DNA from: Myxococcota bacterium | Lineage (GTDB): Bacteria > Myxococcota_A > Polyangia > Fen-1088 | Assembly: GCA_025934105.1 (NCBI GenBank) | Contig: JAICYS010000001.1 | Coordinates: 15,324 to 79,323 of the forward strand | Length of the DNA: 64,000 bases | Reading direction: 5' to 3' | Program-made: the position numbers and the translations under genes | The notes under the pieces: generated by a model | Told to the model about the DNA's origin: nothing | Databases searched by the model: none | What the model saw: only the letters and a program-made list of their open reading frames with translations | Shown here: positions 1 through 64,000 of the stretch, one piece after another | How the letters are laid out: each line of letters begins with the position of its first letter | Position numbering within the stretch: the first letter of the stretch is position 1

Positions 1-1
1 C

Positions 2-3000
2 GCCCAGGTGGCCGGAGCGCTGTCGCTCGACGACGCGGCGAAGATCATCACCCTGCGCAGCCGCATCGTCAGCCGCGCCAGCGGCCGCGGGGCGATGGTC
101 GTCGCCGAGATCGGCATGGCGCGCGCGGAGCAGCTGCTGGCGGGCGCCGGCGATCAGGTGAGCGTCGCCGCCTCGAACGCGGCCGACTCGGTGATCCTCT
201 CGGGCGATCCGCGGGCGCTGGGGGCGATCGTCGAACGGTTGCAGCGGGAAGAGGTCTTCTGCCGTTACGTGGACGTCGACTACGCGTCGCACTGCCCGCA
301 GATGGACGAGTTCCTTCCCGAGCTGGTCCGGGCGCTCGGCACGGTGAGCCCTCTCGCGAACACCGTCCGCATGATCTCGACGGTGACCGCGAAGCCGATC
401 CAGGCGGCAGAGATGGACGCCGCCTACTGGGGCCGCAACCTGCGCTCGCCGGTGCTTTTTCACGAGGCGATGCAGCTTCTCTTCCGCGAGCGCCACGACA
501 CGTTCCTGGAGATCAGCCCGCACCCGGTGCTGGCGCACGTCGTGGACCGGGCGCTGCGGCAGTCGGCGGACCAGGGTGAAGCGATCCCCAGCCTGCGCCG
601 CGACCAGGAGCCGGAGACGGCTTTGAAGTCGGCCGCCGCCGCGCTTCACGTCCGCGGCGTCGCGCTGAACTGGGGTGCGCTGGCGGCTCCCGGGCGCCTG
701 GTCGATCTTCCCATCACCCCTTGGCGCGCGGAGCGGTTCTGGCTGGAAGAGGGCCCGGCCCGGACCAAGGCTCGGGCCAAGACCGGACACCCGTTGCTGG
801 GCGACGCCTGGGTCTCGTCCGACGAGGGGCGGGCTCGGTTCTTCCAGACCGAGATCGATCTCGAATCGCTCGAATACCTGGCCCATCACCTGGTGAACGG
901 GCGCGTGGTGTTGCCGGCGGCGGCGTACTTCGAGATCGCGCTGGCCGCCGGGCGGCAGGTCGCCGGCGGCCAGGTCCGTCTGGCGGACACGGAGTTGCAG
1001 GCCATCCTGCAACTCGAGCCCGGGCAGGCCAAGACCGTCCAGCTGGTGCTGGTTCCCGAGGGGCGTGGCTGGTCGTTCCGGCTGGCGAGCCTGGACGCCA
1101 GCGGCGATTGGACCCTGCACGCCACTGGAACGCTGCAGGCCGATGACGGCGCCGCGCGTGCGCCCCTTGCCGCCGATGAGATCCGCGGCCGGTGCGCCGA
1201 GACGTTCTCGGGCGACGAGCTCTACCAGAGGATGGAAGAGGCCGGGATCTCCTACGGCGCGCCCTTTCGCGGCGTCCAGCGGGGCTGGCGGCGCGACGGC
1301 GAGTCGCTGACCGAGATCCAGGCGCCCGAGAGCGTCGCGCGCCAGTGCGGATCGTACCAGTTCCACCCCGCGCTGTTCGACGCCGCCCTGCAGTCGCTGG
1401 CGGCGGCGGGCTCGAGCCAGGGCGCGACCTTCCTGCCGGTGGGCGCGGCGTCCATCCGCGTCCTGGCGCCGGCCGAACCCAAGCTGGTCTGCCACGGCGT
1501 CCTGGCTCCTGTGCCGATCGGCACCGACGTCCTGTCGGGCGACGTCGTGCTGGCGCGCCCCGACGGCACGCCGGTCCTCGAGGTGCGCGGACTGCGCGTC
1601 CGGCGCGTCGGACGCTCGGAGGGGACGTTCGCCGACTGGCTGTACGGCATCGATTGGGTCGAGTCGACGCGCGAACCCAGCGCCAAAGGGGCGCCGGTCG
1701 CGGGCGGGCGGTGGCTGCTGGGCGGCGGCGGTCCGACCCGAAACCGGGTGGCGCAGCTGCTCGAGTCCGCCGGCGATCGCTGCCGGCCGTTCGCGTCCGC
1801 CGACGAGCTGCAGCGCGCGCTGAAAGAAGCGGTCGCCGCACAGACGGAGATCCGGGGCGTGGTCTGCCTCGACGCCCTGGACGAAGACCATGCCGAGCTG
1901 GCGCCGGGCGCCGCCCCGCCGGCTTGCCAGAGCTTGCTTGCCGCGGCCCAGGCCGTCGTCAAGGCCGGGTTCCGGACCGCGCCGCGGCTGTTCGCCGCCA
2001 CGCGCGCGACCCAGCCGGTGAACGGCGGCGACCAAGGCGGGCCCGACGAGGCCGAGGCCGGGCGGAGGCTCCTGGCCGGCGCGCCGCTGTGGGGCTTCAT
2101 CCGATCGCTGGCGCACGAGCACCCCGAGCTGCGGCCGACGGCGGTCGACGTCAGCGCCACGCCGGACGACGACGAGCTGCGCCGCCTGGCCGACGAGCTG
2201 CGCGCCGACAGCGCCGAGAGCCAGGTGGCCCTGCGCGGCCCGAGGCGCTACGTGGCGCGGCTGACGCGCCGGCGCGGCGGCGAAGCGGCGCGCGTCGCTC
2301 CCGACGGGCGGCCGTTCGGCCTGGACCTGGTCCGCCCCGGCACCTTCGAGGGTCTCGAGCTCCACGAACGGCCGCGAACCCCGCCCGGTCCCGGCGAGGT
2401 CGAGATCGAGGTGCATGCGGCCGGGCTCAACTTCTTGGACGTGTTGATGTCGCTGGGCGTGCTGCCCAACGACGCCGCCACCGGCTCGCGGCTGGGCGGC
2501 GAGTGCGCCGGCGTGGTAGCGGCCGTCGGGGCCGGCGTCGACGGTCTGAAGGTCGGCGACCAGGTCATCGGCGTCGGTCCATCCTGTTTCGCCTCGTACG
2601 TCACGCTGAGGAGCGCCCTGGTCGTGCCCAAGCCGCCGTCACTTTCGATGGAGCAGGCGGCCACGCTGGCGGTGACGTTCTTGACCGCGCACATCTCGCT
2701 TCTGCAGATCGGGCGCCTGGCCAAGGGCGAGCGGGTGCTGATCCACGCCGCCGCGGGCGGGGTCGGCCTGGCCGCGGTCCAGATCGCGCAGCAGGCGGGC
2801 GCCGAGATCTTCGCGACGGCCGGCAGCGAAGACAAGCGCGCCTATCTGCGATCGCTCGGGGTGGCGCACGTCATGGACTCGCGATCGCTCGACTTCGCCG
2901 AGCAGGTGCGGGCGGCCACCGCCAATCAGGGAATCGACGTGGTGTTGAACTCGCTGGCGGGGGCGTTCATCCCCAGCAGCTTCGATCTGCTCCGGGACTA

Positions 3001-4539
3001 CGGGCGCTTCGTCGAGATCGGCAAGCGCGACTACTACGAGAACAAGCGGCTGGGGCTTCGCCCGTTCCTGAAGAACCTGTCGTTCTCTCTCGTGAACCTG
3101 CGGGCGATGCTCGATCAGCGGCCGGCCGAGGTGCAGGCGACGTTGCGAGAGATCACGCGCCTCATCGAGGCCGGCCAGCTGCGGCCGCTGCCGATGCACG
3201 TGTTCGGGGTGTCGGAGGCGGCCGACGCGTTCCGCTTCATGGCGCAGGCCAAGCACACCGGCAAGGTGGTGGTGTCCATGAAGGACCCGGCGGCGCGGAT
3301 CGCGCGCTCGAAATCGGAGCCGCTGGCCTGCCGACTCGACGCGACGTTTCTGATCACGGGTGGCCTCGGGGGGCTGGGGCTGGAGGTGGCGAAATGGCTG
3401 GTCGCGCGGGGGGCCCGCCACCTGGTCCTCCTCGGCCGCGGCGCCCCGTCCGAAGCGGCGCACCAGACGATCGCCGCGCTGGCGGCCGAAGGGGCGGAGG
3501 TGACGGTCGAGGGCGCCGACGTGGCGCGCTCGGCGGAGCTGGCCCGCGTGCTGTCGAGCATCGCGCGCACGGGGCATCCGCTGCGGGGAGTCGTGCACGC
3601 CGCGGGCGTGCTGGACGACGGCGTGATCATCGAACAGACGCCCGAACGTCTGGGCAAGGTGCTGGCGCCCAAGGTGCACGGGGCCTGGAACCTTCACCAG
3701 CTGACCCGGCAACAGGACCTGGACTTCTTCGTGATGTTTTCGTCGGCGGCGTCGGTGTTCGGCGCGCCGGCGCAGGCCGGCTATGCCGCCGGCAACGCCT
3801 TCCTCGATTCGCTGGCGCACCATCGCCGCCGCCGCGGACTGGTGGCCCTCTCGATCAACTGGGGCGCCTGGGCCGAGGTGGGGTTGGCGGCGGCCCGGGC
3901 CAACCGCGGGCCGCGTCTGGCCACCCAGGGGATGCGGAGCCTGACGCCGGCCGAGGGAATCGCGGCGCTCGACCACTTGCAAGGGACGGACGCCGTACAG
4001 GCGACCGTGGTGCCGATCCAGGCGCGGCACTTCCGGCAGGCCAACCGCCGTTCTGCCGAATCGCCGTTCTTCGCCTATTTTCGGGAGACTGCCGCCTCGG
4101 GTGGAGAGAGCGGAACGGCCGTCAAGGAGCTGGCCGCGGCCGCCCCCGCCCAGCGCCGCCGGCTGCTGGAGGCGTTGCTCAAGCGCGAGGTGGCGCAGGT
4201 GCTGCGGATCGCGCCGGCGCGGATCGACGCGGCCACGGCCTTCGGCGATTTCGGGTTCGACTCGCTGCTGGCGATCGAGCTGCGCAACCGGCTGGAGACC
4301 AGCCTCGGCATCGCGCTGCCGACCTCGCTGCTCTGGAGCCACCGCACGATCGAGGCGCTCGCCCCCGAGCTGGCCGCCCGACTGGGCCTGGAGCTGGAAA
4401 GCGACGCCGCGCCGCTGGAATCGGCGCCGCCCGAAGCGAATCCGCCGGGCGACGCCGCGCCGCTGGACGACATGTCCGCCGACGAACTGGCGGCCGAACT
4501 GGCCCGCGAGCTGGGCGCGGCCGATCGGGGAGCCTCCAA

Positions 4540-4543
<4 letters not shown>
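2..4543 (+). CDS. Type I modular polyketide synthase, 5'-truncated by the window edge: (AT C-terminal part)-DH-ER-KR-ACP
   Basis: The frame is open from position 2 (AQVAGALSLDDA... is the stretch that follows GHSxGE in AT domains), so the listed start at 8 is only an internal GTG. Motifs seen: AT YASH (VDYASHCPQM, 281..292); DH HPLLG (788..802) plus LAHHLVNGRVVLPAAAY, YGAPF and LFDAALQ; ER LIHAAAGGVG (2738..2767); [10 protein letters not shown] (3356..3379), LDD, and Tyr in AGYAAGNAF (3782..3784); ACP GFDSL (Ser 4262..4264). An acidic docking-like tail precedes the TGA at 4541..4543. Confidence 0.93.
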
Positions 4544-11130
<6,587 letters not shown>

Positions 11131-11135
11131 GCTAG

Positions 11136-11954
11136 CTACGACTCGCAGGCGCGGCGATACATCGGCTCCCAGGTGTCGTCCCACTGGCGGACGCAGTCCT
11201 GGCGTGCCGTGGTGAAGCGGTCGAAGTCGCGGTTGAGGGCGTGGGTCCGCCCGACGTTGGTGACGTGCATCCAGGTGTCGAGCGCGTCGGCCAGCGTGAT
11301 CGGGCAGCCGAGCTGCTCGCCCAGCCGAACCATGAGCCGGGCCGCGGAGCGCCCGTAGGCGTCGAGCACGGCCAGGAACCGCGGCCCGCCGGTGTCGATG
11401 GCGCCGAAGTTCTGTTCGTACATCGCCCACGAGACCTGGGAGTGCTCCGCCTCTTCGGCCATGTGGTACAGGAAAATGTAGTAGGTCCCCGGGTGCTTCA
11501 TCCACCGGGGATCCCCGGCGTTCTCCATCACCAGGACCGACTGGACGCCGAAGGAGGCCTCGATGGCGGCCGCGACGAACGCCAGCTCCTCGGCCGCGGC
11601 GTCCATCCTGAGCAGCGACGTGTCGACGAGGTTCGGGATGCGGCCGAGGCACGGGTCGTGACGGTAGGCGCCCGAGCCGAGCGCGGTCTCGTTGACCACG
11701 TGGCAAGCGGCCGAATGGCGCGCCTCCTGGGTCAGGAATGCCTTCTCGTCGGTGACCGGCGCCTCGGACGGATGCTGGCGCCGCAGCGCGAGCAGCACCA
11801 TCTCGAAGTACTCCGCGAAGACGCTGAAGCTGAACATGCCCAGCGATTCGACCCGGCCCAGATCCGCCTCGAGCGCCGCGAACGTCTCCTTTCGCGCCGC
11901 GCCCAACACGGACGAGGGAACCTCCCGGATGCGCAGCTCCTTGAACTTCTTCAC
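11136..11954 (-). CDS. Putative diiron-carboxylate (ferritin-like / 'metal-dependent hydrolase'-type) protein, function unknown
   Basis: 272 aa when started at GTG 11954. That GTG overlaps the upstream TGA as GTGA and has GGGGAG 8 nt upstream. The track's 11993 start is also a GTG and would give a 43-nt overlap. The protein has a twofold E-x(29-36)-E-x-x-H pattern: E48 (FAEYFE) ... E77-A-R-H80 (H codon 11715..11717), and E132 (AIEASF) ... E168-A-E-H171 (H codon 11442..11444). LTQEARHSAACH and YHMAEEAEHSQVSWAMY resemble the signature helices of the Pfam 'Metal_hydrol' (PF10118-like) / diiron oxygenase families, as far as I recall them. Local GC looks slightly lower than in the PKS genes. Confidence 0.7.
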   Translation of the reverse strand: MKKFKELRIREVPSSVLGAARKETFAALEADLGRVESLGMFSFSVFAEYFEMVLLALRRQHPSEAPVTDEKAFLTQEARHSAACHVVNETALGSGAYRHDPCLGRIPNLVDTSLLRMDAAAEELAFVAAAIEASFGVQSVLVMENAGDPRWMKHPGTYYIFLYHMAEEAEHSQVSWAMYEQNFGAIDTGGPRFLAVLDAYGRSAARLMVRLGEQLGCPITLADALDTWMHVTNVGRTHALNRDFDRFTTARQDCVRQWDDTWEPMYRRACES

Positions 11955-14275
11955 GCGACGGTCTCCCCGTTCCAGTAACGCTCGCGCTGCCACGGGTAGG
12001 TGGGCAGATCGACGGGCCGCAGGCCCCGCGGGTACTGGCGCGCCCAGTCGATGCGGCAGCCGAGCGTGTAGAGACGCGCCATCGCGTCCAGCATCGCGTC
12101 GCGTGCCTCACCGCCGCCCTCGATGCTGGGGACGAAACCACCAGCCTTGCCCGGCGGCGCCAGCGCCGGCGCAATCGACAGGCCGGGGACAGACCGCGGG
12201 CTCACTTCCAAAAAGACGTCGTATCCTTGCTCGGCCGCGGCGGCCGCCGTCGGGTAGCTGGGAATGCGCGTGGCGGCGGGCGCGATCTCGCCGCGCGCGC
12301 AGACGATCCGGGCAGCCTGCTCCAGCGGCAAGGCGCCTGCCACGTGCGCGGCAGCGATCCGTCCGAAGCCGTCGCCGACGATGGCGTGCGGTTCGACGCC
12401 CCAGGCCCGCCAGAGCGAGGCCAGCGCCACCTGGAGAGAGAACAGGCAGTGGAGCTCGGCGTCTCGATCGTCGGCCGCCCCGGACGCGAGTTCCGCCAGC
12501 ACCGACGAGGCGCCCGCCTGCAAGAAGGCCGCGTCGCAGGCGGCGAGCGCCGCGCGGAACTCCGGTTCCACCTCCGCCAGCGCGCGCGCGCCGCCGGCGG
12601 ACCGTGGCCCCCGCGCCGGGAACGCGAACACCAGCCTGCGGCGAGAAGGCGCCACCCGCCCCGCCCTGACGCCCGGCCGGCCCTCGCCCCGCGCGCAGGC
12701 CGCCAGCTCCTCGCTCGCCTGGCGGGCGGAGCGCGCCACCAGCGCCAGCCGGAACTCGTGGTGAGAGCGGCGCACGTTGGCCGTGAAGCAGATCCGCCCC
12801 AGCTCACCGTCGGGCACCCCGCCGATTCGATCCGCGTAGCGGCCCGCGGCCGCCCGCAGCGCCGCCTCGCTCTTGGCCGAGATGGTCAACAGCCGCGGCC
12901 CGGCGGGCAGGATTGGCTCGTCCACCGACTTCGGCGCTTCCTCCAGCACGACGTGCGCGTTGGTCCCGTTCATCCCGAAGGCGCTCACCCCCGCGATGCG
13001 CGGCGCGCCGCCGCGCGCCCAGGGCCGACCGGTGAGCGGAATCTCGAACCGCGTCCTCTCGAAGGCGATGTTGGGGCTGAGGCGCTTGAAGTTGCGGTGG
13101 GGCGGAATGAAGCCCGCGTCCAGCGCCAGCACCGTCTTGATGATCCCGGCGATGCCCGAGGCTGTCTCCAGATGGCCGATGTTGGTCTTGATCGAGCCGA
13201 GCAGGCAGGGCGTGCCGCCGGGGGTCGGCGAGCCGAGCACCTCTTTCAACGCCTGGGCCTCGATGGCGTCGCTGAGCGCGGTGCCCGAGCCGTACGCCTC
13301 GACGTACGAGACCTGCGCCGGAGCCACCCGGGCCTGGGCCAGCGCCCGTCGCAAGACCGCCGCCTGCGCCACCGGGTTCGGGGCCTTGATCGACGCGCTG
13401 CCGCCGTTCTGGTTCACGGCGGCCCCGCGGACCACCGCGAGGATCCGATCGCCGGCGGCCTGAGCGTCCGACAGCCGCTTGAGGACCAGCGCGCCGCAGC
13501 CTTCGCTGCGGACGTATCCGTCGGCCGCGGCGTCGAACGTCTTGCACTGGAACGACGGCGAGACGATCCCGGACTTCGCGTACCCGTCATTCAGGTACGG
13601 CGACAGGTTCAACATGACCCCGGCCGCCAGGGCCATGTCGCTGGTCTGGAGCCGCAGGCTCTGGCAGGCCAGATCGACCGCCACCAGCGACGAGGCGCAG
13701 GCCGCCTCGACGGCGATGCAGGGGCCGCCCAGCTCCAGCGCGTACGACACGCGCCCGCAGGTGAAGCTCTTGCCGTTGCCCATCGCGAAGTGGAATGGGT
13801 CGCGCGCGCCGGCGGCGGCGGTCATGAATGCGTAGTCGCTGGACGAGATGCCCAGGAAGACCCCGGTCAGTGAGCGACGGACCGTCTCGATCGGCTGTCC
13901 CGCCCGCTCGAGCGCTTCGTGACACACCTCGAGCACCAGGCGCTGCTGGGGATCCATGGCCGCGGCCTCCTGCGCCGAGATCCCCCAGAAGCCGGCGTCG
14001 AACTGGTCGGCCCCGCGGATGAATCCGCCCCGATGACCCTGCCAGTCTCCCGGCCGATCGGGGGGCACCTCGCCGATCGCGTCGCGCCCGTCGACCAGCA
14101 GCTGCCACAGCTCTTCCGGACTGTCGGCGCCGGGGAAGCGGCAGGCCAGGCCGACGACGGCGATCGGCTCGTCGCGCGCCGCCTCCAGCGACTTCACCTT
14201 GGCTTCCAGCGACTCGATCGCCTTGAAGGCGCGACGCATGGCGGTCGTGGCGTCGGGTGTCGGCTTGTCAGGCAT
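11951..14275 (-). CDS. Stand-alone PKS-like protein: divergent KS (Cys-Tyr-His) plus eroded AT remnant; no ACP and no TE
   Basis: ATG at 14275 (MPDKPTPD...) overlaps the upstream stop by 8 nt (ATGCCTGA). Residues upstream of it in ORF 11951..14410 are an Arg-rich shadow. The docking coil AMRRAFKAIESLEAKVKSLEAARDEPIAVVGLACRFPG is present. KS residues: Cys in EAACASS (13697..13699); Tyr replaces His in EAYGSGTALSDAIE (13292..13294); the second His is kept in KTNIGHLE (13172..13174). AT remnant: ARGPRSAGGA in place of GQGxQWxGMG, GDGFGR in place of GHSxGE (12368..12376), and the YASH/HAFH segment is missing. The post-AT linker LPTYPWQRERYW is retained. Confidence 0.85.
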   Translation of the reverse strand: MPDKPTPDATTAMRRAFKAIESLEAKVKSLEAARDEPIAVVGLACRFPGADSPEELWQLLVDGRDAIGEVPPDRPGDWQGHRGGFIRGADQFDAGFWGISAQEAAAMDPQQRLVLEVCHEALERAGQPIETVRRSLTGVFLGISSSDYAFMTAAAGARDPFHFAMGNGKSFTCGRVSYALELGGPCIAVEAACASSLVAVDLACQSLRLQTSDMALAAGVMLNLSPYLNDGYAKSGIVSPSFQCKTFDAAADGYVRSEGCGALVLKRLSDAQAAGDRILAVVRGAAVNQNGGSASIKAPNPVAQAAVLRRALAQARVAPAQVSYVEAYGSGTALSDAIEAQALKEVLGSPTPGGTPCLLGSIKTNIGHLETASGIAGIIKTVLALDAGFIPPHRNFKRLSPNIAFERTRFEIPLTGRPWARGGAPRIAGVSAFGMNGTNAHVVLEEAPKSVDEPILPAGPRLLTISAKSEAALRAAAGRYADRIGGVPDGELGRICFTANVRRSHHEFRLALVARSARQASEELAACARGEGRPGVRAGRVAPSRRRLVFAFPARGPRSAGGARALAEVEPEFRAALAACDAAFLQAGASSVLAELASGAADDRDAELHCLFSLQVALASLWRAWGVEPHAIVGDGFGRIAAAHVAGALPLEQAARIVCARGEIAPAATRIPSYPTAAAAAEQGYDVFLEVSPRSVPGLSIAPALAPPGKAGGFVPSIEGGGEARDAMLDAMARLYTLGCRIDWARQYPRGLRPVDLPTYPWQRERYWNGETVA
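12185..12645 (-). other. Eroded acyltransferase remnant (about 150 aa, nucleophile Ser absent)
   Basis: Runs from RRLVFAFPARGPRS (about 12601..12645) to VFLEVSPRSVPGL (about 12185..12225). G634-D635-G636 (12368..12376) sits where GHS is expected. Confidence 0.8.
12935..14175 (-). other. KS domain of the orphan protein, with HGTGT His replaced by Tyr
   Basis: Runs from EPIAVVGLACRFPG (about 14135..14175) to GTNAHVVLEEAP (about 12935..12975). It also diverges at NQNGGSASIKAPN (canonical NQDGRSxGLTAPN) and has a shortened N-terminal loop (DRPGDWQGHRGGFI). Confidence 0.8.
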
Positions 14276-17200
14276 GGTCTTCTTCTGTTCGATCCAGGCG
14301 ATCCAGCTTGGCCAGCAGCGCGGCTTCGATCTGGTCGTCCGGCAGCAGGTCCGCCTCCGTCGGCGGCTCGGCCGGCGCGGCCGCCGCCTGGTTCGGCGGC
14401 GCCTCCTCATCGACGGGCGCTCCCATCAGCTTGGCGAGATAGGGCACCAGCTCTTCGATCGATCGGCTGGCCCACAACACGGTCGAGGGAAGGCGCATTC
14501 CGAAGCGGGCCTCCAGCCGATCCCGCAGCTCGAGGTCCATCAGCGAGTCGAAACCAAGAGCGTTCAGGGGGGCGGCCGCGTCGACGGCCGCGGCCGGCAG
14601 CCGCAACAACCCGGCGATCTCCGCCTTCACCTCGGTCTGCAGCCGGTGGCGTCGCTCGGACGGCGCGAGCGCCGCGAGCTCGTCCCGCAGCCGAGCAGCG
14701 GGCGCAGCCTGGGGCGCCCTCTCGCTCAGCAGCCGCGACAGCAGCGGCCAAGCGGAGGGCAGGCCGGCGGCGTCGCCCGGGCCGCGGAGCTCGAGGCGCA
14801 TCACCGCGATCTGGGGGGCGGAGAGCTCCAGCACCCGGTCCAGCGCCGCCATCGCGTCGGCGGCCGCCAGGCCCGCGTCCCAGCCGATGCTGATCGCCGG
14901 CAGCCCCGCGGCGGCCCGCAGATGGGCCAGGCCGTCCAGGAAGGCACTCGCCGCCGCGTCGCTGCCGTGCCCCGGCGATCCCAGCACCGCGCCGCTCGAC
15001 GAGAACATCACGAAAAAATCGAGCGAAGAGGTCCCGCGGGTCCGGGTGTGCAGGTTCCAGGCGCCCCGAACCTTGGGCGCCATCACCCGCTCGAGCCCGC
15101 CGTCATCGATGGCGCCGGCCGCGTGGACGATCCCGCGCAACGCCGGCATCTCCGTCCGGATCCGCTCGAGCAGCCCGGCGACCTCCCGCGGCTCCGCGAC
15201 GTCGCACCGGGCGACGACCACCTCGACCCCGCCCGCGGCGAGCTCGCCGATCGCCTGGCCGGCCTCGGGCGGCGGATCCCGGCGGTCGGCGAGGACCAGG
15301 TGCCGCGCCCCTTTCGCGACCAGCCAGCGGGCGGTTTCCAGGCCCAGCCGACCCAGTCCGCCGGTCACCAGGTAGGTGTCGCCGCCGATGGCGGGCGCCG
15401 TCTCGGCCGCGGCGATCGGCGTCTCGGGGTCGTCCATCGTGACGACGGTCAGCGGCCCGCGCTGGCCGGCGGCCGCGCCAAGCTGCGCTTCGAGCTGGGC
15501 GATCGGCACGCCGCGGACGTCGACGGCGCCGCCGAGAGCGGCGAGGTGCCCTTCGGCCCCCTGGATCGCGGCCGCCAAGCCAGCCGGCGCCTCGACGGCC
15601 AGCGCCCGCAGATCGGCGGTCAGCCGCCAGACGTTCGGCGGCGTCGGCGTGGCGCTACTCGGTCCCGCCGAGACCCAGCGTCCGAGCGGAGCCAGCAGCG
15701 CCGACCAGTTCGGGTCGGACAAGTCGTCCCAGGCGGCGCCGGTCCCGATGACGACGTCGTAGCGCCGGCCCCCGTTGGCGGCCAGCGCGTCGGCGGGCGA
15801 GCTGTCCGGCGGGATGGTGCGGAACCGCTCTCCCGGTGCGCCGCCGAGGGCCACCACGGACGCGCCGGCGGCGGCCGCGATCCGGGCCGCGGCGCGTCCC
15901 TGCGGACAGGCACCGTCGCTGATGAACACCGCTTCGCGCCCGACACGCGCAAGCCCGACGACCGCGTGGTGCGCCGCCGCGACGATCGGCAGCGTGGCGG
16001 CCGCGAGCTGCGCGCCCAGAGCGGGCGGCAAGGGGATCACGGCACCGGCGTCGATCGCGACGTGGGTGGCCGGCTCTTGCGCCACCAGGGCCACCACCTC
16101 GTCTCCGACGGCGAACCGAGCGGCGGCCGTCGGCCCGACGGCCGTGATGCGCCCCGCGCAGGCGGCGGGGCGTCCCGGCGTGCGGTCGAGCGTCGCCGCC
16201 GAGACCGCGAGCTCCACTTCTCCGGCGGCGGGCTCGCGGCGCGCGAAGGCCCGCAGGCCGTCGCCGGCGAGATGAAACGAGCGCCCGCGGGCGGGACGCG
16301 GTCGCCGATCGCCGGCGCGCGCCCGGGTCAAGCGGGCGACCCGCCGTTCGCGCCCGCGCAGCGCGATCTGGTTCTCGTCCAGGTCCGAGCGGAGCTCGTC
16401 CGCCAGGGCCGCCAGCGCGTCGGCGTCGGGCGAGGCGGGCAGGTCGACGCACGCGCACCGAAGCTCCGGGTGCTCGAGCGCAATCGTCCGCCCCAGCCCC
16501 CAGAGCGCGGCCAACGCCGGCGCGACCGGCCCGCCACCGGCGGGCTGCGCGCCGCGCGTGACCAGCCAGAGGCGCGGCGGTCGGGCCAGCTTCGCGGCGG
16601 CCACCGTCTCGACGATCGCGAGCACCCCAGCCCAGGTCTCGACGGCGCCGTCGGCGATCGCTTCCGCGCCGACGTCGGGCGCCAGATAGACAATGCCGCC
16701 GACGTCCGGGTCGGCTGACGCGGAGAGCCGGCGCACCGCCTGGGCCACGTCGGGCGAGAAGGCCAGCCGGTGGCCCGCCTCCTCGACGGGCTGGCGCAGC
16801 GCACCGGCCAGAGCTTCGTCCCCCAGCGCGACCCAGGCGTTTCCAGCGCGCGCGGGCGGCGCGGGCAGGCTCTGCGGCTCCCAGTCGACGGCGAACATCC
16901 AGTCGTCGACCAGGCGGCGCGACGGGCCTACCCGCTGGAACTGGAGGTCGCGCAGCTCGACGAAGACCTGGCCGTCCTCGCCCAGTAGCAACACGTCACC
17001 GCGCGGCCGATCGCCGCGCGCGCTCTGGTCGACAATGCACGCGTGAGCCGAGAGCGCGCCTTCGGGACGGGCCCCGACCACCACCGACCCGATCGCCACC
17101 GGCACCAGCAGCCCCGGCGCGACCGTCGAGATGGCCGCGCCGCTCGCCTGGAAGCAGGCGTCGAGCAAGGTCGGATCGACCTCGCCGGCCATGGCGCGCG

Positions 17201-20200
17201 CCGTGGGATCGGCCGGGCGGAGGCGCGCCAGCACCTCCCCCGCTCCCCCGACCACCCGGTCCAGGCGGCGAAGCCGCGGGCCGAGATCGATCCCGCCCCG
17301 CCGGATCGCTTCGTAGAACTCGTCGACCCCGACGGGCCGCGGGCAGCGCGACGCGATCGCGGCGGGCGGCTGGGCCGAGGCGGCGGCCGGCTCGCGCGCG
17401 GCGCGCAAGTCCCCGGACGCGTGGACGCTCCAGCCGGCGGCCGAGGGGCTGGCGATGCGAAACGATCCCGCCCCGCCGGCGCGTGGCGTGAACAGCAGCT
17501 GCGCCATCCGGGTCCCCTGCGCGGGCAGCTCCAGCAGCTGCTCCAGGCGAACGTTTTCGACCACGCATCTCGCGCCCCGGCCGAAGATCGCGCGGCCCGC
17601 CTCGAGCGCCATCTCGAGGTAGGCCGCCGGGGTGACGATGGCTCTGCCCGCTACCCGGTGATCGCCCAGATACGGAGACACGGCCGGCGACAGCTCGGCT
17701 TCCCAGACCCGCGTGCCGTCGGGCAGAGTCAATCCGTCGCCGGCCAGCAGCCCCTGTCCGAAGGCCATCGCCGGCCCGCGCCTTCCGTCGGTGCGGGCCG
17801 GCCAGTAGGCCTCGCGCTGCCAGGCGTAGGTGGGCAGCGACACCACGTTCCCCGCCGCCGTGAACAGCCGTTCCCACTCGACCGAGCGTCCGAGCGCGTA
17901 GAGCGACCCCAGCGTGTCCAGCAACGAGCGGCGCTCGTCCTCTTCGCGCCGTGTCGAGCCGAGGGCGGCCCCCGCCATCCCGATCGCCGACAGCGTGCTC
18001 TCGATCGACGGCGCCAGCACCGGCTGGGGGCTGATCTCCAGAAAGATCGCGTGCCCCTCACGCATGAGGCCCTCCAGCGACGGGGGGGACGGCGCCGGTT
18101 GGCGCGGGTTGGTGGCCGACCAGTACGCGGCCCCCATGAGCTCGCCCGGGATCGGCTCCGCCTTGGCCGTCGAATAGATCGGCACCCCCGCCGCGCGCGG
18201 CCGGATCGCCGCCAGCAACGCCTGAAGCTCTGCGCCGAGCGGCGGCTTCCGGCTGCGCAGCACGATGGCGCGCGCGGCGTCGGCCAGGTCCAGCGCACCC
18301 GCCACGTGCGCGGCCGCGACCTCGCCCAGGCCGTCGCCGACCACGGCGTCCGGCTCGATCCCCCACGACCGCCAGAGCGCGGCCAGCGAGACCTGCATCG
18401 CGAAGATCAGCGGGACGGCCACCTCCTCCGTCCACCGCTGCGCGGCCGCGTCCGAGGTCAACATGTCGGCGGCCGACCACCCCGTCACGGCTTCGAGGGC
18501 GGCGTCGCACGCCGCCAGCGAGTCGCGAAACACCTTCTCCGAAAGCAGTCCCCGGCCCATCCCGACCCACTGCGACCCCGGACCGGAGAACACGAAGACG
18601 ATCCGCTCCGCCGCTCCCGCCCGGAGCTCCGGGCGCGCGCCACCGACTTTCGCGGGCGCTTGCTCCTCACCCGCGGCCACCGCGCGCAACCCGTCGACTA
18701 GCTCGCGCCGGGTCGCGCCCACCACCAGGCGGCGAAACCGATGGTGGCTCCGGCGTACCGCCGCGGTGTACGCGACATCGGCCAGCGGGTGCGTGCCCTC
18801 GGCCAAGAACGCCGACCACCGCTCGGCGAGGGCCCGAAGGTCGGCCGGGCTCCGCGCAGAGATCGGCAGCACCATCGGCCGGCCGTCACCGTCGGCGGCC
18901 GCCTGTTCACCGGCGGCCGCCGGCGACGGCACCGCCTCCAACACGGCGTGCGCGTTCGTCCCCGACCAGCCGAACGAGCTCACGCCCGCGATCCAGGGCT
19001 TGCCGTCCGCCGGCCAGGCCAGCGGCTCGCGCGAGACGACGAACGGGGTGTTCTCCAGCGCGATGTGCGGGTTCAGCCGGCGGAAGTTGATCTGCGGCGG
19101 GATGATCCCGCGCGACAACGACAGCGCCGCCTTGATGAGACCGGCCACCCCGGCGGCGCCCTCCGTGTGCCCGAGGTTGGCCTTGAGCGATCCCAGGACG
19201 CAGCGGTCGCCCGCCCCGCGGCCGCGGCCCAGGACCTCCTTGAGGGCCTCGACCTCGATCGGATCGCCCAGCGCGGTTCCCGTCCCGTGGGCCTCGACGT
19301 AGCCGACCGCGGCGGGCGGGACGCCGCCGGCCGCCAGGGCGCGCTCGATCACCTCGCGCTGGGCAGAGCCGGCCGGCGCGGTGAGCCCGTTCGATCGCCC
19401 GTCGTGATTGACCGCGGTCCCGCGCACGATCGCGATCACCCGATCGCGGCTGGCGAGGGCGTCGCCCAAACGCTTGAGGACGACGACGCCGCACCCCTCA
19501 CCGCGGGCGATGCCGTCGGCGCGCGCGTCGAACACCTTGCAACGCCCGTCGCCCGCCAGGAGCTGCATCTCCAGCATCACCCGCATGACCTCGGGCGACA
19601 GCACCAGGTTGACGCCCCCCACGACGGCCAGCGCGGACTCCCGGCGCCGCAGACTCTCGCAGGCCAGGTGAACCGCCACCAGCGACGACGAGCAGGCGGT
19701 GTCGACCACCACGCTCGGGCCGTGCAGATCGAAAATGTAGGACACCCGGCCCGCCAGCATGTTGTTCGACACGCCGGTCCCGGTGTGAGACCCGACGGCC
19801 TGCGGATCGCGCGCGCAGAGCGTCGCGTACTCGCCCCCGCCGCAGGCGCCGATGAAGACGCCGGTCGCCGTCCCGGCCACCGCCTCCAGCGGCAGACCCG
19901 CGTCCTCCAACGCCTCCCAGATGCCCTCCAGGATCAGCCGCTGCTGAGGATCGATCTGGACGGCCTCGCGCGGCGAGATCCCGAACACCGCCGGCTCGAA
20001 CTGGTCGACGCCCTCGATGAAGCCACCCCAGCCGGTCGGCGCCAGGTCGGGGCTCCGCTCGAGCAGCGCTTCGGCGTCCCAGCGTGACTTCGGGACGCGC
20101 GTGATCCCGTCGACGCCGTCGAGGAGCGCGCGCCAGAGCCCGTCGGGCGAGTCGGCGCCCGCGAAGCGGCACGACATCCCCACGATCGCGATCGGCTCGG

Positions 20201-20306
20201 GCGGCTCGCGCAGGAGCTCGGCCAGCAGGCCGCGCTTTTCGGGGCCCAGGGACGCGATCAGCTTCGACAGCTTGTCGGCCGTGGAGGCTCCACCATCCGC
20301 GCTCAT
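14268..20306 (-). CDS. Type I modular PKS, module M8: KS-AT(dead, truncated)-DH(variant)-ER(dead)-KR(dead)-ACP
   Basis: ATG at 20306 (MSADGGASTADKLSKL...) overlaps the upstream TGA (ATGA), with GGAGGAG about 7 nt upstream. The KS is intact (TACSSS, EAHGTGT, NLGHTE). In the AT, GPGSQWVGMG is present, but GHSxG reads GDGLGE (18330..18338) and about 85 aa including the YASH/HAFH region are missing. DH reads LGDHRVAGRAIVTPAAY, DLGPRL instead of YGPxF, and LLDACFQ. The ER-like stretch has VFISDGACPQGRAAARIAAAAG where LIHAAAGGVG is expected. In the KR, TGGLGRLG is present but GHGSDAAASAF replaces GQxNYAAANAF (Asp codon 14958..14960 at the catalytic Tyr position). ACP is LGFDSL (Ser 14544..14546). 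Confidence 0.88.
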   Translation of the reverse strand: MSADGGASTADKLSKLIASLGPEKRGLLAELLREPPEPIAIVGMSCRFAGADSPDGLWRALLDGVDGITRVPKSRWDAEALLERSPDLAPTGWGGFIEGVDQFEPAVFGISPREAVQIDPQQRLILEGIWEALEDAGLPLEAVAGTATGVFIGACGGGEYATLCARDPQAVGSHTGTGVSNNMLAGRVSYIFDLHGPSVVVDTACSSSLVAVHLACESLRRRESALAVVGGVNLVLSPEVMRVMLEMQLLAGDGRCKVFDARADGIARGEGCGVVVLKRLGDALASRDRVIAIVRGTAVNHDGRSNGLTAPAGSAQREVIERALAAGGVPPAAVGYVEAHGTGTALGDPIEVEALKEVLGRGRGAGDRCVLGSLKANLGHTEGAAGVAGLIKAALSLSRGIIPPQINFRRLNPHIALENTPFVVSREPLAWPADGKPWIAGVSSFGWSGTNAHAVLEAVPSPAAAGEQAAADGDGRPMVLPISARSPADLRALAERWSAFLAEGTHPLADVAYTAAVRRSHHRFRRLVVGATRRELVDGLRAVAAGEEQAPAKVGGARPELRAGAAERIVFVFSGPGSQWVGMGRGLLSEKVFRDSLAACDAALEAVTGWSAADMLTSDAAAQRWTEEVAVPLIFAMQVSLAALWRSWGIEPDAVVGDGLGEVAAAHVAGALDLADAARAIVLRSRKPPLGAELQALLAAIRPRAAGVPIYSTAKAEPIPGELMGAAYWSATNPRQPAPSPPSLEGLMREGHAIFLEISPQPVLAPSIESTLSAIGMAGAALGSTRREEDERRSLLDTLGSLYALGRSVEWERLFTAAGNVVSLPTYAWQREAYWPARTDGRRGPAMAFGQGLLAGDGLTLPDGTRVWEAELSPAVSPYLGDHRVAGRAIVTPAAYLEMALEAGRAIFGRGARCVVENVRLEQLLELPAQGTRMAQLLFTPRAGGAGSFRIASPSAAGWSVHASGDLRAAREPAAASAQPPAAIASRCPRPVGVDEFYEAIRRGGIDLGPRLRRLDRVVGGAGEVLARLRPADPTARAMAGEVDPTLLDACFQASGAAISTVAPGLLVPVAIGSVVVGARPEGALSAHACIVDQSARGDRPRGDVLLLGEDGQVFVELRDLQFQRVGPSRRLVDDWMFAVDWEPQSLPAPPARAGNAWVALGDEALAGALRQPVEEAGHRLAFSPDVAQAVRRLSASADPDVGGIVYLAPDVGAEAIADGAVETWAGVLAIVETVAAAKLARPPRLWLVTRGAQPAGGGPVAPALAALWGLGRTIALEHPELRCACVDLPASPDADALAALADELRSDLDENQIALRGRERRVARLTRARAGDRRPRPARGRSFHLAGDGLRAFARREPAAGEVELAVSAATLDRTPGRPAACAGRITAVGPTAAARFAVGDEVVALVAQEPATHVAIDAGAVIPLPPALGAQLAAATLPIVAAAHHAVVGLARVGREAVFISDGACPQGRAAARIAAAAGASVVALGGAPGERFRTIPPDSSPADALAANGGRRYDVVIGTGAAWDDLSDPNWSALLAPLGRWVSAGPSSATPTPPNVWRLTADLRALAVEAPAGLAAAIQGAEGHLAALGGAVDVRGVPIAQLEAQLGAAAGQRGPLTVVTMDDPETPIAAAETAPAIGGDTYLVTGGLGRLGLETARWLVAKGARHLVLADRRDPPPEAGQAIGELAAGGVEVVVARCDVAEPREVAGLLERIRTEMPALRGIVHAAGAIDDGGLERVMAPKVRGAWNLHTRTRGTSSLDFFVMFSSSGAVLGSPGHGSDAAASAFLDGLAHLRAAAGLPAISIGWDAGLAAADAMAALDRVLELSAPQIAVMRLELRGPGDAAGLPSAWPLLSRLLSERAPQAAPAARLRDELAALAPSERRHRLQTEVKAEIAGLLRLPAAAVDAAAPLNALGFDSLMDLELRDRLEARFGMRLPSTVLWASRSIEELVPYLAKLMGAPVDEEAPPNQAAAAPAEPPTEADLLPDDQIEAALLAKLDRLDRTEEDHA
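14880..15378 (-). other. M8 KR catalytic subdomain with Tyr->Asp and Asn->Ser
   Basis: [12 protein letters not shown] sits at about 15345..15378. SSSGAVLGSPGHGSDAAASAFLDGLAH was checked on the DNA (14935..14990). The segment between HAAG and PKV is also shortened (AIDDGGLERVMAPKV). Confidence 0.75.
15440..16290 (-). other. M8 ER-like region lacking the NADPH-binding motif
   Basis: The MDR-like layout is retained (GEVELAVSAA..., AATLPIVAAAHHAVVGLARV). LxHxxxGGVG is replaced by FISDGACPQG (about 15850..15935), and there is no EIGKRD-like segment. Confidence 0.7.
18000..18610 (-). other. M8 AT remnant (about 200 aa; GDG in place of GHS; small subdomain deleted)
   Basis: Runs from RIVFVFSGPGSQWVGMG (about 18550..18600) to GHAIFLEISPQPVL (about 18000..18060). 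D658 sits at 18333..18335 and G659 (the Ser position) at 18330..18332. Confidence 0.8.
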
Positions 20307-23300
20307 TTCAGCTCCTCCAGGGTCTTCAGCAGCAAGGACTCGACCTCCAGCTCGGACAGCGCCGCGATGCGGGCGGCAGCCGCCGCGGTCTCGTCGGGCG
20401 GCGCGCCGGCGGCCGGCGACGTCGCTTGCTCCGGCGTCTCTTGCTCGTCGAGGCCCAGGCTCCGACAGACGTAGTCGGTCAGACCCTCGACGGTCGGGTA
20501 GTTGAAGAGCACCGTCGCCGGCAAGCGACATCCGACCGTCGATTCCAGCCGGTTGCGAAGCTCCACCACCATGAGCGAGGTCATCCCCATCTCGTTGAAG
20601 CTGAGAGAGGTCTGCGACGCGGTCAGCTCCTCGAAGCCCAGCACCTGCGCCACTTCGGCGCGCACGTGCGCGGTGACGAGGTCGCGCCGCCGCTCCGGCG
20701 CGGTCTCCCGCAGGCGGCGAAGAACCTCCGTCTCGCCGCTCGGCGCCGGCCGCGCCTCGGCGCCGGTCGCGGCGCGCGGCAGGAGGTGGCGCGCGAACGC
20801 CGCCAGGCCCGTGCGGCCGGCCCCGGCGGCCAGCCTGGACCAGTCCAGGTTGGCGACCGCGGCTTGAGTGGCCTGGTCCACGAGGAGCCTGTCCAGGGCG
20901 GCCAGCGCGGCGGCCGGCTCCAGCGGGGCGACGCCCCGGGAGGCGCGGCGCCGCTCCTCGTCGGAGCTCGCGGACGCCATGCCGCCCGACGCCCAAGGGC
21001 CCCAGTTCACGCTGAGCGCGGGCAGCCCCTGGTGGCGGCGGTGGTGCGCCAGCGCGTCCAGGAACGCGTTGGCGGCCGCGTAGTTCGCCTGGCCCGGCGA
21101 TCCCAGCAGCGCCGCCAGCGACGAGAACAGCACGAAACAGTCGAGCGGCAGGCCGCGCGTGGCCGCGTGCAGGTGCCAGGCTCCCGCGATCTTCGGCGCC
21201 ATCACGGGCACGAACCGGTCCCAGCTCTGGTCGTCGAGGAGGGCGTCATCCAGCACGCCGGCCGCGTGGAACACGCCCCGCAGCGGCGCCGCCGGCGAGA
21301 GGTCCGCCAGGATCCGGGCCACGTCGGCCGCACGCGAGACATCCGCGCGCACGACGGCGATCTCGGCGCCGCGCCCGCGCAATTCGGCGATCGCCGCCCG
21401 CGCCTCTTCGGAAGCAGGCGAGCGCCCTGCCAGCATCAGGTGGCGCGCGCCGCGGTCGACGGCCCAGGACGCGATCTGCAGGCCGATCGCGCCCAGCCCG
21501 CCGGTGACCAGGTAAGTCCCCGACGGCGAGAAGGACGGCAGCCCGCCGGCGCTCCCCCGGGCGGCCAGCAGCCGCGGCGCCCATCGCTGGCCGCCGCGGA
21601 TCGCGACCTCCCGCTCGTCGTCGCGTGACGTGATCTCGACGGCCAGGGCCTCCACCGTCGCCGCGTCATCCCCGTCGACGTCGACGATCACGCAGTCGAG
21701 GCCCGGCACCTCCAGCGCCGCCACCCGGCGCAGCCCCCAGATGGCCGCCTGCGCGAGGCCATCCGCGGTCGGACCGGCTCCCGCCGCCGCCGCGCCGCGG
21801 GTCACGATCGTGATCGCCGGCCTCGCGCCGCCGCCCGCGCCGTCCAGCGCGCGCAGCAGCAGGAGCAGCGGCTCCACCGCCGGCCGCTGCGCGCCCACCA
21901 GCGCGTCGCCGCCGCCGGCGGCGCGTCCGTCGAGCGCCCAGAGGTGGACGATGCCGGCCACCGACCCGCCGTCGCGGGTGGCGTGCTCGAGCAGCGCGCG
22001 GTAGTGCGCGGCGTCGCTGGGATCGATGGCGGCCCGGTCGGGCCCGAGGGCGAGCGCCTCGGCTCGCTCCACCACCACGCACGAATGTCCCGCCTGGCGC
22101 AGCCGGGCCAGGAGGCGCTCCGACAGCCCGCCCTCGCCGGCCAGGATCAACCAGCGGCCGGCGGACGGCTGGTCGAGCGGCGCCTCCGCGCGCGGCGCCG
22201 GTTGCCAGTCCACCTCGTAGCGGGGAGCTCCCCCCTGGTCCTGGTTGCGCAGGAACAGCTCCCGCGGCGCGCGGCGGACCATCAACCCGGTGATGCCGAG
22301 GACCCGGCTCCCGTCGTCGGCGTGAAGCGACACGGCCCCGTCCAGCACGTCGCCCGATCCGCGGACGTTCAGGGAGGCGTGTCCCCACAGCGCGCGCGGC
22401 GCCGCACGCTCCAGCGCCACCCGTTCGATGCTCATCGGCAGGTAGATTTCGCGGTCCGCGTCGGGGCCGACCAGGACCACACCCAGGAGCTGCATGGCGG
22501 AATCGATCAGGACCGGGTGGATGGACCGGCCGCCCAGATCGAGCGCCGCGTCGGGGCGCCGGATTCCGCCCAGGACCTCGCTGCCGCCGCGTCGCAGGCT
22601 CACGATCCCCTGGAACGAAGGCCGCAGGTCGATTCCGACCTGGCGGAGCTGGTCGTAATAGAGGCCCGCGTCGTAGCTCTCGGGCAGCCGGGCGCGCACG
22701 GCCTCGAGGTCGGCGGACGCGTCCGGCGCGAGCGCGCCGGCACAGAGTTCGCCGACCGCGTGCTGGCGCCAGCCCGGACCGCCGCTGCGCCGGTCGCGGC
22801 TGACGATCCGAAACCGATGGCGGCCGGGACCGACCGGCGCGAGCACGATCTGGACGGTGGTCGCCGCCTGCTCGTCCAGCACCAGCGGCTCCTCGAACAC
22901 GACGCGCTCGGCGGCCGGCCGGTCGGTCTGCAGCACCTCGCCCGCAGCCATCAGCGCCAGGGCCACGTGCGCGGCGGCGGGAACGACGATGCGGTCGTAG
23001 ACCCGGTGGTCGGACAGGAACGGCAGCGCGCCGACGCTGAGCTGGGACTCGAAGATCCGCTGGTCGATCCCCAGCGCCAGCGGCCGGCCGAGCAGCGGAT
23101 TGACCGGAGGCTCGCCCGGCTCGCCCTCCCGGCGCGACGCCGCGGCCGGGCCTTCGAACCAGTGGCGCTTGCGCTCGAACGGATAGGTGGGCAGCGGGAC
23201 GCGCACCCGCTCGGGACCTGCGTCGAAGCGCTGCCAATCGACCTCGATCCCGCCCAAAAACAGCTCGCCGGCCGCGCGCGCCATCTGCTCGGCGGCGGGC

Positions 23301-25873
23301 TTGCCCTTGGACAGCGAACCGACGCAGACCGTCGCGCGGCGGTCCGCCCGCTCGACCAGGGCCAGCAGCACGGGCGCCGCGCCGATCTCCACGAAGGCGT
23401 CGCACCGTTCGGCGCGCAGCGCCTGCATCGCCTCGACGAAGCGCACCGGCTCGCGCAGGTGGCGCCGCCAGTAGCTGCTGTCGCACAGCTCGCCGTCCGC
23501 CACGCCGCCCGTGACCGCCGAGACGTAGGTGCACGCGGGCCGCGCCAGCCGCACGCCGGCCACCATCGCCTCGAACGGCTGAAGGACTTCGTCGAACACC
23601 GCCGAGTGGAAGGCGTTCGCCACCGCCAGTCGGGTGGTCACCATCCCGGCGGCGGTCAGCTCGCCGGCGGCCGCCTGCAGCGGCTCGTGCGGGCCCGAGA
23701 TGACGACGTTGCTGGCGGCGTTGTGCGCCGCCACCACCACCTGCGGGTGCCGCGACAGCGCGGCCTCGACCTCCAGCCGTCCCGCGTGAACGACGGCCAT
23801 CCCTCCCCGGCCGGGCACCGCCGCCATCAGCTTCGATCGTTCCACGATCAGCCGCACGGCGTCCTCGACCGACAGGACTCCGGCCGCCCAGGCCGCGGCG
23901 TACTCGCCCACGCTGTGACCCACGACCACCGACGGTTCGATCCCCCAGGATCGCCAGAGCTCGACCAGCGCCTGCTGGATCGCGAAGGTCGAGATGGCCG
24001 CGTAGGTCGTCTCGTCGATCCGCGCCGCCGCGCCGGCCGCGGGATAGAGGATCGACAGCAGCCGATCGCCGAGCGCGTCCCCCACCAGCGCGTCGCAGCG
24101 GTCGACGGCCCGGCGAAAGACCGGTTCGGCCTGGTACAGCTGCTCGCCCATCCCCGGGTACTGGGCCCCCTGGCCGCCAAACAGGAAGGCGATGCGCGGA
24201 TCCGACCGGCGGCTGACAGGGCCGCGCGCCGCCGTCGAGGGGGCGCCCTCCCGGTGAACCCGCGCCAGCTGCTCGCGCAGGTGGTCGACCGATCGCGCGA
24301 CCAGCGCCAGCCGGTGTGGCAAGCGGGCCCGGCCGGCGTTCGCCGTGAAGCACACGTCCGCCAGCGACGGCGCCTCGGCGCTGGCCAGCGTCTCGGCGTA
24401 CCGGCGCGCCAGCTCGCGCAACGCGCCGTCGCTCCGGGCGCTCAGCACGAACAGATGAGCAGGCCGGGCCGGTCCGACCGCCGCGGGGCGCGCCGGCGGC
24501 GGTTCGCCGACCACCAGGTGAGCGTTGGTGCCGCTGATCCCGAACGAGCTGACGGCGGCCAGCCGCGGACGCTCCCCGGGTGTCCAGGCCACGGTCTCGG
24601 TGGGAACGTAGAACGGCGTGCCGGCCAGCGAGATGCGCGGATTCAGCGTGCGAAAGTGCAGGCTGGCCGGGATGGCCTGGTGCTCGAGGGCCAGCACGGT
24701 CTTGATCAGGCCGGCGATGCCCGCCGCCGCCTCGAGATGGCCAAGGTTGGTTTTGACGGACGCCAGCGCGCAAGTGCCGCCGCCAGCGCGGGGCGCCCCG
24801 TAGACCTCGGTGAGCGCGGCGACCTCGATCGGATCTCCCAGCGAGGTGCCGGTCCCGTGCGCTTCGACGTACGAGACGTCCTGCGGCGAGACGCCGCCGC
24901 GCGAGAGCGCTTCGCGCAGCACGCTCTGCTGCGCGAGCACGTTGGGGGCGGTCAGCCCGGACGAGCGACCGTCCTGGTTGACGGCGCTGCCGCGGATGAC
25001 GGCGAGCACCCGATCGCGCTGCGCGAGCGCGTCGGAGAGGCGCTTCAGCACCACGACGCCGCACCCCTCGCCGCGGACGAACCCGTTCGCGCCGGCGTCG
25101 AACGCCTTGCAGCGCCCGTCCGGCGACAGCGCGTGGTACTTCGACACGGCGATCGACGTCGCCGGCGAGAGCATCACGTTCACGCCCGCCGCCAGGGCCA
25201 CGTCGCTTTCGCGCCCGCGCAGGCTCTGGCAGGCGAGGTGAACGCAGACCAGCGACGACGAGCAGGCCGTGTCGACGGCGACGGCGGGCCCCTGCAGGCC
25301 CAGCACGTACGAGATCCGGCCAGCCGCGGTGCTGAAGGCCGTGCCGGTGCCGCTGAACGGACCGATGTGCTCGAAGCTGCTGAAGTCCTGCACGTAGGCG
25401 TAATCGAGGGTGCTGATGCCCAGGAAGACACCCGCCCGCCGGCCGACCAGGGCATCGGCCGACTGCCCGCCGTGCTCCAGGGCCTCCCAGGCCACTTCCA
25501 GCAGCAGCCGCTGCTGAGGATCCAGGTCCGCGGCCTCGCGGGGCGAGATGCCGAAGAACTCCGCGTCGAATTCGTCGACGCGATCGAGAAACGCGCCCCA
25601 GCGGCTGCTCATCTTGCCGGGCGCGTCGGGATCTGGATCGTAGAAGGCGTCGGCGTCCCACCGGGCGCCCGGGATCTCACCGACGGCATCCGTGCGGTCC
25701 GCCAGCAGCCGCCAGAACGCCTCCGGCCCGTCGGCGCGCGGGAAGCGGCAACCGACGCCGACCACCGCGATGGGCTCGGTGCGCTCCCGCTCCAGCTCCT
25801 CGACCTTGGCCTGCAGGCGCTTGACCGCCAGGAGGGCGCGCTTGACGGTCTCGTCGGCCGATCCGGTCCCCAT
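20303..25873 (-). CDS. Type I modular PKS, module M7: KS-AT(malonyl-type)-DH-KR-ACP
   Basis: ATG at 25873 shares one nt with the upstream TGA (TGATG), and AAGGAGG lies 6 nt upstream. The N-terminal coil is ETVKRALLAVKRLQAKVEELERERTEPIAVVG. Motifs seen: KS TACSSS / EAHGTGT / NLGHLE; AT GGQGAQYPGMG, GHSVGEYAAA, ETTYA upstream motif, NAFHS; DH NPLLG plus LSDHRVYDRIVVPAAAH; no ER; [28 protein letters not shown]; ACP MGMTSL (Ser 20576..20578). Confidence 0.9.
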   Translation of the reverse strand: MGTGSADETVKRALLAVKRLQAKVEELERERTEPIAVVGVGCRFPRADGPEAFWRLLADRTDAVGEIPGARWDADAFYDPDPDAPGKMSSRWGAFLDRVDEFDAEFFGISPREAADLDPQQRLLLEVAWEALEHGGQSADALVGRRAGVFLGISTLDYAYVQDFSSFEHIGPFSGTGTAFSTAAGRISYVLGLQGPAVAVDTACSSSLVCVHLACQSLRGRESDVALAAGVNVMLSPATSIAVSKYHALSPDGRCKAFDAGANGFVRGEGCGVVVLKRLSDALAQRDRVLAVIRGSAVNQDGRSSGLTAPNVLAQQSVLREALSRGGVSPQDVSYVEAHGTGTSLGDPIEVAALTEVYGAPRAGGGTCALASVKTNLGHLEAAAGIAGLIKTVLALEHQAIPASLHFRTLNPRISLAGTPFYVPTETVAWTPGERPRLAAVSSFGISGTNAHLVVGEPPPARPAAVGPARPAHLFVLSARSDGALRELARRYAETLASAEAPSLADVCFTANAGRARLPHRLALVARSVDHLREQLARVHREGAPSTAARGPVSRRSDPRIAFLFGGQGAQYPGMGEQLYQAEPVFRRAVDRCDALVGDALGDRLLSILYPAAGAAARIDETTYAAISTFAIQQALVELWRSWGIEPSVVVGHSVGEYAAAWAAGVLSVEDAVRLIVERSKLMAAVPGRGGMAVVHAGRLEVEAALSRHPQVVVAAHNAASNVVISGPHEPLQAAAGELTAAGMVTTRLAVANAFHSAVFDEVLQPFEAMVAGVRLARPACTYVSAVTGGVADGELCDSSYWRRHLREPVRFVEAMQALRAERCDAFVEIGAAPVLLALVERADRRATVCVGSLSKGKPAAEQMARAAGELFLGGIEVDWQRFDAGPERVRVPLPTYPFERKRHWFEGPAAASRREGEPGEPPVNPLLGRPLALGIDQRIFESQLSVGALPFLSDHRVYDRIVVPAAAHVALALMAAGEVLQTDRPAAERVVFEEPLVLDEQAATTVQIVLAPVGPGRHRFRIVSRDRRSGGPGWRQHAVGELCAGALAPDASADLEAVRARLPESYDAGLYYDQLRQVGIDLRPSFQGIVSLRRGGSEVLGGIRRPDAALDLGGRSIHPVLIDSAMQLLGVVLVGPDADREIYLPMSIERVALERAAPRALWGHASLNVRGSGDVLDGAVSLHADDGSRVLGITGLMVRRAPRELFLRNQDQGGAPRYEVDWQPAPRAEAPLDQPSAGRWLILAGEGGLSERLLARLRQAGHSCVVVERAEALALGPDRAAIDPSDAAHYRALLEHATRDGGSVAGIVHLWALDGRAAGGGDALVGAQRPAVEPLLLLLRALDGAGGGARPAITIVTRGAAAAGAGPTADGLAQAAIWGLRRVAALEVPGLDCVIVDVDGDDAATVEALAVEITSRDDEREVAIRGGQRWAPRLLAARGSAGGLPSFSPSGTYLVTGGLGAIGLQIASWAVDRGARHLMLAGRSPASEEARAAIAELRGRGAEIAVVRADVSRAADVARILADLSPAAPLRGVFHAAGVLDDALLDDQSWDRFVPVMAPKIAGAWHLHAATRGLPLDCFVLFSSLAALLGSPGQANYAAANAFLDALAHHRRHQGLPALSVNWGPWASGGMASASSDEERRRASRGVAPLEPAAALAALDRLLVDQATQAAVANLDWSRLAAGAGRTGLAAFARHLLPRAATGAEARPAPSGETEVLRRLRETAPERRRDLVTAHVRAEVAQVLGFEELTASQTSLSFNEMGMTSLMVVELRNRLESTVGCRLPATVLFNYPTVEGLTDYVCRSLGLDEQETPEQATSPAAGAPPDETAAAAARIAALSELEVESLLLKTLEELK

Positions 25874-28800
25874 CACTCGCCTCCTTCGATCACGTCGAGC
25901 AGACCGCGTAGCTCCGCCTCGGCTTCCACGTCGGACAGGCTGTCGATCTGCTGCGCCAGCGCCACCTCTTCGACCACCGCCGGCTTCGGCGCCTCGGGAG
26001 CGGCGCGCTCGGCGGCTTTCAGCTCGAGGCCCAGCTGCTGGGCGACGAATTCCGCCAGCCCCGCGATCGTCGGGTGAGCCCAGATCAGCGTGGCGCGCAG
26101 CGCGAGCCCCAGGCTCAGCTCGAGGCGGTTGCGGAACTCGAGCGCCGTCAGCGAATCGAGGCCCAGCGTGGTGAGCGGCTTGGCGTGATCGACGGCCTCG
26201 GCCGGGATGCGCAGCACCGCGGCCACCTCGCCCGCCAGGTGCTCCTCCAGCATCCGGCGCCGCGCCCCGGGCCGCGCGGCGCCGAGCGCGTCCTTGACCT
26301 GGCTCCGCTGCGCAGCGGCCGCCGCCGGCTCCTCGTGCAGCGCGGCCAGCAGCTTCCATTGCGCGGCCGACGGGTTCGACTCGAGCCACTGGCGGAGGTT
26401 CAGCGGCGCCACCGTGACCTGGGGGAGCGGCGAGGACAGGAGGCGCGCCAGGGCCCGAATCCCCTGCTCCGACGTGAGGCTGCGGACGCCCTGGCCGGCG
26501 ACCCGCTTGGCCCGGTTGTCCTGCGCCGCGGCCAGGCCGACCTCACCCCAGGCTCCCCAGTTCACGCTGAGCGCCGGTCGTCCCGCCGCATGCCGGTGGT
26601 GAGCGAGCGCGTCCAGGAACGCGTTGCCCGCCGCGTAGCTGGCCTGCGCGGGCGCCCCCAAGATCGACGCCAGCGACGAGAACAGGACGAAGAAGTCCAG
26701 CGGATCGCCGGCCGTGGCCAGATGCAGGTTCCAGGCCCCGGCCACCTTGGGCGCCATCACGGCCGCGAACCGGTCGGCGGTCTGCTTGACCAGGATCCCG
26801 TCGTCGAGAACACCGGCCGCGTGGATCACCCCACGCAGCGGCGCGTCCGGATCGCCGGCGGCGGCGGCGCGGACCCGCGCGACGTCTTCCGCGCGCGCGA
26901 CGTCGCCCTGCGCGACCAGAACGGTGGCGCCCGCGGCGCGCAGGCTGGCCAGCACGGCCTCGGCGCCGGCGCTGGGGGCCCGCCGTCCCATGAGGACCAG
27001 ACGCCGCGCGCCGCTCGCGACCAGGTGCTTGGCGGCCTCCAGGCCGAGTCCTCCGAGCCCGCCCGTGATCGCGTACGTGGCGTCGCCCCGGATGCGGACC
27101 TCCCGGCGCGCGGGCGCGATCGGCGCCGCCGGATCCCGCATGGCGATGACCACCTTGCCGCCGTGCTTGGCCTGGGCGACGTGCCGGAAGGCGTCCGCGG
27201 CCGAACGGGCCGGGAAGCTCTCGACGGGGAGCGGCCGCAGCCGGCCACTTGCCAGCTCGCCCACCAGCTGGGCCAGCGCGGACTCGACCGCCCGCGGGCG
27301 GCTGGTCAACATGCCGCGCAGATCCACCAGCGACATCGAGATCCCCTTCAGGAACGGCCGCAGCCCCAGCTTCGCGTCGTCGTAGTAGTCCCGCTTGCCG
27401 ATGTCCACGTAGCGCCCGTGCTGCCGGAGCACGCCCAGGCTGTACGGGATGAACTGGCCGGACAGTGAGTTGAGAACGACGTCGACGCCTTCGCCGGCGG
27501 TGGCCTCCATGGTCTGGCGCGCGAACTCGAGCGAGCGCGAGCTCATGACGTGGCGGACGCCCAGCGCGCGCAGCCGCTCGCGCTTCGCGTCGCTGCCGGC
27601 CGTCGCAAACACCTCGGCGCCCGCCAGCAGCGCCAGCTGCACGGCCGCCAGGCCCACCCCCGTCGAGGCGGCGTGAATGAGGACCCGTTCGCCCGGCTCC
27701 AGCCGGGCGGCCTGGCGCAGCGCCAGGTGGGCGGTCAGGAAGGCGATCGGGAAACCGGCGCCGGCCTCGAAGCTCACGCCGGCGGGCAGGTGCGCCGTCA
27801 ACCCTGCCAGCCCGACGACGTGGGACCGGAACGCGCTGGGGGCCAGGGCCAGCACGCGATCGCCCGCCGCGAACCCGTCGACACCCGGACCGACGCGGAC
27901 GATCCGCCCGGCGCACTCTCCGCCCAGGCGCGGAGACTGCGGGCGGCCACCAGGCGCGTCGTCGGGCAACGCGCCCAGCGCCAGCAGCACGTCCAGCAGA
28001 TTGAGGCCGGCGGCCTCGACCTCGATCTCGACCTCCGCCGGCCCCGGCGCGCGGCGCGCCACCTCACGCAGATCGAGCGCCTCCAGCGTCCCCGGGCTCT
28101 CGGTCTCGAGCGCGAACGGGCGAGCGCCGGCGGGGGCCTTCACCTCGCGGCGGCGGGGCTCCGGCGCGGTCCGCACCAACCGCGCGACGAAGCGGCGGCC
28201 GGCACGGAGCGCGATCGAGTCTTCGCCGGCGCCGCCCGCGCTGAGCTCGGCGGCCAGCGCGTCCAGGTCGGCCTCCGCGCAGCGCGCCGGCAGATCGATG
28301 CAGGTGGGGCGCAGCTCGGGATGTTCGTGAACCAGTGACCGGGCCAGCCCCCACAGCGGCGCGTGGCGGGGTGGGATCTCGCCGTCACTCTCGATCGCCT
28401 GCGTCCCCCGGGTCACGATCCACAGGCGCGGGGGCTCGCGCCCGCCCGCCTCCGCGAGCAGCTGAACCAGCCGCATGACCTCGACGCTGCTCGCCGACGC
28501 TCCCGCCGCGACCCCCCCGTCCTCGTCATCGATCGGCGACAGGTAGGCGATCGCGGTGCAGTCCGCAGCGGCGGCCAGCGCGCGCTCGATGCCGGCCAGC
28601 CCGGCGCCGGCGCGCATGCAGCGCGCCCCGGCGGTCTCCAATCGCCGGACGACCCGGCCGGCCAGCGCCCCGTCACCGACCACCATCCAGCTCCCCGGCG
28701 CGGAGCCCGCGCCGGCCGCCTGGCGGTCCTGCGCCTGCCAGTCGATCGCGAACAGCCAGTCCTCGTGCTCTTCTCGCCGGCGGCTGGCCCGTCGCAGGAC

Positions 28801-31800
28801 GACCCCGGTCGCCTCGACGACGATGCGACCGTCCTCGGCGTAGAGACGAACGTCCCCTTCCAGCTCGTCGGCGGCCCCGGGACGGCAACGCGCGTGAACC
28901 CAGCCCCGCTCAGGAAGCGCGCCGTCCGCGCGCAACCGCCCGATCCGCACCGGCAGGTAGGTCGCCTCGCCGTCCGACGACTGCGTCGCGCCCAGGACCT
29001 GCAAGCAGGCGTCGAGCAACCAGGGCTCGATCTCCCAGCGCCCCGGCTCGGCGGCCGTCAGGGCCAGCTCGGCCGCCGCTTCTCCGGACCCGACCCAGAG
29101 CCGCCGCAGGCCGGCGTAGCGGGCGCCGTAGTCGATCCCGCGCCGGCGCGCGACGTCGTAGAACGCCGCCGCGTCGACCGGGCTGCCGCACCGCTCGCGC
29201 ACGGCGGCCAGCGTCTCGGGCGGCTCCGCCGCTTCGGCGGAGCCCGACGGGTCCGGCCGCGGGGACAGGCGGCCGCGGGCGTGCAACGTCCATTTTTCCG
29301 CGGTGCCGCCGGGCGCGCTCGACACCTCGAACCCCGACTCCCGCGCGACCAGCTGGACGGTCGTGCTCCCCGAGACGTCGACCGACAGCAGGCTCGTGAA
29401 CTCGACGTCCTCGAGATCGGCCGGCCGCCCGTCGGCGCGCGCGGCGTGCATCGCCGCCTCCAGCCACACCGCGCCCGCCACGACCGGGACGCCCTGAACC
29501 CGGTGCTCCTGCAGGTGCGGCAGCCGCTTGACGTCCAGCTCGCCCTGCCAGATGCGAGCGCCCGGCTCCAGCGCCGTCCGGAAGCTCTGCGCCAGCCAGG
29601 GGTGGCCCGACGCCTGCTCGGCCGCGACCGGCCGCTTGCCGGCCTCTTCCAGCCAGTAGCGCTGGCGGGTCCAGGCGTAGGCGGGCAGCCGCACCATCCG
29701 GCCACCCGCGCCGGCCTCGCGCCGCGCCCAGTCGACCTCGCCGCCGTTGACGTGAACGCGCGCCAGCGACTCGGCCAGGTCGCGCACCTCGTCGCCGCCC
29801 CGCCGCGTGCTGCCGAAGGCCACACCCCGGGTGCCCAGCGTCCGCTGCAGCGTCGGCGTCAGCACGGGGTGCGGGCTCACCTCGACGAAGAGCTCGCGGC
29901 CGAGCGCGAGCAGCTTCTCGATCGAGTCGTGAAACTTCACCGGCTCGCGCAGATTCCGGGCCCAGTAGTCGCCGTCCAGCGCCTCGCCGTCGATCATCTT
30001 TCCAAGCAGCGTCGAGCAGAACGGGATCTCGGGGCGCCGGGGCTGGAGGCCGGCGAGCGCGGCCCGGAGCTCGCCCAGCAGATTGTCCATCTCCGAGCTG
30101 TGGGAGGCGTAGTCGACGTCGACCAGCCGGGCGAAGACGCCCCGCGCCCCCAGGTCGGCCACCAGGCGTTCCACCGCCGGGCCTCCTCCCGAGACGAGCA
30201 CCGTCTCCGGACCGTGGTGCGACGCGATCGACACCCCGGCGTAATTTTGAAGCTCTCGCTGGCCCTGCTCCCAGGTCAGCTCGACCAGCGCCATCCGACC
30301 GCGCCCGCAGGTGCGGCTCACCAGGCGGCTGCGCGTCCCGATGACGCGGGCGCCGTCTTCCAGACTGAGCGCTCCCGACACGACGCTGGCCGCCACCTCG
30401 CCCAGGCTGTGGCCGATGACGGCGTCGGGCTTCACGCCCCAGTCGATCCACTGCGCGGTCAACGACACCTGCAGGGCGAACAGCAAGGGCTGGATCACGT
30501 CGACCCGCTTCCAGCCGGCGCCCTCGTGATCGCTGGCCAGCACCTCCAGCACCGAGAATCCGGCCGGCCCGCGCAGGGCCCCGTCGCACTCGCCGAGACG
30601 GCGCGCGAACGCGGGCTCGTCCTTCAGCCTGCGCCCCATCCCGATCCACTGCGATCCCTGCCCCGGGTAGACGAACACCACCGACCGGGGGCCTCCCGCC
30701 CAGCTGCCGCTCACGACCCCCGGCACCGACTCGCCGCGCGCGAACCCGCGCAGTCCGCCGGCCAGCTGGGCCGCCGTCTCGCCGACCACGCACACCCGCT
30801 GGGGGTGGTGATGGCGATGGGCGCCCGCCGTGAGCGCGGCGTCGACCAGCCAGCCTGGCTCGCCGCCCCGGCGTCCAATCTCGAGGGCCAGCCGCTCCGA
30901 CTGCGCCCGCAGCGACCGCTCGCCGCGCGCCGAGACGGGCAGCACGTGAACGCGGCGCGCGCGCGCCGCCGCCGGACGCGCGGCGGAGAGCGGCGCCTGT
31001 TCCAGCACCACGTGGGCGTTGGTGCCGCCAATGCCGAACGAGCTGACGCCCGCCCGCAGGCAGTCGCCGGCCGCCCCCCACTCGCTGAGCTCGGTGTTGA
31101 CCCGGAACGGACTGTTGGCGAAGTCGATGTGGGGGTTCGGCTCGCGAAAGTTGAGGCTGGCGGGGATCTGGCGGTGCTTCAACGCCAGCACGGTCTTGAT
31201 GAAGCCGGCGATGCCGGCGGCCGTCTCCAGGTGCCCGACGCTGGTCTTGAGCGAGCCGATCGCGCAGGAGGCTTTCCCCTTGCTGCGCTGGTGAAAGGCC
31301 CTGGTGAGCGCGGTGATCTCGATCGGATCGCCGAGGGGAGTTCCCGTTCCGTGGGTCTCGACGTAGCCGATGGTCGCCGCGTCGACGCCGGCGACGGCCA
31401 GCGCCTCCGAGATGACGGCGGTCTGACCGTCGACGCCCGGGGCGACGAACCCGACCTTGGCGGCCCCGTCGTTGTTGACCGCCGACCCGAGAATGACGGC
31501 GTCGACGACGTTGCCGTCGGCCAGCGCGTCGTCCAGGCGCTTGAGCACGACCACGCCGGCGCCGCTGCCGAAGGTCGTTCCGTTCGCCGCGGCGTCGAAC
31601 GCGCGGCAGCGGCCGTCCGGCGACAGCAGGCCCCCCTCCTGATAGAGAAAGCCGAACTTCTGCGGGATGCGCACCCGGACCCCGCCGGCCAGCGCCAGGT
31701 CGCACTCGCCGGCCAACAGCGCCTGGCAGGCGATGTGAACCGCGACCAGCGACGTCGAGCAGGCGGTCTGGACCGTCACGGCCGGCCCGCGCAGGTCCAG

Positions 31801-32279
31801 CTTGTAGGACAGCCGGGTCGCCGTGTAGTCCTTGTCGTTGCCGAGCAGGTTTTCCAGCTCGGTGACGACGTTCATCCCCTCCATCCGCCCGTCGAGATAG
31901 CCGCTGGTGCCGGCGCCGACGTAGACGCCGACCAGCCCCTTGGCGCGCGCGCGGCTCCAGCCCGCCTGCTCCAGCGCCTCCCACGCGCATTCCAGCAGGA
32001 TGCGCTGCTGGGGATCGACGCGTTCCGCCTCGCGCACCGTCATCCCGAAGAATCCCGCGTCGAACAGATCGATCGCCTGGAGAACGGGCGCCGCCTTCAC
32101 GCAGCGCGGATCGCGCCGCACCGACGCGAGGATTCCCGACGCCTCGAGCTCCTCGTCCGAGAAGCTGGTGACGGACTCGACCCCTTCGCGCAGGTTGTCC
32201 CAGAAGGTGTCCAGATCGCTGGCCCCCGGGAACCTGCCGGACATCCCGACGACGGCGATGCGGGGCTGGCCGCCGCCGC

Positions 32280-32283
<4 letters not shown>
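25873..32283 (-). CDS. Type I modular PKS, module M6: KS(NRPS-accepting type)-AT(methylmalonyl-type)-DH-ER-KR-ACP
   Basis: ATG at 32283 overlaps the upstream TGA (ATGA), with GGAGAGGG upstream. The N-terminus is short and has no coil (MSGGGQPRIAVVGMSGRFPGA). The KS Cys sits in QTACSTS (31759..31761), the style usual for KSs fed by a PCP, followed by ETHGTGT and SVGHLE. Motifs seen: AT GQGSQWIGMG, RVDVIQP, GHSLGE, YASHS; DH HPWLAQ plus LQEHRVQGVPVVAGAVW; ER LIHAASTGVG (27633..27686, one-Gly variant) with IGKRDYY; [28 protein letters not shown]; ACP LGLDSL. Confidence 0.92.
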
Positions 32284-41779
<9,496 letters not shown>

Positions 41780-41783
<4 letters not shown>

Positions 41784-44700
41784 TTCGCGTCAACCTCCAG
41801 CTCGTCCAGCTTCGCCAGCAACACGGCCTCCGCCTCGTCCTCGGACACGTCGGCCAGCGAGGGGCCGCTGGCCACGGCCCGTCGAACCGGCGGGCTGGCC
41901 GGGTGGGCCGGCCCGCCGCCGTCCAGAGGCAGGCCCATCTTCTCGGCCAGATGCGGCACCAGCGCGTCCACGCTGCGGTACGTGAACAGAAGGCTGGCGG
42001 GCAAGCTGACGTCCAGCGCGATCTCGATTCGATTGCGGAGCTCGAGCGCCATCAGCGAATCGAACCCCAGCGCGGCGATGCGGGTGGACGGGTGGATCCG
42101 CGACGCCCCCAGCCGGAGCACGCGCGCCATCTCGGTGATGACGTACTGCTCGAGGCGAACCCGGCGGGGCAGAGGCTCGAGCGTCTCCAGCTCGCGGCGA
42201 ACGGCGGCGCGCAGGGAGGCCGCCGAGGGGCCGGCCGCGGGCGGGAGCAGGTGTGAGAAGAACGGCAGCTCCGCCAGCTGCGGAGACGCGGCACGCCAGC
42301 GGGCCAGATCGAGGCGCGCGACCATCGTTTGGGCCGCGTCGGTGCGCATCAGGACCTCCAGCGCCGCCAGACCCTGCGCCGGCGAGAGGCTGCGCACGCC
42401 GCGCGCGTCCAGGCGGTTCCCGCGGTCGTCGCGGGCGGCGGCCAGCCCCACCTCGCCCCACGGTCCCCAGTCGACCGCCACCGCGGGCAGCCCGGCCGCC
42501 CGCCGGTGGTGCGCGAGCGCGTCGACGAAGGCGTTGGCCGAGGCGTAGTTCCCCTGGCCGGGCGAGCCGAGCACCGCCGCCGCCGACGAGAACAGCACGA
42601 AGAAGTCCAGCGGCAAGCCGCGCGTGGCCCCGTGCAGGTTCCAGGCGCCCGCGACCTTCGGATTGAAGACCGCCGCAAAAGAGTCCCACGTCGCGCGCGC
42701 GAAGGTGGCGTCGGCCAGCACGCCGGCCGCGTGCACCACGCCGCGCAGGGGCGCGTCGCGCGCCACGGTTTGCAACAGCCGATCGACGTCGTCGGGCCGC
42801 CCGACGTCGGCGCGCGCGACGCGGACGTTCGCCCCCGCCGCCGCCAGCGCGTCCAGCGCCGCCTGCGCGCGCGGGCCGGGCGGGTGGCGGCCGGCCAGCA
42901 ACAAGTGTCGGGCACCGCGCTCGACCAGGAAGCGGGCCACCTGCAGGCCGAGCCCCCCCAGTCCGCCGGTAACCAGGTAGGTCGCAGCAGGCGACAGGAC
43001 CGCCGGCGTCCCACTCACCGGCGCTGGCTTGCCCAGCCGCGCCACGAACCGGCGATGGCCGCGCCTCCCGATCTCACGCTCGGGGCCCGGGTGTCGAAGT
43101 TCGGCGACCAGCGCGTCCAGATCGGCGCCGTCGAACTGCTCGGGCAGGTCGTAACAGACGCCGCGCAGCTCCGGGTGCTCGTGGGCCAGCGTCCGCGCGA
43201 ATCCGACGAGCGGCGCGTGCGTCACCCGCACCGGGTCCCCCGCCGCGATCGCCTGGGCCGCGCGGGTCACCAGCCAGAACCGCGGCGACGACCCCAGCGG
43301 CGCAGCCGCCAGCGCCTGGAGCGCCGCCAGAGCGCCGCCCACGCCGTGGCGCTGGGCCTCCAGGATCGCCGCCGTCGAGATCGAATCGGCCAGCGCCTCC
43401 TCGTCCTCCGCCGCCCACAGATGAAGGATGCCCACCGGCGCCGGGCCCTGCTGCAGCGCCGCGGCCAGCCGATCGAGCTCGGCGCGCCGGATTCGAACCG
43501 CGGCGGCACCGGCCGCCTCGAGACGCTGGATGACGGCGCTGCCGAGCAGCCCGTCGGAAAGGACGATCCAGCTTCCGCCGGCGGGCGTCTGGTCGGCGGC
43601 GCGCGGCCGGGCCTGCTCTTCCCAGCCCACCGTGTAGAGCCAGCTCTCGACGGCCGCGGCGCGCACCCGGCGCAACCGGACGTCGATCGCCTCCATCACC
43701 AGCCGCCCGGCCTGATCGTAGACGCGCACGTCTCCCGCCGCCTCGCCGTCGGGCGCCGGCCGGCGCGCGGCGTGGACCCGACCCCGGTCCTGCAAGCGAT
43801 CGAAGACGCGCAAGGTCCCGACGCCCACCGGCAGGTACGTCGCGTCTTCCTCTTCCACCAGCGCGCCCAGCGTCTGCACGGCGGCGTCGAGCAGCCACGG
43901 CTCGATCACCCACCGCCCCGGCTCGGCGCCTTTCACCAGCAGCTCTCCCAGCGCTTCGTCCGAGCCCTGGAAGACGCGGTCGAGGCCGGCGTACCGCTCG
44001 CCATAGTCCAGCCCGCGCGCCCGCGCCTGCTCGTAGAGCTCGTTGGCGGGGATCTCGCGGGGGCAGCGCGCGCGCGCCGCCTGCAGCAGGGCCGGGTCGG
44101 CGGGCGGCGCCGGCTCCTCCGCGGCAAATCGCCCCCGGGCGTGCACCTTCCAGTCCCCGTCGTCGGAGCGGGGCGCGCTCAGCACCTCGAAGCTCTGGCC
44201 GCGAACGACGATCTGGACCGTGCCGGCGCCGGCCCTGTCCAGCGCCAGCATCTCGACCAGCTCCACCGACTGCAGGCCGCCGAAGCCACGCGCCCGCCCC
44301 GCGTGCAGCGCGGCCTCGATCCAGAGCGCTCCGGCGGCGACGGTGGCGCCGCCCACCCGGTGCTCCGAAAGGTGCGGCGCCTGCTGGACGTCCAGGTCAC
44401 CCTGCCAGACGAAGGTCCCGCGCTCGGTGGCGCTGCGATAGCCGGGGCCCAGCCAGCCGTGTCCCGCCCGCGCGGCCGGGGCCGACTCGCTGGGCGGCTC
44501 GGTCCAGCAGCGCTCGTGACTCCAGGCGTAGGTGGGGAGACTGATCTTCTTGGCGCGGCGCCCGGTCGACAGGCGCGAGAAGTCGACGTCGTAGCCGCGC
44601 GCGTAGAGCTCGCCCAGCGAGCCGAGCAGGCCGGCCAGCCCGCCGCCGTCACGCCGGAGGGACGGAACCACGGCGGCGCCGACCCGCTTGCCCGCGAAGC

Positions 44701-47217
44701 CGTCCGCGATCGACGGGAGCAGGATCGGGTGCGGATTGATCTCGATGAAGGTGTCCGCGCCGGCCCGCTGCGCCGACTCCACCGCCGGCCAGAACCGCAC
44801 CGGCTCGCGCAGGTTGTCCTGCCAGTAGCTCGCCGGCGGCTCCCCCTCGAGGATCGCGCCCGTCACCGTCGAGTAGAGGGGAACGTCTGCCCGGCGCGAG
44901 CGAACGGCGTGCACGGCCGCCAGCAGTTCCGGCTTGAGCGCGTCCATTTGCCGGCTGTGCGAGGCGTAGTCGACGCTGATCCGACGGCAAAACGTCCCCC
45001 GCGCCTCGAGACGCGCCAGCAGGCGTTCCAGGGCCGCGGGCGCGCCGGAGACGACCGTCGTGCGCGGGCCGTTGACGGCCGCGATCGAGAGATCGGGCTC
45101 GCCCTCGAGCGCCGCCGACACCTCCGCGGCCGGAAGGTCCACCACCGCCATCCCACCCTGCCCGCTCAGCCGCCGGACCAGCCGGCTTCGCACGCAGACG
45201 ATCCGGCAGGCGTCCTCCAGCGAGAGCATTCCCGCCACCTGCGCCGCGCCGATCTCGCCCATGCTGTGACCGATCACGGCGGCCGGGGTCACGCCCCAGG
45301 CGCGCCAGAGCGCCGCCAGCCCGAGCTGCATCGCGAACACGGCCGGCTGAATGACGTCGACCCGCTCCAGCCCCGCCTGCGGCCCTTCGCCGCACAAGGT
45401 GTCGGCCAGCGGCCAGTCGGTGAGCCCCCGCATCGCCTGCTCGCAGGCCTGGATCCGCTCGCGAAAGATCGGCGACTCCGCCAGCAGCGCTCGCCCCATC
45501 CGCGGCCACTGTCCGCCCTGCCCCGGGAAGACGAACACGATCCGCGCCGCCGGCGCCGTCACCTCGCCGCGCGCAAGGCCGGGCCGCGTCTCGTCGCCCA
45601 GGAACGCGGTCAACCGCTCTTGCACGCCCGCGGCCGTGTCGGCCACCACCGCCAGGCGATGCGCGTGATGCGCCCGCCCGACGCCCGCCGTGTGGGCGAC
45701 GTCGCTCAAGGCCTGGTCCGGGTGGCCGGCCAGGTGTTCGAGATACGCGCGCGCCTGCTGCCGCAGGCCCTCGGCCGTCTTGGACGAGATCGGCAGCAGC
45801 GTCACGGCCGGGGCGGCCGCTTCGACGGCGTCGCCGCGCGCGTCCGGCCGGCCGGGCGCCTCTTCCAGGACGGCGTGGGCGTTGGTGCCGCTCATTCCAA
45901 ACGAGCTGACGGCCGCCCGCCGCACGCCGGGACCGCCGGGCCAGGGGAGGTCCGCCGTCGGGATCACGAACGGCGTCCCCTCCAGCGAAATGTGCGGATT
46001 CAACGTCCGATAGTGCAGGTTGCGTGGAATCGACCCGTGCTCCAGGGCCAGCACCGCCTTGATGAATCCGGCCACGCCGGCCGCCGCCTCCAGGTGGCCG
46101 ACGTTGGTCTTGAGCGCGCCGAGCGCGCAGCCCGAACCGGCGGCGCGCGGGGCGCCGTAGACCTCTTTCAAGGCTTCGTACTCGATCGGATCGCCCAGCG
46201 AGGTCCCGGTCCCGTGCGTCTCGACGTAGCCGACCTCTTGGGGCGCGACCCGCGCGTTGGCCAGGGCCCTGCGCAGCAGCGCCTGCTGCGCCAGCACGTT
46301 GGGGGTCGTGAGCCCGGTCGACCGGCCGTCCTGGTTGACGGCCGATCCCCGGACCACCGCGCGGATCCGATCTCCGTCGCGCACGGCGTCGGAGAGCCGC
46401 TTCAGCAGCACCACGCCGCACCCCTCGCCCCGGACGAAGCCGTTGGCCTCGGCGTCGAACGCCCGGGAACGGCCGTCCGGCGACAGCGCCTGCGTCGCCG
46501 ACACCGCCGCCATCGTGTGCGGCGCCAAGATCAGGTTCACCCCCGCCGCGATCGCCGCGCAGGATTCACCCGCGCGCAGGCTCTGGCAGGCGAGATGAAC
46601 GGCCACCAGCGAGGACGAGCAGGCCGTGTCGACGGCCATGGCCGGCCCCTGAAATCCGAACACGAAGCTGAGCCGGCCGGCGGCGTTGCTGGTCATGACG
46701 CCGGTCAGCGCGTAGAGATCCGGGTGCTCGGGGACGCCGGTGCCGACCTGGTGCAGGTAGTCGTAGGAAGAGATCCCGACGAACACCCCGGTGGTGCTGC
46801 CCATCAGCGTCCTCGGCACGATGCCGGCGTCCTCGAACGCCTCCCAGGTCGTCTCCAGCAAGAACCGCTGCTGCGGATCCAGGGACATCGCCTCGCGGGG
46901 GGCGATCCCGAAGAACGTCGGGTCGAATTGATCGACGCCGTCGACCAGGCCGGCCCACTTGGTGCCCCGGTGGTTGGCGTTGAGGCGCGTCTTGGCCCAG
47001 CGCGAATCGCCGAGCTCGCGGACGCCGTCGGCCCCGGAGGCCAGAGCGCTCCAGAAGGCCTCGGGGCCGCGCCCGCCGATTGGAAAGCGACACCCGATCC
47101 CGACCACGGCGATCGGCTCGCTCCGGGCGTTCTCCAGCGCGTCGATTTTCGCCTGCGCCTTTTCGACCGCCACCAGCGCGCGCTGCAACTGGGCGGCCAC
47201 CTCGGGCCTCTGACCGG

Positions 47218-47221
<4 letters not shown>
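41780..47221 (-). CDS. Type I modular PKS, module M3: KS-AT(methylmalonyl-type)-DH-KR-ACP
   Basis: ATG at 47221 overlaps the upstream TGA (ATGA). The N-terminal coil is [35 protein letters not shown]. Motifs seen: TACSSS, ETHGTGT, NVGHLE; [28 protein letters not shown]; [31 protein letters not shown]; no ER; [25 protein letters not shown]; ACP LGFDSL. Confidence 0.92.
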
Positions 47222-62049
<14,828 letters not shown>

Positions 62050-62253
62050 CGACCGAGGTGCCTTGCGAAGCTAACGAGCCGAGCCATCACCAATTTCGCT
62101 CCTTCACGACAGACGCGTCTCCCGACGGTGATCCCCGCTTCCCGCAAGACATTTTCCTCGGACCCAGTCACGCGCATGTTCTCGAAGTGACGCCAGTCTG
62201 CGTCCGCTTCAACGCTAGCCTCGCCGGTATATTCCCAACTTCGCGTGTGATAT
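62050..62253. promoter_or_regulatory. Divergent intergenic region; candidate promoter/operator region for the 51-kb PKS operon (leftward) and the oxidoreductase gene (rightward)
   Basis: This is the only non-coding stretch over 60 bp in the window and is visibly less GC-rich than its surroundings. It contains AT-rich hexamers TATATT (62228..62233) and TGTGATATAT (about 62246..62255) just upstream of the rightward gene. I could not recognise a convincing -35/-10 pair for the leftward operon by eye. Confidence 0.35.
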
Positions 62254-63321
62254 ATGCGGTCGGGTCTGGCCATGGGGTTGATGATTTACGGGGCGGACGG
62301 CTACACCGGCGAGCTGATCGCGCGCCTGGCCGCCGCGCGCGGCATGCCGGTCGTGCTCGCCAGTCGAGACGGCGAACCCGTCGCGGCGCTGGCCAAGGAG
62401 CTGGGCCTTCCGCATCGGGTGTTCTCCCTCGACGATCCGGCCGTCGTCGCCGACTCCATTCGCGGCACCAAGGCCGTTCTCAATTGCGCCGGACCGTTTT
62501 CCCGAACGGCGGGTCCGATGGTCGACGCCTGTTTGCGCGAGCGCGTCCACTATGTGGACATCACCGGTGAGGTCAGCGTCCTCGAAGGGCTCGCCAAGCG
62601 CGACGCCGAGGCGCGGGCTTCGAACATCACGCTGCTTCCGGGCGCCGGGTTCGAGCTGGTCCCCTTTGACTGCCTGGCGGCGTACGTCGCGCGCAAGCTG
62701 CCGTCGGCGACGCACCTGGCGGTTGGGCTGCTGCCGCAGACCACCGTGTCGCGGGGCTCGTACTTGACGATGGTCGAGATGGCCGAGCGTGGCAGCCTCA
62801 TCCGGCGCGACGGCGAGCTGGTGCGCGTCGCCAGCCGCGGGCGCTCGCGCCGGATCGACTTCGGGGAGGGGCCGCGAAAATCGATCACCATCCCGTTCGG
62901 CGACGTCGCGACCGCGTTCCACACCACCGGGATCCGGAACATCGAGGTGTTCGTGGCGCTTCCGTTCGGCAAGCGCCTGGGAATGCGGTTGTCGCGATGG
63001 CTGGTCCCGAAGTTGACGGCCTCCGCCCGGTGGAAGCGCTGGCTTCACAGGCAGATCCTGAAGCGTCCGCGCGGCCCCTCGCCCGACGAGCGCGCCAGGC
63101 GGGTCAGCCATGTCTGGGCCGAGGCGAGCGACGGGACGGGCGCGACCGTCCGGGCCCGGCTGAAAACGCCCGAAGCGTATGAGTTCACGTCCTGGGTGGC
63201 GCTGGACCTGGGGAAGAGCGCGGCCCTGGACGCGTTGCCGGTTGGATTTCAGACCCCCGGGCGGGTCTGCGACATCGACTATATGTTGCGCTTTCCGGGC
63301 GTCACCGTCGCGGACTGCTGA
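62254..63321 (+). CDS. Saccharopine dehydrogenase-like NAD(P)-binding oxidoreductase
   Basis: The N-terminal Rossmann motif IYGADGYTGELIARLAA, together with NCAGPF, HYVDITGE and LLPGAGFELVP, is typical of the Sacchrp_dh_NADP family. The start is ambiguous: in-frame ATGs lie at 62254, 62272 and 62281. The 62281 start (MIYGADGYTG) fits best with the Rossmann motif at the extreme N-terminus and with the AT-rich hexamers upstream. Confidence 0.75.
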   Translation: MRSGLAMGLMIYGADGYTGELIARLAAARGMPVVLASRDGEPVAALAKELGLPHRVFSLDDPAVVADSIRGTKAVLNCAGPFSRTAGPMVDACLRERVHYVDITGEVSVLEGLAKRDAEARASNITLLPGAGFELVPFDCLAAYVARKLPSATHLAVGLLPQTTVSRGSYLTMVEMAERGSLIRRDGELVRVASRGRSRRIDFGEGPRKSITIPFGDVATAFHTTGIRNIEVFVALPFGKRLGMRLSRWLVPKLTASARWKRWLHRQILKRPRGPSPDERARRVSHVWAEASDGTGATVRARLKTPEAYEFTSWVALDLGKSAALDALPVGFQTPGRVCDIDYMLRFPGVTVADC

Positions 63322-63372
63322 ACGCGCACGGCCCGTTCGGTCAGGCGGACACCGGCCAGCCGGGCCACAGCC

Positions 63373-64000
63373 TCAGAGCTGGCCGATCACGGCCTCGAGC
63401 TCGGCCGCTATCGCGCGCGTGAACTCCGGCCGGCCGGCATGAATGAAGAAGTGATCGCCGGGAATCATCGTCTTCGAGAATCTCGCGTTCGTCTCCAAGC
63501 GCCAGGCGAGCAGGTGCGCTTCGGTCACCGAGTCGTCGTGCACGCCGCCGTAGACGGACAGTCCGCACGACAGAGGCTGCCGAGCCGAATAGCGGTAGGT
63601 CTCGTGCAGCCGGAAATCGGCTCGCATGACCGGCAACAGGAGCTGCAGAAGCTCGCGCTCGCGCAGGATCTCGGCGGGAATGGCGTTGTACTTCGTTCGA
63701 AGGGCGTCGATGAAATCGTCGTCCGGCAGCGCGTGGATCGACGATCCGGGGACGGCGACGGAGGGGGCGACCCGAGCGGCCGCGATCAGGTGGCGGGGGC
63801 CGGCCTTTCCCGTGTGACCCAGCTCGTGCGCCAGCTCGTACGCGACGAGCGCCCCCAGGCTATGCCCCAAGAACACGTACGGAACCGTCAACTCTGGCGC
63901 AAGGCCAACCGCCGCCTCGGAGATCACCTGCCGCAGGTTGGTGGGCAGCGGTTCGCCCATGCGGGTCGAGTGGCCCGGCAGCTGGACCGGACAGACCTCG
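63373..64000 (-). CDS. Type II (editing) thioesterase, alpha/beta hydrolase; 5' end lies beyond the window
   Basis: Motifs seen: GHSLGALVAYELAHEL (GxSxG nucleophile elbow) and a C-terminal IPGDHFF (catalytic His region). The frame stays open upstream of the listed Met to the window edge and reads EVCPVQLPGHSTR, the conserved QLPGR-type block of TEII proteins. The true N-terminus is therefore outside the window. Stop at 63373..63375. Confidence 0.8.
   Translation of the reverse strand, partial: EVCPVQLPGHSTRMGEPLPTNLRQVISEAAVGLAPELTVPYVFLGHSLGALVAYELAHELGHTGKAGPRHLIAAARVAPSVAVPGSSIHALPDDDFIDALRTKYNAIPAEILRERELLQLLLPVMRADFRLHETYRYSARQPLSCGLSVYGGVHDDSVTEAHLLAWRLETNARFSKTMIPGDHFFIHAGRPEFTRAIAAELEAVIGQL

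Follow-up and report, generated by a model that had tools for sequence, protein, structure and literature searches.

A 64-kb window, the whole stretch of DNA analysed here and part of a 111.6-kb contig, carries a modular PKS-NRPS cluster in which two operons converge. At their meeting point lies the gene with which this report is concerned. The main features, in order of position, are:

4540-11130, plus strand: convergent PKS gene, KS-AT-DH-ER-KR-ACP, with no TE
11136-11954, minus strand: the gene under study, encoding a 272-aa member of PF10118 with a predicted dimetal site of the ferritin-like type (ORF, Pfam, alignment and model)
11951-11954, minus strand: GTGA, the GTG start of the gene under study on the TGA stop of the KS-AT0 gene (sequence)
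11951-14275, minus strand: orphan PKS gene (the KS-AT0 gene), 774 aa from ATG 14275, with an N-terminal coiled-coil/docking region, KS, KS-AT linker, truncated AT remnant and post-AT linker
11963-11968, minus strand: Shine-Dalgarno-like GGGGAG, its GGAG core 8 nt 5' of the GTG (sequence)
13292-13294, minus strand: Tyr codon, in EAYGSGT, at the position of the first catalytic His of condensing KSs (HGTGT; alignment)
14268-20306, minus strand: preceding PKS gene (module 8), KS-AT0-DH-KR-ACP
32280-36500, minus strand: Cy-A-Ox(nitroreductase-type)-PCP module, C-terminal in a KS-AT-DH-KR-ACP protein
63373-63960, minus strand: gene for a type II thioesterase, located upstream of the loading module

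An earlier note on this DNA had described the gene as the last of the PKS operon, its start overlapping the stop of the KS gene and preceded by a GGAG 8 nt upstream, and all of this was confirmed. The GTG (11954-11952) and the TGA of the KS-AT0 gene (11953-11951) share a 4-nt overlap in a minus-strand junction that reads GGGGAGACCGTCGCGTGAAG, and the overlap is kept, as TTGA, at the orthologous metagenomic loci L001 and L002. The translational coupling described earlier is thus real and conserved, and through it the protein would be produced in fixed proportion with the orphan KS-AT0. A GTG at 11993 opens a longer version of the reading frame, but we place the start at 11954 because all homologues begin M/L-KKFKEL. 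The frame has a GC3 of 0.94, and its stop lies only 5 nt from that of the convergent, opposite-strand PKS gene (11128-11130); we searched between the two genes for a terminator or hairpin and found none.

The assembly line that surrounds the gene is unusual in several respects. The orphan KS-AT0 gene encodes no ACP, and its AT is reduced to the first ~120 residues, in which GDGFG replaces GHSxG and the Ser is lost. In module 8 the AT (17898-18596) is also without its active-site Ser (GDGLGE) and lacks ~80 internal residues. Since the last PKS component of the operon is a KS-AT0 that has no ACP, chain assembly probably proceeds on the products of the convergent PKS genes. The Tyr in the orphan KS could have marked a conserved non-condensing KS0; this idea was rejected, since the orthologue at L001 retains the His and with it a canonical Cys-His-His set. 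Elsewhere in the cluster, loading relies on an AT-ACP module, and a single amino acid module, Cy-A-Ox-PCP, is predicted to add a thiazole or oxazole ring to the chain. Several modules are fully reducing (DH-ER-KR), and therefore saturated chain segments are available as substrate. The type II TE ORF as listed has 195 aa and covers positions 41-224 of the 226 of the Pfam Thioesterase profile, its true start being uncertain. Within the 64-kb window neither convergent operon ends in a TE domain, no R domain is present, and no reductase or ferredoxin gene is visible.

The arrangement of KS-AT0 gene, PF10118 gene and convergent PKS gene recurs at L001 and, in part, at L002 and on the contig of homologue P0004. 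The position of the gene tells little about when in the pathway its step takes place.

Family membership and conserved residues

The protein matches the Pfam family PF10118 with 35.2 bits (gathering cut-off 33.2; E = 1.4e-8) over residues 71-183, a match that covers only positions 63-171 of the profile. The same family is matched by all 15 aligned relatives, with a best E-value of 5.7e-44, and it is the precomputed label of all 5 close homologues. No other Pfam family was found for the protein at E <= 1. Of two families that the earlier note had listed for checking, PF10118 is thus matched above its gathering threshold, and AurF (PF11583) is not matched by the protein at E <= 1; nor is AurF matched by any of the aligned relatives (0/15). 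PF10118 is called 'Metal_hydrol', or 'predicted metal-dependent hydrolase', in Pfam and is a sizeable family of unknown function. Literature searches under its Pfam name and accession, COG3687 and the identifiers in InterPro/PIRSF turned up no published function or structure for any member. The word 'hydrolase' in the Pfam name runs counter to a reading as an oxygenase.

Relatives are scarce. A search of 5.8 billion clusters returned only 5 sequences with at least 62% identity, only 14 matches at E <= 1e-3 were found among 1.84 billion representatives, and word-indexed homologue searches gave no more than 5-6 proteins. NCBIfam holds no family for the protein nor for its Pseudomonas-type homologue, and tblastn against plasmids left it without a match. 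In the PDB, a sequence search with the protein produced only chance-level matches to the metallo-beta-lactamase VIM (E ~1), and a search with the 15-sequence profile produced none. Judged by its sequence, the protein is a very divergent and rare branch of PF10118.

A recount from the GTG at 11954 agrees with the residues reported earlier (E48, E77xxH80, E132 and E168xxH171 in 272 aa, with spacings of 29 and 36), and a script scan finds ExxH exactly twice, as E77-A-R-H80 and E168-A-E-H171. A ligand pattern of this kind arises in 2.8% of shuffles of the protein and, taken alone, is only suggestive; we consider the motif real because it is conserved across 15 homologues. When these are aligned (18-70% identity), 11 columns are invariant, namely E51, Q76, E77, H80, E132, Y163, H164, E167, E168, E170 and H171, and all but one of them (10/11) are Glu, His or Gln positions within the motifs. 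E48 is near-invariant, so five of the six residues named earlier are invariant. Also near-invariant are W258-D259...P264, within a C-terminal WDxxWEP motif that is common to the PF10118 relatives (15 sequences).

The candidate ligands are E48, E77, H80, E132, H164, E168 and H171, with Q76 and E167 as candidate second-sphere residues. The earlier note had recognised the classic twofold E-x(n)-ExxH set: its six residues are conserved, but H164 is a seventh candidate, which turns a 2-His/4-carboxylate pattern into a 3-His one. With QExxH plus YHxxEExEH and three His, the putative site is patterned like those of AurF and the CylC/NocO halogenases, and unlike the 2-His site of desaturases and ADO.

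Predicted fold

An AF2 model built on the 15-sequence alignment reached a pLDDT of 92.8 and a pTM of 0.90 and was used in place of one built with the 5 close homologues, which was discarded at a pLDDT of 45. The model is almost all-helical, with seven helices and one short beta-hairpin, and the ligands lie mid-helix: E48 on helix 34-60, E77 and H80 on helix 70-92, E132 on helix 121-143, and H164, E168 and H171 on helix 155-183. A convergence of the ligands on a four-helix bundle, for which the earlier note had proposed a check, would fit their central position on four long helices; as judged by helix positions in a predicted model whose fold matches reach a TM of at most 0.46, they may form one site.

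Of the 50 highest-ranking Foldseek matches in the PDB, nearly all belong to diiron or Mn/Fe enzymes of the ferritin-like type. Mouse R2 comes first (1xsm; prob 0.99, TMq 0.46), ahead of ADO, stearoyl-ACP desaturase and R2lox, and all are weak fold matches, with E-values of at least 0.09 and TM of at most 0.46. The ferritin-like diiron type that had been proposed from the sequence thus agrees both with the model's closest structures (RNR-R2, ADO, acyl-ACP desaturase and R2lox) and with the conservation of the ligands. A heme-oxygenase-like (HDO) fold, which had been proposed as another option, was rejected: among the Foldseek matches, those to HDOs (HrmI 9n1a and 9n1x, HamA 9vwb) reach a TMq of only 0.16-0.19 (prob <= 0.15), versus up to 0.46 (prob up to 0.99) for the ferritin-like enzymes. 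Sequence and model together predict a dimetal-carboxylate protein of the ferritin-like type.

How close is this protein to enzymes that are already understood? With soluble acyl-ACP desaturases, ADO, RNR R2 and R2lox it would share a ferritin-like helical bundle and the twofold E...ExxH, and the desaturases, moreover, use acyl-ACP. These enzymes have a 2-His/4-carboxylate site, however, and compare with our model at TM 0.3-0.46 and E >= 0.09, with no sequence similarity. LynB7, BarH and PtmU3 resemble it in another way, since they are diiron oxygenases whose genes close hybrid PKS-NRPS clusters, and LynB7 carries out a terminal oxidative decarboxylation on the TE-released acid. LynB7, however, has a putative metallo-amidohydrolase fold like that of PtmU3, with His/Asp ligands, and we rejected LynB7/BarH as an analogue because the fold differs.

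Relatives beside acyl carrier protein genes

In Pseudomonas-type, enterobacterial and low-GC organisms, 13 loci (5 of them metagenome contigs) combine a gene for a distant PF10118 relative with some or all of the genes of a cassette encoding an ACP, a FabF-like KS, a MaoC/HadAB-like dehydratase, a FabG-like reductase, an acyl-ACP-desaturase-like protein and a flavin reductase. Their order varies from locus to locus. Thus, whereas our gene sits in a modular PKS-NRPS cluster, the more typical PF10118 members examined sit in type II ACP/KS cassettes. The flavin reductase and the second, desaturase-like diiron protein beside these relatives suggest redox chemistry. An hhalign comparison of our protein's family with the neighbouring desaturase-like family was not significant (probability 0.8%). 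The Pseudomonas-type cassettes showed no dedicated TE of their own, and the sole candidate is a weak TesB-like ORF nearby at locus L003. Homologue P0007, on the other hand, is encoded directly downstream of a PKS that ends in KR-ACP-TE.

This context bears on the proposal, made in the earlier note, that the gene holds the position of a TE and hence may encode an enzyme of oxidative off-loading. A dimetal enzyme would then release or end the chain of a TE-less line, for example through oxidative decarboxylation or deformylation at its terminus, possibly while the orphan KS holds the chain. The lack of a terminal TE in both operons of the window would fit such a role, as would the place of the gene at their meeting point, coupled to an ACP-less KS in which a Tyr replaces the decarboxylation His, the presence of ADO among the fold matches, and the Pseudomonas-type cassettes in which that TesB-like ORF is the only TE candidate. 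Yet P0007 follows a PKS already equipped with a terminal TE, so that a TE is not consistently absent beside the family, and the almost all-helical model has no alpha/beta-hydrolase fold with which to replace one. Moreover, the Cys-His-His set at L001 indicates that this KS does not, as a rule, merely hold the chain without condensing, the terminal decarboxylases and deformylases that are known use free acids or aldehydes (and there is no R domain to make the aldehyde), and a release enzyme may be encoded in the ~47 kb of contig beyond the window. Given the type II TE of the cluster, P0007, a KS-AT0 end that implies an ACP encoded elsewhere (the convergent PKS genes being the simplest place), and relatives in ACP/KS/DH/KR/flavin-reductase cassettes, off-loading is neither required nor indicated, and we regard it as quite unlikely. 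Still less probable is a genuine metal-dependent hydrolase, whose di- or mononuclear site would cleave a thioester or another bond without O2. The Pfam/COG name and the missing in-line TE of the window favour it, but the name is itself a prediction, the protein has no HExxH zincin motif, its conserved residues and predicted fold resemble those of O2-activating ferritin-like proteins, and the flavin reductase and desaturase-like protein beside the relatives point to redox.

Two oxidative alternatives are suggested by the 3-His site itself. CylC/NocO-type halogenases, which would chlorinate or brominate an unactivated carbon on an ACP-tethered chain, share with our protein the ferritin-like diiron prediction and the three His, and they act on ACP-tethered alkyl chains with an external reductase; NocO acts on acyl-ACP and requires ferredoxin, ferredoxin reductase and NADPH (PMC12101540). 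Their nine-residue signature combines a Glu on helix A, QExxH, a Glu on helix C and HxxDExxH (PMC12101540). By motif, compared with the published description and with NocO peptides that we translated from published mutagenesis primers and not with full sequences, eight of the nine active-site residues are identical in our protein and the Asp becomes E167. The agreement extends to the flanks, where QEARH-x6-VN and YHMAEEAEHS mirror the QERQH-x6-IN and YHFLDEAFHT of NocO (QExxH-x6-[VI]N and YHxx[DE]EAxH[ST] in common). A sequence search with the NocO peptides joined together gave no match. The Gln of QExxH separates halogenases from AurF with its DExxH, and the acyl-ACP surroundings of the relatives fit as well. 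But this Gln is invariant in 15/15 PF10118 sequences and may be a family trait rather than a mark of halogenation, and the signature Asp corresponds to E167, invariant in PF10118 sequences. Nor do the proportions agree: His-tagged NocO is a 51.2-kDa protein whose ligand helices are separated by a long insert (123 residues from E129 to E252, on helices B and C), versus 55 residues in a protein of 272 aa. The CylC/NocO family is, besides, reported mainly from cyanobacteria. Halogenation by this enzyme therefore seems unlikely to us. The arylamine N-oxygenases AurF and CmlI (PF11583) follow the same 3-His/4-carboxylate scheme, set in a bundle of four helices (E / ExxH / E / HxxxExxH), and HxxEExxH with three His is most typical of N-oxygenases, which here would act on an amine of the starter unit or product. 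However, their ligand His is hydrogen-bonded by an Asp where our protein has a Gln, PF11583 goes unmatched, and the relatives are found in fatty-acyl cassettes. With AT-ACP loading and a single amino acid module that cyclises and oxidises its residue to an azole, no free amine is evident, and an N-oxygenase is to our minds highly improbable.

Proposed function and significance

To explain these results we propose, with moderate confidence, that the protein is a small, soluble, O2-dependent dimetal tailoring oxidase or oxygenase of PF10118 that acts on a thioester-tethered chain, and not a TE surrogate. The analysis establishes the gene and its coupling, the family it belongs to, the conservation of the motif, the class of the predicted fold and the genomic associations. 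We infer the identity of the metals (diiron most likely), the dependence on O2, the tethered state of the substrate and the type of reaction. Four long helices would each contribute ligands from the middle of their length, forming a 3-His/4-carboxylate site like that of AurF, CylC and NocO, with Q76 and E167 as possible hydrogen-bond partners of the site histidines. Once reduced, with electrons from a ferredoxin or flavin reductase of the host, the dimetal centre would activate O2 and attack an unactivated C-H, resulting in hydroxylation or desaturation (and possibly halogenation). The substrate may be a saturated stretch of the polyketide-thiazole chain, bound as a thioester to a carrier protein or a KS.

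A bolder version of this tailoring reading can be envisioned, which we consider conceivable but on balance improbable. PF10118 would be a large, unrecognised sister group of the AurF/CylC-type diiron enzymes, working on carrier-tethered acyl chains, and would perform at this locus a reaction new to modular PKSs. That reaction might be an on-line halogenation or desaturation at an unactivated carbon; alternatively, where the two convergent halves of a TE-less line meet, the chain might be handed over or released oxidatively.

What the analysis offers is a new reading of PF10118 as a dimetal family of the ferritin-like type that probably activates O2, has a 3-His site of the AurF/CylC type and is recurrently encoded beside ACP and KS genes. 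If true, a misleading 'hydrolase' annotation would be corrected and an extra clade would be added to the diiron enzymes that functionalise unactivated C-H on tethered chains. Enzymes of this kind are wanted as biocatalysts, including for selective halogenation. For the cluster itself, the protein would give a handle on an unusual PKS-NRPS, in which the ATs of the final two KS units on the minus strand are dead and no in-line TE is seen.

The last gene of the operon and its ligand signature

A PKS-NRPS operon on the minus strand ends in the following gene:

11136-11954, minus strand, PF10118-family protein of 272 aa, translated from the GTG at 11954

The gene directly upstream encodes a KS-AT0 unit, a KS with an AT remnant. 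The junction of the two genes reads GGGGAGACCGTCGCGTGAAG on the minus strand, and here an earlier note's claims of coupling to the KS gene and of a GGAG 8 nt before the GTG both hold: this GTG and the upstream TGA share a 4-nt overlap. A longer frame could open at a GTG at 11993, but we prefer the start at 11954 because every homologue begins with M/L-KKFKEL. GC3 of the frame is 0.94, and the GC content of the window is 73.5%.

Translated from this start, the protein contains the ligand residues read earlier (E48, E77-A-R-H80, E132 and E168-A-E-H171), and a scripted motif scan locates ExxH at residues 77 and 168 and nowhere else. By itself the pattern is only suggestive, because E-x(25-40)-ExxH occurs twice in 2.8% of shuffles of the protein; it is conservation among the aligned homologues that makes this putative ligand motif a real one. 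The Pfam scan proposed earlier returned a single match, PF10118 "Metal_hydrol" (35.2 bits, cut-off 33.2), and an NCBIfam search gave no match. This branch of the family is rare: five sequences share at least 62% identity among 5.8 billion clusters, and 14 matches at E <=1e-3 came from 1.84 billion representatives searched exhaustively with the profile.

In an alignment of 15 homologues (18-70% identity), all of which match PF10118, 11 columns are invariant (E51, Q76, E77, H80, E132, Y163, H164, E167, E168, E170 and H171) and six residues are nearly so (E48, N88, Y159, W258, D259 and P264). Thus, five of the six ligands named earlier are invariant and E48 is near-invariant, but that set was incomplete: at the level of sequence, the family signature is the larger QExxH + YHxxEExEH, with a third histidine, H164, one turn ahead of E168. 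Q76 and E167 are likely second-sphere residues.

Predicted fold and likeness to diiron enzymes

AlphaFold reached a pLDDT of only 45 with the five close sequences, and 92.8 (pTM 0.90) with the 15-sequence alignment. The model is nearly all-helical, the one exception being a short beta-hairpin (residues 97-107). Each ligand group lies halfway along a long helix, an arrangement seen in ferritin-like diiron bundles.

Ligand helices in the AlphaFold model
Residues 34-60: E48, E51
Residues 70-92: Q76, E77, H80
Residues 121-143: E132
Residues 155-183: H164 to H171

Judged from these predicted helix positions, the ligands would converge on one site. Two further elements are family-specific: the hairpin, between helices B and C (window about 11634-11666, minus), carries a conserved GR[IV], and a near-invariant WDxxWEP (W258-P264, window about 11163-11183, minus) lies on the last helix. 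Either might act as a lid or contact a carrier protein.

A Foldseek search of the model against the PDB gave no match at E <1e-3. The top 50 entries, all weak (E >=1e-3), are nearly all ferritin-like diiron or Mn/Fe proteins, including mouse RNR R2 (1xsm, prob 0.99, TMq 0.46), aldehyde-deformylating oxygenase, stearoyl-ACP desaturase and R2lox. The heme-oxygenase-like option raised earlier fares poorly, as HrmI and HamA reach a TMq of only 0.16-0.19. A PDB sequence search with the protein and the family profile found no sequence-related chain. We regard the predicted fold class and the candidate ligand set as solid inferences.

Most C-H-oxidising diiron enzymes have a 2-His/4-carboxylate site, and AurF has DExxH and a 3-His/4-carboxylate site (PMC12101540). 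In the CylC/NocO halogenases, seven of nine conserved residues lie within QExxH and HxxDExxH, and the site is predicted to be 3-His/3-Glu (2025 study, PMC12101540). The family described here has QExxH and HxxEExxH. Short NocO segments, decoded from published mutagenesis primers, can be set beside ours: YQERQHIHAFSQINY in NocO against TQEARHSAACHVVNE, and HYHFLDEAFHTT in NocO against LYHMAEEAEHSQ. Both proteins share QExxH-x6-[VI]N and YHxx[DE]EAxH[ST], a likeness at motif level only. NocO is much larger (51 kDa), and its helix-B and helix-C glutamates are 123 residues apart, whereas ours are 55 apart.

The assembly line around the gene

Units in the window
Minus-strand operon, loading unit: AT-ACP
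Minus-strand operon, modules 1-2: KS-AT-DH-ER-KR-ACP, two modules
Minus-strand operon, modules 3-4: KS-AT-DH-KR-ACP, two modules
32280-36500, minus, module 5 (NRPS): azole-forming Cy-A-Ox-PCP, fused behind a KS-AT-DH-KR-ACP module
Minus-strand operon, module 6: KS-AT-DH-ER-KR-ACP
Minus-strand operon, module 7: KS-AT-DH-KR-ACP
14268-20306, minus, module 8: KS-AT0-DH-KR-ACP
Minus-strand operon, orphan unit: KS-AT0 without ACP
Minus-strand operon, last: PF10118 protein
Plus strand, convergent operon: ...AT-DH-ER-KR-ACP, then KS-AT-DH-ER-KR-ACP
63373-63960, minus, beyond the loading module: type II thioesterase
62254-63321, plus, beyond the loading module: saccharopine-dehydrogenase-like NAD(P)-binding protein

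The last two genes listed lie on either side of the point where the minus-strand operon begins. The first PKS protein of this operon opens with ~250 residues (61300-62049, minus) that hold only a KS-AT linker remnant and no KS, and the loading module (60337-61281, minus) is unusual, its AT reading GQSIGE (Gln for the His of GHSxG) before the ACP. The A domain of module 5 is interrupted by a nitroreductase-type oxidase, and the Cy domain carries the motif DLLTVD. The product should carry a mid-chain thiazole or oxazole.

The AT of module 8 (17898-18596, minus) has GDGLGE in place of GHSxGE, lacks ~80 internal residues (profile positions 119-198) and is presumably inactive. The orphan AT remnant has GDGFG where GHSxG is expected. 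Both of the last two KS units thus carry dead ATs, and module 8 would have to be loaded in trans or leave the chain unextended. The orphan KS keeps its Cys and second His, with EAACASS replacing DTACSSS and a Tyr (codon 13292-13294, minus) at the first catalytic His (EAYGSGT; HGTGT expected). Its 73% identical orthologue at L001, a soil-metagenome locus, has the canonical Cys-His-His set, with DTACSSS, HGSGT and NIGH. The His-to-Tyr change is therefore specific to the window's copy, and this strain may have lost decarboxylative condensation recently.

An orphan KS that lacks an ACP at the operon's end implies that the chain is passed to an ACP encoded elsewhere, for which the convergent PKS genes are the simplest candidate. 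The PF10118 gene is thus last in the operon, yet not thereby the last assembly-line step. A gap of 5 nt separates its stop codon from that of the convergent PKS gene (11128-11138), with no terminator-like hairpin found between them, and no TE domain lies in the convergent operon within the 64-kb window. The convergent spacing is equally tight in L001 and in L002, a second related locus. Within both operons, 4-nt GTGA/ATGA overlaps join successive genes (11951-11954, 4540-4543, 20303-20306); at 14268-14275, 2 nt separate an ATG (14275-14273) from the upstream TGA (14270-14268).

Loci of relatives and proposed function

L001, whose protein is 85% identical, keeps the order KS-AT0, PF10118 gene and convergent KS-AT-DH-ER-KR-ACP, with a TTGA start/stop overlap; L002 and the contig of homologue P0004 share the arrangement as far as they reach. 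The gene of P0007 (26% identity, E = 9e-26) lies directly downstream of a PKS gene ending in KR-ACP-TE. Relatives further removed (20-32% identity) are found in Pseudomonas-type, enterobacterial and low-GC organisms, and five of them lie on metagenome contigs. At 13 such loci (L003 at 5225-10921, L005-L011, L017, L018 and L020-L022), the PF10118 gene occurs, in varying order, with some or all genes of a cassette: small ACP, FabF-like KS, MaoC/HadAB-like dehydratase, FabG-like reductase and, usually, an acyl-ACP-desaturase-like protein and a flavin reductase. That the gene set is kept despite rearrangement argues for a functional linkage. We do not recognise the cassette as a described pathway; a LuxR-family regulator adjoins it at L003, and a DUF1702 protein and a flavin-halogenase-like protein at L017.

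We propose, with about even confidence, that the protein is a dimetal enzyme which depends on O2 and a reductant and functionalises an unactivated C-H of a thioester-tethered chain. Made in fixed proportion with KS-AT0, it would hydroxylate, desaturate or possibly halogenate the still tethered chain in one of its saturated stretches. A CylC-like halogenase specifically, suggested by the motif similarity to CylC/NocO, seems unlikely. Slightly less likely still is oxidative off-loading in place of a TE, as the earlier note had it: it is favoured by where the gene lies and by the absence of an in-line TE from the 64-kb window, but P0007 follows a PKS that has its own TE, the cluster has a type II TE, a downstream ACP is required after the orphan KS, and ~47 kb of the contig lies outside the window; these observations leave the claim unsupported.

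The lack of an in-line TE and the Pfam name would also suit a true hydrolase, but the flavin reductase and second diiron-like protein in the relatives' cassettes argue for redox chemistry on acyl-ACP rather than hydrolysis, and we consider a hydrolase improbable. An N-oxygenase, to which the 3-His ligand pattern and nothing else points, is the most doubtful of all.

PF10118 is a family already on record, though uncharacterised, and the ferritin-like diiron superfamily in which we place the protein is well known. New here are a reinterpretation of PF10118 as an AurF/CylC-like 3-His dimetal family associated with ACP/KS systems, and a very rare branch of it that is wired into a modular PKS-NRPS beside two dead-AT units.

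Follow-up and report, generated by a model that had tools for sequence, protein, structure and literature searches.

Organization of the locus

The window, by which the whole analysed stretch of 64,000 nucleotides from a Myxococcota bacterium is meant, carries a minus-strand PKS assembly line with its own loading module and, facing it, convergent PKS genes on the plus strand. The genes and features relevant to this work are the following.

63373..64000, minus strand: type II thioesterase gene (PF00975, E 5e-28; motifs GHSLG and PGDHFF), cut by the window end
14268..20306, minus strand: gene F, module 8, KS-AT0-DH-KR0-ACP (Pfam; comparison with the orthologue in contig L002)
11951..14275, minus strand: gene G, a KS with a vestigial AT (KS-AT0), 774 aa (ORF, translation, Pfam, orthologue P0002)
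14171..14275, minus strand: N-terminal docking-type helical head of G, aa 1-35, with 80% identity in the orthologue
12953..14170, minus strand: KS domain of G, aa 36-441, with the motifs EAACASS, YGSGT and NIGH (Pfam)
13697..13699, minus strand: active-site Cys193 of G (TGC), present in both orthologues
13292..13294, minus strand: Tyr328 codon of G (TAC) at the position of the HGTGT His; CAC (His) in the orthologue
13172..13174, minus strand: second catalytic His of G, His368 (CAT), retained within KTNIGH
12641..12952, minus strand: KS-AT linker of G, aa 442-545 (Pfam PF16197, PF22621, PF22336; dN/dS 0.20)
12206..12640, minus strand: AT remnant of G, aa 546-690 (Pfam; alignment with the intact ATs of the cluster)
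11954..12205, minus strand: post-AT linker of G, containing LPTYPWQRERYW (11972..12007)
11951..11953, minus strand: stop codon of G, overlapping the GTG start of gene H
11136..11954, minus strand: gene H, a 272-aa PF10118 ("Metal_hydrol") protein, predicted to be ferritin-like (Pfam, AF2, Foldseek)
4540..11130, plus strand: gene P2, a convergent PKS module KS-AT-DH-ER-KR-ACP, separated by 5 nt from the H stop codon
11026..11127, plus strand: conserved docking-type tail of P2, with no partner within the window

The KS of G is matched over residues 36-396 by the thiolase-fold families PF00109 and PF02801 (E 4.9e-77 and 3.4e-39), and its best sequence match in the PDB is a trans-AT KS, 7zma. The conserved Lys and the NxGH motif are intact (K363, N365, H368), and Tyr328 sits within VEAYGSGTALSDAIE in the translation. 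The AT match, residues 549-664, covers just positions 1-119 of the 319-position profile; the small subdomain and the specificity motif are absent when the remnant is aligned with the intact ATs of the cluster, the GHSxG motif reads GDGFG (12362..12376) and lacks the Ser nucleophile, and the GQG motif is degenerate. The protein terminates 6 residues past the post-AT LPTYPWQRERYW motif, contains no ACP, TE or Pfam PP-binding match, and is the sole KS protein without a docking tail of its own; the stretch from G to the convergent P2 is free of ACP genes. The start of G overlaps the stop of the upstream PKS gene F by 8 nt, ATGCCTGA, and the overlap of G with H comprises 4 nt, GTGA; H is translationally coupled to G. 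The ORF, the Cys, Tyr and His codons, the AT and the 8-nt overlap were all verified by translation and Pfam as they had been given in a preliminary description of this DNA.

Compared with an elongating cis-AT KS, G thus has the fold, the Cys and the NxGH His and Lys and lacks the HGTGT His and a cognate AT and ACP. Since the protein of the window keeps the Cys without the decarboxylation His, a working AT or an ACP, it is predicted to be incapable of normal extension, which bears out an earlier proposal for this genome.

Conservation of G and selection acting on it

The sole orthologue of G, P0002, originates from a soil metagenome and is 79% identical over the aligned residues. The gene order F-G-H followed by a convergent PKS is repeated on an independent soil-metagenome contig (L001/L002), so the arrangement around G is not an assembly artefact; a third contig carries H and then a convergent large gene. 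The dN/dS values for the window against the orthologue were obtained by the NG86 method with bootstrap ranges, at dS of about 0.5. They amount to 0.19 (0.13-0.26) for the KS and 0.27 (0.20-0.38) for the AT remnant with the post-AT linker, and lie between 0.19 and 0.29 along G, the bootstrap upper bounds not exceeding 0.38. All indels relative to the orthologue are in frame, 3 of 3 in G and 13 of 13 in F, and neither a stop codon nor a frameshift was found across the approximately 60 kb of PKS genes.

Judging from these sequence comparisons, G is kept by selection, as had been suspected, with both the synteny and the translational coupling conserved. Frameshifts, named beforehand as an observation that would mark G as a decaying pseudogene, do not occur in it; the pseudogene explanation is ruled out by the intact ORF, the dN/dS of 0.19-0.29 and the in-frame indels. 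Within the same genome pair, the KS of G has a dN of 0.104 and the elongating one of P2 a dN of 0.043.

The comparison with the orthologue, which the preliminary description had proposed as a check on the conservation of the Tyr and the short AT, gave a divided answer. The AT Ser is missing from both proteins (GDGFG in the window, GEGVG in the orthologue). The Tyr is not conserved, and the AT remnant of the window is 66 aa shorter than that of the orthologue owing to three in-frame deletions.

Lineage-specific changes in the active site of G

The Cys-Tyr-His centre described earlier for G is not a conserved feature. The orthologue reads DTACSSS / HGSGT / NIGH, that is, Cys-His-His, and among 117 KS-AT homologues the HGTGT position is occupied by His in 107 and by Tyr in none. 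The window-specific changes in the catalytic loops also include D190E, T191A, S194A and G335S. Because full-length G sequences number only two, the polarity of the changes rests on the paralogue consensus; on this basis 11 KS changes are assigned to the G of the window and 18 to the orthologue, and the 37 catalytic-loop positions account for 5 of the 11 (Fisher p = 0.0015), as against 1 of the 18. As far as these alignments go, Cys-Tyr-His is a change private to the genome of the window and not a designed triad.

Other peculiarities of the KS are older. Both G orthologues carry W97, H119, C173, F242 and K297, and each of these residues is found in 0 of the 117 KS-AT homologues, among which the respective positions are 85-100% conserved. 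The KS of G was therefore probably non-canonical already in the common ancestor of the two orthologues.

Erosion of module 8

Gene F of the window encodes an intact KS (DTACSSS, HGTGT), ACP (GFDSL) and docking tail (14271..14354). Its AT reads GDGLG (18324..18338) and has suffered a 79-aa deletion, and its KR has lost the Tyr (GHGSDAAAS, 14946..14972) along with 8 and 23 aa in two further deletions. The F orthologue in L002 has all the corresponding motifs intact (GHSLG, YASH, NYAAAN), so that the losses in module 8 (AT Ser and His, AT small subdomain, KR Tyr) are confined to the window. The 13 indels of F leave a net 125 residues missing from the window, and F evolves faster than the convergent P1 and P2, with dN of 0.165 vs 0.037 for the ACP and 0.124 vs 0.075 for the KR. 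This catalytic erosion of module 8 was overlooked in the preliminary description.

The Tyr of G appeared in the lineage in which module 8 was deprived of its AT and KR, and thus seems to belong to a shutdown, specific to this lineage, of the final extension steps. The idea that the holo-ACP of module 8 hands a finished chain over to G takes no account of the state of this module in the window, where it is without a working AT.

A predicted ferritin-like protein encoded by gene H

H matches PF10118 with 35.0-35.2 bits against a gathering cut-off of 33.2, and all 19 relatives retrieved match the same family (best E 5.7e-44). PF10118 is annotated just as "predicted metal-dependent hydrolase", and the search yielded no characterised member. 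Across the 19 relatives, with identity down to 17%, E51, E77-x-x-H80, E132 and H164-x-x-x-E168-x-x-H171 are invariant, and the seven invariant Glu and His residues are proposed metal ligands. The pattern E ... ExxH ... E ... HxxxExxH was compared with those of ferritin-like diiron enzymes, including the ligand pattern of AurF and CmlI.

The AF2 model of H is a helical bundle (pLDDT 93). The top Foldseek matches are all ferritin-like diiron proteins, although non-significant (best E 0.14, TM at most 0.43), and the best PDB neighbours, likewise non-significant, are diiron enzymes whose substrates are acyl-ACP, acyl-CoA or fatty aldehydes. H thus resembles stearoyl-ACP desaturase, PaaA/C, aldehyde-deformylating oxygenase and R2lox in its modelled ferritin-like four-helix bundle and differs from them in that no significant sequence or structure match links it to any solved protein. 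With a helical bundle and two E...ExxH half-sites, H is predicted to be a ferritin-like protein with a diiron-type motif, in agreement with the earlier assignment of the adjoining protein to the diiron type. Its dN/dS is 0.18. Distant PF10118 relatives are encoded in operons with KS, ACP, dehydratase and ketoreductase genes in 8 of 10 genomes, and their neighbours include an acyl-ACP-desaturase-like protein and a flavin reductase.

Docking and the end of the assembly line

The tail of F is conserved at 27 of 29 positions relative to the orthologue (by eye) and is closest to the tail of B; the head of G is closest to that of C, and B and C form a cognate pair. Docking of F (module 8) to G, suggested previously, is accordingly plausible at the level of sequence similarity. 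The terminal position of G in the assembly line is unproven, and it is uncertain because convergent P1 and P2 and the type II thioesterase gene, located upstream of the first PKS gene, are present. Within the window, none of G, F and P2 is followed by an integrated TE. Genes for a trans-AT, a discrete ACP, a TE module or the actual downstream partner could lie in the approximately 47 kb of the source contig beyond the window.

Comparison with known systems

The KS0-AT0-(DH)-T units of ClyE and NocP merely pass chains on (PMC7923214). Metagenomic terminal KS0(C-Q/N-H)-AT0-ACP proteins of about 1000 aa were also found (P0052, P0058, P0079 and others), and at two loci (L014 and L016) the gene for such a protein closes the series of PKS genes, with a dedicated downstream enzyme encoded next. 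To our knowledge, an ACP is present in every KS0-AT0 unit described. G resembles them in being the last KS-bearing gene product of its operon and in the Ser-less AT, common to both G orthologues, whose GDGFG is similar to their GDGVG and GYGVG. The KS Cys kept without the HGTGT His is a further likeness of the G of the window, which has Tyr there, but not of the sole orthologue, which still has His. Unlike these units, G has no carrier domain of its own, its AT is physically truncated, and Tyr stands in place of Gln or Asn; the next gene encodes a PF10118 protein predicted to be ferritin-like, whereas in the KS0-AT0-ACP family it encodes an enzyme with TubC_N docking or an NRPS. G is 46-51% identical to ordinary elongating KS-ATs vs 40-43% to the KS0-AT0-ACP family, and its greater proximity to the former points to an independent origin. 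KS0-AT0 units as such are already known, and G would represent a new form of them.

In trans-AT systems and in enacyloxin biosynthesis, a condensation-incompetent KS0 hands the finished chain on to a defined ACP or PCP; for enacyloxin, Masschelein et al. 2019 (cited in PMC7923214) reportedly describe a "dual transacylation" release. G is similar in that it is, in the window, a KS predicted to be condensation-incompetent at a possible chain handover and in that the protein ends with a KS and linker without AT function, but no recipient ACP or PCP is visible and the rest of the line is cis-AT.

The terminal KS of TAS1 is said to be a KS-type off-loading catalyst. The same has been described for SalC (PMC11513958) and proposed for the terminal KS of EbeG, while the NghhA KS, involved in beta-lactonisation, requires both its catalytic Cys and His (PMC12291444). 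G may share with these enzymes the line-end position without an integrated TE, in which an acyl-S-Cys is the released species; it differs in showing no evident cyclisation substrate logic and in its coupling to a diiron-type protein.

Proposed role of G and H and alternative explanations

The reading that we favour, at a probability of roughly 45%, is that G, rather than extending chains, acts as an acyl acceptor or a scaffold working with H, condensation having been switched off in the lineage of the window. The ancestral KS of G would have been Cys-His-His, its His and nearby loop residues being lost in this lineage alongside the module 8 AT and KR. G would dock onto the tail of the module 8 ACP, and its Cys193 could accept a chain; with the last extension step or steps off, G would at most be acylated. 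It would pair functionally with the translationally coupled, predicted ferritin-like H, which might oxidatively modify the tethered chain or aid its off-loading, and H, water or the type II thioesterase of the cluster could bring about the final release. As G is followed by neither a carrier domain nor any other thiol acceptor, a pure transacylase would be left without an obvious chain recipient.

The orthologue holds a complete Cys-His-His centre, and the conserved function of G may thus still be condensation. G would then be an originally condensing KS, part of a split module or reusing the AT and ACP of module 8, that still operates as such in the orthologue, while in the window the line end is broken and F and G are early-stage relics held open mainly by the coupling to H. 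We consider this somewhat unlikely. It agrees with the canonical DTACSSS / HGSGT / NIGH motifs and intact module 8 of the orthologue, with the joint loss of AT8, KR8 and the G active-site loops in the window lineage, with the faster evolution and numerous indels of F, and with the GTGA overlap, as the F and G reading frames could stay open merely because H needs translational coupling. However, five KS positions that are nearly invariant among homologues had already changed in the common ancestor and have been fixed since, both lineages have a dead AT and no ACP in G, the KS of the window is no faster than the orthologue's outside the catalytic loops (11 vs 18 polarised changes overall), strong conservation is seen in the docking tail of F and the head of G, and the PKS genes are free of stops and frameshifts. 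The single TAC/CAC transition in an apparently assembled contig of an uncultured organism might suggest a sequencing or assembly error that masks a true Cys-His-His centre; this is very improbable, as four further changes specific to the window are found in these catalytic loops and module 8 shows many independent inactivating changes, a pattern that a single base error would not account for.

Two further explanations assign chemistry to G itself. An off-loading KS, carrying the chain on Cys193 and releasing it intramolecularly by lactonisation or by Dieckmann- or aldol-type chemistry, would suit the missing integrated TE, the retained Cys193 and His368, the remodelled KS pocket (e.g. T297K, G242F) and the precedents for KS-mediated release (PMC12291444; SalC, PMC11513958), yet it is improbable: NghhA needs both Cys and His whereas in G one His is dispensable in one lineage, the DH and KR of the orthologue's module 8 make a beta-hydroxy nucleophile unexpected, a type II thioesterase gene is present, and the tight G-H coupling is left unexplained. 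Slightly more improbable still is the joining of two chains, in which G, acylated by the minus-strand line, would condense this chain non-decarboxylatively with a saturated chain from P1/P2. The unpaired docking-type tail of P2 lies directly opposite G and H, the minus strand is supplied with its own loading module, and G alone among the KS proteins is tailless; but the P2 tail resembles that of P1, whose partner is a P2-type head, and the head of G belongs to the B/C/E type. Moreover, no base residue or carboxylase is evident for a non-decarboxylative Claisen reaction, and the start of the plus-strand line, including any loading module, lies outside the window.

The boldest reading is that G and H together constitute a previously undescribed off-loading or end-tailoring device, which we regard as quite unlikely. 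The chain would be parked as a Cys thioester on the carrier-less KS, or held by the scaffold on ACP8, and processed oxidatively by H, for example by desaturation, hydroxylation or release through oxidative decarboxylation. If so, PF10118 would be a new family of oxygenases acting on KS- or ACP-bound substrates, and such oxygenases would also serve small type II operons with KS and ACP genes in Pseudomonas and Enterobacterales.

Gene organization

The window has a G+C content of 72-76%, and a hybrid PKS/NRPS cluster fills nearly all of it. Its minus-strand genes end with F (module 8), G (a 774-aa ketosynthase, KS, with a vestigial acyltransferase, AT) and H (a PF10118 ferritin-like protein), and two PKS genes, P1 and P2, converge on them from the plus strand.

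Features of the cluster
63373..>64000, minus strand: TEII, type II thioesterase (PF00975, GHSLG, PGDHFF), truncated at the end of the window and lying 5' of the first PKS gene
47218..62049, minus strand: A, vestigial KS-AT-ACP loading unit, then two fully reducing modules
41780..47221, minus strand: B, one module
32280..41783, minus strand: C, one module, then Cy-A-Ox-PCP
Between C and F, minus strand: D and E, one module apiece
14268..20306, minus strand: F, module 8
11951..14275, minus strand: G, KS and AT remnant
11136..11954, minus strand: H, PF10118 protein
4540..11130, plus strand: P2, fully reducing module, convergent
Cut by the window start, plus strand: P1, fully reducing module, convergent on the minus-strand genes

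TEII is the sole thioesterase seen within the window. Only 5 nt separate the P2 stop codon (11128..11130) from that of H (11136..11138), and only 3 nt in L002, the contig of the G orthologue, which leaves no space for terminators between the convergent operons. About 47 kb of the source contig and the start of the plus-strand PKS lie outside the data analysed; in a search to extend the window, 60-mers from its start had no exact match in genome or metagenome contigs.

The loading unit of A starts with a heavily truncated KS remnant that lacks the Cys (first ~190 aa; ~61480..62049, minus strand) and contains RIDAPAMQVVAAAIHAI, followed by a KS-AT linker, an AT with GQSIG (61003..61026; Gln in place of His, with the Ser retained) and an ACP. 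This KS remnant is a second case in the cluster of a vestigial domain retained in frame. The NRPS module of C comprises a Cy domain (~35022..36266) with the heterocyclisation motifs FPLTDIQQAYWVGR and DLLTVD and a nitroreductase-type oxidase (Ox, ~32844..33380, minus strand) inserted in the A domain; this module predicts a thiazole or oxazole mid-chain. Between TEII and A, on the opposite strand, a 355-aa ORF (62254..63321, plus strand) encodes a saccharopine-dehydrogenase-type NAD(P)-binding domain, and a 298-aa minus-strand ORF overlapping it had no family match. Neither G nor the 355-aa ORF, searched as exact proteins, matched a contig.

Gene G is maintained and was already unusual in the common ancestor

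The catalytic residues of G are Cys193 (13697..13699), Tyr328 (TAC, 13292..13294, within VEAYGSGTALSDAIE) and His368 (13172..13174). Pfam models identify a complete KS and KS-AT linker, and the AT model is matched at the first 119 of its 319 positions only. In an alignment with intact ATs from this cluster, the GQG box of the remnant is degenerate, its GHSxG motif has become GDGFG, and the small subdomain and specificity motif are both absent. The post-AT LPTYPWQRERYW linker is retained, and the protein ends 6 residues past it, with no ACP and no TE. F and G overlap by 8 nt (ATGCCTGA), G and H by 4 nt (GTGA). All sequence statements of the preliminary description, among them those on the Cys, Tyr and His, the AT remnant, the missing ACP and TE and the 8-nt overlap, proved correct on re-examination. 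Derivation of G by recent duplication of the module 8 KS-AT was considered and rejected: its KS is 51.5% identical to KS8, no nearer than to other KSs, and the 41% identity of the AT regions is the highest by a slim margin only.

Among 5.8 billion proteins searched, G has one orthologue, P0002 (865 aa, soil metagenome), all remaining matches being generic KS-ATs of 37-51% identity. No further locus was confirmed when metagenomes were scanned with the H alignment, an extra protein search gave one distant sequence only, and tblastn of H against plasmids found no match. The P0002 contig has the same F-G-H order and convergent PKS genes as the window.

dN/dS between the window and the orthologue contig (Nei-Gojobori method at the codon level; dS ~0.5)
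G, KS: 0.19 (0.13-0.26)
G, KS-AT linker: 0.20
G, AT remnant and post-AT linker: 0.27 (0.20-0.38)
H: 0.18
P2, whole gene: 0.22
F, whole gene: 0.34

With shared synteny, dN/dS of 0.19-0.27 and no out-of-frame indel (every one is a multiple of three), G is therefore a maintained gene, as had been supposed, and not a pseudogene or an assembly artefact. The non-synonymous rate of its KS is 2.4x that of the elongating P2 KS (dN 0.104 versus 0.043).

Five residues common to both G orthologues, W97, H119, C173, F242 and K297, each occur in 0 of 117 KS-AT homologues, where the usual residues are F (115/115), W (114/117), A (95/117), G (114/117) and T (99/117), respectively. Both orthologues also share a 14-residue deletion after PPDR and the substitutions D290N, T330S and P337A. 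K297 occupies what we take to be the FabF Thr270 position in the malonyl pocket. Taken with an AT that is dead and an ACP that is missing on both sides of the split, these shared features point to an altered KS function that selection would then have held in place.

Lineage-specific erosion of G and module 8

The Cys-Tyr-His centre, the headline feature of the preliminary description, is not conserved: the KS of P0002 has a complete Cys-His-His set, including NIGH, and position 328 in the 117 homologues is His (107), Gln (9) or Asn (1), never Tyr. When the differences between the two orthologues were polarised against the elongating KSs of the cluster, 11 changes were window-derived and 18 orthologue-derived, so the window lineage is not, overall, the faster-evolving one in this KS. 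Five of the 11 (D190E, T191A, S194A, H328Y and G335S) map to the three catalytic loops, which span 37 positions (Fisher p = 0.0015), as against 1 of the 18. The AT remnant of the window is shorter than that of the orthologue by 37, 25 and 4 residues; the orthologue keeps the C-terminal 'IPxYS...YW.RN' part that the window copy lacks, and the erosion of the AT is therefore progressive.

Module 8, the erosion of which had been overlooked, compares with its orthologue as follows.

Motifs of F in the window and in the orthologue
18324..18338, minus strand: AT active site, GDGLG in the window versus GHSLG in the orthologue
AT small subdomain and YASH motif: 79 residues missing in the window by in-frame deletion; present in the orthologue
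14946..14972, minus strand: KR catalytic region, GHGSDAAAS (Tyr -> Asp) in the window versus GQANYAAAN in the orthologue
KR length: 8- and 23-residue deletions in the window; full in the orthologue
17628..17660, minus strand: DH HxxxGxxxxP motif, proline shifted by one in the window; canonical in the orthologue

In this two-genome comparison, all F motifs are intact in L002 and module 8 is eroded in the window genome only. The window copy of F retains KS8 (DTACSSS, HGTGT), ACP8 (GFDSL) and the docking tail, in which a count by eye gives 27 matches to the orthologue over 29 positions. The AT changes of F do not go back to a compensated frameshift: the DNA alignment contains a 3-nt insertion and clustered point changes, with no frameshift. 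F has 13 in-frame indels (a net loss of 125 residues in the window). AT8, KR8 and the active centre of G thus degraded jointly in this lineage, the chain-holding and chain-passing parts and the reading frames being preserved.

Docking elements

Each PKS protein of the window has a similar acidic helical tail and coiled head, and colinear pairing leaves three elements over: the F tail, the P2 tail and the G head. The F tail is nearest to the B tail and the G head to the C head; B -> C being a cognate pair, this gives modest support to F -> G docking, and hence to the earlier proposal that the docking coil of G matches the module 8 tail. The P2 tail is nearest to the P1 tail, the partner of which is a different, P2-type head. 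The docking-type tail of P2 is conserved (…LSLASDLSADALEEAVAENAGRSR, region 11026..11140), and its partner head was not found within the window.

The PF10118 protein H

The H gene is intact in the window. H matches PF10118 with 35 bits (threshold 33.2), and all 19 collected relatives match the family; its subfamily is very rare, with 5 close proteins and 14 matches among 1.84 billion cluster representatives. E51, Q76, E77, H80, E132, Y163, H164, E167, E168, E170 and H171 are invariant in relatives down to 17% identity. By sequence, the E / ExxH / E / HxxxExxH pattern is typical of ferritin-like diiron sites, and it presumably resembles the seven-ligand AurF pattern. With the alignment of relatives, the AF2 model of H reached pLDDT 93 and pTM 0.91 (5 sequences only gave pLDDT 45, which was unusable). 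Foldseek found no significant neighbour of this model in the PDB (best E 0.14, TM <= 0.43); ranks 1-36, none significant, are all ferritin-like diiron proteins (stearoyl-ACP desaturase, aldehyde-deformylating oxygenase, PaaA/C, R2lox, RNR R2). PDB sequence searches with H alone or a 19-sequence profile gave no match, nor did NCBIfam, and a literature search on PF10118 / COG3687 / IPR016516 found nothing relevant.

Of 10 bacterial genomes that encode distant relatives, 8 have the PF10118 gene at the end of an operon. In Pseudomonas and Metapseudomonas (L004, L006-L009; ~2200..11650) the operon encodes, in this order, LuxI, KS, flavin reductase, a 78-aa ACP, KS, MaoC dehydratase, SDR, an acyl-ACP-desaturase-like protein, PF10118 and LuxR; in Mixta and other Enterobacterales (L010-L012; ~6600..13700) the gene order is KS, MaoC, SDR, PF10118, a PF12147 methyltransferase and a PPTase, and an ABC/HlyD exporter adjoins. 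No thioesterase was seen among the scanned flanking ORFs of these Pseudomonas and Enterobacterales operons.

Proposed role of G and H

We tentatively favour, at a probability of about 0.45, a joint reading in which G, a carrier-less KS with a vestigial AT, would serve the ACP of module 8 as a scaffold or as an acceptor that does not extend the chain, H would partner it by oxidative action on the tethered chain or by help with release, and the Cys-Tyr-His centre would reflect how this lineage lost its last capacity for condensation, coinciding with the loss of AT8 and KR8. The observation of an orphan KS in the preliminary description is confirmed, and its interpretation is borne out in part only.

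The main rival explanation takes G to be a condensing KS at heart, either in a split module or as a second KS re-using AT8 and ACP8, the window copy being a relic in which coupled translation of H keeps the frame open. That AT8, KR8 and the G His decayed jointly agrees well with this view; the ancestral KS remodelling, an AT dead on both sides of the split and the conservation of the docking elements agree less well, and we regard it as rather unlikely. KS-mediated cyclising release by G, to which the product-releasing KS domains of NghhA, SalC and, as proposed, the EbeG terminal KS (PMC12291444) offer a second, looser analogy, seems improbable. So, to a slightly greater degree, does fusion of the G chain with the product of the plus-strand PKS, and a base-call error at Tyr328 would be surprising indeed. 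Hand-over of the polyether KSX/ACPX type was rejected, as the window has no discrete ACP, epoxidase or epoxide hydrolase and the literature search gave no match.

If G and H do cooperate, they would constitute a line-ending or tailoring route without a thioesterase, reductase or condensation domain, and would provide the first functional handle on PF10118, a family recurrent beside KS and ACP genes for which no characterised member was found. The genome pair offers a snapshot of module shutdown, in which catalytic residues and whole subdomains were lost by in-frame deletion and the KS, ACP, linkers and docking elements were kept; this bears on the origin of KS0/AT0 'pass-through' modules (KS0, non-elongating KS; AT0, AT without the Ser nucleophile) and of AT-less architectures. 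For genome mining, an odd catalytic residue in a single sequence needs an orthologue check before it is read as a designed mechanism. Besides this snapshot, points of interest are that G and H are conserved as a pair and that the KS had been remodelled before the lineages diverged.

Comparison with KS0-AT0 units

In its way of working, the window copy of G may be likened to known KS0-AT0 units that do no more than pass the chain along. One of these is ClyE/NocP, of the KS0-AT0-(DH)-T type (PMC7923214), and the enacyloxin KS0 hand-over is cited in the same paper. Ten G homologues of ~1000 aa, a metagenomic family, combine a Cys-Gln/Asn-His KS, a Ser-less AT and an ACP. G appears to fall outside this family: it has no carrier domain, its orthologue keeps the His, its AT is truncated and, judged by similarity, it was derived independently, from ordinary elongating KS-ATs. 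Non-elongating KS0/AT0 units are thus known; what appears to be new is a carrier-less form coupled to an uncharacterised ferritin-like protein.

Two of these homologues were examined in context; in both cases the KS0-AT0-ACP gene closes the PKS genes of a cis-AT line, and a gene for a TubC_N-docking protein with an SDR comes after it. The KS0-AT0-ACP proteins are encoded at 10001..13006 in L014 and L015 and at 10001..12961 in L016; 3' of them lie the gene for the 620-640-aa TubC_N and SDR protein and then glycosyltransferases or a sulfotransferase. In L014, a CylC-like halogenase is encoded upstream of the KS0-AT0-ACP gene.

Follow-up and report, generated by a model that had tools for sequence, protein, structure and literature searches.

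In non-elongating KS0 or skipped modules of PKS lines, the chain goes via the KS and/or ACP, and no condensation takes place. The His of the HGTGT motif, a residue required for decarboxylative condensation, is typically missing from KS0 domains, and the trans-AT PKS systems in which they occur are AT-less by design and use dedicated trans-ATs; module skipping, which may be engineered or natural, was reportedly described by Thomas et al. in 2002 (cited in PMC6164871). Hollowed-out modules are also already known, with CalA3 and irumamycin M12 as examples. In the calcimycin PKS of Streptomyces chartreusis, the AT (Ser, His, and Arg replaced), DH, and KR (triad lost) of CalA3 are inactive and serve as structural scaffold for an active KS with Cys/His/His at the end of a line without TE, and this KS, which has no ACP beside it, releases the chain through amidation or hydrolysis (PMC10006239). 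Module M12 of the irumamycin PKS has an intact KS and ACP and an inactive AT (GHS to GHG), and is believed to extend, relying either on the AT of a neighboring module, with AT11 proposed to serve, or on iteration (PMC11672594). DEBS module 6 with a null AT was complemented by Streptomyces coelicolor FabD and by trans-ATs (PMC6164871).

Domains of module M8

The module analyzed here, M8, lies in a 64-kb window (the whole stretch of DNA under study) and belongs to a myxobacterial-type cis-AT PKS/NRPS line, of which it is a genuine module that is still translated. Translation, Pfam domains, and motif coordinates define its gene (14268..20306, 2012 aa; M8, KSx, and MH features all lie on the minus strand) as KS-AT0-DH-ER0-KR0-ACP, with 4 nt (20303-20306) shared between its start and the stop of the PKS gene upstream, and with a stop overlapping KSx by 8 nt. 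Based on Pfam and on ortholog and motif alignments, KSx (11951..14275, 774 aa) is a stand-alone, ACP-less KS-AT0. The adjoining gene MH (11136..11954) encodes a PF10118 protein of 272 aa that shows a ferritin-like dimetal-carboxylate signature, and the overlap of its start with the stop of KSx makes the two genes translationally coupled. Only 5 nt separate the MH stop from the 3' end of pB (4540..11130, plus strand), the last module of a convergent second PKS arm (KS-AT-DH-ER-KR-ACP, no TE), which served as the intact control in our selection analyses. A Pfam domain search found no TE domain at the end of either PKS arm within the window. Lesions were limited to M8 and KSx, the remaining KS, AT, and KR domains of the window being intact in our alignments.

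The KS and ACP of M8 carry the catalytic residues of a canonical fully reducing cis-AT module. In a motif alignment, the KS (19083..20198) keeps Cys/His/His within TACSSS (19683-19700), EAHGTGT (19275-19295), and NLGHT (19164-19178), deviates at 2 of the 95 columns that are invariant among the other KSs, and is the most canonical KS of the window. The KS0-type feature, i.e., loss of the HGTGT His with the Cys kept, is absent from M8 and present in KSx (EAYGSGT). The ACP (14439..14633), identified by Pfam, has its phosphopantetheine-attachment Ser within GFDSL (14541-14555), and the preserved KS triad and ACP DSL motif of the original prediction were reproduced down to their coordinates.

Alignment to sister ATs and to the ortholog indicates that only the large hydrolase subdomain remains of the M8 AT (17907..18599). 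Set against the ortholog and the window's six intact ATs, GHS reads GDG (18330-18338), GQG reads GPG (18567-18584), and a single in-frame deletion of 79 codons (junction ~18248/18249) starts directly past the conserved Arg (LRSR) and spans the YASH/His motif, so that the whole ferredoxin-like small subdomain is absent. This Arg is the sole tested AT catalytic feature still present; the GHSxG Ser, the His, GQG, and the small subdomain of a canonical module are gone. Since loading is impossible for an AT without Ser, His, and small subdomain, M8 is incapable of loading its own extender, as originally proposed. The GDG replacement was found where it had been placed, and the loss of the YASH/HAFH region holds, although the deletion had been put at ~85 aa and the alignment gives 79. 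The 64-kb window does not encode a discrete AT, in agreement with the earlier statement that no trans-acting AT was seen there.

Judged by alignment and motif coordinates, the DH (16923..17732) is not clearly dead: it keeps the catalytic His (HRVAGRAIVTP, 17628-17660) and the Asp of DxxxQ (DACFQ, 17148-17162), with the Pro displaced by one residue (HxxxGxxxxxP) and YGP changed to LGP (LGPRL, 17271-17285). LGP and the extra residue had been listed as a lesion, which is real yet weaker than stated, since both catalytic residues are kept. The ER0 remnant (15432..16316) was assessed with Pfam and by alignment to four fully reducing modules, which revealed several deletions and the loss of the NADPH motif. 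FISDGACPQG stands in its place (15897-15926), as had been predicted, with SDGACPQG where a canonical module has HAAAGGVG, and the domain HMM check likewise finds no ER, Pfam returning no ADH match in M8; the ER is dead. In the KR0 (14877..15377), aligned to sister KRs and to the ortholog, the predicted changes of Tyr to Asp (14958-14960) and of Asn to Ser within GHGSDAAAS (14946-14972) are accompanied by deletions of 8 aa past the IDD (LDD) motif and of 23 aa past the core. Although Lys, Ser, and GGxGxxG are still there, the Lys-Ser-Tyr triad is incomplete, the conserved Asn is lost, and the KR is unable to reduce, so that a beta-keto group would be left unreduced if M8 extends. The other KRs of the window (8/8) are intact.

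Age of the lesions and selection on the gene

A single ortholog of M8 was found, on a soil-metagenome contig (L001), with 73% identity and with the gene order of the window (M8, KSx, MH, then convergent PKS). An M8 protein search otherwise returned generic multimodular PKSs only, mostly myxobacterial and actinomycete, at no more than 54% identity with a third of the query covered, and a metagenome-contig scan with the M8 alignment returned generic PKS modules only, at no more than 52% identity over the best segment. Neither genome-contig scans with the MH protein and family alignment nor a metagenome-contig scan yielded more orthologs, and one candidate that was checked (L012) is not an ortholog.

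In L001, the AT is intact and of methylmalonyl type (GHSLGE, GQGSQW, YASH, and a complete small subdomain), and the KR is intact as well (NYAAAN, no deletions), which makes the AT and KR lesions recent and specific to the window lineage, in which both domains were inactivated. The ER is dead in L001 too (ISDGATPEG), and LGP in the DH is common to both sequences, so that these changes are ancestral and belong to an otherwise working module; the ER0 was already dead in the common ancestor, and has an additional 9-aa deletion in the window only. With one ortholog, lesion polarity is based on paralog comparison. The four independent lesions first described are thus all present, but they are neither equivalent nor simultaneous, and the comparison with an orthologous cluster that had been suggested as a check gave a split answer, with the ER and LGP changes conserved and the AT and KR lesions not.

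A relative-rate test was based on derived changes at family-conserved sites in the window vs. L001. These numbered 10 vs. 2 in the AT (p = 0.039) and 13 vs. 3 in the KR (p = 0.021), and 3 vs. 3 in the ACP and 4 vs. 2 in the DH of M8; the pB controls gave 1 vs. 2 for the AT, 1 vs. 4 for the KR, and 2 vs. 1 for the KS. Relative to L001, 13 indel events were counted in M8 and 3 in KSx, all of them in frame and with homology resuming downstream, i.e., there was no frameshift or stop over ~8.4 kb despite 16 indel events. At a dS of ~0.5, dN/dS was 0.24–0.49 in every M8 domain compared (the KS part is absent from L001), including 0.32 in the ER0 vs. 0.11–0.20 in the catalytic KS, AT, ER, KR, and ACP domains of pB, and the large subdomain of the AT has been retained along with both linkers at 0.2–0.5. 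Gene-wide, M8 had the highest value (0.34 vs. 0.19–0.23 in MH, KSx, and pB). In-frame indels combined with dN/dS near 0.3 identify M8 as a kept gene and not a pseudogene, and these values indicate relaxed yet purifying selection, as would be expected of scaffold domains.

The KSx and MH terminus and the fate of the chain

KSx carries lesions of its own: its AT remnant reads GDG (12359-12376), and its KS has kept the Cys and has Tyr in place of the first His (EAYGSGT, 13280-13300). This change from HGSGT to YGSGT in the window lineage had gone unmentioned in the original prediction. As L001 has HGSGT, decay is co-ordinated over the last two KS-bearing genes, which links KSx to M8 and means that a decaying cluster must be weighed. 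Gene conversion of the M8 AT by the KSx AT0, both of which read GDG, was rejected, as the flanks of the M8 AT follow the M8 ortholog rather than KSx, the lesions are single-nucleotide changes (CAC to GAC, AGC to GGC, and CAG to CCG), and the deletion boundaries differ.

MH is predicted to be a ferritin-like dimetal protein of a rare kind, with a four-helix-bundle core and the E...ExxH...E...ExxH pattern. The ligand set E51, E77xxH80, E132, and E168xxH171 is invariant in 17 family members, and an AF2 model reached a pLDDT of 93 with the 17-sequence alignment (45 with 5 sequences). Searched by sequence, MH had no match in the PDB, and the best PDB fold matches, which are weak (E-values of at least 0.065, TM 0.4–0.46), were to dimetal-carboxylate/ferritin-like proteins (RNR R2, R2lox, acyl-ACP desaturase, aldehyde-deformylating oxygenase, and PaaAC), with the exception of three low-probability helical matches at ranks 26, 44, and 50. 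We found nothing relevant in the literature on PF10118. The more unusual biology adjoins M8, in this TE-less terminus where a KS-AT0 without ACP is paired with a rare dimetal protein.

As the best explanation, we tentatively favor a non-extending relay, in which the chain is handed on by a module that recently lost its AT and KR. The M8 KS Cys would take the chain from the module 7 ACP and transfer it, without extension, to the M8 ACP, from which it would reach the ACP-less terminal KSx, itself without the decarboxylation His in the window lineage, and KSx and the coupled MH would process or release it. The dead AT, ER, and KR would be retained as a structural scaffold, for which the dead AT, DH, and KR of CalA3 are a precedent (PMC10006239), and, relative to the L001-type cluster, the product would lack one methylmalonate-derived unit. 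Engineered skipping systems and KS0 modules that do not elongate lead us to infer that a KS may pass the chain to its own ACP without condensation. The M8 KS keeps both His and shows no relaxation, which counts against a relay and would also fit a condensing KS.

That M8 still extends, with its ACP loaded in trans, its KS condensing, and a beta-keto intermediate passed to KSx and MH, appears rather unlikely. The extender could come from the malonyl-type AT of the neighboring module 7, a discrete AT encoded in another part of the contig, or housekeeping FabD; the AT remnant would then be a scaffold or docking site, and M8 a cis-AT module becoming AT-less. The canonical KS with its Cys/His/His, the intact ACP, and the large AT subdomain, retained with both linkers at dN/dS of 0.2–0.5, are all consistent with trans-loading, which has precedents in irumamycin M12 (PMC11672594) and AT-null DEBS module 6 (PMC6164871). 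However, no discrete AT is encoded within the window, every other module has its own AT, and the decarboxylation His of KSx was lost in the same lineage, a pattern more simply explained if terminal elongation ceased altogether. KS conservation bears little on the choice between a relay and trans-loading, because decarboxylation-specific residues are too few to separate them.

We further consider it unlikely that M8 is a snapshot of the transition from a cis-AT to an AT-less, trans-loaded module that would still condense and would give an unreduced beta-keto thioester to the TE-free KSx/MH terminus. The details of such a snapshot, i.e., an extender from a neighboring AT or FabD and a KSx that is either CalA3-like or joins the chains of both convergent PKS arms, are doubtful to the same degree. 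More improbable still is that the cluster or its terminal part is non-functional, with M8 and KSx the first visible decay toward pseudogenes: many lesions have piled up in one lineage, M8 has the highest dN/dS among the genes compared, and neither PKS arm ends in a TE inside the window, yet 16 indels have left no frameshift or stop, dN/dS is clearly below 1 in all domains compared, the other nine modules are free of lesions, MH, KSx, and pB are under purifying selection, and the M8 KS and ACP are unscathed. Sequencing or assembly error was rejected given the many independent substitutions and in-frame deletions with downstream homology preserved.

Comparison with known systems

For product prediction, M8 should not be counted as a normal fully reducing extension, and automatic tools would mis-predict either chain length or oxidation state. 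The clusters of the window and L001 form a rare natural before/after pair, in which a module would have been inactivated, the product changed, and the dead domains kept as scaffold, and which is useful to evolution-guided PKS engineering. This is probably assembly-line evolution of an ordinary kind, caught early.

The non-extending relay favored here resembles KS0 modules in the uncondensed passage of the chain, with the difference that the M8 KS has the HGTGT His, which is lost only in KSx. Like irumamycin M12, M8 combines a dead AT with an intact KS and ACP in a cis-AT module, whereas M12 has a single substitution, no subdomain deletion, and no hollowing out of its other domains. With CalA3, M8 shares a cis-AT-type architecture, a dead AT and KR around a Cys/His/His KS, and a TE-less line. 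It differs in keeping the ACP and the DH catalytic residues, in carrying an ER remnant, in the complete loss of the AT small subdomain, and in its penultimate position, another KS gene lying downstream, so that it does not qualify as a CalA3-type release module. That description is matched in part by the last PKS gene, KSx, which has no ACP and a dead AT. CalA3 (7wvz/8i4y) ranked ~31st among the PDB matches of KSx, and in sequence neither M8 nor KSx is specially related to it; functionally, KSx may be a closer analogue of CalA3 than M8.

The two PKS arms and the domains of M8

Type I PKS genes fill the window (G+C 72-76%) almost completely. On the minus strand, a loading module plus two fully reducing modules (47218-62049) are followed by KS-AT-DH-KR-ACP (41780-47221), KS-AT-DH-KR-ACP fused to an NRPS module Cy-A(Ox)-PCP (32280-41783), KS-AT-DH-ER-KR-ACP (25873-32283), KS-AT-DH-KR-ACP (module 7, 20303-25873), M8 (14268-20306), KSx, a stand-alone KS-AT protein without ACP (11951-14275), and MH, a 272-aa PF10118 protein (11136-11954). 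A second, convergent arm of fully reducing modules occupies 8-11130 on the plus strand; its last domain, an ACP ending at 11130, 5 nt from the MH stop codon, carries a docking-type C-terminal tail (LSADALEEAV...), and neither a TE nor a free partner follows it within the window. The start of the minus-strand arm is flanked by a saccharopine-dehydrogenase-like NAD(P)-binding protein (62254-63321, plus strand) and a type II thioesterase cut at the window end (63373-64000, minus strand), and the best database matches and docking sequences of the PKS are mostly myxobacterial. The loading module (59890-62049, minus strand), at the start of the first PKS gene, comprises a ~170-aa N-terminal segment, a KS-AT linker, AT and ACP; the first ~25 residues of that segment loosely resemble a KS N-terminus, with no KS Pfam match. 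In the NRPS module (protein residues about 1830-3167), the heterocyclisation domain (FPLTDIQQAYWVGR, DLLTVD) precedes an A domain with an inserted nitroreductase-type oxidase and the PCP. Given the DxxxxD motif for heterocyclisation in this C domain, the cluster product should contain a thiazole or oxazole formed by Cy-A(Ox)-PCP. The next KS (in 25873-32283) is atypical in that it deviates at 21 conserved columns and reads SVGH instead of NxGH.

Every motif and coordinate on which the original prediction had read M8 as hollowed out was reproduced, and alignment of the M8 domains with intact sister domains from the same window confirmed that reading. The AT, ER and KR are dead, as predicted. 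In the AT, GHS is replaced by GDG and GQG by GPG, and one in-frame deletion takes out the entire ferredoxin-like small subdomain and the YASH/His motif; the deletion, put at ~85 aa originally, measures 79 aa against the ortholog. The ER has lost its NADPH motif and has several deletions; Pfam does not detect it any longer. The KR, which retains its Lys, Ser and glycine-rich motif, combines Tyr to Asp and Asn to Ser changes with two deletions, one of 8 aa past LDD and one of 23 aa behind the core. The DH lesion is weaker than claimed: the catalytic His and the DxxxQ Asp are still there, and the deviations are limited to the spacing of the proline and the Tyr of YGP. The KS (Cys/His/His) and ACP (DSL) are intact as stated, the KS being the most canonical in the window (2 deviations at 95 otherwise invariant columns). 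Outside M8 and KSx, all KS, AT and KR domains of the window were checked and no active-site lesions were found. The losses in M8 show that it can neither acylate its own ACP nor reduce a beta-keto group.

An orthologous cluster and the role of M8

The MH family is very small, with five close relatives among 5.8 billion clustered proteins, one of which sits on a 17.7-kb soil-metagenome contig (L001). Gene order there matches the window: M8 (N-terminally truncated, 73% identical), KSx, MH and a convergent PKS arm. The lesions are only partly conserved in this orthologous cluster: the ER is dead there too (MISDGATPEG, same deletions) and the DH likewise reads LGP, but the AT and KR lesions are absent. 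Its M8 AT is intact (GQGSQW, GHSLGE, complete small subdomain), with a YASH motif that indicates methylmalonyl specificity, and its KR is an intact B-type (LDD, NYAAAN, no deletions). Loss of the ER thus predates the split of the two lineages, in whose common ancestor the module otherwise worked. The AT and KR were damaged in the lineage of the window, where all three AT point lesions are single-nucleotide changes. M8 is best described as a canonical cis-AT module seen shortly after inactivation.

KSx, with which the PKS genes of the minus-strand arm end, is conserved in L001 (5028-7625) and decayed in parallel with M8 in the lineage of the window. Its AT is degenerate in both lineages, lacking the small subdomain, with two further deletions in the window; its KS reads Cys/His/His in L001 and Cys/Tyr/His in the window. 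At the former GHS site, both dead ATs of the window have GDG (12359-12376 and 18321-18338, minus strand), where L001 has GHS (M8) and GEG (KSx). Gene conversion between the dead ATs was rejected, GDG having been reached by independent point changes.

Our preferred reading, held at slightly less than an even chance, is that M8 is a non-extending relay: the chain would leave the ACP of module 7 for the Cys of the M8 KS, move on to the M8 ACP and then to the KSx Cys, giving a product one methylmalonate-derived unit shorter than that of the L001-type cluster. KSx lost its decarboxylation His at the same time, which fits a terminus where condensation has ceased. The main rival, which we consider rather unlikely, has M8 still condensing: its extender would be supplied in trans, and a beta-keto chain would be passed on. 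That Cys/His/His of the M8 KS is untouched agrees with this, and there are precedents in irumamycin M12, where AT11 is proposed to stand in for the dead AT (PMC11672594), and AT-null DEBS module 6, complemented by FabD or trans-ATs (PMC6164871); however, no discrete AT is encoded within the 64-kb window. Too few residues are decarboxylation-specific for conservation of the M8 KS to discriminate between relay and trans-loaded condensation.

Selection on the inactive domains

The window and L001 clusters differ by a dS of about 0.45-0.52, which is unsaturated. Pairwise dN/dS was 0.34 for M8 as a whole (AT remnant 0.32-0.49, DH 0.36, ER 0.32 with a 95% interval of 0.23-0.43, KR 0.35, ACP 0.24), 0.23 for pB, the final plus-strand module (4540-11130) and our intact control (KS 0.12, AT 0.17, ER 0.20, KR 0.17, ACP 0.11), 0.23 for KSx and 0.19 for MH. 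The dead domains of M8 evolve similarly to its long-dead ER, under relaxed constraint with dN/dS clearly below 1. The ER remnant itself (15432-16316, minus strand) is 73% identical between window and L001 although dead in both, presumably conserved as a spacer or scaffold.

All indel events relative to the ortholog (13 in M8, 3 in KSx) are in frame and keep downstream homology; the chance of all six large window-specific deletions being multiples of three is ~0.001. We also counted derived substitutions at family-conserved sites, polarised with paralogous domains as outgroup. Window and L001 counts were 10 vs 2 for the M8 AT (p=0.039) and 13 vs 3 for the KR (p=0.021), compared with 3 vs 3 for the ACP (p=1), 4 vs 2 for the DH (p=0.69), and, in pB, 1 vs 2 for the AT (p=1), 1 vs 4 for the KR (p=0.38) and 2 vs 1 for the KS (p=1). 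A third option, that the lesions mark a decaying cluster, is improbable given dN/dS below 1, in-frame indels, the derived-change counts, the canonical M8 KS and the restriction of lesions to M8 and KSx. These patterns point to a module-specific loss of catalytic constraint in a polypeptide that is probably still required.

The TE-less terminus and known systems

MH, translationally coupled to KSx, belongs to a family with 14 detectable members at E<=1e-3 among 1.84 billion representative proteins. Seventeen family members share invariant E51, E77xxH80, E132, H164 and E168xxH171. The AF2 model is confident (pLDDT 93); there is no close homologue with a solved structure, and the best PDB fold matches are weak (E at least 0.065, TM 0.40-0.46). 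Except for three low-probability helical matches (ranks 26, 44 and 50), they are dimetal-carboxylate/ferritin-like, including RNR R2, R2lox, stearoyl-ACP desaturase, aldehyde-deformylating oxygenase and PaaAC. On this predicted structure and ligand pattern (E/ExxH/E/ExxH), the earlier diiron label is reasonable; despite its PF10118 name, 'predicted metal-dependent hydrolase', MH is a ferritin-like dimetal-carboxylate protein in its modelled fold. Two distant family members follow PKS genes and one does not. The second PKS arm is arranged in the same way in L001, and the chains of the two arms may meet at KSx and MH. Conserved KS positions of KSx carry 9 and 11 derived changes in the two lineages, vs 2 and 1 for pB; so fast a change suggests that its role is non-canonical, perhaps in CalA3-like chain release or in joining two chains.

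Hollowed-out modules are already established, an example being the ACP-less CalA3 (KS-AT0-DH0-KR0) of the calcimycin PKS, whose dead domains are structural and whose KS releases the chain (PMC10006239). M8 is not of this type, having an ACP, a DH with catalytic residues and another KS after it, and falls outside the KS0 modules since its KS His is present. The ACP-less KSx is a closer analogue of CalA3 than M8, with no special sequence relationship to it. More unusual than M8 itself is the presumed TE-less ending of the pathway by the two convergent arms, KSx and MH.
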